Positions 1 to 64,000 of a DNA stretch of 64,000 nt are shown piece by piece. The notes below the pieces were generated by a model. It was given only the letters and a program-made list of their open reading frames with translations, did no database searches and was not told the DNA's origin. This DNA is from Leucoraja erinacea. Taxonomy: Eukaryota. Every line of letters starts with the position of its first letter. The stretch's first letter is position 1. A program made the translations under genes and the position numbers. Where the stretch lies: assembly GCF_028641065.1 (NCBI RefSeq), contig NC_073398.1, positions 27,094,001 through 27,158,000 of the forward strand, read 5' to 3'.

Positions 1-88
1 ACGCTTTTGAGAAAGTTTAATCCATTTCTCAAGTTCCTCCTCTGTAACAAACCCATCCTTGTCTCCATCGATTTTATCTACAATTTGT
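1..88 (-). CDS. CALU: Calumenin coding exon (first EF-hand), truncated by the window edge
   Basis: Acceptor ctctcccaacAG at 90-89; the phase-2 join to the upstream exon gives (G)QIVDKIDGDKDGFVTEEELEKWIKLSQKR, the first EF-hand of calumenin. Confidence 0.93.
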
Positions 89-2018
89 CTGTTGGGAGAG
101 TCAGAAAACCCGGGAAAGATTAGGACAGAAGCTTGGAGCAGCTGATCGAGAGGCACTTTTACATAGCATCTAAGGGAATCCCAGAATCATACATGTTTTG
201 TATGACAATTTGCTCAATTTGCCCTGATCTTAGTGACATCAAATGGGCAAATAGCAACAGAAAGCCCAGTTACGAATTTAAAGACCACGTGGTATCAGAC
301 ATCTTGTGGACCAACAGTTTTACATTTAGAGTGCTACCAACATCAGATTTTATTTTTGCATTTCTGCTCTTTTGAGCATCAGTACAAATGTAAAAGTGCC
401 TTTAATGAAAGCAATTAGTTCATTAGGTAAGTGGATGTCAAGGAAACAAATGGAATCCAAGTGAAAACTATATTTTCTAATGCATAGGTTATTACCATTC
501 CAATGCATTAAGTTTTCAAATCAACCCTAAACATGCTCTCTTCCTACCAACAACCCCCCATTCCATATCCCTAATTTAAGTTCCTATATAGTCATAAGAA
601 CTCACTAAAAGGAGTGTTAACAATTTTATTCAAATTTGAACTCTGCAGATAAAGTAAATAGAAGTTATAGATTTTATCCTCAATTTAGCAGAGCTTACCA
701 TGGAAAGTCACGAACAATAGAAGGTGGAAGGGGGAGAGGGGAAGGCAGGAGAAATCAACAGATCATTGGTTAAGTGTGCATCGCTGCACATTGTTCAGTG
801 GATAATTTAAGCTTGCTTTCATAGCCGAGGGGAAGAGCATGGTTGGAATACAAGTTTAGTTAATGCAGTAAGATTAGCAAGGTTAACAAACTGAGAATGC
901 AATAGAAGAAAGTACATTTTGAGTGTGTCCAGTAGACAATTGAGATAAAGACCGATGGGGGAAAAAGTGAACTAAATCTTTAAGACAATAAATCATCTTT
1001 AAAAAAAATGCAGATACTACACAGAATTAAATAATTTTAGAAAATAATTACATTCCTTTCTCTTACCAAGGCATCACAAATAAAGTACATATGTTAATTC
1101 TTAACCTTCAGATTACAGCTTCTTGTTGAGAGAAGGCATGCATCATCCTGCATTAGAAAGTGGTTTGTGTTGATTAACCCACCTCCCTCCAGATTGATCC
1201 AGAAACATGAAATGTATTCAACCTAGGAATGTAACTGTTTTATATAGTTCCTTCCACCCACTTTTTGTCAAAGGACCTATAATAAAGTTTCATATTAAAA
1301 TTGCCAAATCCTCCATTATAGTTCAGCACATTTTTCTTGATGACCAAATTTGCTGTGGAAAATACATATCAGGACAAGAAAACCCAGTTCTAACAGAAGT
1401 GGTGACCAGCCCAGAGAGGCATAGCACATTCTACCATTATCCAAATGTGACTTGGGGAGACCAAAACAATTCAGAGAATGGCAGCTTCAACAGTGTGTGT
1501 AAAAAACCCCACAAGAAATTAAAAGAACCAGCTGTTAAAAAAACGGAAGTAATTCGGTGGTCAAAATGAGTACTACAACAGTCAAGGTTCAACCCCACCC
1601 CCTACTTTTAAAAATGTAAACGTTCAGATAATATGTAACCATCTTGAAGACCCAGACCCAAACCCCTCTGGTGTACTATGTTTAATTTTAATGGGGTTAA
1701 TAATTTTGCCAGTAAGGGTTTAGTACCTGATGACATTATTTATGGATTTACTGTACCATCAATGTTGTAGCATACATCTTCCATTAAGAGGGGAAAAAAG
1801 TCTTACATTGATAATGGTAAAGAATTGAACTTGTAACTTAGATTCCCGATATTCACTCATGCAGATCCTAATTCGAATCAGCATTTATGGGTTGTAATCT
1901 TGTACTCTTTCAAGTCATGTAACAAGTTAGCTATGCAGTCATACTGAACACATATTCGAACATAAAAAAAAAACACAATTGCGGAGCGTTTCTTTCATTT
2001 ATACAGATTCTTACGCAC

Positions 2019-2242
2019 CCAAGTCTCTCCTTGCTCTCCTCAGGAGTGAGCTGATCAAATGTCTTTGCCTGTTCAGCTCCAAGGAAAGCATCATGGTCAT
2101 AATCAAAGCTCTCTGCGTCATCATGCACCTTATCACTCAGCTCTTTGTCATGGATGGCTCGATCCTTCTTCTCAGTGGGCTTACTTAGAGCATAAATGCC
2201 ACACATAGTTAGGTACAAAACTAGCTTTGTCAAACCCATCAT
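2019..2242 (-). CDS. CALU: Calumenin first canonical coding exon (signal peptide); exon spans 2255-2019
   Basis: [28 protein letters not shown]...[29 protein letters not shown], the CALU N-terminus. Acceptor tgcAG at 2257-2256, donor GTgcgt at 2018-2017. The start could be either ATG (2242 or 2239). Confidence 0.95.
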
Positions 2243-4539
2243 GTTTTCCTTTTTTCTGCAAGGACAAAGGGAAAAAAAAACAGGTTTTAGGAGGTTAAAA
2301 TATGAACTGTGTGCACAACTGGTTACAAGTTTAAAATTGTATAGATCACCGAGTTTCAATTATAATTCCAATGCCTACTATCTAAATATTCTTCCATGCT
2401 TGGTCATTTGCCAGCAATGCGGTCAGACATGCTGTAATTCGCTTGCTGGTCTTCTAGCTGGCTCTGAGCACAGTCTGGAGCTTCCATAAACACCATCAAC
2501 TCCCTATTCCCTTGTAGGAACCTACACTGCCTGGAAATCAGTTGCAATGCCTCCTATTGTAACACTCACTGTTCTATTTTCATTCATGAAGACGGTGACA
2601 ATGAATCCTGCAGACAATGCTAGTTTCCAAAAGAGTCAGAGTTACTCAGCACAGTAACAGCCGCTTCAGCTGAACTCAGCCATATCGTTCAAGGTGGCTC
2701 CCTGAACTAGCCCCATTTACCCATCCCTCAAAACCTTTCCTATCCATGTACCCAAATGTCTTAAATGTTGTAAATGTAACCGAAACCACTTCTTCTGGTA
2801 GCGCATTCCACGCACCCTGCAGTCTATGTGAGAAAATTGCCCCTCAGGTCCCCTTAAAGTTTCTTCCTCTTAACCAGCGTATCATTTAGGACCTCATCAA
2901 AAGCCTTGTTAAAGTCAACAGAGACAACGTCTACCCCCCCATCCTCAACCTTACCAATCCTCCTGGTCGCTTCTTCAAAAGATTAAATTCTAGACACCGT
3001 TTTCATTCACATAGCCACACTGAATATCACTTATCCAAATGCAGATAGACACTGTCTGAGTGATAGGAATAAACAACAATCGGTAAGAGAAAGGAAATTT
3101 TGTATCAAATGCAGCACCTCTACAGGTGCATTGTTTGATGTACTATCTTCCAGAAGAGACGAGGTAGGGGTCAGTCTACTCTTACTGTTTTTCAAGATCC
3201 TGTAATGCTGCAATGAACTTGGGCAAGTTCTTCAATAAATCTGGGGGAAAAGTAGAGTGAAAGGTCTCCAGGATTCAAAAGAATGTCTTGGGATATACAA
3301 GTGGCTCTATCCAATTAAATAATTTCATGCCAATCTTGAGGGGTAAATTCTACATTTCCCCATTATGTTGGTTTAAAAATAAAGCTTACCAAGTGATCTT
3401 AAAGTAATATTCAGTTTATAGTTACATAAATAAATTAAGTATTAAAGCAATAAGTCCATACAGATTTTATACAGTTGCTCTCGTAATTTATTGCACTTCA
3501 TCTTTACACTTAAAGTATAGACCAATAGGTTTCTCAGCTCGATGAATACAGGAGACAATATTCAAAATTGTCAAATGCCATAAAGAAACCTTCATTTGTA
3601 AAACCGCCGCAAAAGATGTACGTAACCGTAGGTCAGTTGCATGGGATTCAATACAATAATATTCATTGTGCCTGCCAAATACAGGCACGTTAATAGCCAT
3701 GATCTTCAAATCTTTACAGGCAATTTAATCCCAATTACTACAGGTTACAAGAACAATTACTCATTGTACTCATAAGACTCCTTTGTTCATTGGCAAGCTC
3801 TGTTTCCTTTTTAAAAAAATGCACTGCCTCATGCAGATCACCATTTCTACCATAAAAGAACCATTTCCTCTGATTGCAGCATCTAAATTTCCTGGAATAC
3901 TGCCACATATATACAACTCTTGCACAGGCATTTCATTTTCAGTCTTGTATTTGCATTCCTCATCAGTCTGACGATCTCTTAACATATTTGTTTATTCCAC
4001 TGCTCTCTCCAAATCAATTTACATGTTTGCCATAACACCTTAAAATATATTTAAAAATAACTGTAACTGAAACATACTACTGACTTTATTGTCTTATGCA
4101 AAATTAAAACTGCCAGCAAGTAAGCTGGCCCAAAGACAGTTCCATACATACCTTGGCTCTCCTGAATAAACTTTAAATCAAACGGGCATGATTAACATAT
4201 CTAGGGTCTCTGCGTAACTTTAATCAGGAAAAGAAAGAAAGAATGCAGTCTTGAGCTACCAACTTTTCCCAAACTTCACTTCATTCTGAAAAGTACTTCA
4301 GTATTTGCTTGTTTAGTGAAAAAATCAATTAAAAAAAAAATTAACAACCAGCACCATACTGTGATGAACTTGAAATTTTATTTCCTAATGCAGTTATTTG
4401 CCTTTTAATAAATTAATTATATTCTTCATTTAAAGACTATCCTACATATTGATCCTCAACTTATAAAAAGTTATTATTTTCAATCCATTCTCAAACATCT
4501 CAATGCTCTCCAAATCCATTTTCAAACTCATAAGTAAGT

Positions 4540-4825
4540 AAGAAGGAACAGTAGAAGCTGGTTTAAATCGAAGATACATAAATAGGAGCAAGAGTAGGCC
4601 ATTCGGCCCTTCGAGCCAGCACCGCCATTCAATGTGATCATGGCTGATCATCCACAATCAGTACCCCGTTCCTGCCTTCTCTCCATATCCCTTGATTCCG
4701 CTAGCCCGAAGAGCTCTATCTGATGGACACATAAAGCTGGAGTAACTCAGCGCGATAAACAGCATCTCTGGAGAGAAGGAATGGGTGACGTTTCGGGTCG
4801 AGACCCTTCTTCATACTGAAGGAAT
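4540..4825. mobile_element. Hairpin-family element arm interrupted by a CR1-like 3' tail (4581-4722, minus)
   Basis: Family arm motif gctggagtaactcagcg...ggagagaaggaatgggtgacgtttcgggtcgagacccttcttca, split by the CR1 tail ggccattcggcccttcgagcc. Confidence 0.65.
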
Positions 4826-5099
4826 GCAGGTTCTACAACAATACCTTCATGGAAGATAGATATGAATAGATCGGGTTGGTATGGGAATATTTCATAATCC
4901 AACAGCAAATTACCATGAATTGAAAGATCATAATAACGTAAATTAAATACCGTTTTTCCCCCAAAAGTCACTCATTATGAAATAACATTTAACCTTAAAT
5001 TTGCTCGGACCTAAACGCTCTACCACTCTCTTCAGCACAAAATAAATGCTAATCACACTAATTCTGAAACAGACCAATAAGACTAGAACTATTATATTT

Positions 5100-5520
5100 A
5101 AAAAACCATCACTACCCACCTCTATGCACTTCAGGAATCGCCTCTCCTCTCCACTCTCTCTCTCTCAGCAGGGCTACCGGAAGTTGCCCACTCCTGCATC
5201 CAGCCGGAAATAGCAGCCAATCACCGGCCGCCTCCAGAATTCCCGCCTTACCTTCGGCGTCACCTTCGCCGCTCCTGATTGGTCGGTTATGGCGCGAGAT
5301 GTGATTGGTCACAAACCGCCACGTCGCGCGCCCCGTTGTTGTCTCGCGCGCTCGCTCGCTCATTCTCACCGAAGATACTAGAGCCTTCTAAGATGTTCGA
5401 CTCTCACCGCGCGGGCCGCGGCTCCACGCTGGGCGGCGCCATGTCGGCCCGTCCGACACACGCTGCTGAGCTGGCAGCGGCCGCGCCCCCCGCCACGACT
5501 CTGCCCCTGTTCGATGGAGG
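5100..5520 (-). promoter_or_regulatory. CALU: CALU CpG-island promoter and first-exon region
   Basis: CpG-dense island with CCAAT boxes (~5217, 5278, 5304), an ETS site CCGGAAGT (~5177), GCCACGTC (5318-5325) and several minus-strand donors (GT at 5407, 5369, 5251, 5119). Confidence 0.8.
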
Positions 5521-5641
5521 GGGATCTTTGTTTGCCTCCACCGAACAGGGGCAGTGTCCAGTAAATGAGTTATTCTTGCTTTAAAATTGCATTTTGAACG
5601 AGTTGGAATATGAGGAGTACAGAGTCAATCAGTACTTCCAC

Positions 5642-6149
5642 TAGAAACATAGAAATTAGGTGCAGGAGTAGGCCATTCGGCCCTTCGAGCCTGCACCGCC
5701 ATTCAATATGATCATGGCTGATCATCCAACCCAACTCAGTATCCCGTACCTGCCTTCTCTCCATACCCCCTGATCCCCTTAGCCACAAGGGCCACATCTA
5801 ACTCCCTCTTAAATATAGCCAATGAAGTGGCCTCAACTACCCTCTGTGGCAGAGAGTTCCAGAGATTCACCACTCTCTGCGTGAAAAAAGTTCTTCTCAT
5901 CTCGGTTTTAAAGGGTTTCCCCTTTATCCTTAAGCTGTGACCCCTTGTCCTGGATTTCCCTAACATCGGGAACAATCTTCCTGCATCTAGCCTGTCCAAC
6001 CCCTTAAGAATTTTGTAAGTTTCTATAAGATCCCCTCTCAATCTTCTAAATTCTAGAGAGTATAAACCAAGTCTATCCAGTCTTTCTTCATAAGACAGTC
6101 CTGACATCCCAGGAATCAGTCTGGTGAACCGTCTCTGCACTCCCTCTAT
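5642..6149 (-). mobile_element. Young CR1/HER1-like LINE 3' end
   Basis: RT C-terminus IEGVQRRFTRLIPGMSGLSYEERLDRLGLYSLE...RVVNLWNSLP plus a ctatgttt tail; near-identical to 33555-34058 and 42165-42676. Confidence 0.9.
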
Positions 6150-7679
6150 AGAGATGTGTAAGAAGGAACTGCACACAGCCGAAGATAGGCACAAAAAGCT
6201 GGAGTAAGTCAGCGGGACAGGCTTTAGTTTAGGGGGTGCGGGGCCCAATTGGGAACAATTTTGGTGACCCCCCAGGTTCCCAGCCAAGGTCTGTCAGCCC
6301 AGGTGACCACTCAGTCGTTTTCCCATGTGGAGGATACGACTAACAGTAGAGGGCTTAATCATAGGCTTAAGTTAAGAGAAAAGAGATTTAAAAGGGGTCC
6401 CTAGAGCAACCATTTTACTCAGAGAGGAGTCTGTATCTGGAGTGCAGCTAAAGAAGCGGATACACTGACTTTTAGAAAATACGTGGAAAGATACATGGAT
6501 AGGAAAAGTTTAGAGGGCTATGGTCCAAACGCAGGCAAATGTGACAAGCACAGCATGGATAAGACGGGCAGCAGTGCCTGTTTCCATAATGTAAACCTCT
6601 GAATCAACAACACTATGACCAGAGAATGTTCAATACGATAATATAAAGTAAGATTTAGTCAACATTTTAGCTGTGCCATCTCTAGCTTGGTGAGTTGGAT
6701 GAGCAAATGAAGATGATTTATTATGTTTCCGTACATGAACTTGTCTTCGACCAGTTTGATACAACTGTAGAAAGAGTGAGTGTTTGGGGAGAACACATGG
6801 GATGTGAATATTTCATTTTAGGTTCACCCATGTGGCAGCTTCCGTTTATGGGGCAGGGTGTGTAGTGTCAAGACTTGATTGCATGTTTTACCATGATCAC
6901 AGGAGCATCCTTCGATGACAATTTGGAGACATCAAAGTTATGGAGGCCAATCAAAATGTCTTGAAGAAATTTGTGCTGCATGTTGAACAATAGCTGTGCT
7001 CTGGTCTCAGGAGATTTGATGGACATTTGGAAGCTATTTTTATTCATTTTCTGCCCTGGTAGTATTTAATGGGTTTATATCATAATATTATACAGTGTGG
7101 AAACATACCTTCGGCCCAACTTGTCTGCACCAACCAACATGTCCCGTCTACACTGGTCCTACTTGCTTGCATTTGGCCCATATGCCCCTAAACCTGTCCT
7201 ATCCATGTACCTGTCTAATTGCTTCTTAAACTTTGCGATAGTTCCTGCCTCAATTACCTCCTCCAGCAACGTGTTCCAATCACGACCACCCTTTGTGTGA
7301 GAAAGTTACCCCTCGGATTCCCATAAAATCTTTCCCCCTTCAATATAAACGTATGGCCTCTGGTTCTCATTCCCCATCTCTGGGCAAGAGACTGTGTGTC
7401 TACCCGATCTGTTCCTCTTCCTAACAATAAGTATATTTTTAATCCTGCTCATAGTATGTCTGTCTCATTGTGTTTGCCTGGATAGAGTGCACACAACTTT
7501 ATTCTATTTCCCAAGCTCTGTATAGTGATATGTGATTGCTTTATAAACTGGGAAAAATTGTCCAGTATTCAAATTGTTCAAGGAGGTAATTTAAAAGTAA
7601 TTATGTTATCTAAGTCAAAGATTTTCTTTAATATAAATCAAACAGAATTTGCCTTCCAAAAAAAAAAGTAAATTTAAAG

Positions 7680-7954
7680 TTATCTCAGTCCAACAGCGAT
7701 GAGGCTACTCAGTCTGGAGAGTGGCATCAATGTTGGTCTGTCACGTTCCCAGAGTCCAAAGTAAGTGCGGTCTTCATCTTCTGCCTCAAAGGTGTTAGGA
7801 TCTCCTTCTGCTCCTCCTCCTTCCTCTTCGTCCTCTTCTCCTTCGGTCCCAATTTGCTTCTGTTTACAGGGCAGGGTGTGTAGTGTCAAGACTTGATTGC
7901 ATGTTTTACAGTGGTCGCAGGAGCATCTTTCAATAATCTCTTCCCACTCGTCTC
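7680..7954 (-). CDS. GARIN-like exon 5 (last)
   Basis: Acceptor gtgtAG at 7956-7955, phase 1; (G)DEWEEIIERCSCDHCKTC...YFGLWERDRPTLMPLSRLSSLIAVGLR-stop. Candidate AATAAA at 7503-7498. Confidence 0.75.
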
Positions 7955-9639
7955 CTACACACAAAGCGAACTGATGTCATGAAACACGCGAGTGTCAGCT
8001 ATCAGAGCCCCAGTATTATTGTTTCACCTTATCAATATCTTAATTTTAAAGAGCTGTGTGTTCTTTTCAATCAGCCACTGACTTTAAATGAAAACTAAAA
8101 CCTTCAGATTATCTTGATCATCCCAACATGCCTCTGGAATTGGGGTGCTAGCCTGATTATGTTCAGTGAATGTAGTATATCATGCTTGAGATGTCCATAC
8201 TGAATGTCCAAGCACCCTACTAGAGGAGAAGATTAGATGTACTTCCCACAATTCCATTATTATATATTTGATTTTTCTGAATGTCTCACTTTTTCTTTAC
8301 ATTACGAAAAATACTGATGAACTCCTCAATTAAATGAGTTTATCACTACCCATAAAGATGTACTTTTATTATTGAGACCTCTCTGTGAAAGGCTAAGGCC
8401 ATAGTGCAAGGTGGATAAAATATATTATTAAACAATTTGGGATGGCTATCCTTCCATGCCTATACAATTGTATAATAGTTATCTTAGTTGTGAATAGTTT
8501 AACATAAAATGAGGATATAAAATCAAAAGTGCATGGAATTGAGTGTAATGTATTGGCACAAATTGAAAATTGGTTAACAAACAGGAGCCAGTAGGAATAA
8601 ACGGGTCTTTCATGGAGTGGTTGGCAGTAAGTGGTGGTTACTATTAGGATCATTTTTCAGCTTCAGCTTTTCAAAAAGATTATCAATGATTTACATGAGG
8701 GAACCAAATGTAGATTTTTTTTAATTTGCACTGGTCAAGGTTGCATTATGAATTGTGAGGAGGACACAAAGGCTTCGGTCAATTTAGACGGATTGAGCAA
8801 AAAGCATGTCAGATGAGATATAATGTGGATAGATATGAAATTATCTGTGAATGTTTCCACTGGACATAAAACTTAGCAATTGGGAATGTTGCTGCACAAA
8901 GAGACTATGATGTGCTTCTACAAATATAAAGGCCACAGCTGAGTTAAGAAGGCAAATCGAATGTTAGCCTTCAGGGCCAAGAATGTCCTGCTGCAGTCTC
9001 ATGAAGGATCTTTAATCTGAAATATTAATTCTGTTTCTATTTCTGCAGATAGTGTCTCTCCTGCTGAGTGTTCCCAGCATTTAAAAAATGTTTATTCCAC
9101 TCTTAACATCAATATTGTTTGAATTTGATTTTAGTTTATTGTCATGTTTGCCCGAGGTACTGTGAAAAACTTAAACAATGAAACATTTAAACTCATCATT
9201 TCAAAAATACTAACTTTTTCCCCCAAAGTGGATGTCCTCACATTTTTGCACATTATATTCCATGATATAAATTGATAAAAAGAAACTTAAGCATAATCTG
9301 CCATTGCATATCTCATACTGATCCTATTATAAAGAGCTTCACAATTTATTCAAATATATAAACAATCTTGCATGAATTTAATTTTCTTTTACACAAATGA
9401 TTGAATTCCTGGAGCCCAACCTGCAGGATTATTTGACTTTTGAAAAAGCAGAGCGGAAGATACCCCTCGGAAATATGAGTTAAAATCAGAAAATAGTTTG
9501 AAGTGAAACTTTCCACTTGCATATCCTTATGACTTGCAACTAATACACAGACACCTAATTATCATCCTGTATAATTCCGATAGACCTCACTAACAATCTA
9601 ATGTGAGTTTAGATGTAAATAATTGGTGTTTTCTGTTAC

Positions 9640-9719
9640 CTGGGCTTCTTTCTTCTTTCACATCTAGCAATTGTTCAGTTCTTGTCCGTATTTTGTGAGG
9701 CTCCTGAGTATCGGGGACC
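9640..9719 (-). CDS. GARIN-like exon 4
   Basis: ttctaccAG acceptor and GTaaca donor; phases 2/1 match both neighbours; (W)VPDTQEPHKIRTRTEQLLDVKEERSP. Confidence 0.7.
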
Positions 9720-10094
9720 CTGGTAGAAATATGCTCTATTATCATTCTGACCTGTTGACTGGACAATACATTATCATTTTCTGGAACGAGGCTTATGCAA
9801 CTTTAAAACATCTATGCCAATGGTAAATCATTTGCAGCTCCTAACTGTTGCCAAATTGGGCACCATTTTACTGTTCATTGGATGGTAAATTCTTTACCAG
9901 AAAATATCAGATTGGCACCATAAGCAATGCATATCAGATTGGCAGCATTTACATGAGTGTTAGGCAGACAGCTACATGCAGTGTTATTTGTTTGTTATAA
10001 TGGTGACTTAATTGCTATCTGAGTTCCCTTTCTGATGCAAGGATACTCTATTTCTATAAACTAATAAATATGTGTAATTGCTTACACCGTACAG

Positions 10095-10350
10095 ATTCTA
10101 CCAGATTGGACAATAGTATATTCCCTGTTGTTATCAAAGTCTTGAACAGACCCTTCATATTCTAAGGATGAATTCCTGAACTTCCAATCCACCTTGTTGC
10201 GGACCCTGAACTTTTAAAAAACTGCACTTTCTGTTTCGCTGCAACACAACATTCTGCACTCTGTTTATTTTCATAGTATGATTTGCTTTGAAAACACACA
10301 AAGTTTCCCACTGTGTCTCGGTACACATGATAATAATAAACCAATACTAA
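10095..10350 (+). mobile_element. Rex1/Babar-like LINE 3' end (degenerate)
   Basis: 3' motif cactgtgtctcggtacacatgataataataaac; related ends at 28720-28805 and 9120-9170 (minus). Confidence 0.45.
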
Positions 10351-11045
10351 TATTGTTGCCGGATGTTCCATGTGAAAGGAGGCATTCAGTCATTAATATA
10401 TGCCAAATTTTAACAATACTTCACTTTGTGAATGTTGTGTGAGCATTTACTGTATTTAATCAATTTGCACTTATGCAGCCTCTTTGATGTTGAAAAATGT
10501 CCTGAGGCGTTCCCAACACATAAAAAAGGAAAAATAAGATATAAGAGAGTTCAGAGGTGTGACTAAATGTAATAGACATGGAAACGTTGTCCCTCACGTT
10601 TCCATTAAATCCTTCCTCTCTCACTTTAACCCTATGTCCTCAACCATGATTCGCCTACCCTGGATAAAATTCTGTGCATCCACCCTATCTATGCCCATGA
10701 TTTCATACACCTCATGTAACCCCCTCAGTCTATTGCATTTCAAGGAATGTAGTCCCGCCCAATTTATTTACTTAAAAACCAGTGCAGCAGTTCAACAGTC
10801 CCAACAGTAAAATGCACTGATTATTTAAAGAGTAACAGACACCACTAGACGTGAGAGAATATCTGTACCATACGTGAATATGTAACATTGGCTGAGAACA
10901 GCATCCAGCAGTGCCTTAGTCCAATTTTTATTTGAATTTGAAATCAGACCAGAACCTGCTTTAGAATTGGAGGTGGCTCATGTTAAAAACATAAGCAAAA
11001 GGCCCAATTCTTCTAATAGACTATACTATTGTAAGAATTCCTTAC

Positions 11046-11522
11046 CAATCTTTCACGGAGACTTTGTCGTTATTCTTTCCGGAAACTGATTGTGATCTGA
11101 TTGTGCATCTTGAAGATTCGGAACTGGGAACATCAGACCCATCATGTGTTTCCTTTCCAACCAACATCTTGTTTCTTTTCCAAACTCCTATTTTAGTATT
11201 TGCTGTAATATTGCTCCTGATGGGAATGTTACGGTCGGGTTTCTGTGCATCATAAGTGAATTTCTCAGAGCTAATGACTGAGGTTGAGGAGCTCCTTGAA
11301 TCACACAGGGAGGACTTGGGGAGGTTGATATTGGCATCTTTGAATGTTATTGAGAGTCCGGCATAAATTATGTGAATAAGTTCTTCCCAGAGCTTGAAGA
11401 CGTGGCCAGGGTGCTTGTCCTGTAGCTGGAGGTAAAATGTGCTACGATTGGCCAGGACCAGCTTTAAACAGCGACTGACCTTTGCATGCACACTCAATCT
11501 GACCAATTTCATGGGAAGCATC
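11046..11522 (-). CDS. GARIN-like exon 3 (DUF3699 core)
   Basis: MLPMKLVRLSVHAKVSRCLKLVLANRSTFYLQLQDKHPGHVFKLWEELIHII...; AG at 11524-11523, GTaag at 11045-11044. Confidence 0.87.
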
Positions 11523-12364
11523 CTTTCATAGGAGACAAAACAAAACATTCAAAAATCTTTTCTCTGATATTTTGGTTTCTTAATCAGTTGATAAAATCAG
11601 TATTTTGTGCAGAGCAAAGCTATACCAATTAACAAGCTTGTAAGAACACATAATAAATATGGTAGATAATCAGAACCTTTTCGCCAGGGTGGAAATGTTA
11701 AAGACCAGAGAGCATAGTTTCAAGGTAAGAGGGGCAACGTTTATTCACAGTGCGGTGGGTGGCTGGAACGCGCTAGCAAGGATGATATTGGAAGCAAATA
11801 TGATAATGGCATTTAATAGGCTTTTAGATAGGCACATGGATATGGAGGGACATGGATTATGTGCAGGCAGAGGAGATTAACTTGGCATCATGATCAGCAC
11901 AGACATTGTGGGCCAAAGGGCATTATCTCGTGCTGTATTGTTCGACGTTCTATAATAAAAACGTTTTATTCTATGGGTTTTTTTCTTACCCCTTAGATGG
12001 AGGAAGTCTGAGGGGTAAGTTTTTCCACAAAGGACGATGAATATCTGGAACAAGATGTGCCTGATGAGGTGATAGAGGCAGATACAACTGCAATGTTGGA
12101 AAGGAATTTATATAGTAAAGGCATATACAAACTAATGCAAGTAAATCGGATTGGCATACATTGACATCACAGTCAGCATGGAGTAGATGGACTGAGAAGG
12201 CCTGTTTGTGCTAGACTATTATATGATTCCCTGGTTAAGCAACTCATTTTAGCATCTTAATTCTCTGGGGTTCAGGACTGGAATCTTGCTAATTCAGAGA
12301 AAACTGTTCTGAACATTATAATTGAGTAACCAATCAACAATTTAGAAAACTGTCTCACTATCAC

Positions 12365-12531
12365 CTGGTTATCTTCATATATCCTTCTCCCTCCGTCCCT
12401 TTGGATTCAGGATTTCTGCTGGCCACGATCAAGATGTTCGGAAGTGGTAAGAATGGAACAGAAGCAGTTATTCCTAAAGTCAGGAGTGTTGGGATGTTGT
12501 GGATGTCCACAAGATTTCCACGTCTAGTCAC
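12365..12531 (-). CDS. GARIN-like exon 2
   Basis: VTRRGNLVDIHNIPTLLTLGITASVPFLPLPNILIVASR...MKITR; AG at 12533-12532, GT at 12364-12363. Confidence 0.88.
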
Positions 12532-13928
12532 CTGTATTTGAATCAAATATTAAATGGTCAAAATGTCATCTTTCTGGCAGAGCATCCCCATCCCTGGGCA
12601 CTACATGTAACATGTTCATTGAGCATTTGAGTGAGATGGGTGAAGAACTGCTGTAAACACTGTTCAACCTCAACATAAATTGTCATTGAAACAGTACACG
12701 GAACAATGATGATGCAATAAAGCAATTACACAATTGAATATAGAAGGGTCCCGACATGACCCGAAACGTCACCTATCCATGCTCTCCAGAGATGCTGCCT
12801 GCCCTGCTGAGTTACTCCAACGGTTTGTGTCCTTTTGTGTTAACTAGCATCTGCAGTTCCTTGTTTCAACAGAAGTGTAGTTCTGGATTGGAAACATCTC
12901 ACAAACATAAACAAAACTGGATTAGTGTTCAAGCTTGTGTTCCTAATTGACATGAGCAATATCACTGAAACAGAATAACTGGTAATTTACTACATCTGAT
13001 ATCAGGACACAGATGAGCATGAAATAGATGATTATTTGGCTAAAGTGCCCAAAATCGAAATAATATTTATAACATGCAAGGAGATTTAATTCATCATGTA
13101 TGTGTTGATCAAAAAAACAGCTAACCAACCTAATCACACCTACCAACACTTCATCCATAACCCTGCAGTGATGAGGATTTCTTCCTCTACTATCCTTTCA
13201 GACAGTGGGACTTGACCTTTACATTGCCCTGGGAGGGGGAAAAAAATCATCATCTTCCATCTAAGCATTTTTCAAATTACTTTAAGTCTATCCCTCCTGG
13301 GGTTTGCTCCACAGCTAAGAGAAGTAGGTATTTTGTTTCCCCTCCCCCTCCCCAACATTGCCCAATTAAGCTTCCCCTCAGCTTTTGCTGTTCCAAAGAT
13401 AATAGCCTCATCCAAACCCTATACCTAATGCATCCCATCCAATATTTTCAGCGCTACAATTTTCCAGTCCGAACAACATCCTCATAAATCTATTCTGCGC
13501 CTTCTCTTGTGTAATCATAGAACTGCATACAACATTTAGGTTATGGCATGACATACTTTGTTAATACCTCCAGCATAACCTCCCTTCGCTGGTATCTTAT
13601 ACTTTGGCTAATGTAGGAAAGCATCCTGTTTGCCTTTGTAACTCCCTTATTAACCTGTCTTGCTACTTTTAAAGAGGTATGAACATAAATGCAGAGATCT
13701 CTCTGTTCTTCTACACCTCAATATCCTTCCATTTATTATTTATTTGCTTGTTGCACATCCTCAAATCTATTACTTCTCTTGCCAGGATTAAATTATGTCA
13801 CTTTTCTGACCAATTGACCAGTCCAACTACATCTTAGGGCAAAACATTGCCAGTTCCCTGTCAACAGCATGATCAATAGTTTAAGAAGGGTCTTAAAGAA
13901 GGAAATATAGGGAGAAACCCACACACCC

Positions 13929-14215
13929 ACTGTGGCGCAGTGGTAGAATTGCTGCCTTACAGCTCCAGAGACCCGGGTTCGATCCCGACTACGCATGCTG
14001 TGTCTACGAAGTTCGTACATTCTTCCCGTGACCGCGTGGGTTTTCTCCAAGATCTTCAGTTTCCTCCCACTCTCCAAAGACATACAGGTATGTAGGTTAA
14101 TTGGCATGGTGTATGTGTAAATTGTCCCTAATGTGTACAGGATAGTGTTAATGTGCGGGGATCGCTGGTCGGTGCGGACTTGGTGGTCCAAAGGGCCTGT
14201 TTCGCGCTGTATCTC
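13929..14215 (+). mobile_element. tRNA-derived HE1/V-SINE-like SINE
   Basis: Pol III box A tggcgcagtggt, box B ggttcgatccc, central domain and LINE-like tail gggcctgtttcgcgctgtatctc. Confidence 0.85.
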
Positions 14216-15300
14216 AAAAAATTATTTTAAAAAAATAAATAAATATAGAAGAAGAAAAAATGTAGAGAGAATTCCTGAGCCCAGGGCCTTGTCAGCTAAA
14301 GTTAAAACTTATAGGCAGTGAGTTTCCGCCAGTGGAGGATCAATTCAATTAAGGGATGATCAGGAGGTCAGAATTGAAGAAGTACTGTTTTCTGAAAGGA
14401 TTGCAGGACTGGAGCAGATTACAGAGACAAGGGCAGAGTAGATCTTGGAATGAGCTGCAAACAAAGTGAGAATTTTAGAAATCATCACACTGTATTTAGG
14501 AACCCTGGTTGGCAATAAATGTGCTATCGCTAGAATCATTTGATGTCAGTTTCAACGTATGTAGAATTTTTAATAACAACAAGTTTGTGAATAATAGAAT
14601 GTAGAAGGCCTACCACAGTCTATTTGAAAAGTCACTGGAGGTAGAATGGCATAGCTGAGACTTTCAGCAACAGGTGAATTGAGATGTGCAGCAGGGCCAC
14701 ACTATGTCACAGAAGTAGAAAATAAGTGACACTGTGGTTAGAAAGATCATTTCTGGGTCAGAACAGACATCTAGTTGCAGATCACCATTGTTCAGTTTAA
14801 AACAGATACCAGGCAGAGGGATGACATCAGTAACAAAGTCTGTGACCAAATTTAGCATATGGCTTCAGCCGATCCAATATTCAGTGTGATGAAATATCTG
14901 TTCATCCAGTGCTGTTTGTTGGATAAGATGTTTGACACCATAGGGTCAGAGAGGGGCTGACTTGAAATGAAATTCTTGGACTGGCTAAAGGAGTTACTAA
15001 AAAAGATTTTGAAATTATCAAATGACATTTGTGCAAAGCAGCAATTGACAAAAGAAGCAACATGTGGAGATATAATCCAAAAGAGAAAAAATACAGTATA
15101 GGTTTGGAAGGATGCTGTTATATTAATATCAAAAGTACAATCAAGGAAAGGAACATGGAAAAATGTTACACCAACTCTGAAATTATCCTGATTTCACATG
15201 TTTTATATATAACTTTTAAATTTATTTGGATGGCACAGAACTCATACAGGAGCCAAACCAGCGCTCAATGAAAATGGAAATTGAACTTAGCTTAAACTAA

Positions 15301-15478
15301 ATGTTTAAGAAAGAACTGCAGATGCTGGTAAAATCGAAGGTAGACACAAAATGCTGGAGAAACTCAGCGGGTGAGGCAGCATCTATGGAGAGAAGGGTCT
15401 CGACCCAAAATTTCGGCAATTCCTTCTCTCCATAGATGCTGCCTCACCCGCTGAGTTTCTCCAGCATTTTGTATCTAC
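15301..15478. mobile_element. Palindromic hairpin element (Penelope-like derivative) with 15-bp TSD
   Basis: Arms aaaatgctggagaaactcagcgggtgaggcagcatctatggagagaagg and their reverse complement; flanked by cttagcttaaactaa at 15286-15300 and 15479-15493. Confidence 0.8.
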
Positions 15479-16067
15479 CTTAGCTTAAACTAATCCTTAA
15501 GTGAGTACAACAAGGAAAAAGGGATTAAAAAGACTTGCTATGGACAAATAACAGCAAATAAACAACAATGAGAGAAAATGCATGAGAATTATATATAGAG
15601 AAAAAATTAGAAAATATATTGTTTAAGGGAAATATAAGCAAAATGTAATTAATTTTCCTTCCAGTTATGCAAATTTAGTTTTTTACTTTTTGCCATGAGC
15701 AAGACATTGGGAGATGAACTAGTTCTGGATTTTTGAAGAAACCTGAATGTAAATCTAAATCACAGTTTGCATCTCCATACTATAACAATGAATCCTACTT
15801 TTGATATCACATCAGTAAGATATTATTAGTATTGTGGACAAGTTTCCCGAGCACCTTGCAGTTTAATCAGTCTGACCCGATTTTCTAGACTGCACCCACA
15901 TGGCATGAGCTGTGGATGCTTGCCAGAGTTGTAGATTTGTTCATCTTTTCCCATCCTTTTATTTTTTTGTACTAATCTATGTATTGAACATCAAAAAGTC
16001 AATGCCATTGTGTGTCACATATACTAACATAAATGTTTACCTGACTTTTCTTGTTTTTTAATCAGGT

Positions 16068-16523
16068 TCCACCAGGTTAATTCCCCAGATGATGTATGAT
16101 GAAAGAATGGGTCGACTGGGCTTGTATTCACTGGAATTTAGAAGGATGAGAGATGATCTTATCGAAACATATAAAATTCTTAGGGGATTGGACAGGGTAG
16201 ATGTAGGAAAAATGTTCCTGATGTTGGGGGAGTCCAGAACCAGGGGTCACAGTTTAAGAATAAGGGGTAGGCCTTTTTGGACTGAGATGAGGAAAAACTT
16301 TTTTACCCAGAGAATCTGTGGAATTCTCTGCCACAGAAGGCAGTGGAGGCCAATTCACTGGATGTTTTCAAGAGAGAGTTATATTAGCTCTTAGCTCTTA
16401 GGGCTCGGAATAAAGGGATATGGGGAAAAGGCCGGAACGGGGTACTGATTTTGGATGATCAGCCATGATCATATTGAATGGCTCGAGGGGTCGAATGGCC
16501 TACTCCTGCACCTATTTTCTATG
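16068..16523 (+). mobile_element. CR1-like LINE 3' end
   Basis: ORF MMYDERMGRLGLYSLEFRRMRDDLIETYKIL... plus the CR1 tail. Confidence 0.88.
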
Positions 16524-19033
16524 TTACTCGGAAGTTGAATTTAGTTCAAATGTCCATGGAGTTCTCTGGAATTTACAGCCAAACGTTCAAATATTGACAT
16601 TTTATTTGCAGCGTGCAGTAGTAAATGAACATTGTTTAACCCCCTATTTTCTCTCTCTCATCTTTCCCCATTCCATTACCTTTGCATGGAGATCTATGAT
16701 TTGCTGCCAACAACATCTCATCTACTGATTTTTGTCTCAGCTAGTTCGAAATTTGTTATAGTGCAATGCAGTCTGAAGGATTACACGTTCCATTCAGTGA
16801 ACTATATAAACATAAAAATGATCTTGACTCAATGCTAGTATTTCAGTCACTGAACACTGCTTTGTGATGTCATGAGGGGAGCTGCTTGAAACCAGGACAT
16901 GTTGTGACATAATAAATATTGACCAGCTGCTGGACAATCCAGTGCTATCCCATAGAGAAGATGTATTTCCGAGAGCTTTATTAAGCGAAGTAAGTTGTAA
17001 ATTGAAATCTAAGATCAATTACAGTTATTTTGGGTGATATGGGGTAATGTAATAAACATTTGGCCACGTAATGTGTTAATTCCTGATGTGTAATCCACTG
17101 CAGGTGTGGTAATGATCTTAACATGTCCCAAGATAAGCCCATTTTTTAAACCATATAATAACAGCCACTTTTCGAGGTTGATATAAACTTTTTCCAGGAT
17201 TCCCCTCCTAGATTTGCTCTCCTAGTTCCTCTCCCAGTTTTGCTGTCCAATGATGTATTGCTAAAGATCATTCTGAAGACTTTGATTGAGAACAACTGGG
17301 ATCTCATTGTGATGATCTTAACAGCCAAATATAAAACTCAGTCGCTTTGTAACCGGACCTCTGGTGCAACATATGGGTTATTGTAATACATTTGTGTTTT
17401 ACACTGTACTTCAACATCAGCAGGGTTGGATTGCACCTGAAAGGTTATCTCACTTTTCACAGAAGCTGATAAACCCACTCTAAACTCATGGCATTTCTTA
17501 ACTTTATTAAAAACATTAATGTAACATTAACTGACCTGCCTATCAACCTAATTAAACATTTCCTATCTGCTAGCAAAAACATATGTACAGAATAAGGGAA
17601 AATGTTAAAAGTAAATTTTCATTTTTTTAAAAAAATTGAACATTTATAGAAACAGAGGTGGGAAAACAGTACCTTTGATTCTCGAAATGTTCTTTTTTTC
17701 AAAAAAGAATTGAGAATTGACTTTTAAAATTAACAGAAGATTTCAAACTGCTTTTGAACATTACATTTGATTTATTCATTCCACATGAATAATAATAATT
17801 AATATAATAAACATATAACCAATACAGGGAGTGTCATCAAACTTGCCCTGGTGATCTTTTACAAAGGGCTCTTCCATGCTTTACCATACATAGGCAATCA
17901 CCCTAAGCTCGACTGAAGCAGTTATGAACCCTGAGTTTTTTTCATGATCCTTCAAATTTCAACACGAGTCCTGTCTCTTGGTGCTCCCAACACAATATTG
18001 AATCTTAGTCACACTTGTTTGCAGTGTTTGCACATCCACGTGCATCTAATGAGCCTTACTTCAAAATGATAAATTCTCCTGCTCAATTTCTGTTTAGTAA
18101 TCTTATTTAAGAAATTAACAGTCCTTTTGATGATATTCAGAAATGAAATCAAGAAATCCTCTTGGGAATTTGCAAAGACGTGGGGTGAGGCTTACGCATC
18201 AAAGGAAAATGGCAAAATTGAGATTATTCGAATTTTTCTTAGGTGAGATTATTATGGGCTATGAAACCAAAATGGATAACTGGAAGGTATAGAAAAACAG
18301 ACATCATTTAATTTAACTTTTATTTCTATTGTCCAAATTGTAATAATCTCCAACTCATCTGTGACTTTCAGTGGATGCAGAACAATTTCTCCTTTTTATT
18401 GAATTAGTATTTTAAAGGTCCTGACTTAGACTTTACCCCTCTCCCTATGTTTTCAGATCATAATTCTTGCCTGTCATCCACCCATCATATTCAGACTCCA
18501 TCACTGGTATCCTTTTCACTAAAAGCTTATAAACACAGTATTCAAGAACTTCCCAATTACTCAGAGTCCAAAACACAACCATCTGCTATACTCTATTTGT
18601 TGCTGCCATAGAATTTGTAGCATCAGCTCAACTCTCTTAAGAAATGCAGCAACCACAGTGTGGTACTGTACCACATGAACTTGAATTAAACTTTAAAAAA
18701 AACGACCTCATCAGTTCTGGGGAATTAAGGAATAGTGAATAAATTCTGGCATTTCTAGCAATGTCCCTTAAACGAATAAGCCACTTTCCTATTTGAGGAG
18801 GCCTGGATTATTGATCCAAGAATCCCACAAATGCAGTTTAAGTACTTAAATGCAAATGTTTGAAATTGCTGAAAAAAATAATTAGTATTAGTAATGGTGA
18901 ATATGGGTGACAAGGAAAATGTTGGGACAGTCATATAAAGCCCTCTGATTCATTGATGTCCTTCCGGGAAGGAATGTCGAACTTTCTTGCCTGATAGGAT
19001 GATTCCAGACCCTGTAAGGTGATTGAATCTTAA

Positions 19034-19361
19034 TGGGCCTGTCCCACTTAGGCAATTTTTTAGGCAACTACAGGAGACTAGTTTGTCGCAACGTGTTCGC
19101 GGGTGGTTGCCGGGAGTAGTCTCCTCAGTCGTGCAAAAAGTCATAGCTGCATTCTGGTCGCCGCTAAATTTTCAACATGTGGAACGTTTTTCGGCGACAG
19201 TGGGTTTGACGTCAATGAACATAGCTTGACTTCTCCTGACGTAGGTGCTGATGTAGGTTGTCGCCAGGATGACGTAGGTTGTTGCCGGTTTTTCAACGAC
19301 CTGCTATGACTATGACAGTCGCCGGCAGTTGCCAAAAAAATCACCAAGTGGGACAGGCCCA
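19034..19361. mobile_element. PIF/Harbinger-type MITE
   Basis: 16-bp TIR tgggcctgtcccactt / aagtgggacaggccca; TAA TSD at 19031-19033 and 19362-19364; non-coding and CpG-rich. Confidence 0.8.
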
Positions 19362-20379
19362 TAACATCTAGCTATAACGCCTACACAAACCACTTATTCC
19401 GAGGGGCAGGTTGGAGAATGGATGTTGACTTTGACAATTATGTCTGTGTGGATACTTTAAATAGGGAACTCCACTAGGTGTAATGTGGACCGTAGACATA
19501 AGAGATTACAAATGCTCGATTCTTGAGCAAAAAAGAGTGCCGGAGGAACTCAGCAGGCCAAGCAGCATCTGTGGAGAGAAAGGGACAGACAACATTTTGG
19601 ATCAGTGTAAAGAAGGGGTCCTGATTCAAAACATCATCTGTCCATTTCCCTCCACAGGTGCTGGCTGGCTTGCTGAGTAACTCCAGCACTTAGTTTTTTT
19701 GAATCTGCACTGCGTCATTTACCAAAGTGTTCCGTGGACACCAGGAGACAGCTGTAGACCAGTAATATATATTATGGTATGTGGAAAAGTAACATATTCC
19801 AACATGAGAACAATCAAATCTCTCATGACCTCAATTCCAAAAAATCAATAAAGGTAACACTTACTTTGCACTTTCAGCTTAGGTGAAAGCACCTTACGAC
19901 AGCCAAGCCTGAGGAAGAACCCTCCCTTTAAATATTTGATGGTGAGCTTGACTCACTGAATTTGTAATCGTAAAGTTACCTTCTGACTCACGAGAAAGAA
20001 ATTCTCAAATATATATTTCAGCCAAGACTCCATCTACATAGATTTCACCTGACCCTACAGACCATATAACCATATAACAATTACAGCACGGAAACAGGCC
20101 ATCTCGGCCCTACGAGGCAAGGAATGGCTCAATTACCAGGACCAGAGGTATCTAAGGCGTTCTATTCATTAACAGTGGAATTGTCCATCACCTGATTTCA
20201 AGTTTATTATTAAAACTTCATGAATTTAATTGTACAGTAATGCCATAGGTTTAAAATATCCAACTTAGGCAAGATTATGCATTAACAGAAACAAACAATA
20301 ACTTCATAGGCAAACATTCTGTTCAGATGGTTTAGTTGAGTGATGTTTAGTGGTCAGGTCAGGGAAAAAACCTCATCTT

Positions 20380-20680
20380 TTAGTTTAGAGATACAGCGCG
20401 AAACAGACCCTTAGGCCCACCGGATCCGCGCCGACCAGCAATCCCCGCACATTAACACTATCCTGGGAACAATTTTATTTTTACATTTACTAAGCCAATT
20501 AACCTATGAACCTGTACGTTTTTGGAGTATGGGAGGAAACCAAAGATTGCGGAGAAAACCCACGCAGGTCACATGGAGAACTTACAAACTCCGTACAGAC
20601 AGCACCTGTCGAACCCGGGTCTCCGGCGCTGCATTCGCTGTAAGGCGCAGCAACTCTACCGCTGCGCCACTGTGACCGCC
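20380..20680 (-). mobile_element. HE1/V-SINE-like SINE
   Basis: Reverse complement of the 13929 family, with a (ctaaa)n tail. Confidence 0.85.
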
Positions 20681-20874
20681 CTTTGAAATTTTCTTTGAAA
20701 TAATGTTGTGGGATTTTTTGTGTATATACTGGATAGAACCACCAGAGTTTGGGTGTGAATCGTTTGTAAAAGACTGATTTACATCTGAGAGAGTGGTTCT
20801 TCCTCAGTACTGTTTTGGTATGTTTTAGCCATGAACTCTCCACCGATAATAGATTCTGGTCTGATTCTTTGTAC

Positions 20875-21066
20875 CTGAATAAAATCACTTTCAAAGACGG
20901 CAGATTGAGCAAAGAGGTTATACTCCCGAGATCGAAGGAGCTTGTGTAGTGATCCACCTTCCACACCGAGCTGTGCGGGACTGGGTCTTGAAGATCCCGT
21001 GCTAGAATTGACGGCCTCTGTTATACCTGTGAAGAAATCACTTCTGTATGAAGTTGACTGATCCAT
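20875..21066 (-). CDS. GARIN-like exon 1
   Basis: MDQSTSYR...GSLHKLLRSREYNLFAQSAVFESDFIQ; in-frame stop upstream of the ATG; donor GTac at 20874-20873. Confidence 0.85.
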
Positions 21067-21960
21067 CTTCACTCTGCCCCTCCACTATGCAATTCTCAGG
21101 TCAATTCTCTTTCCAAGTTACTGCACTTCTCTTGTGCACCTGTTGAGTTGTTTCTCTGTGAAGAATTCCATTTCATCTCTCCATCACTCCAGTAATTGAC
21201 AGTTGAAGTTAATACACAAAAGGATTGTAGTTGCTGTTATCAAACTCTTTCCAATTGGATCACGCTATATCCAACTGGCACCATACCAGTGAAAGTCAAG
21301 TGTTACTCAGATTGGGTTCATTGAGATGACAGCAGATGGAGGTGTCATAATAGTTGTCAGGGGTGCATCACCTTTCTAGTGAGATCATAGACCTACAGCA
21401 GTGTGGGGAAAGCAGAAACATAAAATAGCACTACATGTCAATGATCAGATGTATCTACTTTTTTGACAATTATCCTCCAATTGCATTCTTGGTGCACTCA
21501 ACTTTCATCCCACTGGCGTAAACATGGCTGATTCTCTTTCTCACTTCCATGCCCAGGCAAGGTGCGTCTTGCTTTGAGCTGTTGATGCATCCAATTTGTC
21601 ACATTTCCTTGGATCTCATGCACTAATCAATCTGATCAATCTGTCAAGTTAGGACCATGCTAACTACTTTATTAAAATTATATACGAGTTTCAGCCATCG
21701 CTACTTTCTCAGCCATGATCTTTTCTCTAAAACTCCAGACTGACCAATCCTTGTTTTTCCTGGTGGTGCTTTATACTACCCTTCAGAAAGCTTTCAAGTA
21801 ATTTGCCCACCAATTAATTTAAGGCTTAATTACTCAAATTATCCTTTGTTTCCTTATTAGACAACTATATTCAATTGGCATATTTATAATCAATGGGCAG
21901 AGCACCTGCTTCTAAAGAAAATTAGAAATAATGTCCGGAATGTCTATTTTAATTCATGGC

Positions 21961-22255
21961 TAGTTTAGTTTAGAGATACAGTGTGGAAATAGGCCCTTCG
22001 GCCCACCGAGTCCACACCGACCAGCCATCCCAGCACATTAACACTATCCTACACACACACGGGACAATTTACACTTAAACCAAGCCAATTAACCTACAAA
22101 CCTGTGCGTCTTTGGACTGTGGGAGGAAACCGAAGATCTCGGCGAAAACCCACGTGGTCACGGGGAGAACTCCGTACAAACAACACGTAGTCGGGATCAA
22201 ACCCGGGTGTCTGGCACTGCAAGGCAGCGACTCTACTGCAGCACCACTGTGCCAT
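21961..22255 (-). mobile_element. HE1/V-SINE-like SINE, followed by a degenerate plus-strand copy at ~22300-22560
   Basis: Same SINE consensus. Confidence 0.83.
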
Positions 22256-23904
22256 CCTAAATGTTTTGAATAGAATGATTAGGTGGGCACCTAATGTCTC
22301 GTAGCTTCAGTGATCCCGGTTCGATCCTTAACTCTAGTGCTATCTTTTGCATATTCTCCCTCTTTCAGTTTGCTCCCACATACCAAGGATGTGTGAATTG
22401 ATAGGTTAATTGGCCATTATAAACAGCTCCTAACATGTAGGTGAGTGGTGGAATTCAGTGGGGAGAATAAAATGACATTAGTGTAGGAATGTCATATTAT
22501 TCTCTAATGATGTTGTAAACGGATGCTTAGTGGCTAACATAACTGTATGGAAGTGCCTGTTTCTCTGATTTTGTAATTTTTCCCTACTTTTTAAGTTGCT
22601 ATTTGCCCTGCCCTTTTCAATTCCCCAGTTTATCCACTGTGGCCTCTTTCATAGAATTACTTCTCACAGCCATAATTCATTGAATCATAGCAATTTACAG
22701 CCTAGAAGTAAGCTATCATGCCTATCTTGTCTAGAATTTTCAGGTGCTCATCAAGATACTTTTAAAATGTTTCTGCTTTCCTCACACCTTCAGCAAGTTT
22801 GAGTAAAACAATGTTTTCTCAACTCCATTTTAAACTTACCAATCAACTTAAATCGGCATTCCTTGTTACCGACTTCTCTGTTAATGGAAATAAGTTATTT
22901 CTTTTTATAACCTTCTGAAAACTTTAGGCACCTTAATTCAATATCCCAAGTGGCAGTGTGAGTTGTGAGGAAGATGGCAAAAAGATTCAAAGAAAGGTAG
23001 ATAAGCTAAATGACTGGGTGAGAACAGGGCAGATGCAAATGCAGTTTAGAACAATGTGTGGATTCCACTTTGGTAGGAAGACAAGAAAAGTAGAGGATTT
23101 TTTTTAAATGGTGGGAGGTTGAACATTGTTGCTGTTCAGAGGGACCTGGGTAACCTTACACAAGAATCACTGAAAGTTACATACAGGCATCTCAAGCACT
23201 TAGGAATGAGCTATTTACCTTGAGAGACGTTCAAATGCCAATGGCATGGATCTAAAGCACATGGTAGAAAGATTAGAGGGGAGATGACACGTTGTGGAGG
23301 GAACAGTCCCTGTAGAAACCGGTGTGGACGGGAAGATGTGACAGGTGGCAGAAATGTAAATCAGCTATTTGCATAGTCTGCAAATCCTCCGTCTACAATT
23401 CATGGTCGGAGGCTATCAAATAAATTACTTTTGAAACTGACTAGGCAATCTCTTCTATTGACACTTATAATGTACTTTATCAAACAATGTAACATCCATT
23501 GATATTTTAAGGTCATCGAAACTATCCGTTGGATATGGGCCATTCTGTTTTGTACTATTGTAACACATCAAAGACAATAAATAATTGTTTATGTCAATCC
23601 ACTCAATGAAATTGTGTCTGACAACACCCAACCTAGAACTGGGACTCCCTGTATTTAATTGTGCTGTTGCAGGGGAAATCAAGGATAGTTAGAGAAGGGT
23701 TTTTTTGTGCATTGAGTACATATCAGCTCCATGCAAAAGTACAATAGTTATCATTTCTTCATAGACTTTAAAATTGTTTCACCTCACATACTTCTCTGAC
23801 TCAGTTTTGAATGCTTTGATTGAATTCATCTCCACTCAATGCATTTCAGACTAACAGACTTGAAACAGCTATATGTCAGGACCACAATCTGAATTCTTCT
23901 GAAG

Positions 23905-24035
23905 TGTGAAGAAGGGTTCTAACCCAAAACGTCACCTATTCCTTTTCGCCAGAGATGCCGCCTGACCTGTTGAGTTATTCCAGCATTTTGTGTCTATCTT
24001 TGGTTTAAACCAGCATCTACAGTTCCTTCCTATAC
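23905..24035 (+). mobile_element. Hairpin-family single arm
   Basis: gtgaagaagggttctaacccaaaacgtcacctattcc...cagcatctacagttccttcc. Confidence 0.7.
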
Positions 24036-24479
24036 ATATGTTGGGCCCATCCAGGTTTAAGAGAAATTGATTGTGAAAAGATTTCACAAAGGTGTGCCCT
24101 TTTTCCCACTAAATCGAATTCCTTATGGGCACTTTATCTGCAAATATTGAATATGGGCCTGATCCAACCAGTCTTGGCTGAGTATTCGTCCTGCACTCAT
24201 GAAACAGAAAGAAGCTGTGAATTGTAGTGGCTCAGTTTAGCGGAGCTGATAGATTAGCAAAAGAAAATCTGCTTTTTGTTACCAAAAGGTCGAATCATGA
24301 AGCAGGCCCTGCAGTCCACCATGTGCCGACTGACCATGTGCTGACTTAAGTACACGTCCACACTAATTTTATTTTATTCTTGTCAGATTTTAGTTATTAT
24401 TGAGAAATCATATTTTGAATATTAAATCAAGTAATTTGAGCTCTTCTAAAAAGTGTGGAAGGAAACGGACTTTTTAATT

Positions 24480-24551
24480 TCTGAAGCGGACTGTTTGGTT
24501 TAACGGGTTGGTTCCCGTCGGAAGAGTTGTTCAGGCGGCACAGTAAAGATG
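24480..24551 (+). promoter_or_regulatory. RBM28: RBM28 proximal promoter / 5' UTR
   Basis: Local CpG enrichment, an ETS-like CGGAAG (~24519) and a YY1-type AAGATGGC overlapping the ATG. Confidence 0.55.
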
Positions 24552-24705
24552 GCAGCGCCCGCAGGGGAGGATCAGGCTGTCGCTCAGAGCCGTTTGAGGA
24601 CCGTGTTCGTGAGAAACCTGCCGACCTCGGCTAACAACGAGCGGCTAGAGGAGATTTACAGCGAGCTGGGGCCGGTGAAGCATTGTTTCGTAGTGAAGGA
24701 GAAAG
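24549..24705 (+). CDS. RBM28: RBM28 exon 1
   Basis: MAAPAGEDQ...[35 protein letters not shown]; donor GTtagg. Confidence 0.93.
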
Positions 24706-25967
24706 GTTAGGGAAGAGGAAGCAGTGTGCACACGTTGGGAACAGCAACAGCAGCAGCAGCAACGTGGTGCTGTTGTAGTCGGGGCTGTTGTCCTGCTGCT
24801 GCACTTTGGTTTTGGGTTGGTGGTCGGTTCAGTGGAAGGGGTGATATGAGTGAGGGGGTTGCTCCCTTTGATCAGTGGCTCAGGCTGACGGGACCCCACC
24901 ATCTCGACGTTGTAGAATTATAACTCACCATTATGACCACCATTTCAGTGGGCTTCACCTGTAACGAGCTTTTTTTTCAACATAGCATATATAAATTTAA
25001 ACACACACCGTGAATCACGGTCAGCAAAGCAAGAGTGATGACAAAAATGCTGGAGAAACTCAGCGGGTGAGGCAGCATGGACAGCAGAGTTAAATCTGCG
25101 TTGAAGGTTGGCAAGATACCAGAAAAATCTTTAAGTTTGATCTGAAGTTTCTTGATCTAAGGTTGTCAGCAGTCTTGCTAACGCAGAAGTTGCTGGAATG
25201 ACAGAATTGCATGAAAATTCATAGAAAAGTGGGAACTAGACGCCCTTCAGATTGTATTAAACGGAAAAAGTAAGGTATCTTAATTATAATGGGGCAGTGG
25301 CATGGAACCCCATGAAGCATTTACCTCATGATCTATATTATTAACGGATTAAACTTAATGTATAAGGAAGAAATATGATTGGCAGAAGTTATGAGTTAGC
25401 GTTATTAGGTATAGACAAGGATATGTAGAGGAATTGATTCTGATTCTGTTCTGAAGATAGGCACATAATTGAGGAGTGACTCAGCGGGACAGGCAGCATC
25501 TCTGGGGAGAAGGAAGGGAAAGTGGATTGGGTGAGAAGAAGTTGAAAGAATAATACATCTCAACATAGCACAACTTCTGGCTGGAGTGAGAATTAATAGA
25601 TTTGTTTTTTTGGGCCTTCAAGTTTGAGTTCGTTGGAATTATTAATCCTCTCGATAGAATGGCTTTTACAAAGTGGATCTCCACCCCCTTGTGGTTCAGA
25701 ACAATAGATACTGGCCACTATTTTCAAATCTATGCAGGTGTGGGGCCTGAAGAATGGATTGATATCTTCTGAATAATTTGAGTAAAGTTGACAATTAAAT
25801 TTAAAATTAAATTTCCAGTGCAGGATTGTCAAGTCATGATTTACATGGAATAACAGTCTATGCTTCCACTTTATATACATGTGATGCTGTGCAATTTGGA
25901 ATGTTGTAATTTATATAAGCAGATTTTGATGCAGTGCAGTAATTGATTTTTTTTTCTCTCTGTCTAG

Positions 25968-26111
25968 GTAGCCAGACTTGTCGTGGTTTTGGATATGTCA
26001 CTTTTTCCCTTCCGGAAGATGCCAAAAAAGCGCTGAAAGAAACAAAGTTCTACGATAGCCAGAAAATATTTGCTTCTCTTGCTAAGAAGAAACTTCTGGG
26101 GAAGAAAGAGG
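25968..26111 (+). CDS. RBM28: RBM28 exon 2
   Basis: SQTCRGFGYVTFSLPEDAKKAL... (RNP1); AG/GTgagt. Confidence 0.93.
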
Positions 26112-26793
26112 GTGAGTGCCGCAGCTTTCAGGACAGATAGGACTGTCTGCCAGGGTAACCAATAACGTAGTAGCTCAAACATTGCATTTTTACATAGTCA
26201 GCAAAAAAGTTCATTCTTTCTATTAACTGCAGGTATTAAATATATTTGGACGCTCTCAAAACATTTTATAATTTGCATGGACTCGCAGCATTTTGGACTC
26301 TTCTCTACCAGTGAATTCTCTACATTATGTTATGCTGTAGATTCTGGTATATGCAGTTTGTTGTGTCGTCACTGTGATTTTCAAGCCTGCTTCATTGATG
26401 AAGTACAATCACAACCATAGGTTCAATGTTATCTCCTGACAGTGAGTTGGAGAGACCTTCAATAAATGCTGTTGTTAATACATTGCATTTCTGAGCTCCA
26501 GTGACTTCAGCAAGTTAAGGTTCTGCTGTATACTGGATAAATAGAGTTTGGTTTTTGCATGTATATTTCATCCTGGTGTTAGAATCCGTAGTGACTTGGT
26601 TGAGAGCCCTCTCAACTTTTGAGTTAGAATGTTGCAGACCCACTCCAGAAATCAGCATAAATATTTAGGCCTCATTCCAGTGCCAGTACTGAAGCACATT
26701 GACACTGTTTGAACCTCATCATTCAAATATGTCAAAACTGCAGAAATAAAAAATTACATACCCTTCATTTGAAGAGGAGCAGTTAAGTTATAC

Positions 26794-26886
26794 CTGAAGA
26801 AGGATTTTGACCCAAAAAAATGCCTATTTCCTTTGCTCCATAGATGCTGCCTCACCCGCTGAGTTTCTCCAGCATTTTTGTCCACC
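26794..26886 (+). mobile_element. Hairpin-family single arm with 12-bp TSD
   Basis: Starts at ctgaaga; TSD taagttatacct at 26784-26795 and 26887-26898. Confidence 0.72.
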
Positions 26887-27239
26887 TAAGTTATACCTCA
26901 TGTCGATGCCAATACTAATTCCCCAATCTGTTTTTGCAAAAGAGATTATTTGTATTTTATCATTCAGTACTGAAGGTCTCTTGATCAAAAGAGTTGTATG
27001 AAAACTTAAGACCAGTCTCTTGCTAGTCTCTACAAGGTATGAAATAGCAGCACAAAATTACCTTTAAATTGGACAGGTTTCCAGTTATACTTTTAAGTAA
27101 TCTGAAAATAGGAATAAATATTGGGGGATAGAAATGAAGGTGGGATAAATATGCTCTGTTGTTTTACAGAGGGATCTTTACCCTGTATTTAAACTCAAGG
27201 GATTTATACTGTGTACTGACCAGGAATACTGAAAACACA

Positions 27240-27460
27240 AGATAGACACAAAAAGCTGAAGTAACTCAGCGGGACAGGCAACTTCTCTGGAGAGAAGTAA
27301 TGGGTGACGTTTCGGGTCAAGACCCTTCGACCTGGAACGTCACCCATTCCTTCTCTCCAGGGTTGCTGCCTGTCCCGCTGAGTTACTCCAGCTTTTATCT
27401 ATCTTGTCTATTTTGTCTTATCTTCGGTTTAAACCAGCATCTGCAGTTCCTTCTTGCACC
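27240..27460. mobile_element. Palindromic hairpin element with 13-bp TSD
   Basis: Inverted arms; TSD tactgaaaacaca at 27227-27239 and 27461-27473. Confidence 0.8.
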
Positions 27461-27536
27461 TACTGAAAACACACTTGTTTATGAAATCATTTTCATTAAT
27501 TTAAAATAAATTAATAATTACGTTTTAATTTTACAG

Positions 27537-27628
27537 CCCCCAAGGAAGCTCCTAAAATAAATGTACAACAGAAAACACAGAAATTGCAGAGAAAAGCAAG
27601 GTTGATTGTTCGAAACCTGAGCTTTAAG
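27537..27628 (+). CDS. RBM28: RBM28 exon 3
   Basis: ...KARLIVRNLSFK; ttacAG/GTacta. Confidence 0.92.
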
Positions 27629-29459
27629 GTACTAATTAAGAATCAACTTGTGGTCTAACATCAGTTGTAATCGTCATTTAGTTTGACCATGTCTGAAATA
27701 GTCTGTTTACCTCTTATTTGTTAAACATGTGATGATCTAAACAAAAACCAAAATTGCAGTAACTGTGGGATGGGAATAGAAACAGGATTACTATTTCAGC
27801 TTGTCAGAGTTGGGAAAGAGAAAAGTTTTTTTCTAAATATTTAAAGAAGGCAGGGAAAGGGATGGATAGGACAAAAGAGAATAGCTGAAGACCAGGCCAG
27901 TGTTGTAGGTATGATGGGAAGTTAGAAGGTGACAAAGGAGTAGATTATTTTACAAACAACAACCCATGGTGTGCTAATGGAGAGGAAGATAAAAAGTTGA
28001 ACCAATTAAACACATGGATGACTTACGACAAAAATGGCCAATTCTTACCCGTACAGAGAAAGTGTAATCTCCCCCCATAGCCCAGCAAATGCAATCCTTT
28101 TCGATGCTCATTCAGGCTTCCTTTGAACACAACTATCAAATAATCCTCCATTAGTATACTTGACAGTATTTAAAAAAAGTATCCTCATCAAATTTTTGGT
28201 GCTTCTGCCTATGTCCCAGGCTCTTGACCCCTGCCTCCAGTGGAATAGTTTATCTCTGTCAATCTGATGACACGCTCCTTGTTTTTAAATAGCTCTATCA
28301 GATACCCTCAAAACTTCCTATGTTTCAAGAAGAGCAATTCCAATTTCTTCAATCTGGTCTTCCCTGGAAGCAGTGTTTTTTTTTTTTTGGTTCTCCACCC
28401 TCATTAAGTGCTGCGCTCTGGACGGGACATGGTACTCTGCGTCAGTGTTTTATAGGAGTTTGTTGTGACTTCCTGCTCTTGTATTCCATGCCTCTGTTAA
28501 ACAATGCTCGGTATCCCAGGAGATGGTAGTTAAATTTCCCAAGCTTGTATCCCACAATGGCAACTGTGGGAAATAGATTTGGATAATGTAAAAAAAAAAC
28601 TAGCCAGAACTACAAAACCTCCATGTCGGTCTGACTGATTTGTGAATCAAACTAAACATTGTAATTGGCTCAACCACGACAGTTCCCATGTACATTTGGA
28701 CGGCTTGATTGTAATTATGTGTAGTCTTCCTGCTGAGTGGATGGCACGCAACAAAAAAGTTTTCACTGTATCTAGGTAGATGTGACAATAAAATAAACTA
28801 ACTCCACAACAATTTTATTGACTCTGAAATAGCCTAGAAAGCTAGGGGCAATTAAGAATGGCCAATAAATACTGGTTTTGCCAGCACTACCAATGTTTTA
28901 AAAATGAATAAATAAAAGTCTCTCATACTTTTTTTTGGTCATTTTCTTTACCTGTCATGCCACTTTTTATGAATCATGTACATATTACTGACTCCAATCC
29001 TGTGTAATCCTTATAGAATTGTGCCCTTTGACTGAAGTGTTTCTTTTTATTCTTCTCACTGGAAAGTAACCACACATTGTGTTGAATTTCTTCTACCTTT
29101 TATCTGCTCATTTCACCCACCGTAATTTTTTTTCCCTTGATGTCTCGACTTGAAGTCTGCTGTTTTCTTTAGATTGCGGTTTTTCTGAGTCTAGCACCTC
29201 TGGTGAATTTCACTGTACACTTCCCTAAAGTCCAATATCAATTCATGGTTTCCTAGCCAATTTTCTATCCCTGTTACTACACTCCCTTTCATTTTACACC
29301 ACCAATCTTAATATACTTATTTTGTGGCTCTGTTTACTTATCAACCACCTTGGTCTACATCAATAAACTCCAGCAAGATTTGTTTGGTACCATTTGAACA
29401 TTTGCATGCTGACTTTCTCTACTGAACGGACATTTGTCCACTTGATTCATAATTTATGT

Positions 29460-29700
29460 GAATGTGAATTTATGGAATTCTCTGCCACAGAGGGCAGTGG
29501 AGGCCAAGTCACTGGATGGATTTAAGAGAGAGTTAGATAGAGCTCTAGGGGCTAGTGGAGTGAAGGGATATGGGGAGAAGGCAGGCACGGGTTATTGATA
29601 GGGGACGATCAGCCATGATCACAACGAATGGTGGTGCTGGCTCGAAGGGCCGAATGGCCTCCTCCTGCACCTAGTTTCTATGTTTTTATATGTTTCTATA
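29460..29700 (+). mobile_element. CR1-like LINE 3' end
   Basis: gtgaatttatggaattctctgccacagagggcagtggagg... plus ctatgttt tail. Confidence 0.85.
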
Positions 29701-29971
29701 ATTCTGTCCCCAATTATTGTTTCTCATGCCTTTCTCATCATTGAGGTTAAACTGGTCTGAGAGTTAATGACTTGTTCCTACAGCCTATTTTATGACCAAT
29801 AATCTAGCATTTGCAGTTCTACAGCCTTATGCACTAGACCCTAAATCTATTGTTTGGAAGGTTATGGCTAGGACTTGTGCAGTTTCCTCTCAACTTTCCA
29901 TCTGGCCTCAGTGGTTTATCCATGTTAAATGTAGCTTGCTTGTCCTTCTAGGAGATCCTCTTTTTACTATT

Positions 29972-30036
29972 CCCCCCCCCCCCCCCCCCCCTCCTCCTCC
30001 CCCCCCCCTCCCCCCCCCCCCCCCCCCCCCCCCCCC
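29972..30036. repeat. Poly-C tract (~65 nt)
   Basis: Near-pure C run with a few T interruptions. Confidence 0.9.
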
Positions 30037-31129
30037 AAGATTGAATCCCAACTGAATGTTTATTTGGTGAGACTTCAGCAGTATCATTGTCCTTGGTGAG
30101 AACTGATGTAAAGTTACTACTTCAGCTGTGCCCTTAATGCTTCATGAGAAAAATCTTAATTTAAGTATATATTTAATGGTGGAAATTATATTTTTCAAGT
30201 ATATAGATAAGTATAAAATACATAATTACATTTAAATTCAGCAAATTTTAATTTGTAGGTGGATCTGTGTGGGAATTTGGTTGAAATGATCATTGATTCA
30301 GAAAGTGACCCAGGATTTGAGTATGGAAATATTTGGGTTATCTCTGCGCTGTCATCTTTTGAGGGCAGGGTTTCTGATGCATAGTTTGTGAGAAATACTG
30401 ACACCTTGAAGGGAATTTACATAAATGAGCATTTCATTCACTGGGGCTCAGAACATTAAAGATTGAATTGGCGGAATTTTTCACGATATTTGGACAACAT
30501 GGTGAGGTTGGAGAAAAATGAATTGGAACCAGAGGATATGGTTTTACATTAGATCCAGGTGTTTCGGAGATGAAGGGCCAGGGTTATAGAGTTTGTGGTT
30601 GGCAGAGAAAATGTTGGCTTTGGTATTCTTACTGTTGAGCTGAATAGAATTGTTTTTGGTCCAAGATTGGACACTTGAAACACACAGCCAGTAGAAGGGG
30701 AAAGTGAGGAGGAGGGTAGTGATATGGGCAGCTGTGCCAAATACTGCAGGCAAGATGATCCAAGATAATGCTACATGGACACAGTCATAGAGATATCAGT
30801 CGACCAGGTCTCTTAAATGATGAACCCGAGAGAGATTTGAATATACATAAGATGGTCATGGGTTTGGGGGATGAAGATAATTATATTGCAGAGGGATTGA
30901 GAAATGAATCAGTATTTTGCACAAACTGTAATTCAGAATTAGTTTTCTTTGGGCAAATTTATAGTTATCTTTTTCGCAAGAAGCATTAGAGATGAAGTTG
31001 TTGATGTATCAATCATCTCCAATTTCTATCGGCTACATTTTATCCATTTAAATATGACACTGCTTGAGAGAGTGATGATTGACCTCAGAACAGTAATGTT
31101 TTGCCCAATGGATGTTTCTTTCCTTTCAG

Positions 31130-31202
31130 TGTTCAGAAGGTGATTTGAAGACAATTTTCTCACAGTATGGGACTGTGCTGGAGGTCAACATACCTACCAA
31201 AG
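31130..31202 (+). CDS. RBM28: RBM28 exon 4
   Basis: [24 protein letters not shown]; tttcAG/GTtagt. Confidence 0.92.
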
Positions 31203-31579
31203 GTTAGTTTTAAAATCGGGAAACCCGGTGCTTTAGATGGTTAGCTAGAACCAGAACAGTACAACACAAGAACGAGCCCTTCGGCACACAATGACTGTGC
31301 CTAACATCAACTCTTATATTTCCATTCCCTGTATATCTGTATGCCTATCCAAAGGTCTCTTAAATGCAGCTGTCATATCTGAGTCCGCCACCACCCCTCG
31401 TAATGCATTCCAGGCACTCACCACCCTCCCTATTTTTTTTTTTTTTAATTGCCTTGTGCATCTCTTTAAAACTCTCACCTTAAAGCTATGCCCGCTAGTA
31501 TTTGCTATTTCCATCCTGGGGAAAAAAATGATTTTGACTGTCTACCCTATCTGTGCCTTCCATATTTGTAGATACTTTT

Positions 31580-31960
31580 ATATAAGGCATGAGGAACGTA
31601 TAGCAGCCAATGCACACCCATTGCCAGACACCCATTCCTGAAAGGTACTTTTACATTCCTTGTAGCCTTTTATGACACAGTCGCCTGACTTCTGTTTGAT
31701 TACGGAGATCATACTTGCCCTTCTTGGACAGTGTTTTATCATTCTTCTTGAAATCTTGGATTTGCACTTTGGCACAGAGTGAATCTCCATGTTCATCCAA
31801 AGTTTCTGGTTAGGATGCACCCTAATTATCTTTGTCGTAGCGCAGCTGTCTATGCATTTCTTGATGAAATCAGTGCTGACCGAGGATGAAGTTGTCTTGA
31901 ACACATTTCAGTCCTGCGACTCAAGGCAGTTCTGAACTAGGTACTCAAACCATTGCTGTT
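31580..31960 (-). mobile_element. Rex1/Babar-like LINE ORF fragment; a related fragment lies at ~61350-61700
   Basis: TDFIKKCIDSCATTKIIRVHPNQKLWMNMEIHS resembles the PNQKPW region of Rex-Babar ORFs. Confidence 0.6.
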
Positions 31961-32160
31961 TGTTTTGTGCCTGGGATATTTGTGTTGGGCTAGGCAACTT
32001 CCCACTCATCTGAAAGATGTTTTTGAAAAGTAAGTGACACAAAATAAGTAAATTGTTTTAAATAGAGAGGAAAATACCTGGTACAAATATTTTGCAAGGA
32101 AGGGTGATCATATGAAAGAGCAGCAGAGACAGAATAATTGGCCATCACTTTCAAAGAATG

Positions 32161-33018
32161 GGCGGCGCGGTGGGGCAGTGATAGTGCTGCTGCATTACAG
32201 GGCTTGCAGCGCTGGAGACCCGGGTTCGATCACGACTACGGGTGCTGTCGGTACGGAGTTTATACGTTCTCCCCGTGACCGCATGGGTTTTCTCCGAGAT
32301 CTTCGGTTTCACAGGTTAAAGTAGAATTAGGCCATTCGGCCCATCGAGTCTACTCCGTCATTTAATCATGGCTGATCTCTGCCTTCGAATCCCATTTTCC
32401 TGCCTTCTCCCTATTACTCCCGATACCAGTTTTAATCAAGAATTTGCTTATCACTGCCTTCAAAATATCCACTGACTTGGCCTCTACAGCTGTCTGTAGC
32501 AATGAGTTCTACGGATTAACTACCCTCTGACTAAAGAAGTTCCTCCTCGCCTCCTTTCTAAAAGAACACTATTTAATTCTGAGGCTATAAACTCTGGTCG
32601 TAGGCTCTCCCACCAGTGGAAACATCCTTTCCACATCCATTCTATCTACGCCTTTCATTATTCTGTACGTTTCAATTAGGTCCCCCCTCAACTTTCTAAA
32701 TTCCAGCGAGTAGAGTTTCCCAGTGCTGTCAAAAGCTTATATATATGCTAACCCACTCATTCCTCGAATCATTCTTGTAAACCTCCTCTGGACCCTTTCC
32801 AGAGCCAGCACATCCTTCGTCAGATATGGGGCCCACAATCTACTTGCAGTACTCCAAAGATACAGATTTGTAGGTTAATTGGCTTGGGTTTGTATACTTG
32901 GTATAAGTATAAATTGTCCCGTGTATGTCTAGGCTTGTGTTAATGTGCGGGGATTGCTGGTCGGTGCGGACTAGATGGGCTGAAGGGCCTGTTTCACTCG
33001 TACCGCTAAACTAAACTA
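32161..33018 (+). mobile_element. HE1-like SINE split by an antisense CR1 3' fragment (~32320-32860)
   Basis: SINE head at 32161-32312, CR1 tail ggccattcggcccatcgag on the minus strand, and the SINE resuming at ctccaaagatacag to ctaaactaaac. Confidence 0.8.
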
Positions 33019-33554
33019 ACCTGGTTTTCTGCTGCATCTTTGATTCTGTGCTATATGATGTAGTTTTCTGTTTTCGTGCTGGAACTATGATTATTAAGGC
33101 TACAAAATCTAGTTCCTGTGAAATAAACAGTGAGTGAACATATTTGTTGTGCACTCGACAGCAGGTCAAGTCCCACGTTGAGATTACCTTGTGGAAACTA
33201 TGTCTTTTAAAACCACAACGTCCAGTTCCCATCAAATAAACAGTGAGCATGTGTTAAGGATCAATGATCTTAAATATTAGTTCTGTTTCTCTTTTTACCG
33301 ATGCTGCATGATTCATTAGCTCCAAGCTTTTTCTGTAACTGGCCCTTGATCTGCTGTTGAGTACACAACAGCCATGTTCGTCTTGACTCCCGCATTGAGA
33401 TACCTGACTTGGTATTTTTAAAGTGGGATTACTGAGGTTAGATGTTACAGAGGTTCTGTTAATTCCCATAGTGCTTTTGTGATCAACTGTTAGGCAGGAT
33501 TGGCTGTGGGGATTTGGGTAGCTAGCACATAGGCAGATAAATATTAATATTAGT

Positions 33555-34058
33555 CCATAGAGGGAGTGCAGAGACGGTTCACCAGACTGATTCCTGGGAT
33601 TTGTCAGGACTGTCTTATGAAGAAAGACTGGATAGACTTGGTTTATACTCTCTAGAATTTAGAAGATTGAGAGGGGATCTTATAGAAACTTACAAAATTC
33701 TTAAGGGGTTGGACAGGCTAGATGCAGGAAGATGCTCCCGATGTTAGGGAAGTCCAGGACAAGGGGTCACAGCTTAAGGATAAAGGGGAAATCCTTTAAA
33801 ACCGAGATGAGAAGAACTTTTTTCACGCAGAGAGTGGTGAATCTCTGGAACTCTCTGCCACAGAGGGTAGTTGAGGCCAGTTTTTGGCTATATTTAAGAG
33901 GGAGTTAGATGCTTCTTGTGGCTAAGGGGATCAGGGGGTATGGAGAGAAGGCAGGTACGGGATACTGAGTTGGATGATCAGCCATGATCATATTGAATGG
34001 CGGTGCAGGCTCGAAGGGCCGAATGGCCTACTCCTGCACCTAATTTCTATGTTTCTAT
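33555..34058 (+). mobile_element. Young CR1/HER1-like LINE 3' end
   Basis: Near-identical to the reverse complement of 5642-6149. Confidence 0.9.
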
Positions 34059-35144
34059 AAAGGAAAACCAGGTGGGGTTCTCGGTGAAATCAAAGGATCA
34101 GTTTTTTGGTTTTTGCCAGGTACTCTCCCAGTAGGTAGTTTATTGATTAATTGAGCAGTGTTCAACTGCTCAAGGGCCAGTAACAGAAAATGCTTGGAAC
34201 TAGTAAATCATGCAGCAAAAAGAGAAACGGAGCTAATATTTCTAATCATTTGTAAAAGTTTGCTTCTTAAAACAGACAACAACACAAACGGTTAAAGGTA
34301 AACCAAGTCAAGCTTTAATCGATCGTCAGACTGGAGTGGCGGGGACCAGTGCAAATAGTATACAGCTATACTCTTTTGCTCCACGTACTTCCACTCTCCA
34401 AGCAAAGAAAGGTTAGTACAGTTGTACTCATCCCTTATCAATAAAACACTCCTACCAAGTCCGAATATGACATGACTGAAAGATACTACAGCTTTTCAGA
34501 ATACAAGAAAAGCTGGGTCCACATCAGGTTCCTCCAATAACAGGTTATTGCTTATCTGACTGCAAGCTTCCATCTTAATTTCTATAATAAAACAACAACT
34601 TTTACTCCATTTTGTGCACTACATAATATCTGCAAAGTCAGCAGTATTATACAAACTTGGCGTAGTCATTCTTTTGTTCTTCACCAGACCTTACGTTCTT
34701 ACAGTAAGTTTCCATCTTAAATTAGTAAGAAGAACAATTACAATGACTCCATTTTCTGAACTCTGTATTAACTCGTTCACATTGATCCTTAACCCTTGCT
34801 CACGGTTTATTTGATAGGAACTGGACTTTGTGGCTTTAAAATACATGGTTTCCACAAGGTAATCAAATGCTACACCTTGGGCCCGAAATGTGCATCATGA
34901 TTGTTTCCAGCATTATTTGTTTTTATTTTGTGTCAGCTTTAAAAGAAAAAATTCAATAACAGATTAAAGCTGGCTTATATTGATGAGGATAGGACAAGTA
35001 GAAAATATGGGATAGAATGCACAGCAGCAAACATTTTAAATCCGCTGTGCAGAAAATAGTCAGTAAAATGATTCCTGAAATGTTTTTTTGCAAATCATGC
35101 TCCAGGTTACTGAATGTTTTGGATATTTTCACTCTCTCTCTCAG

Positions 35145-35237
35145 ATGGGAAGATGCGAGGGTTTGCATTTGTTCAGTTCAAGAATGTTCTGGAAGCTGGG
35201 AAAGCCTTGAAAGGAATGAACCTGAAGGAAATGAAGG
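35145..35237 (+). CDS. RBM28: RBM28 exon 5
   Basis: [31 protein letters not shown]. Confidence 0.93.
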
Positions 35238-35752
35238 GTAATGAGAGAATTTTGACAAGTACGGTGAAATGGGGAAGCTGGGTTGAGGGATAGCAGGTTG
35301 AAGGGCACAATATCACTGATTTGGGACTCCTGTGATTTTTGGGGGTAAAGGTGGATGTGGGATTGGTTGAGGTGGAGGGACAGGACAGAGGCAGAGTGGG
35401 TGAGGCGAGACATGATTTACAGAGGGTGGGGAAAGGGGAAGGATATCAGCAGGTGAACGGATGGTGGGTGGCAGTGGAGGAGGGGTTGCTGAGATGAGAA
35501 AGAGAAAGTCGGGAGGAAAGACAGGAAGGCTGATTGGGAGGGGTGAAGGAGAAAAGAATGAGAATTGGGAGTTGGCAATGAGATAAGAAGGGTGAGGTGC
35601 ATACAGGAGGATAAGGTCATTGGTGGAACGACGAGATGACGGAAGTAGTGGGATCTAGTGAGAATGGGCAACTCTGGGGCAGACGGAGAAGTGGTTGGTG
35701 GCAGCAATGGCATGTGGAATGGATTGTGTCTGATCTTGTGTTGTTCATCCAG

Positions 35753-35824
35753 GGCGTCCGATGGCAGTGGACTGGGCAGTGGCAAAGGACAAGTACAGAG
35801 CAAAGGTGGATGCTGCTAATGCAG
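35753..35824 (+). CDS. RBM28: RBM28 exon 6
   Basis: GRPMAVDWAVAKDKYRAKVDAANA; 72 nt, phase 1/1. Confidence 0.92.
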
Positions 35825-36512
35825 GTAATACAACAACTCCTTACAGCTTATGAATAAATTAAAGTTGTGGGGAGTAAAGAGTTCGGGGACATTTTCCAGT
35901 GTTTTCCCACTCAGCAGCTTTTCCTGCAGTTTGTTGCTCATCTTTCTTTACTACAACATTAATTGCATTTATGTAGCATCCTCAACATAATTCCAGTGAA
36001 TGCTTCGATTCCAATAAGAGTATACATTCCAATAAGTCTTAAAAGGACAGAAAAATTGGTAGGTTTTTTAGAAATTTAATGAATGACAAAGAGGAATATG
36101 TCGAGAAGGTTTTCAGATGTGAGGTGATTTAATTTCAATGTCCAAGAGGCCAAAACTGAAGGAAAGGAGTGATCTACAAGGGTTGTAGAATTGATAAGTG
36201 ATGGAAATTGGAAGGATTAGAGCCTGCAGATATTTGAACTGAGCTGTTTAAAAAAAAAAAGACGAAGTGCCGGTGTAACTCCAGCACCTGCAAACTCCAT
36301 CCTCCTGTATGCACCGCCCCTTCTCATCCCACTGCCAGACCCAATCAACCCCATTCTCATTTTTGTAAACCAGCATCTGCATCCTTGTATCCACATGAGC
36401 TGTTTTAAACTAGGCTTTGCTGAACCGGGTGTGAGTGTTGCTAGTCAGGAAATAATTTTCTCTTGTAGTGCCATTTGGAATTCTCAATGCAATACATGGT
36501 TATTATTGACAG

Positions 36513-36660
36513 GAGCTGGGAACAAGGAAATGCATTTGGATGTAGTTAATGATGAAGGGAATGAAGAAGAGGATGGTGAGAGTTCGATTAAATACAAAAA
36601 TACTGAACCTACAAAAGACCAGAAACCCAAGGTGCCTTGTAAAACAGCTCCCAAGAAAAG
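36513..36660 (+). CDS. RBM28: RBM28 exon 7 (linker)
   Basis: Open frame GAGNKEMHLDVVNDEGNEEEDGE...APKKR; phases fit exons 6 and 8. Confidence 0.78.
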
Positions 36661-37082
36661 GTAAATGAGCATAAATACTAATTGTCTCAAACACTGTTTT
36701 CCTATCCATTGTTCCTGGACCAAACAGCTGCCTTCTCTGTAGAAAAAAACTGTCCCGTGATTGGTGTCACTGGAATGTGAGCTGAAGGGACTGAACAGTT
36801 TCATTGTGTTCATAATACACAGTTTACACAACACAGCAAGAAATGGTCAGATGCAAGAACCATGGTTGTTTGGAGCATAGAGACACAAAATGGTAACAGC
36901 CCCTTCGGCCCAACTAGTCCATGCTGAACATTGATCATCCGTTCACACTAATTCTACGTGATCCCACTTTCCCCATTTTTATTTCCTCCACAGCCAGATG
37001 CAGTGGAAGCTGATTCTTGTATCCATTCTACTGTCCGGTTGGGATCCTGGAATTCTAGAAATTGAATTGATTATACTAGACG

Positions 37083-37680
37083 TAGGGCTTGTATACAAAA
37101 ACAGGGATGTAATGTTGAGGCTCTATAAGGCACTGGTAAAGCTGCATTTGGAATATTGGGAGCAATTTTGGGCACCATTACTGATGAAGGGTGTGCTGGC
37201 TCTGGAGAGGATCCAGAGGAGGTTTACAAGAATGATCCCAGGAATGAGTATGTTAACTTACGATGCGGATTTGTCGGCACTTGGCCTGTACTCGCTGGAG
37301 TTTAGAAGAAGAGGGGGGGGACCTCATTAAAACATACAGAATAGTGAAAGGCTTGGATGGAGTGGATGTGGAGAGGATGTTTCCACCAGTGGGAGAGTCT
37401 AGGACTAGAGGTCATAGCTTCGGAATTAAAGGACGTTCTTTAGTCAGAGGGTGGTGAATCTGTCAGAGGGTGGTGGAATTCTTTACCATGGAATGCTGTG
37501 GAGGCCAAGTCAGTGGATATTTTTAAGGTAGAGATAGATAGATTCTTGATTAGTATAGGTGTCAGAGGTTATGGGGAGAAGGCAGGAGAATGTTGTTGGA
37601 GAGATAGATCAGCCATGATTGAATGGTGGAGTAGACCTAATAGGCCAAATGGCCTCATTCTACTATTCCTTATGACCTTA
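37083..37680 (+). mobile_element. CR1-like LINE 3' fragment
   Basis: YKNRDVMLRLYKALVKLHLEYWEQFWAP...LERIQRRFTRMIPGM. Confidence 0.87.
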
Positions 37681-38070
37681 TAGAAAAGAGTGCAGAGAGG
37701 ATTGATCAGGCTGTTGCATGGGATGGAATATTTGAGCTAAGGGATAGACTGGACAGGCGAGGTTTGATTTCCTTAGTGTGGAGAAAACTGATTAAGCTAT
37801 TCAAAAGTATGACATTGATCTCAGTCCTACTGAAGAGCTGGCCATCTGATGAATGACCTGTCCTGGCTTCCCAGTGTTCCCAAGGCCCCAAGAAAGCCCC
37901 CCCTTCTTGTTTCTAACTGCATACCAATCTGCTTTTTGGTTTTTACCTGTATAGCAGTGGGAGTAATCCAGAGATTACTACTTTTGAAATCCTACTTGTT
38001 CAACTCTGACCTAAAAAGATCTCAGTTCCTGTCCTCCTTATATCATTAGTACAGATGTATGTAATTTTTT

Positions 38071-38298
38071 TTTTTTTTTTTAAATAATATTTTTATTAGA
38101 AGTAGACATATTATAAAGTATAGTTCATATTATAGTAAAAAAAACTTTTCATATACATCAGTCATACATTATTAAAAATTTCAATTGACGATTACTGCTA
38201 CTTCTAGTGATTTTTTTAATATAGAGAAAGAGAGAATAAGGAGTTACAAATATCAAAAAAACAAAAAAGGTGGAATGGATTACTTATAATACGTCATT
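38071..38298 (-). mobile_element. 5'-truncated poly(A)-tailed retroposon (L1-like 3' UTR) with long TSD
   Basis: Minus-strand AATAAA followed by an A tail; TSD agatgtatgtaatttttt at 38053-38070 and 38299-38316. Confidence 0.7.
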
Positions 38299-38637
38299 AG
38301 ATGTATGTAATTTTTTAGCTAACTCACCTCTTTCATCTACTTGAATTCTGTCGCTTCTTTCAAAACCTTTCTAATTCTGAACAACTTTCGTAAATTCCCA
38401 TCTCCAATCTCTGTCTTGGGGAAATCTGCCAGCTCCACGAAACGTTGTGATGTTATTGCGCTCAGAATTCCACGTGCAGCTCAACCTTAAAATGACAACT
38501 AAACCGAGGTTGATACATCAATCTGATGAAGACTTGGGCTCATCAGATGATCTGCATTATGGATTATATTGCAACTATGTCACAGGAAAAGGTAATTTGG
38601 CCCAATTTGTCCATGATCAGAATACAATGCGTTTCAG

Positions 38638-38801
38638 ATCAGTGGTGGAGGAAGAGGAGGAAAACGTCACGGCATCAGATGACGAAATGGGAAGTTCAGA
38701 AGCTGAGACTAAAGATGATGACGATAACAATGATGATGATGATGATGATGATGCGTCCATTGATGAAAACTCAGAGGATAGCGACTTGGAGGAGGAAGAT
38801 G
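38638..38801 (+). CDS. RBM28: RBM28 exon 8 (acidic tract)
   Basis: SVVEEEEEN...DDDDNNDDDDDDDASIDENSEDSDLEEED; tttcAG/GTacgt. Confidence 0.85.
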
Positions 38802-39017
38802 GTACGTTATCTCTTTAAGATATATTTGAAAATTGGTGAAATTTGGGACCTTGGCAGGGGAAGAACTTTGTGTAGAATTTGCACTCTTTAGTTTAGAGAT
38901 ACAGCACCAAAACAGGCCCTTCGGCCCACCGAGTCTGCGTCGACCAGCGATCCCCGCATACTGACACTATCCTCTTAAGAGGTGGGTTGTTTTTATATTT
39001 CTGTCTTTTTCCTTCAG

Positions 39018-39099
39018 ATGAAAAGCCTGTGAAGAAAAAGAAGTTGAGCAAGGCCAGTCTTTCAGTGGATGTCCATGAAGGACGGACGATCTTCATCAG
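39018..39099 (+). CDS. RBM28: RBM28 exon 9
   Basis: EKPVKKKKLSKASLSVDVHEGRTIFIR. Confidence 0.9.
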
Positions 39100-39557
39100 G
39101 TAGGAATAGAAGCCTATCATGGAAGAGTGGACGAGAAATCCAAAAATAATTTGATGCCTTTGAATTGTAGTCTTCAATGCAGCAAAACTAGTGGTGAAAC
39201 ACTCAACATAGCTCATAGAGAAAATAATCTGGTGACTTTAAAAGAGGATTTGTACATTTACCGTTGCCCTCCAGATCAGTAATATTTGTGCACCCAAACC
39301 TCTGGAAAAGTTTGGAGGAATATATATAAAAGCTGAGGCATGGGTGATCAGTCAAAGTCAGGGGCTTTGGACTTCTTTTTCCCTAACTGGTCCAAAAATC
39401 ATCACTGATAGATCATTTTGTGTCCAGCTATGTTCTTAACATGGATCACCCTCTGGTTTTAATTCATTCTGTGCTGTTTGATGAGTGTAACCCTTTGGTT
39501 CCAGCTGGTTTCTCTTGATTTATATCATAGTTTACCACTTTTCTATTTTTCCTGCAG

Positions 39558-39667
39558 GAATCTGTCTTTTGACACCGAGGAAGATTCACTGGGAGAGCTA
39601 TTGGAGCAGTTTGGAGATCTGAAATATGTTCGTATTGTCATGCATCATGACACAGAGCACTCCAAGG
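39558..39667 (+). CDS. RBM28: RBM28 exon 10
   Basis: [37 protein letters not shown]. Confidence 0.94.
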
Positions 39668-40539
39668 GTGAGGCAAGAGACATAGAACGCTGCTTGGCAA
39701 TAAAATCAGTGCTCAATTGCTGATATTAATGACAAATGCACAATCCATTGTACAGGTCCTCCCCAGGTTATGAATGCCTGACATACGTACAGCCCATACA
39801 TACGAGCATTTAGGAGAGTGGCGGAATGGCTTTGCTTGCTGCAGCGGGTCTGCTGGCATCTTCTGCCGTGTTTGTGGCAATATCTGGTTAAATATCTGAA
39901 CATAGTGCCTTCAGATGGCTTATGTTTTATTTAAATATATTGCTGGGCGGCTGCATTTACACTCGTGAACTTGTTTGGGGTTATGGACAGTTCTCCGGAC
40001 TGGTTTCCTGTCATAATCTGGGAGGACTTTATTTAACATAGGTGGAGAGCGGAAAGGTCTAAGAAGTGCTGAGGGTGATGAGTAGTAATTTAGTTAGGTT
40101 TAATTTAGAGTTACAGCATGGAACCAAGTCATTCCGCTCACCGAGTTCTTGTTGACTAACAATCACCCGTTCACACAAGATCTATGTTATCCCAGTTTCT
40201 CATTTACTACCGACACACTAGGGGCAATTTACAGAGGTCAATTATCCTACAAACCCACATGACTGGAATGTGGGAGGAGACCAGAGCACCCGAGTAAACC
40301 CACGCAGTCACAGAGAGTTGAAATGAGAGCATTTTAGACCAGCAAAAAACTGACAAAGAAAAGAATATGGAATATAGAAACAGATGAGAAACCTAAAAAC
40401 AGAGTGGGAGGGCTCGGGAGTTGGTATTAAGTCGATGGACTGAAGTGGCCACCTCTGTAAAGAAATATGGAAGAGCAAAGTTTATTTAGCTTGTTTTATC
40501 TTTTCTTTCTTACAAGCACTTGATTTCCACTTGTTGCAG

Positions 40540-40613
40540 GTTGTGCATTTGCCCAGTTTGTGGCAAAAGAATCAGCACAGAAGTGTGTGGAGGCAGCAGA
40601 CAACCAGTGTGAG
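40540..40613 (+). CDS. RBM28: RBM28 exon 11
   Basis: GCAFAQFVAKESAQKCVEAADNQCE. Confidence 0.92.
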
Positions 40614-41531
40614 GTGAGGAACTGGTGTGTTACCTGAACTGGTGTGGCTCTCTCCAAAACGCTTGCCTGGTAACCATCATTATGCCATCTCCAATACTCT
40701 TCTTCCTGGGAGCTTGAGGATTGCTATACCTCTCTTATTCTTCCCTTCCTCTATCCTTTAATAGTCTTTAAAATAAGAATCCATAGTCATTTGATTCCAC
40801 ACATTGAATTAATGGGATTTGTTTTCATTCATTGGTGATATGCTGCACTGTAAGCTGCAGTTATGCTTCAGTTTCCATAGGCCAGGAGGAAGAAAGTCCA
40901 TTGATAACGGAGCAACAAGCACATTTCACTCAAACATGATGATTCTATGCTGAAAGGACAGGGCTGCTGAGTGGGGGATGTACTTGTGGGACATTGTGCA
41001 CAAGGTTTTTTTACTTAGTTTTTTAGTCAAGAGCGTCATAGGCAAGGTCAACATTCATTGGCTCCCCTTCATTATGCCTGAATAAAGTGGTTATGCCATT
41101 TCAAATAATATTATTTTGTATTGTCCATATTGCTGTGTGTCTGGAATCGCATATGGTCCAGTTTGCAAAGATGGCATATTTCCTTCTCTGAAAGACTTTG
41201 ATGAATTAGATGAATTTTTAAGGTTTTGTGATCATCATGAGTTTTGGTTTTAATTCAGTTTATTAACCTCAATTTCCATAGTGGGATTTGAAGTGGGCAC
41301 TATGGATTGTTAGCCCAGGCCTCTAGGTTACAATCCCACATCTTAACCATGGCACCAATAAAGTAGTTTAAGGTATATGACTATGGAGTATGACATGTTG
41401 ATTACCACTTTTTTCCCCAGTATGGAAATAATATACCACTAGTAGCCTGTAACTCATCATCTCCTCAACTCCAAAATACTTCCTGCACCAACTCCATCTC
41501 AGTTCGACCTCCTTCAGAGTCATGGTAATCT

Positions 41532-42676
41532 ATTAAAGCACAAGGCATTGGGGGTTCAGTATTGATGTGGATAGAGAACTGGCTGGCAAACAGGAAGCAA
41601 AGAGTAGGAGTAAACGTGTCCTTTTCACAATGGCAGACAGTGACTAGTGGGGTACCGCAAGGCTCAGTGCTGGGACCCCAGCTATTTACAATATATATTA
41701 ATGATCTGGATGAGGGAATTGAAGGCAATATCTCCAAGTTTGCGGATGACACTAAGCTGGGGGGGGCAGTGTTAGCTGTGAGGAGGATGCTAGGAGACTG
41801 CAAGGTGACTTGGATAGGCTGGGTGAGTGGGCAAATGTTTGGCAGATGCAGTATAATGTGGATAAATGTGAGGTTATCCATTTTGGTGGCAAAAACGGGA
41901 AAGCAGACTATTATCTAAATGGTGGCTGATTGGGAAAGGGGGAGATGCAGCGAGACCTGGGTGTCATGGTACACCAGTCATTGAAGGTAGGCATGCAGGT
42001 GCAGCAGGCAGTGAAGAAAGCGAATGATATGTTAGCTTTCATTGCAAAAGGATTTGAGTATAGGAGCAGGGAGGTTCTACTGCAGTTGTACAGGGTCTTG
42101 GTGAGACCACACCTGGAGTATTGCGTACAGTTTTGGTCTCCAAATCTGAGGAAGGACATTATTGCCATAGAGGGAGTGCAGAGACGGTTCACCAGACTGA
42201 TTCCTGGGATGTCAGGACTGTCTTATGAAGAAAGACTGGATAGACTTGGTTTATACTCTCTAGAATTTAGAAGATTGAGAGGGGATCTTATAGAAACTTA
42301 CAAAATTCTTAAGGGGTTGGACAGGCTAGATGCAGGAAGATTGTTCCCGATGTTAGGGAAGTCCAGGACAAGGGTCACAGCTTAAGAATAAAGGGGAAAT
42401 CCTTTAAAACCGAGATGAGAAGAACTTTTTTCACACAGAGAGTGGTGAATCTCTGGAACTCTCTGCCACAGAGGGTAGTTGAGGCCAGTTCATTGGCTAT
42501 ATTTAAGAGGGAGTTAGATGTGGCCCTTGTGGCTAAGTGGATCAGGGGGTATGGAGAGAAGGCAGGTACGGGATACTGAGTTGGATGATCAGCCATGATC
42601 ATATTGAATGGCGGTGCAGGCTCGAAGGGCCGAATGGCCTACTCCTGCACCTAATTTCTATGTTTCTATGTTTCTA
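41532..42676 (+). mobile_element. CR1/HER1-like LINE, 1.1-kb RT fragment with frameshifts
   Basis: [13 protein letters not shown]...[22 protein letters not shown]...SKFADDTKL; YRVLVRPHLEYCVQFWSP; 3' tail. Confidence 0.93.
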
Positions 42677-43033
42677 TTACAGTACTCTTGTTCTACTAAT
42701 GTTGTACTTCAATGAAACGGGGTCAAAATCATCATCTGTAATTTGATGACCTTGTCTCACACCACCTGATTCACAATTTCAGCTGTTATGTGGCCATCCA
42801 TTCTTCATTGGTGGAAGAACAACTTTATCCTCCTAATACAGGATTGCTTTGTAGGCTTGTTACCATTCTCCTGTCCCTGCTCAGAACCCTTGCTTTGCTT
42901 ATTTCTTTAACTAGGTCATGGGATTCTCTGGAATTACGTTGGTTGTTTACTGATGTGTGACCCAGGCCACTTTTACCTTTCTTTGAGTATGTTCATGGGC
43001 ATCTGACGTAAACTGGATATTTTTGGTTTTCAG

Positions 43034-43169
43034 ACTGGAGGTCTCAAGCTGGATGGGAGGAAGCTCAACGTGACCATTGCAGTCAGTCGTGATGAGGCCA
43101 AGAAACTGCGGCAAACAAAGTCGGACAAGCCAACTGGAACACGCAACATGTACCTGGCACGAGAGGGCT
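43034..43169 (+). CDS. RBM28: RBM28 exon 12
   Basis: [25 protein letters not shown]...[13 protein letters not shown]. Confidence 0.94.
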
Positions 43170-43554
43170 GTAAGTATCCTGAGTAGCAGTTGATCAGCAG
43201 GGTTTCACTGCATAATCCCTAAAAGATCAACTGTAGCTAAGGTGTGATGGAGTCATAGAGTGATACAGCGTGGAAACAGGCCCTTCTTGTCCACACCGGC
43301 CAATATGTCCCAGCTGCACTAGTCCCACCTGCCCGCTTTTAGTCCATATCCCTCCAATTCTGTCCTATCCATGTACCTGTCTCTAACTGTTTCATAAATA
43401 TTCAGATAGTCCCTGCCTTAACTACCTCCTCTAGCAGCTTGTTCCATACATCCACCAGCCGTTGTTACCCCTCAGATTCCTATGAACTCTTTTCCCCTTC
43501 GCTTTAAACCAATGACCTCTGGTCCTCCATTCACCTACTCCGGGCAAGAGACTC

Positions 43555-44360
43555 TACAATACAATACCGTTTATTAACATTTGAACCTCAAATGAAGTTC
43601 TTTGGTTTCTGCAGTCATACAACAAGAAAAGAACCAAGACACACACCAACACAATTTACACAAACATCCACGACAGTGAATCTCCTCCTCACTGTGATGG
43701 AAGGCAAAGTCTTGTCTCTCCCCTGCTCTCCACTTCTTCTCCAGATGTCAAAGCCCCCGGCGAGCGATGGTAAATCCCGCGGTCATTAAGGCCGCACCAG
43801 GCAATGTAAGGCTCTGCCCAGGTCTTGATGTTGCAGGCGCTAGCAAGTCCCGTGGCCGTTAAGGCCGCGCCGGGCGATGTAAGGCCCCGCTCCGGGTCGC
43901 CTTCAACCCCGCAATTCGAGCAGGAGAAGATGCCGTTGCGGGAGCTCCGAAAAGCGGTCTTCCACTAATGGACCGCAAGCTCCCGATGTCACCGTTTACC
44001 GGGCTTGCGGCCGGAGCCTCCGAAGCTCCGGAGTCGGGCCGCAGCAGCTCGCCACCACAGCTCTCCACGCAAGCCGGCCAGCTCCACGATGGTGAGTCCG
44101 CAGGCTCCGCGACTGGAGCCCGCAGGGCGTTCCGGTTGGAGGCCGCTCCACGGTGCTAAGCCCCAACAACAACGGAGACACGACAGGGAAAAGGTCGGGT
44201 CTCCGGTGCAGGGAAGAGATTTAAAAGGTTCCCTTGCCCCCCACACATACACAGTTAAAAACAATAAAAAAAACACTACAGACTATACACTCAACGGGAC
44301 AAAAACTTAAAAAAAGACAGACGGACTGCAGAGGCCGCTGCATCATCGACCGCGCCACCT
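43555..44360 (-). mobile_element. GC-rich non-autonomous retroposon nested in a CR1-type element (43253-43554 and 44361-44650)
   Basis: Minus-strand 3' end AATAAA plus (gtatt)n; shares gactttgccttccatcacagtgag with 57117-57674; the host element resumes on both sides. Confidence 0.65.
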
Positions 44361-45049
44361 GACTATCTGCATCTATCCGCTCTATTCCTCTCATGATTTT
44401 ATACACCTCAATAAGATCACCCCTCATCCTCCTATGCTCCAAGGAATAGAGTCCCAGCCTACACAGCCTCTCCTTATAGCTCAGACCCTCTAACCCTGGC
44501 AACATCATCATAATTCTTATCTGTACCCTTTCCAGCTTGACAACATCTTTCCTATAACACGGTGCCCAGAACCCGAACACAATACTCTAAATGCAGCCTC
44601 ACCAACATCTTATACAATTGCAACATGACCTCTCAACTTCTATACTCAGATCATCAGATGTCGGCCATATTTCAATGAGCATCATTCTCGCCTCTGAAAT
44701 GCAAGGTTGTGGAGGCTCAAAACCATCACCGGAGAACTGAGAGCCCCTCTGATCCATACTATGATGGATAAAGAGGTGCAATTGCCCAGACCAATATTTA
44801 TTTATTAAACGGGTATCATTGGATATCTAGCTTTTGTCATGTTGATGTTTGGGAAACTTTGGTGGGTGCAAATGGACTACTAAATTTCTCAAATAGCAAC
44901 GGTGACTGTTTAAACGAATCTTAGTTTTTTGTAGAATATATTTTCACGTTGTAATGTTTAAAAGGTGAAAAATAATTTTGTCCATTCAGAGCAAAAATCT
45001 CCTGATACTGGTAGGAGAAAAAAAGTCATGTTTTCTTTTTCTTTATCAG

Positions 45050-45114
45050 TAATTCGAGCTGGAATGAAATCTGCTGAGGGTATGAGTACTTCAGACATGA
45101 CCAAGAGGATGCGG
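45050..45114 (+). CDS. RBM28: RBM28 exon 13
   Basis: LIRAGMKSAEGMSTSDMTKRMR. Confidence 0.92.
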
Positions 45115-45572
45115 GTGAGCTATTTGATCATCCCTCGTTACAAATACAATTACTGTACCCTATTCTCATCCACTTGTTTCTGGAGGTTGAGAGAATGCTT
45201 TCAAGCAGGATTCTTAGCTGGGAAAGATATTTACAGAATGTCAAGTGTCCCATTATATTGGGGACCATCTTCTCAATGGGTAGAGCATTGCTAGTGGGTA
45301 TATTTATAAGATACAAATTGAACAACCAAGTCTGTGTTTACTGGTTTCATGCTGAGAATGTGCATAGCAGGCTGGGAGTGCATGAGGGAGGGAAACATCA
45401 GCTAATTCAGGTGGGAGCAATGTAAGGTACGTGTTGTAGCTCCAGTACCCCTCAGTCCTGCAGTTCTTTCCTGACCATTCCTCCTTGATGTCCTCCACGA
45501 ATAACCATCTTTGTCCAGTGAAACAGGTACAAATTTATTGCAAGACTGACCCCACACTTGTTTTGTGTTTAG

Positions 45573-45728
45573 TTTGAGGAGCTTAAGCGGCACAAGTTGA
45601 AGGATGTGAATATTTTTGTCTCGCCAACAAGGCTGTGTGTCCACAATGTTCCAAAGTCAGTGACCGACCAACAGCTTCGGAAACTTTGTTTACAAGCCGC
45701 TGGGACAAAGGAAGCTCGGATAAAGGAG
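45573..45728 (+). CDS. RBM28: RBM28 exon 14
   Basis: [38 protein letters not shown]...RIKE. Confidence 0.94.
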
Positions 45729-46525
45729 GTAAGAGCTAGTGACAATGACATTGTAGTGATATTGGGGGAGGAATGCACAGACACGTTTATGGAAGAGGAA
45801 AGAAAACAAAGGGATACCTGACTTTTCTTGATTAGTACAGGTGCCAGAAGTGTATTGGGGAGAAGGCAGGAGAATGGCATTAGGAGGGGGAGATAGATCA
45901 GCCACGATTGAATGGTGGAGTAGATTTGATGGGCTGAATGGCCTAATTCTGCTCCTATCACTTATGATCATATGACCTGACTGTAAATCCACCTCCTGTA
46001 GTTTGCAGTAGTAATGCTTGAGAGAATGAGCCCAGCTGGGGCAGCAGTCAGGTAGAATATTTGAATCATTTTATTAACAGTGTTGATAAAGTACTTTATC
46101 ATATGATCATAAGTGATATGTTTTTGAAATATTAAACATTAAACATCCGACCTCTAGTACTGGATTCCTGTACCTTGCGAAGGACACTGACCATTTACCT
46201 TATGTATGTCCCTCATGATGTTGAATGCCTGCCTTAATAAGGTAATTCCTCAGCCTTCTACAACCCAGGGAAAAAAACATTCCAGTCTATCCATTTTAAC
46301 TCGAGTCTTCAAATCTTCATATGGTCCTGGTTAATTTTTGCTGCATCATTTCTAGCTTAATGGCATCTTTCCTATGGCTGGGTGACCAGAACTGCACACA
46401 GTAATCCAAATGTCTTGTACGGCTGTAACATGATGTCCCAACTCCTGCACCCAGTGCCTATATTGATGAAGACGAGTGTTGCAAATATCTTCTCACCAGA
46501 GTTAATACATATCTCAAATAGTTAA

Positions 46526-46718
46526 AAATGAGCTGCTGGAGGAATTCAGCAGGTCAGCCAGCATCTGTGGAGGGACTGTCGATATATCGGGTCAAGACTC
46601 TTCATCTGGGCTGAAAGGTCCATTTCTCTCCACCGATCCTGCCTGACTTGCTGAGTTCCTTCAGCAGCTCTTTTTTTGCTCCAGATACCAGCATTTGCAT
46701 CCTCTTGTGTCTCAAATG
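46526..46718. mobile_element. Degenerate palindromic hairpin element with 10-bp TSD
   Basis: Inverted arms; aaatagttaa at 46516-46525 and 46719-46728. Confidence 0.65.
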
Positions 46719-47212
46719 AAATAGTTAATGTTTCATGCAGTAATTAGGCAGTATCATGGTTTGGGCTGTTTGGTGGCAGATACATTTGTGTTGGGCAGAT
46801 GTGACACAATGACCATCACCAGCAGGAGGGAGACTCGATTTCTCTACTGGGCACGCAATGGCACTGCTGTCAATACATTATACGGATCACCAATGATGAG
46901 AAACGTGGCTGACCTGGGCTTTTGTTCAATGTGGCAGCTAAGTCGAATTACTGGCCACTTCAATACTTTGTGGTTCGTAATCACATTTCAGTTGACAACT
47001 AGGAATGGACGCTAGGTGTGGTATTGCCTGTGAGGATGACATCCTGTGTGTGAATAGTAGTAAGAAAATCATGAAAGGAACAATGTCAATTTAGTTTTTG
47101 AATCAAATGTTGATTGCTTTATTTGTGAAGTTTAGGGTGACAACTGTAATTTAATATAAGACCGTTAGCATATAATGCCCTTGTTTCACATGTGTTCTCC
47201 ATTTTCCACTAG

Positions 47213-47362
47213 TGTCGGATAATGCGGGACCTGCAGACGGCAAAAACAAAAAAGGATGGGCGGTCCCTGGGCTACGGATTTGTAGATTTTACGGAGCACA
47301 GCCACTCCCTGGCCACTCTGCGCCACCTGAACAACAACCCAGAACCCTTTGGTCCAGAGAAA
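47213..47362 (+). CDS. RBM28: RBM28 exon 15
   Basis: CRIMRDLQ...SLGYGFVDFTEHSHSLATLRHLNNNPEPFGPEK. Confidence 0.94.
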
Positions 47363-47452
47363 GTGAGTGAAGCCAAGTTAGGTGGGACTGTTCCGATTGG
47401 GATTGCTGAGATGTTTGGGGTTTGAGGTGGCATTGGCTTTCGTTGGCTCCAG

Positions 47453-47668
47453 GGTAGACATAAAATGCTGGAGTAATTCAGCGGGACAGGCAGCATCTCT
47501 GGAGAGAAGGAATGGGAGACGTTTCGGGACAGACTGAAGTCTGAAGAAGGGTCTCGACCCGATATGTCACCCATTCCTTCTCTCGAGATGCTGCCTGCCC
47601 CACTGAGTTACTCCAACATTTTGTGTCTACCTTCAATTTAAATCAGCATCTGCAGTTCTTTCCTATAT
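47453..47668. mobile_element. Palindromic hairpin element
   Basis: Inverted arms around ctgaagaagggtctcgacccgatatgtc. Confidence 0.78.
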
Positions 47669-48570
47669 ATTTAGTCCAAGCTCCAGGCTTTGATTTAGGG
47701 CTGCAGTTGGGACATAAAACCTGAAGGCTTTCTGCACTTTGGACTAGGCAGAAACCGTCCACCCCCTGGTCATGTGTTTAGATACAACAGAGAAGGGCAG
47801 GATGCAAGTCTCTACTAATAGTGAAATAGTTTTGGACAAGATTGTTTTTGGCCAAAATCCCAGTTTCTATCAAGCTTACATTAAATAAATATTGCTTTTT
47901 CTCCAATAGTTAGTCCACTACATTCTTCAATATTTCACCTATTCCCCTCAGCAATTAGTGGGGAGACTGGGAATGTTTCCACGCAGTGCCCCCAAATTTA
48001 CATCAACACTCATCCCCATTATGAGAAATGTTTTCTTAAACGATCAAGTAAGAGAAGCAATTCTTTCCTGGGAAAGTGTTTGGATGTTACTGCTCTTAGA
48101 TTCAAAATAGTTGACAGGGGACTCATTTGTAAGAGTAGGAGCTAAGAAAGCTGGGGAGAATCTAGATTGAATATAATTTGAAGAGCTGGTGGGGTGATGT
48201 ACGATGTATTGAATTACCCTTTTTCAGAGCTGTAAGATCATATATGTACCCAATACAGGGGCAGAGGTCCCATCCTTTCACTGTCAGAACTAATCTGAAT
48301 AAGACGGGAATCGGAGACTAAATCTTACACTTCATACTTTTATACTTAAATTTCATACTTTAGATAGCATTCCTTCTATGCCTGTTCTTTGCTGGTTACA
48401 TAGAACGTCTTGTGCATTGTGGAAGAGGGATATCTTAAGGGTTAAAGAGGACCCTGCCTCCATTAACTGACATGAGATACTTCATTGATCAGTGTGCGGT
48501 GCTTTAATGCTGTGTCTCTTTCGAATCTGTAATATGATTCTCTCTGCTTTCCGTTCTTCCTCTGAAACAG

Positions 48571-48645
48571 AGACCAATTGTGGAATTTTCACTGGAGGAT
48601 CGGAGGAAACTGAAGATCAAAGAGATGCGAGCACAAAACAATCTG
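48571..48645 (+). CDS. RBM28: RBM28 exon 16
   Basis: RPIVEFSLEDRRKLKIKEMRAQNNL. Confidence 0.94.
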
Positions 48646-49072
48646 GTAAGGACTCGATCTAGGACATGATTTAGCTGAGTTATGCGGCACCAGTAGGGTT
48701 TACATCTGATGTTCCATTTGAGTTTCAATTGATTATTTTTGATATGTCAAAGTATACAGTGGGATATAGATCAGCTATAGTAATGGGCAGGCAAATGGCA
48801 GATGGAATTTAATACAGGCAAGTGTGAGATGTTGTGCTTTGAGTGTTAAAGGAAAATATGCAGTTAATGGCAAGACCCTTAACAGCATTAATGTACAGAA
48901 AAATCTTGGGTCCATGGTCATAGCTCCATCAAAGTGGCAATACAATAAATAGAGTGGTAAAGAAGGCATATGGTATGCTTGCCTTCATTGGTCGGGGAAT
49001 TGAATATTATTGTCAGGAAGTCATGATGCAGCTCTGTAAGACTTTGGGTAGGCTCTATTTGAAGTACTGTGT

Positions 49073-50100
49073 TACAATGTTACAAAATTTTGAGATTTAA
49101 AAAATCAAGTCTGCAATTTATCCCATCAGATAAAGCATAAAAAGAAGTTTAATTTGACACCTAATTCACTTTCATATCTTCAGTATTAAAAAAGGTTTTG
49201 GCCATTTCCATACTCGGAAATTAGCATCTTGTTCCCTATTGATTTTCCATTGACTTAACACAAAAGCTGTGATCAAGAACAGTCAAAAGCCCATAACTTT
49301 ATTAAAAATTAAGAGAACTGAAAGACATTTTCAGTTATTATAGATTGAAGCATTCTGAAACAAATATTAAACAATCTTACTTGGATGACCTGAAATTAAA
49401 GCATATAATTAGTTAGTTACCCAATTGTAGCTAATTCCAAAATTCAATTACTAGATCTAAACATCTATCCATTTCTTAAGAAAAGATTAACATTTTTAAA
49501 TAGCCTAAGTGTCCAAAGAATATTCACACAAGAATTCACAATAAAACATGATTTTTAAATCTCATTGACATTAATTTATAGGCCAAATGGAAGGAATTTA
49601 GTGTTCAATTGCTATTTAAATCAGCTTGCGAGTGGGTTTTTCTGGAACGCGATGGTTTGGAACGTTGCCATTGCGGTGGATTTGAAGCCCATATGCGGCA
49701 TGAAAGATACCGCGGGTTTGAATGGGCCCCCAAGTCACGTACTCGCAACTTAAAAATTTGAATAAAGGGATCTTAAGAAGCATTTTTTAATGTAAAAATA
49801 AACAACCTACCTTGCCTTGTCCGCTACATAAGATCCGTCCCGTTGTCGGGGTTCGCGGCTTTAGAGGATGATTTTTAATCTACTATAACAATTAAATAAC
49901 CCAATTTAGTTTAAAATAGCTGCAGCGAACTAATGTCGCAGCGATTTTTCGTCAGCAACTAGGCAGGCTGAACAACCTCGATTTCAATAGCCTAGAGAAA
50001 ATCGCGTTTTAAACCCGCTTCCCTCTCAAAGGCACCAAAGTCGTGCACACGGGCAGTGACAGAACTGCAGCGCCGCTGAAGATAAGTTTTGCAACATACC
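49073..50100. mobile_element. Unclassified ~1-kb non-autonomous DNA element inserted in a CR1 fragment (48760-49072 and 50101-50185)
   Basis: The CR1 sequence gaagtactgtgt|acagttc is split; duplication tactgtgt; imperfect terminal IR atgttacaaaattt / aagttttgcaacat. Confidence 0.65.
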
Positions 50101-50959
50101 TACTGTGTACAGTTCGGTTTGCCCCATTACAGGAAAGATGTGGAGGCTTTGGAGAGGGGACAGAGAAGGTTTATCAGAATGCTGTCCACACTGTCCGTTG
50201 ATCACCTGTTCACACTACCTCTATGTTATCCCACTTTATCCACTCCTTGCACACTTAGGGCAATTAACCTACAAACCTGAACGTCTTTCATATGTGGGAG
50301 GAAACGGGGCACATGGACGACACCAAAGCGTCACAGGGAAGACGTGTAAACTCCTCACAGACAGCATTGAATCCGGATGTCTGGTGCTGTGAGGCAGCAG
50401 CTGCACCACTGTGCCACTCTTATTAGAGTTTTCTCTCCTGTGTTCTTCTGGTGAAGCCTCTTGTCCTCTGTGACAGTGTTTGGAGGTCCCATATTGGCCA
50501 CCTGATTACCCTGAGAGATGGAGTCACCCTCAAAATGTGACACCATCAAAGCAAACAACTATCTATCTGTAAAACAACTGATTCTGTGGGTTAAGTGATA
50601 GGTTGGTCTGTTTTGGGATGTGAAGTGTGTCAAGATATTCTGAGAAATTGATAAAATTATATATAAATACGAGGTATTTGTTGTGTAACCCCGTAGGCGC
50701 CTAGCACTGGTTAATTTGACAGGAGTTCCTTTTATAACTGGAGATGCTGCCCTCACCACTTCCAACCACAGGAGTGTGCTGTTACACTGCTGTACGTCAA
50801 TTGGCCCCTGCGGAGACGGGAACTGTGAAAGGAAGATAAACATAGAGTATAGCTCAAATCCTGATTAATTTTATTGACTGAAATTTGGATCTTTAAAATA
50901 AATAATTTAGCGGTTCACGGGATTTTTGTAATTGCTGAATGTGTTTTCTTTTTCCACAG

Positions 50960-51177
50960 AAGGCACAGCAACTTAAAGCAGGGGTTCCGACAGAATCCAG
51001 AAAACCCAGTAAATCTCTATGTGACCAACTGCAGCATAAATCCTCAGACAGCTCACAAAGCAAGAAAGTATGGTCCGGATTTTGCACCAAGCCTGAGGTA
51101 GAGGAAGTGGAACTGGCCAATGGCAAGAAGCGGAAGAAGGTGTTGCCTTTGCCATCACACCGAGGCCCCAAAATACG
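50960..51177 (+). CDS. RBM28: RBM28 exon 17
   Basis: ...[36 protein letters not shown]; NAGNAG acceptor (cagAAG). Confidence 0.9.
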
Positions 51178-52169
51178 GTATGAGATTATCCTAGGAAATG
51201 TACCACAGAATCTCACAGCACAGGAGAAGCTCAGTGAATCTGTGCCTGTAGATTGAAAGTTGTCCAATTGTTTAAATATAATTATTTTATGAAAATTCCT
51301 TCAGAATGTTCCTCTGTCATCATCTGAAGTAATGTATTGCAGACCTTAATGTTCCCATGTAGGAAACAAAATGCTTTTCCCTCGTTCCTTTCCAATTATT
51401 TAAAACCTGTGACCTATGGCTCCCTATGCAAAGATGTTTTGTAAGTTTCAATGCCTCCCATAGCCTGGGTGTGATGGGAGGTGCTGGCTGGGAAGAAGGG
51501 GCTTTTGGTTACTTCATCATGCACGTACAAAGGACAAAAGTGGGGCAGCATGCCCAAACTGGATTTTAAATATTTGTCTGCTTTATGTAGTACACACCTT
51601 GCACAATAATACTTATAAATATGTGCAAAAGCTACTCCCCTTTAAAAGAAAAGCTAACTTCCCCAAAGTTAAACACCGAACCCACCATATTTACTCACGT
51701 CCCAGGCGCTAAGGTTGTATAGAGGAGGTTCGGGGAGGATGTGGGATAAAGTGCTTTGTTGAACTGAATAACAGGACATCACCAGTGGTATGACCTGGGC
51801 GAGGTGGGTAGAAGTATCGAGTAGTTCTCAGCTCAAGTCTCTCTCATAAAACAGGTGGGGCTAAGCTCTAGTGACCTTTGTACCAAGTTAGCTGACTCCT
51901 TAGCCAGGGCCAGACCTACACCACCTGTTCCCTGTTTGAGGCCTTCACCCACACTACTTGGGCAAATTGTGGGGGTGGTATTTGTATCTTTGAACGATAC
52001 TTCACTGCTCTCCACGACCCTCTCAGCATAGGGAAGACTTGGTTCAGTGCAAATGGTCTTTCTTGAGAAGAAGTGAAAGATTGCATTAAACTGTATCATT
52101 GACCTTCCCCAATTACACAGAATGCTGGTTGGTATTAACCTGAAGGCTCTGAATATTTTCTCATTCCAG

Positions 52170-52269
52170 AAAGCGAGATAAAGGAAAGCTGCCACAACCC
52201 ATGCCCAAGAAGGTGAAAGTGCAGCCGAGTCGGGCGCAAATAGTGAAGCTGGCATCAGTTACCAAACAG
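52170..52269 (+). CDS. RBM28: RBM28 exon 18
   Basis: KRDKGKLPQPMPKKVK...TKQ; ttccAG/GTgagg. Confidence 0.88.
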
Positions 52270-53473
52270 GTGAGGATGGCTGTTAGTGGAGGTGATGGGG
52301 AGGATGGGAGATTGTGAGGGTATGAGGAGGCCTAGGTAGGGTAATGGACAGATAATATGCAAGGGCAACATGTTAACCAGGTTAAGGTGCCTGATTATTG
52401 AGTTTACTCTGCAGTTAGTCCTTTAATATCTTACTGGTAGATAGGTTGTAAAGTCATGGAGCTATCAGCACCGAAACTGGCCTTCACCCCAACTCGTACA
52501 TGCTGGCTTGGGTTGTTTAAGCTAGCCTGGCCATAGCCCTCTATACATTTCCTATCCATGTATCTGTCCAGGTTTTTGTTTAAATGACATAATTGTACCC
52601 ACCTCTACCACTTTCCCTGGCAGCATGTTCCATGTATGCATCACTCTTTGTGTGGAAAAAGTTACCCATCAGGTCTGCCATCTCATCTTAAACCTACGCC
52701 CTGGTTTATTTTATTCCCCTGCCCTGGGGAAAATGCTGTTATTCACCTCATCTTTTCCTATCATTTTATATACCTCTGTAGGGTCCAGGGAGGGAAAAAA
52801 AGTATCTATCCTCTCCTCATAACTCACAATTTCCAAATCCAGTAACATTTGCATTTGTACCCCAGAATATTGAGCTGCCAGTCCCGGTTGTTCCCCCACC
52901 TACATTTCTGTATTAGCTATAAGATCCCAGTCCCATATGCCTATCCATGCCCTGCGTTTGAGTGTGAGGTTAAATTGACTTGCTTCCTAAACCCCATCTT
53001 CCGCAAATGACTTCTGCTGGGCATGCTTCCTCCTCTTACTTTTGCTGAAGATTGTTCTTTTTCTGCTCATTCTGGCATCTGGCTCAACTCGAGCAGCTCA
53101 CAAGATGTTCTGCGAGCACTCGCATGTACAGAAGGCCTATTTTGATGATATTATTGAGATTGGAAAGGTCAGATGGTGGGGCTTCCATTTGCTTCATCCT
53201 ACTCTGACCTGAGTCTAGGACTTCGAGAGGGGAACCAAGGGGTTGCGGTAACACTTGGAAGATTGACATTTTTTACGGGGATGAAGAGAATAATCGCTAA
53301 ACCAGCAAATTCTGCTCCCTCGTCAGCACTAACTGCTTCCCTGTGCTGGCCCAGGAAGGGTGAAGCCTTTCAAAGGCCTTGGTTGAGAGCCAACCTAGGA
53401 ATCAGCATGGTTACTTACAAATCGTTTCAGTGTGCTTGTCATTTCGTTAAATTTTCTTTAAAATCTTTTGAAG

Positions 53474-53611
53474 GTTGGAAAGGCCAAGAAAAATAAACAA
53501 GACAAGGAAGAAATGAGATTTAATTCGCTGGTTGAGCAGTACAAGAAGAAGCTCTTGGGGGCATCCCCAGCCTCCTGCTCTGTGAAGAAAAGCAAATGGT
53601 TTCAGGACTAG
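53474..53611 (+). CDS. RBM28: RBM28 exon 19 (last)
   Basis: [29 protein letters not shown]...KKSKWFQD-stop. Confidence 0.92.
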
Positions 53612-55242
53612 AGTGAAAGACAAGAAGCCACGGATTGAACATGGGATAGATCCAGAGTGAGACTTGAATAAGATACCCTTTAAGTACTTTGATTGTAGGA
53701 CCCCCTCAGTAACATGACTTCAGCCACATGCAGGCCATCGACATTGTATCGAGACCCTCTGGGTGTTTGTGAGAAATATCAACTGTGGTGAAGAAGCTAT
53801 TGGTTTCTGCTGAATGTTGCTGAAGACTGAAGTCTATCTGGTGGGAGGATAACAATGTGCTTGAGGCAGCTTGACACATGTGTTATGCATGTATGTTCAT
53901 CTCTGGAGCTTGCTAATTGTCATAGGTTGCCTGCACCCCTCCAACCTTCATCCATTGGATCGAGGATTGGATCAGGACGGATGTACTGGGAATTGAAACT
54001 TGGTCTCTTTAATTTATCATTGTCAACAGTTCTTCGAAGCAGAGAGAAAATAGTAAATCCCAAATGGTAAAGTTAAAATGACTATAAGAGGTTTTGTGGA
54101 AGTATGCTTTTGAATGCCTGGATAATTGTATAATGTGCCTTAGTCCCTGCTCCTGACCAGCAGTGTTCTGACACCCTAGCTCCACTGCTTTGTGGTATTT
54201 CCATAAACTGCTGGGATACTTTTAATGGAATGTCTGAACTAACGTTTAAATCTGTATAGCACTACAGTGTGTCTGGTTTGAACATAATGTGATTTGATGA
54301 GACTTTATTTCCCCCCCCCCCCCAACCACAATACTGAGAAAGGTGCTATAGTTCTCCTTGTTGCCCTTGGATGATCCAGGGAAATTAATATTCTCCTGAT
54401 TCCTGGTTCACATCTACCGCTCCTGGCTTTTGAATAATGAGAGAGGTGAATGTATTGCCATTTGCTAAACCTGCCAAACTGATGTGTGGTTGAGAAGTAT
54501 GTGACTTTTGTGAAAGGGTCCATGGAATTGTAGTGGAAGGTAAACGTGTTTGCATCATGTATGTTACCAACAAGTGACACTAGCTAGAGTTCAATCAGAC
54601 CTTGACTCTGGCTTAGGGTTGCATGGGCTCAATCTGTCTGTTCATTATATAAATATGATTGTCACTCATGGGCCAAAGGGCAACTGCAGATCTTTTAATG
54701 TGACTATGGTTTAAATGTACAAATTCATTTTGTGTACGTTATATTTTTACATCTTAGTTGAACTTATTACAGTAATGTTTAGTGCTGATGTTTTTGCTGA
54801 TGACAATGTGTGGTGAGATAAACAATTTGAGTCTCCCTTTCACGAACAACCTTGGCTTCTTCCACTTATGCCAACTCTGCACTCAATAATTCCAGTACTC
54901 TCCCACTCTTCAGCATTTCTTCTCGTCTACCTTGCAGCTTGCCCATCTCTTGTGTTTTCCTCCTGCTGTGTTCTTCTGATTGCTTGCCTGTGATATCTCT
55001 GAGAGCACGGTGAGTTTTTAATGTGAAAATTGTACTTTGGTCTGTTTTATTTGTTGACTCCTTGGCTTATATTCAAAAGTACTTTTACCCCCTGTAACAA
55101 ACAATTTGAAAATTTAAGTCGGGTTACTCAGATGTTTTCTAACCCCAAATGGATTTATTTCAGTGTAAAACTTAAAATTGAAGAGGCTGGCTTTATCTTA
55201 AATGTTTGACGTGTGATTGTAGCACCTGATATGAGTATAAAT

Positions 55243-55566
55243 GGATGGCACAGTGGAGCAACTGGTGGAGCTGTTGCCTCACAGCACCAGTGACCCGGGT
55301 TCGATCCTGACCTTGGGTAGTGTCTGTGCAGAGCTCACACATTCGCCCTTTGACCACGTGGTTTTCCTCTATGTACTCCAGTTTCCTTCTACATCCAAAA
55401 GACACGTGGGTTTGCCGATTAATTAGCCTCTGTATATTTCCCCTAGTGTGTAGGGAGTGGAGAAAGTGGATAATATAGAACTAGTGTGAATGGGTGAGTG
55501 ATGGTCGGTGCGGACTTGGTGGGCTGAAGGGCCCGTTTCCACAATGTATCTCTAAACTAAACTAAA
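55243..55566 (+). mobile_element. HE1/V-SINE-like SINE; other copies at 38888-38972, 40090-40315 and 50185-50417 on the minus strand
   Basis: Box B ggttcgatcc, central domain and ctaaactaaac tail. Confidence 0.83.
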
Positions 55567-56334
55567 TGCAATACCAGGAATGCTCATAAGAGCAAAAGAT
55601 AAATGAAAAGAGCCACCCTGTCCAACTCATCCATGCAAAAATAAAGTTTCTTACGGCTCCCAATGCATTATATTCCATTTGCCACTGCACACATTGGTTC
55701 AAACTCCTACTGCTTGGATTCTCTCCAAACCCACTTCATCTGAGGTTAACATTACTTAATGATTTCCCAAATTCAGCAAACTCCAGATCACGTGCAGTAT
55801 CCCGTGTAATTGATCCTTAATACTTTCCATTCAACAGGATAATCCCATAGTCCCAGCAATTTGGGAGCTATCTTGTTGCCTAAAAACACAGTCCAGTTGG
55901 ATTTTTAATGTCAGGGCACTATTTGAGAAGCAGCATTCATTCCTCCCAAATGATACAGCAATGATGCCAAGCGTTAATGATCTAATCAGAAGGTTCAATC
56001 AGCAGTGAAGATGCTGATTAAATCTCTTCGAATTCACTATTGCTAATTTTTTCCGATGTGGATGTACTTGTCCTTGCCATTTTTCAATTAATCTGAAACT
56101 TCTAAATGACAGAAACAAAGGATTTTTTTCAGAATATAGATTGACTTTCCAAGCTGCCCTTTCCAAAAATCCTTAGACACACAGCAAAACCATAGTTCAC
56201 TTCACCCTTTACTGTTATCTTTCCGTCTGTCTCAAACCTTACAAACTTCTCACTGCTCACCTTAATTGTTACGCTTATAACTGATCATCTAAGGTCTTCG
56301 TCTCGCTATCGACTCTGCCCAACTGTCCCTTGTA

Positions 56335-58521
56335 CAATGCCCTCCATAATGTTTGGAACAACGACCCATCATTTATTTATTGGCCTCTGTACTCCACAAT
56401 TTGAGATTTGTAATAACAAAAACCACACGTGGTTAAAGTGCACATTGTCAGATGTTATTAAAGGCAATTTTTATACATTTTGGTTTCACCATGTAGAAAT
56501 TACAGCTGTGTTTATACATAGTCCCCCCATTTCAGGGCATCATAATGTTTGGGACACAGCAATTTCATGTCAATGAAAGTAGTCATGTTCAGTATTTATT
56601 GCATATCCTTTGCATGCAATGACTGCTTGAAGTCTGTGATTCATGGACATCACCAGTTGCTGGGTGTCTTCTCTAGTGATGCTCTGCCGATGCTCTGCCA
56701 GGACTGTATTGCAGCCATCTTTAGCTTATGCTTGTTTTGGGGGCAAGTCCCCTTCAATTTTCTCTTCAGCATATAAAAGGCATGCTCAATTGGGCTCAGA
56801 GCGGGTGATTGACTTGGCCTTTAGCTTTGATAAACTCCTTTGTTGCTTTAGCAGTATGTTTGGGATCATTGTCTTGCTGTGGAATGAACTGCTGGCCAAT
56901 GAGTTTTGAGACATTTGTTTGAACTTGAGCAGATAGGATGTGTCTGTACACTTCAGAATTCATTATGCTACTATCATCCACAGTTGTATCATCAATGAAG
57001 ATTAGTGAGCCAGTACCTTCAACAGTCATACATGCCAAGGCCATAACACCCCCACCACAATGTTTCACAGATGAGGTGGTATGCTTTGGATCTTGGGCAG
57101 TTCCTTCTCTCCTCCAACTGGGACCAACCTCGAGGCTCCGGAGGCAGAGCCAGGACTTACCAACGCGAGGCTGGCCTACTTCGGGGCTGAGGCGGCATTC
57201 CGGCTTTCGGCGGCGACCCGACTTCAGAGGTTCGGCCGGTGGACGACATCGTCGGGAGCTCGCAGGTCACAGGTTGGTGACCTGTTTTTCCGGAGCTCCA
57301 GCAACAACAGCTTCATCCGCTGGACTGGAGGGTGGCAGCTTCAGCAGCTTCGACCACCCCGGGCCGCGGAGTTTGATCCGGCCCGTTCGCGGACACTTGC
57401 TTCACCATCACCCGGCGGTGTCACAACATCCGAAGCCTGGATCGCCTCAGCGCAGAAGGAGAGCAAAGAGGGAAGATACAAAGACTTTAAGACTTTTGCC
57501 TTCCATCACAGTGAGAAGATGGGGGCTGGTGAACAAAGTCAAACTGCGGTGGATGTTAAATTTGTGTTTATTGTGTGTTTTGTTATTTTTATTATATGTA
57601 TTACTGCAAGGCAACAAAATTTCGTACAGACCGAAAGGTCTGAATGACAATAAAGGATACTTTGACTTTGACTTAAAATACTTTGCTGTTGCCATCACTC
57701 TGATATAAATTTATCTTCGTCTCATCTGTCCACAAGACCTTTTTCCAGAACTGTGTTCGCTCTTTTAAGTACTTCTTGGCAAACTGTAACCCGGCCATCC
57801 TATTTTTGCGGCTAACCAGTGGTTTGCATCTTGCAGAGCAGCCTCTGTATTTCTGTTCATCAACTCTTCTGCGGACAGTGGTCATTGACAAATCCACTTC
57901 TGAAGAGTGGTGCTGATCCGTGGGACAGGTGTTTGGGGGTTTTCTTTTATTACATTGCGAATTCTTCTGTCATCAGCTGTGGAGGTCTTCCTTGGCCTGC
58001 CAGTCCCTTTGCGATTAGTAAGCTCACCAGTGTTCTCTTTCTTCTTAATGATGTTCTAAACAGTTGATTTTTATAAGCCGAAGGTTTGGCTGATGTCTCT
58101 AACTGTTTTATTCTTGTTTCTCAGTCTCATAATGGCTTCTCTGACTTTCATTGGCACAACTTTGGTCCTCATGTTGACAAACGGCAATAAAACTTTCCAA
58201 AGGTGATGGAAAGACTAGGTGCTGAGAGCTCTCTTATACATGCATTAAGGAGGCAATTAAACACACCTGAGCAATTATAAACGCCTATGAAGCCATGTGT
58301 CCCAAACATGATGGTGCTCTGAAATGGAGAGACTATATATAAACACAGCTGTAATTTCTACATGGTGAAACGAAAATGTATAAAAATGGCCTGTAATAAC
58401 ATCTGACAATGTGCACTTTTTAACCACGTGTGGTTTTTGTTATTACAAATCTCAAATTGTGGAGTACAGAGGCAAATAAATAAATGATGGGTCTTTGTCC
58501 CAATCATTATAGAGGGCACTG
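56335..58521 (-). mobile_element. Tc1/mariner transposon (IR/DR type), defective transposase
   Basis: TA TSDs at 56333-56334 and 58522-58523; ~225-bp TIRs; transposase remnants from ATG 58172: TGRPRKTSTADDRRI, ARCKPLVS, WKKVLWTDETKINL, VKHCGGGVM, QQDNDPKHTAK; in-frame stops and a nested insertion. Confidence 0.92.
57117..57674 (+). mobile_element. GC-rich non-autonomous retroposon inserted in the Tc1 transposase
   Basis: Interrupts the DGNSKV|...GTAQDPKH segment; ends in gacaataaagg plus (actttg)n; shares motifs with 43555-44360. Confidence 0.7.
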
Positions 58522-61500
58522 TATAACCTTTTCTGGATAATCTCTTCCTTAAATCTCAACCATACAGATTAACTCTTTAAGCTAAGTGGGAAAAGAACCA
58601 GAGGGAGATAAGTTTTTTTTTTCACACAACTGGAAAAGGTAGAGAAGGATTTCAAATAACTAAAAAGGGGAATTTGATAATTGGGAAAACAAATATAGAG
58701 CTCCAGGGTAAGTGATATTTCTTTCAATGACCCATGCAGACACAATGGCCTATATGGTGACCTTGTCTTATTTCATTATTTTTAATCATCCAACTCATTT
58801 GATCTTGTGACTAGACTAAAATCCCATACTCTTATCTCATTACAAGTTATTCAACTGATATTTAAAAAGGAAGGTGACATAATCTAGTAATTTATGACAC
58901 TTTCAAAGTACCTGTACTTATTAGCTATAAAGTATATTGGGACATCTGAAAACAATGAAAGATGTTTTATAAATATACATCGATTCTTGGTTTGTGATTG
59001 CAAAGATATTAACTTCCCAGGATTGGCCTCTCAGGAAGGCTGGGATGGTAAGGTCCAAAATGGTATGTGGTATGTGGCATGTCGGGATTAACAAGGGCAT
59101 AAGAAGGGATTAACATTTGCCCGGAACTGACAATCTGTGGGTTAAAAGAGAGCAGCCAGAAAAGTTCTGAAAGATTGCATGCAAGAACAATACCGATAAT
59201 TAAACTGAGGTTTCTAACGTTGCTTCAACACCCTACAGGGTGGTAAGTTGGAGCCACTCCCGTGGCAGCTGGATCCTGTGATGCACCTTTCTCGCTAACC
59301 GCAGGAGGACACACCTTTGCTGCTAATCAAGCATTTCAAAACATATTAATTTCATGATGTGGCTTATTTACTTCCCACCTACACCATTGAGGGCTCCTCA
59401 CGCAGCCACTAACGAATTAATTCATTGTAGTTGCACCTATATGAGTGATGTGATGGTTATTAAATTACTTAATTGAGACAGCTTCCCTAAAAAGTGAATG
59501 CGCCCTTCTTGCGTAAGACATGGACCCAGCCTGTATTTACTTTGGCCTGAATTTTGAAATTGAAATTGTCAGAATCCTGCCCCAGGAACATGCTTTCACT
59601 TTTTAACAGTTGCTTGAGCCTGCTAGCAAAGGCACCACAACTGGCCACTATGCTTCGGGGCTGGGAGGGAGACTTAATAGAACAATAGAACAGGATCCCA
59701 GGATTCCAATGAAAGTGCAGGCATCTCTGTGGAAAGCACTTTGGGGTGTCTTTCTTCATAAGTGATGACCAACAAGCCTACAAAAAGCTCAGTAAAAGTT
59801 GTTCCATCTTTTAGGATATTCTGACAATGATATCATTTGGATGGAATTGGGGTTTAAAGGTGTAGATAGAGATAAATCAACAACATGAACATAATTAAAG
59901 CAGCGAATGTGATTTTCAAATGCATCTCAATCTGGTTTATTGCATTGTCAGCATCCATTCCTCCCAATAATGCATCAATGATGTCAAGGTCTGATCGTAA
60001 TGTTCTTCCTATGAAGATTCTGATTAAATCTCTCTCTGATGAATTTACCATTAATCATTTTCCACTGGTGGATGTGCTTGGGCTTTCCACTTTGTAATTC
60101 TAAATTATTAAAACAAAGGATTTTTAGAAAGAAATGATCTTTCCAAGTGTTAAATACTGCTCCTTGCTAAAAAACTTGTAGACAAGATGAGGTCATTGTT
60201 CTTCACCCGTTATTCTGTAATCTTTCTCTCACATAATGTTACAACTCGCCTTAATGATTACTACTAACTTTTTACATGAACTCTTTGACCCTTTTTCCTC
60301 TTCTACCCGACTGTCACTTTCAAGATAACCTTTTCCTAATAACTTTTTATCTCCCTCAAGTTTCAACCAGGTTTTGTGCTTGAGGTGCTCTTCAGAACTT
60401 TGAGTGGATTGTTTCAGTCAACAGTGGAAGTTCAGCTATTGTTGCTCCGCCACATTCAGCTAATCCATTAACTCAAGATCTCATCTTTCCTCTTTGGGTT
60501 CCCTCGAATATTTGCAGAAGCGTTGGGGAGCCCCCCTGATGTCCCACCAATATTTGTCTCTCACTACTGGCATACGTGCTGGTGGACCTTATTTGCAAAT
60601 CATTTTTTTTGGTATTCCAACGTTGCATGCGAGTGCACTTCTTTATTGGTTGTAACATGTTTTGGGATGTCAGGAGGTCATGAAAGTTCGTTGGTAAGTA
60701 AGTACAAGTTCTTACTACACCAACTATGTTTCACTCATTCCGCCCTTAGTCTCCCCTGACGTTCCCAGCTCTTCAAAATTTGAACATTCTTCATACATTG
60801 CTCTCATGCTTGGGAAAATTCTAAATCCTCTAATTATTAATACTCAAGCTTGGCCTTTCTGAACAATACTTCCTTTATGGTATTTTGACTTGTTTGGGGT
60901 AATTTACATGGGATGCTCTTCAGTATGTTTTAGCTGTATATGGGGCGTTGGTTTGCCGTGTGTACTGAGATAAAGGGGAAAGATTTCATTTTGCGTGCTA
61001 TCCAGGCACATCGCCATATGGGTGAGTACATCAGGTAGTGCAAAAGAGAAAATAAACAGTGCAAAACAGAGCGTTAAAGCTATAGAGCAAATGCTGCATG
61101 AAGTAGAGATGGAATCGATGGCAAGAGGCTGGTGTGCTTGATGGACTGGGGTCCGATCACAACCCTGCAGTTGCTTGAAGTGTTCAATGGTTCAATGGGT
61201 CTTTATTGTCACGTTGGACAGATCAGAGCAGTTGCCATATCAAGCTGTGAGGTATCCGGATTCGATTATTTCTACGTGATTCTGCCCAACTATGCTTAGC
61301 TTGTTATAACATGCAAGCCTTGCCACAATCAATGGATGTCTGTGTGGTTATTCTGGGATCTAGCTTAGTCTAGAATGATCTCTTGGCCATGATGGCTTTG
61401 TGAAGGTCATACCTTCATTTTCTGCACAGGTCGGGATCACTAAAAATGAGAGTGCCTCAGACTTGGTCTTCGCTTGGGAATGGATTTCACAGGTTATCAA

Positions 61501-63349
61501 TTATATTTTGTTGTGGAACACACAGATTGAGCTGTTTGGCAGGCAGACCTCCGCACAGGTACTGATGAGCTCTGCGATGCCAGTGGTGTACTGTTCTCGG
61601 TTAGATTGTCCGCTGAGCCCTTGAATGTGGAACAGAGCACTGACTCGGACAATGACGTAGGAACTCACCTGTTTCCTCAGTCCAGCACTATGCCATTTTC
61701 TGCACCAGATCCTCTCACTTCATTTCCTGAGGATCTGGTGCTGAAAATTACAATGCATATCCCAATTTGGACGCCCATGCATTATGATTTCATCATGAGG
61801 CCCCTTACAAACTATTGTGGATGCTTACAACTTGCCATGAGTTTGTAATAAATTGTCAGCTTTGTTTAAGTGAGAGATAGTTTATAGCTTAGAATTTATT
61901 GAAAGAGACAAACTGCAATCTCCAAATTATATTTTGAAAGAAAAAAATGTATCTAAGCTATGCTCCGCCTCTATAAGAGACTATTCCTTACCTGCTTCAT
62001 GAAACAGTATAGGGACCACACCTCACCTTGTAATGTTCCATTAGCAGTTTTGAGGGCATTTTTTACTTGATTTGTACTGTCACTGCCCCGCACGTATTTG
62101 TTGGGATTGATTAGACACTACATTGCTCTTCATCTCACCTGCCCAGAGTGTGTCTGATGGAAATATGTAGCAGGACCTTTACTCCGCATATAACTTGTGC
62201 TGTGGGAGGGTTTTATGTTGCTGTTGGATGCAGAGAGCAGGAAAATATTTCCATTTACTCAGGGTAACAGCCCTCATCTTGAACGGATTCCAATTCTCAT
62301 TATTTTGCCGTATCCTTGGATACCGATGTAAGCACATTTCCAACCCCCACCCTCCAGGCTGAGCAACAGCAGAGTTTTTAAAACTCATCAGTCAGTCACT
62401 GTGTCGACGTCAAGCTGGGTATTTTAAAGGACCTTTGGTTTGCAAGTGCAAGCATCTAAAACCAGTGACTAAGGTGGACAGAAACAGGTCAAAGAGCTGT
62501 GTAACCTGCAATGTGAATGCTCACGGTTTATTGATGATTCATGGACCCAAACCTCTGGTCCGTGATGCAGAAGATCAAACATAAGTGATGTTGTGCCAGT
62601 GGTGAAGGATATTCCTCCCGCAGGCAAATATTTTCAGAGTTATGCTCGTCTCTGAGACAAACTCCAATGGCTGGAGGCCAGCAAGCACAGGAAAAATTAA
62701 ATTGCTGTGAATTTTAACTGGTTGCTCTCCAAAACATTGAGGTCAAAGTCTTGTTTGACTGCATGTCTCCTGAGGAAGCTGTGTTTCTTGTTAAAGAAAT
62801 CATTCATGTATGCTTGGCTGGTATCCTCCCCCCCCCCCCCCTGTTTCTATAACAACTTCATGCCCCACTATCCAAAGAGTCCTATATAATCTTTATACAC
62901 CTTTATTTTAATCAGTCCTTCGCTAGTAACTCTGCCGCCAAACCGTCTGGAATTCTCTCAGTAAACACTTGACTCTTTGCACCTCTGTTCTGTCTAGATA
63001 CTCCCCAAAGCCTTATTCGCAAATGTTTTGGACACTTGTTCCAACATCTCCTTGTGCGATTTACATTGACAATGCTCCTTGGAATATTTTATGGATGTCA
63101 TATAAGTCCAGGCCAATTTTCAAGAATGCCTACATTGGGTGACAATTAAACACTCTTATCATTTTGTCCCATGACCTGTATAATCAAATGATTATTTGCT
63201 TTTGTTTGTTTTACATAAACGTTCCATAAACTGAATAATTCTAACAATATCCACCGGATTATGTTTCTATCGGTCTCTATGTTTCTAGACGCTAAAAGAC
63301 TTACCCGAGCATCTGGGTACTACTTCTAAAATTGCAAACCAGGTTCAGT

Positions 63350-63442
63350 CTGAAGAAGGGTTGCGGCCCGAAACGTTGCCTATTTCCTGCGCTCCATAGA
63401 TGCTGCTGCACCCGCTGAGTTTCTCCAGCATTTTTGTGTACC
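63350..63442 (+). mobile_element. Hairpin-family single arm with intact hammerhead-like core
   Basis: CTGAAGA-A-GGGT-tgcg-GCCC-GAAAC-GTT at 63350-63377; ttcagt is duplicated on both sides. Confidence 0.72.
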
Positions 63443-63890
63443 TTCAGTATGACAGCAGGTCTGAGAAATAGAAAACTATGAATAAGAGCAGATAGTTTAG
63501 TCCTTGGAGTCTTTCCTTCCATTTAGGCATTTGACTGCATCTGCTGCTATTTTCAAAAGCAAAGTTTCCTACCCTCACAAAAGAAATGCCCATCTCTGAT
63601 CTTTTCGGTTGCATCTCTAAGTCCTAAATTCCCAACCAGCAGAAATAGTTTCTCCCTGACTACATTGTTATCCCTAACACTTTCAAAAATATCACTAAAT
63701 GCCATTCATCTTCCTAAATTCCAGGCAATAAACCTCTAGTTTGGGTCTTTGCACTTAAGAAGTAAGCTGTGAAACGAAATATGGTAAACCCACATGCGTT
63801 CTTACCGGGGCCAATGCATGCTAAGTAATGAGGCTGAAATCTCCATGGAATTCCAGATGTGCTCTAACCAGCGGTTGGCATAGATATCAG

Positions 63891-63960
63891 CTGAAGAAGG
63901 GTTTCGGCCCGAAACGTTGCCTATTTCCTTCGCTCATAGTTGCATGAGTTTCTCTCTTTT
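63891..63960 (+). mobile_element. Hairpin-family arm with hammerhead-like core
   Basis: CTGAAGA-A-GGGT-ttcg-GCCC-GAAAC-GTT at 63891-63918. Confidence 0.6.
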
Positions 63961-64000
63961 TTGTGAAGTAATATCCAACCGGGGGCCAATGCATGAAGTA

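Follow-up and report, generated by a model that had tools for sequence, protein, structure and literature searches.

Palindromic repeats of a 64-kb window as probable 5′-truncated pLTR insertions of a resident RT/GIY-YIG Penelope-like element

How did a short mirror-image repeat related to hammerhead ribozymes arise at positions 15286..15493 of the window (the whole 64-kb stretch of DNA analysed here), and does its ribozyme motif still act? The insert (15301-15478, 178 bp) is a head-to-head palindrome between perfect 15-bp target site duplications (TSDs; 15286..15300 and 15479..15493, + strand). Its long arm, on the - strand, consists of a 38-nt tail (15301..15338), which is element sequence between two 3′ end points and continues into the N-terminus of an open reading frame (ORF) in tandem copies, and of a hammerhead-free pLTR body (15339..15396) that is 5′-truncated about 37 nt downstream of hammerhead C3; the whole long arm matches an ORF-linked pLTR (L037) at 90 of 95 positions. 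The short, tail-less arm (15391..15478, +) begins at AGAAGG, a 6-nt microhomology common to both arms at the inversion junction (15391..15396), and therefore has no CUGA; it carries a helix-II remnant (15395-15406) without a hammerhead core, and its GAAA reads AAAA at 15407. Each arm thus holds sequence missing from its mate. Long hairpins are predicted on either strand (-114.8 and -121.2 kcal/mol), in line with the double-stranded RNA anticipated when this element was first noticed from the sequence alone.

A profile search of the window identified 21 arms belonging to 15 elements, bearing out the copies listed in that sequence-only reading except the one at 36255, which is a degraded trace (E 0.088). 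The same reading placed a complete motif, CTGAAGA...GAAAC-GTH, at the inner end of each arm. The whole core occurs in only two of the 21 arms: a young solo short arm (63346..63445, +; core 63350-63377, helix I of 2 bp) matching the pLTR of the full-length L132 at 97 of 100 positions, and a young 3′-truncated solo arm (63887..63943, +; core 63891-63918, zero helix I pairs in register) matching it at 48 of 48. The two cores lie on the same strand, 541 nt apart. The remaining copies comprise an arm with altered C3 interrupted by another repeat (4534..4822, -), a coreless 5′-truncated tailed arm (6154..6222, -), a degraded arm (8991..9082, +), a solo tailed arm without CUGA (12739..12872, +), a solo tailed arm with altered C3 and G12 (23900..24040, +), two coreless arm fragments (25042..25078 and 25440..25515, both -), and a solo short arm with a broken GAAA (26792..26892, +). 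The other palindromes, which have no single strand, are an old head-to-head pair with broken cores (19494..19699) and three short+long pairs, one lacking CUGA in both arms (27233..27462), one old with broken cores (46518..46718) and one with altered GAAA (47448..47672). The long, variable TSDs listed earlier (15, 12, 13 and 10 bp) were confirmed: beside that of the focal copy we find 12 bp (26784/26887), 13 bp (27227/27461), 10 bp (46516/46719) and 8 bp (47446/47680), and the other ten of the 15 elements have flanking repeats of at most 7 bp.

Pfam matches among 148 of 286 candidate frames in the window reveal a GARIN/FAM71-type, Rab2-binding exon (11045-11548, -) and the RRM exons of a multi-RRM gene (24504-47422, +). 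This pairing presumably recalls human GARIN1/RBM28. Several repeat copies accordingly sit between RRM exons. Of the proposed placement in introns of three genes, only this much emerged from these matches; they revealed neither a third gene nor an intronic position for the focal copy. A PLE (Penelope-like element) coding remnant was looked for in the window and none was found.

The parent element is present elsewhere in the source genome. A GIY-YIG search gave 150 scored matches at 30 loci, and at 17 of these the arm lies 3′ of the GIY-YIG frame, on the same strand and beyond a pyrimidine-rich stretch, beginning 375-520 nt past the start of the Pfam match; eight further loci represent a second PLE family and the others are interrupted. 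A query from the 5′ portion of the coding sequence identified partial tandems at 8 of the 30 loci, ordered ORF end, pyrimidine tract, core, arm, tail, ORF start. In L132 such a unit measures 3,933 bp from core to core and contains RVT_1 and GIY-YIG matches with one frame break. RVT_1 matches reach 26.7-27.3 bits, under the Pfam cut-off of 29.6, and every one of the ten long loci examined has at least one frame break or an incomplete end. At L083 an inverted arm adjoins a truncated 740-codon RT-EN frame, and inverted 5′-truncated copies with a one-sided tail of 30-40 bp are present (e.g., L134; 38 nt in the focal copy). With linked RT and C-terminal GIY-YIG regions, pLTR-forming partial tandems, inverted truncated copies with a tail and variable TSDs, the window repeat is the pLTR of an endonuclease-positive (EN+) PLE that has its RT/GIY-YIG partner in the same genome, as had been suspected.

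Translations of the element contain YIDD, a CX4CX2C linker and two cysteines between GIY and YIG; a PDB sequence search gave no match. A CX2-5CxxC linker before EN and cysteines inside GIY-YIG are described as marks of the Neptune/Nematis clades (PMC8557442), and by these predicted motifs, which do not separate Neptune from Nematis, the element belongs there. The descriptions of Neptune/Nematis elements share with ours an RT with C-terminal GIY-YIG bearing two cysteines and a CX4CX2C linker, as well as pLTR-forming partial tandems, an adjacent inverted 5′-truncated copy, a 30-40 bp tail at one end and a variable TSD (PMC8557442, PMC3846280). The present family, assigned to these clades by motif only, differs in consisting mostly of short end-stubs at very high density, with a long+short pairing that is quantified below.

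The second PLE family has an unbroken 759-codon RT and GIY-YIG frame at L081:1560-3836 (G000:C23 start) and further loci at L031-L033 and L100 (C37 end, C39). Its EN region is identical at three loci, at least two of which lie <4 kb from a contig end, and (CCCTAA)n follows about 200 nt past the stop at each of the three. It is thus endonuclease-bearing yet seemingly attached to telomeres, a habit described for EN-deficient PLEs.

Blind sampling of 90 stretches (900 kb in total) yielded 430 arms, approximately one per 2.1 kb, which extrapolates to about a million arms in 2.19 Gb. Most insertions are end-stubs of 60-240 bp. Head-to-head pairs account for 146 of the arms (73 pairs), compared with six tail-to-tail neighbours, and 284 arms are unpaired, 28 of them joined to the element body. 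The body-linked count over all arms (29/430) is a lower bound, the upstream library comprising 17 references; in the youngest subfamily, half of 30 sampled copies having the commonest upstream base (15/30) continue into the body. TSDs of 7-17 bp flank 35 of the 55 young copies with a definable 3′ end (70 young loci in all), against 2.6% in the control. Direct repeats of at least 8 bp flank 23 of 72 palindromes (5.5% with swapped flanks) and 41 of 248 solo arms (control ~5%), several of the latter being internal tandem artefacts.

The 3′ ends of the arms are bimodal, with a short end and a tail end about 37 nt apart. Solo arms use both (115 short, 100 long), and the palindromes divide into 50 long+short, 6 short+short, 3 long+long and 14 unclassified pairs. 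Long+short pairs thus make up 50 of 59 classifiable palindromes where 29.4 are expected (p=2e-8), with end classes taken from profile boundaries and cut-offs chosen after viewing the histogram. The two mates of a palindrome agree at subfamily-diagnostic bases more often than expected (0.80 vs 0.53), and junction 20-mers are distinct in all 73 palindromes, although this could partly reflect age. At the other end, 239 of the 430 arms reach the 5′ edge of the core; 5′ ends crowd 2-5 nt before the core; they are ragged, densest 2-3 nt ahead of C3, and tail off to about -19. Starts within 3 nt of the predicted cut site number 9 of 430, against 29 and 24 in the neighbouring windows, and no arm ends there. 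Since copy ends avoid the cut site, the templates appear to have been uncleaved.

We consider it probable that the stubs are 5′-truncated pLTR insertions of the resident RT/GIY-YIG PLE, each one likely the product of its own round of target-primed reverse transcription, with uncleaved element RNA as template, and likely inert once inserted. Under this scheme the endonuclease would nick both strands 7-17 nt apart, giving rise to the TSD; reverse transcription would begin at either of two internal sites ~37 nt apart, producing the short or the tail end, and would mostly halt near the 5′ border of the hammerhead motif. Where both nicks prime, one would take the distal and the other the proximal site, and the two cDNAs would join by microhomology, either AGAAGG/CCTTCT or TCAG-T-CTGA, which is self-complementary and borders the core on its 5′ side, into a long+short head-to-head palindrome. 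Judging by the shapes of the insertions, the mirror image is likely the trace of simultaneous copying from the two cut DNA strands. In 19 of the 50 long+short pairs each arm carries sequence absent from the other, as in the focal copy, so that neither arm is a plain copy of its mate.

A comparable system is PAc, a Poseidon element of the green anole, for which the available account describes nicking and extension of both strands, a pair of internal RT start sites on either side of the tail, and a predicted dimer (PMC11167929). Like our family, PAc has its hammerhead ~100-130 nt upstream of two insertion end points and uses an uncleaved RNA template; it belongs to a different clade, Poseidon being without the linker motif, and its sites were demonstrated in vitro whereas ours derive from genomic ends. 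The PAc start site is the same between strands in vitro (PMC11167929), and such a strand-independent start does not by itself predict the long+short rule. A more specific model, which we offer tentatively and rate somewhat short of an even chance, is an ordered twin priming in which a protein dimer would nick the two strands, use one uncleaved pLTR RNA as template two times, once per internal start site, and join the cDNAs at the self-complementary edge of the hammerhead. The main role of this region would then be to stop the RT and mark the joint rather than to cleave. If this were true, the roughly one million stubs in this genome would record that integration step. Among the openly accessible papers listed in our literature searches, none combines "twin priming" and pLTR, and none describes the window repeat family in cartilaginous fishes, the group to which the host probably belongs.

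The closest competitor shares the Penelope origin and has the palindrome form by fold-back (self-priming) of one cDNA or of an antisense template, followed by deletions at the centre. The core's 5′ edge is self-complementary, near-perfect centres recur, and an originally perfect fold-back palindrome that lost its middle by microhomology deletion would show the same asymmetric centre; self-priming has also been proposed for rotifer PLEs (PMC3846280). Short snap-back junctions recur in unrelated loci and subfamilies (L001, L003, L018, L217), indicating that fold-back also occurs. As the general route we nevertheless judge it rather unlikely, because the tail-less arm of the 19 asymmetric pairs, some of them little diverged and flanked by intact TSDs, holds 5′ sequence missing from the tailed arm, and because fold-back alone leaves unexplained why the second arm stops at the short end used by solo arms.

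We also observed head-to-tail micro-tandems (359 matches genome-wide; L211-L222, a cluster of 43-nt units at G000:C16:2.45-3.65 Mb, and G000:C1:162023479) whose units each cover the arm's first 35-45 nt, whole core included; they often lie at the inner end of an insertion. They look like repeated re-copying of the template's 5′ end, and judging from their arrangement are places where a tandem hammerhead dimer could form.

With regard to the motif itself, the claim of a minimal type-I hammerhead is borne out for the family majority: CUGANGA, GAAA and UH are present in the majority sequence of all six rough subfamilies, among which flanking positions differ, and the exact core motif has 62,112 matches genome-wide (reversed control, 0). 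The further claim that the family seeds ribozyme cores was overstated, as all core bases survive in 77 of 430 sampled arms, 24 of which have helix II and the 15.2/16.2 pair preserved as well. Conservation of core relative to flanks had been named beforehand as a test, and its outcome is that the core is no more conserved than the flanks: among 100 arms, mismatches to the majority affect 6.7% of core sites and 7.5% of invariant flanking sites (p=0.46), implying that the core is unprotected after insertion. Core position 7 is almost invariant and nearly always A. Helix II has 4 bp with G10.1-C11.1 in the majorities, and its changes, including the variants previously quoted as keeping the stem paired, are one-sided, with no compensatory covariation seen. 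The short helix I noted earlier (~2 bp) is a property of full-length elements as well, with at most 2 bp at all nine ORF-linked or neighbouring cores listed, short of the 4-5 bp of a minimal type-I hammerhead. An Rfam search of the window, which had been suggested as a check, returned eight matches at E<=5, none of them a hammerhead; five are to hairpins of miRNA-like or related type, all below the gathering score.

These data bear on whether the stubs might act as functional ribozymes cleaving host pre-mRNAs, or as a retrozyme-like RNA that spreads itself. The number of intact core motifs genome-wide, the 359 adjacent head-to-tail cores (counted with a different pattern from the single-core matches), the co-orientation of the 63350 and 63891 copies and the abundance of the arm in RNA reads of a related organism would be compatible with such activity. 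Helix I has at most 2 bp at the nine cores listed, however, and helix II is predicted with a pairing probability of 0.01 in both intact window copies, where an alternative hairpin is favoured. The core is not conserved above its flanks, and DNA copy ends do not accumulate at the cut site. Moreover, palindrome cores lie on opposite strands, which makes a tandem dimer between them impossible. Published accounts describe weak cleavage of minimal PLE hammerheads even as dimers (PMC4209133) and, for the anole PLE, a hammerhead that depends on protein and that insertion in vitro does not require (PMC11167929). We therefore regard working ribozymes as very improbable; most stubs, including the focal copy, no longer have the ribozyme core and are likely inert. 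In the preferred scheme of target-primed pLTR insertion, selection would keep the hammerhead in master elements only, where a tandem partner and probably element protein would be needed, and the motif in stubs would decay neutrally. An origin as a MITE or another type of DNA transposon carrying terminal inverted repeats, suggested by short, palindromic and highly abundant copies, can be dismissed given the variable 7-17 bp TSDs, the unequal and mostly solo arms, and above all the identity of the arm with the end of an RT/GIY-YIG element.

The RNA data, drawn from three runs of raw reads of a related organism plus one contig set, fit stubs riding in host transcripts, as the arm is covered hundreds of times deeper than the ORF start and 64-94% of arm-matching reads continue into unlike sequence. 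Such libraries are unsuited to catching ribozyme ends, and a site rich in molecule ends was not listed. Promoters of PLEs are described as located in the pLTR (PMC2377424). Upstream-base counts gave no clear G excess of the kind expected from a cap-derived G at the transcription start: the base preceding AGT is C in 7,681, A in 688, G in 424 and T in 325 cases, and a shorter pattern (base preceding GT) gave 2,832 non-A cases, with G in 38 of the first 100 listed. The TCAGT at the core's 5′ edge presumably resembles an initiator. In older subfamilies (L037, L040, L055, L057 and others) the ORF stop overlaps GT and the pyrimidine tract closes with a CAG that a single base separates from the core, an intron-like arrangement. 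PLEs retain introns. An intron running from the ORF stop as far as the AG preceding the core is nonetheless unsupported: one assumed spliced junction has 0 genomic matches against 9,910 unspliced, the GT is lost in the youngest subfamily, and the spliced joint is absent among the matches listed (15 of 116) in RNA reads.

Inverted pLTRs, one-sided tails and TSDs are already described (PMC3846280, PMC8557442), as are minimal hammerheads (PMC4209133). The metazoan PLE motifs in the latter account share CUGANGA, an extra base before helix II, G10.1-C11.1, self-complementary 15.2/16.2 positions and an absent helix III, and are mostly single dispersed motifs with some opposite-strand pairs (PMC4209133). 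The family studied here, known from sequence alone, differs in its 4-bp helix II, 2-bp helix I, nearly constant A at position 7 and lack of observed compensatory covariation; a 2-bp helix I is described for a D. virilis variant (PMC4209133). Non-LTR retrozymes are likewise presented as PLE-derived non-coding sequences with a type-I hammerhead (bioRxiv 10.64898/2026.07.22.740005). Retrozymes form head-to-tail tandem units, none of which were found in the window, where copies are solo or head-to-head; the micro-tandems found elsewhere are a small minority. Since minimal hammerheads of PLEs are already in the literature and the majority of copies here are broken, the ribozyme side adds little. 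The value of the family lies in a very large natural data set on PLE integration, and the long+short rule and the crowding of 5′ ends before the core yield predictions testable in the published in vitro PLE system. Its tens of thousands of intact cores, along with numerous predicted hairpins in introns, also make this a good genome in which to ask whether any PLE hammerhead cuts in cells.

Two further repeats were observed in the window. A 2.2-kb element at 56330-58526 has terminal inverted repeats of ~230 bp and a Tc1/Tc3 transposase HTH match at 57676-57969. A second young family is represented by three copies of another repeat's end (5642-6149, 33555-34058 and 42165-42669) that are 97-100% alike and that we take to be CR1-like.
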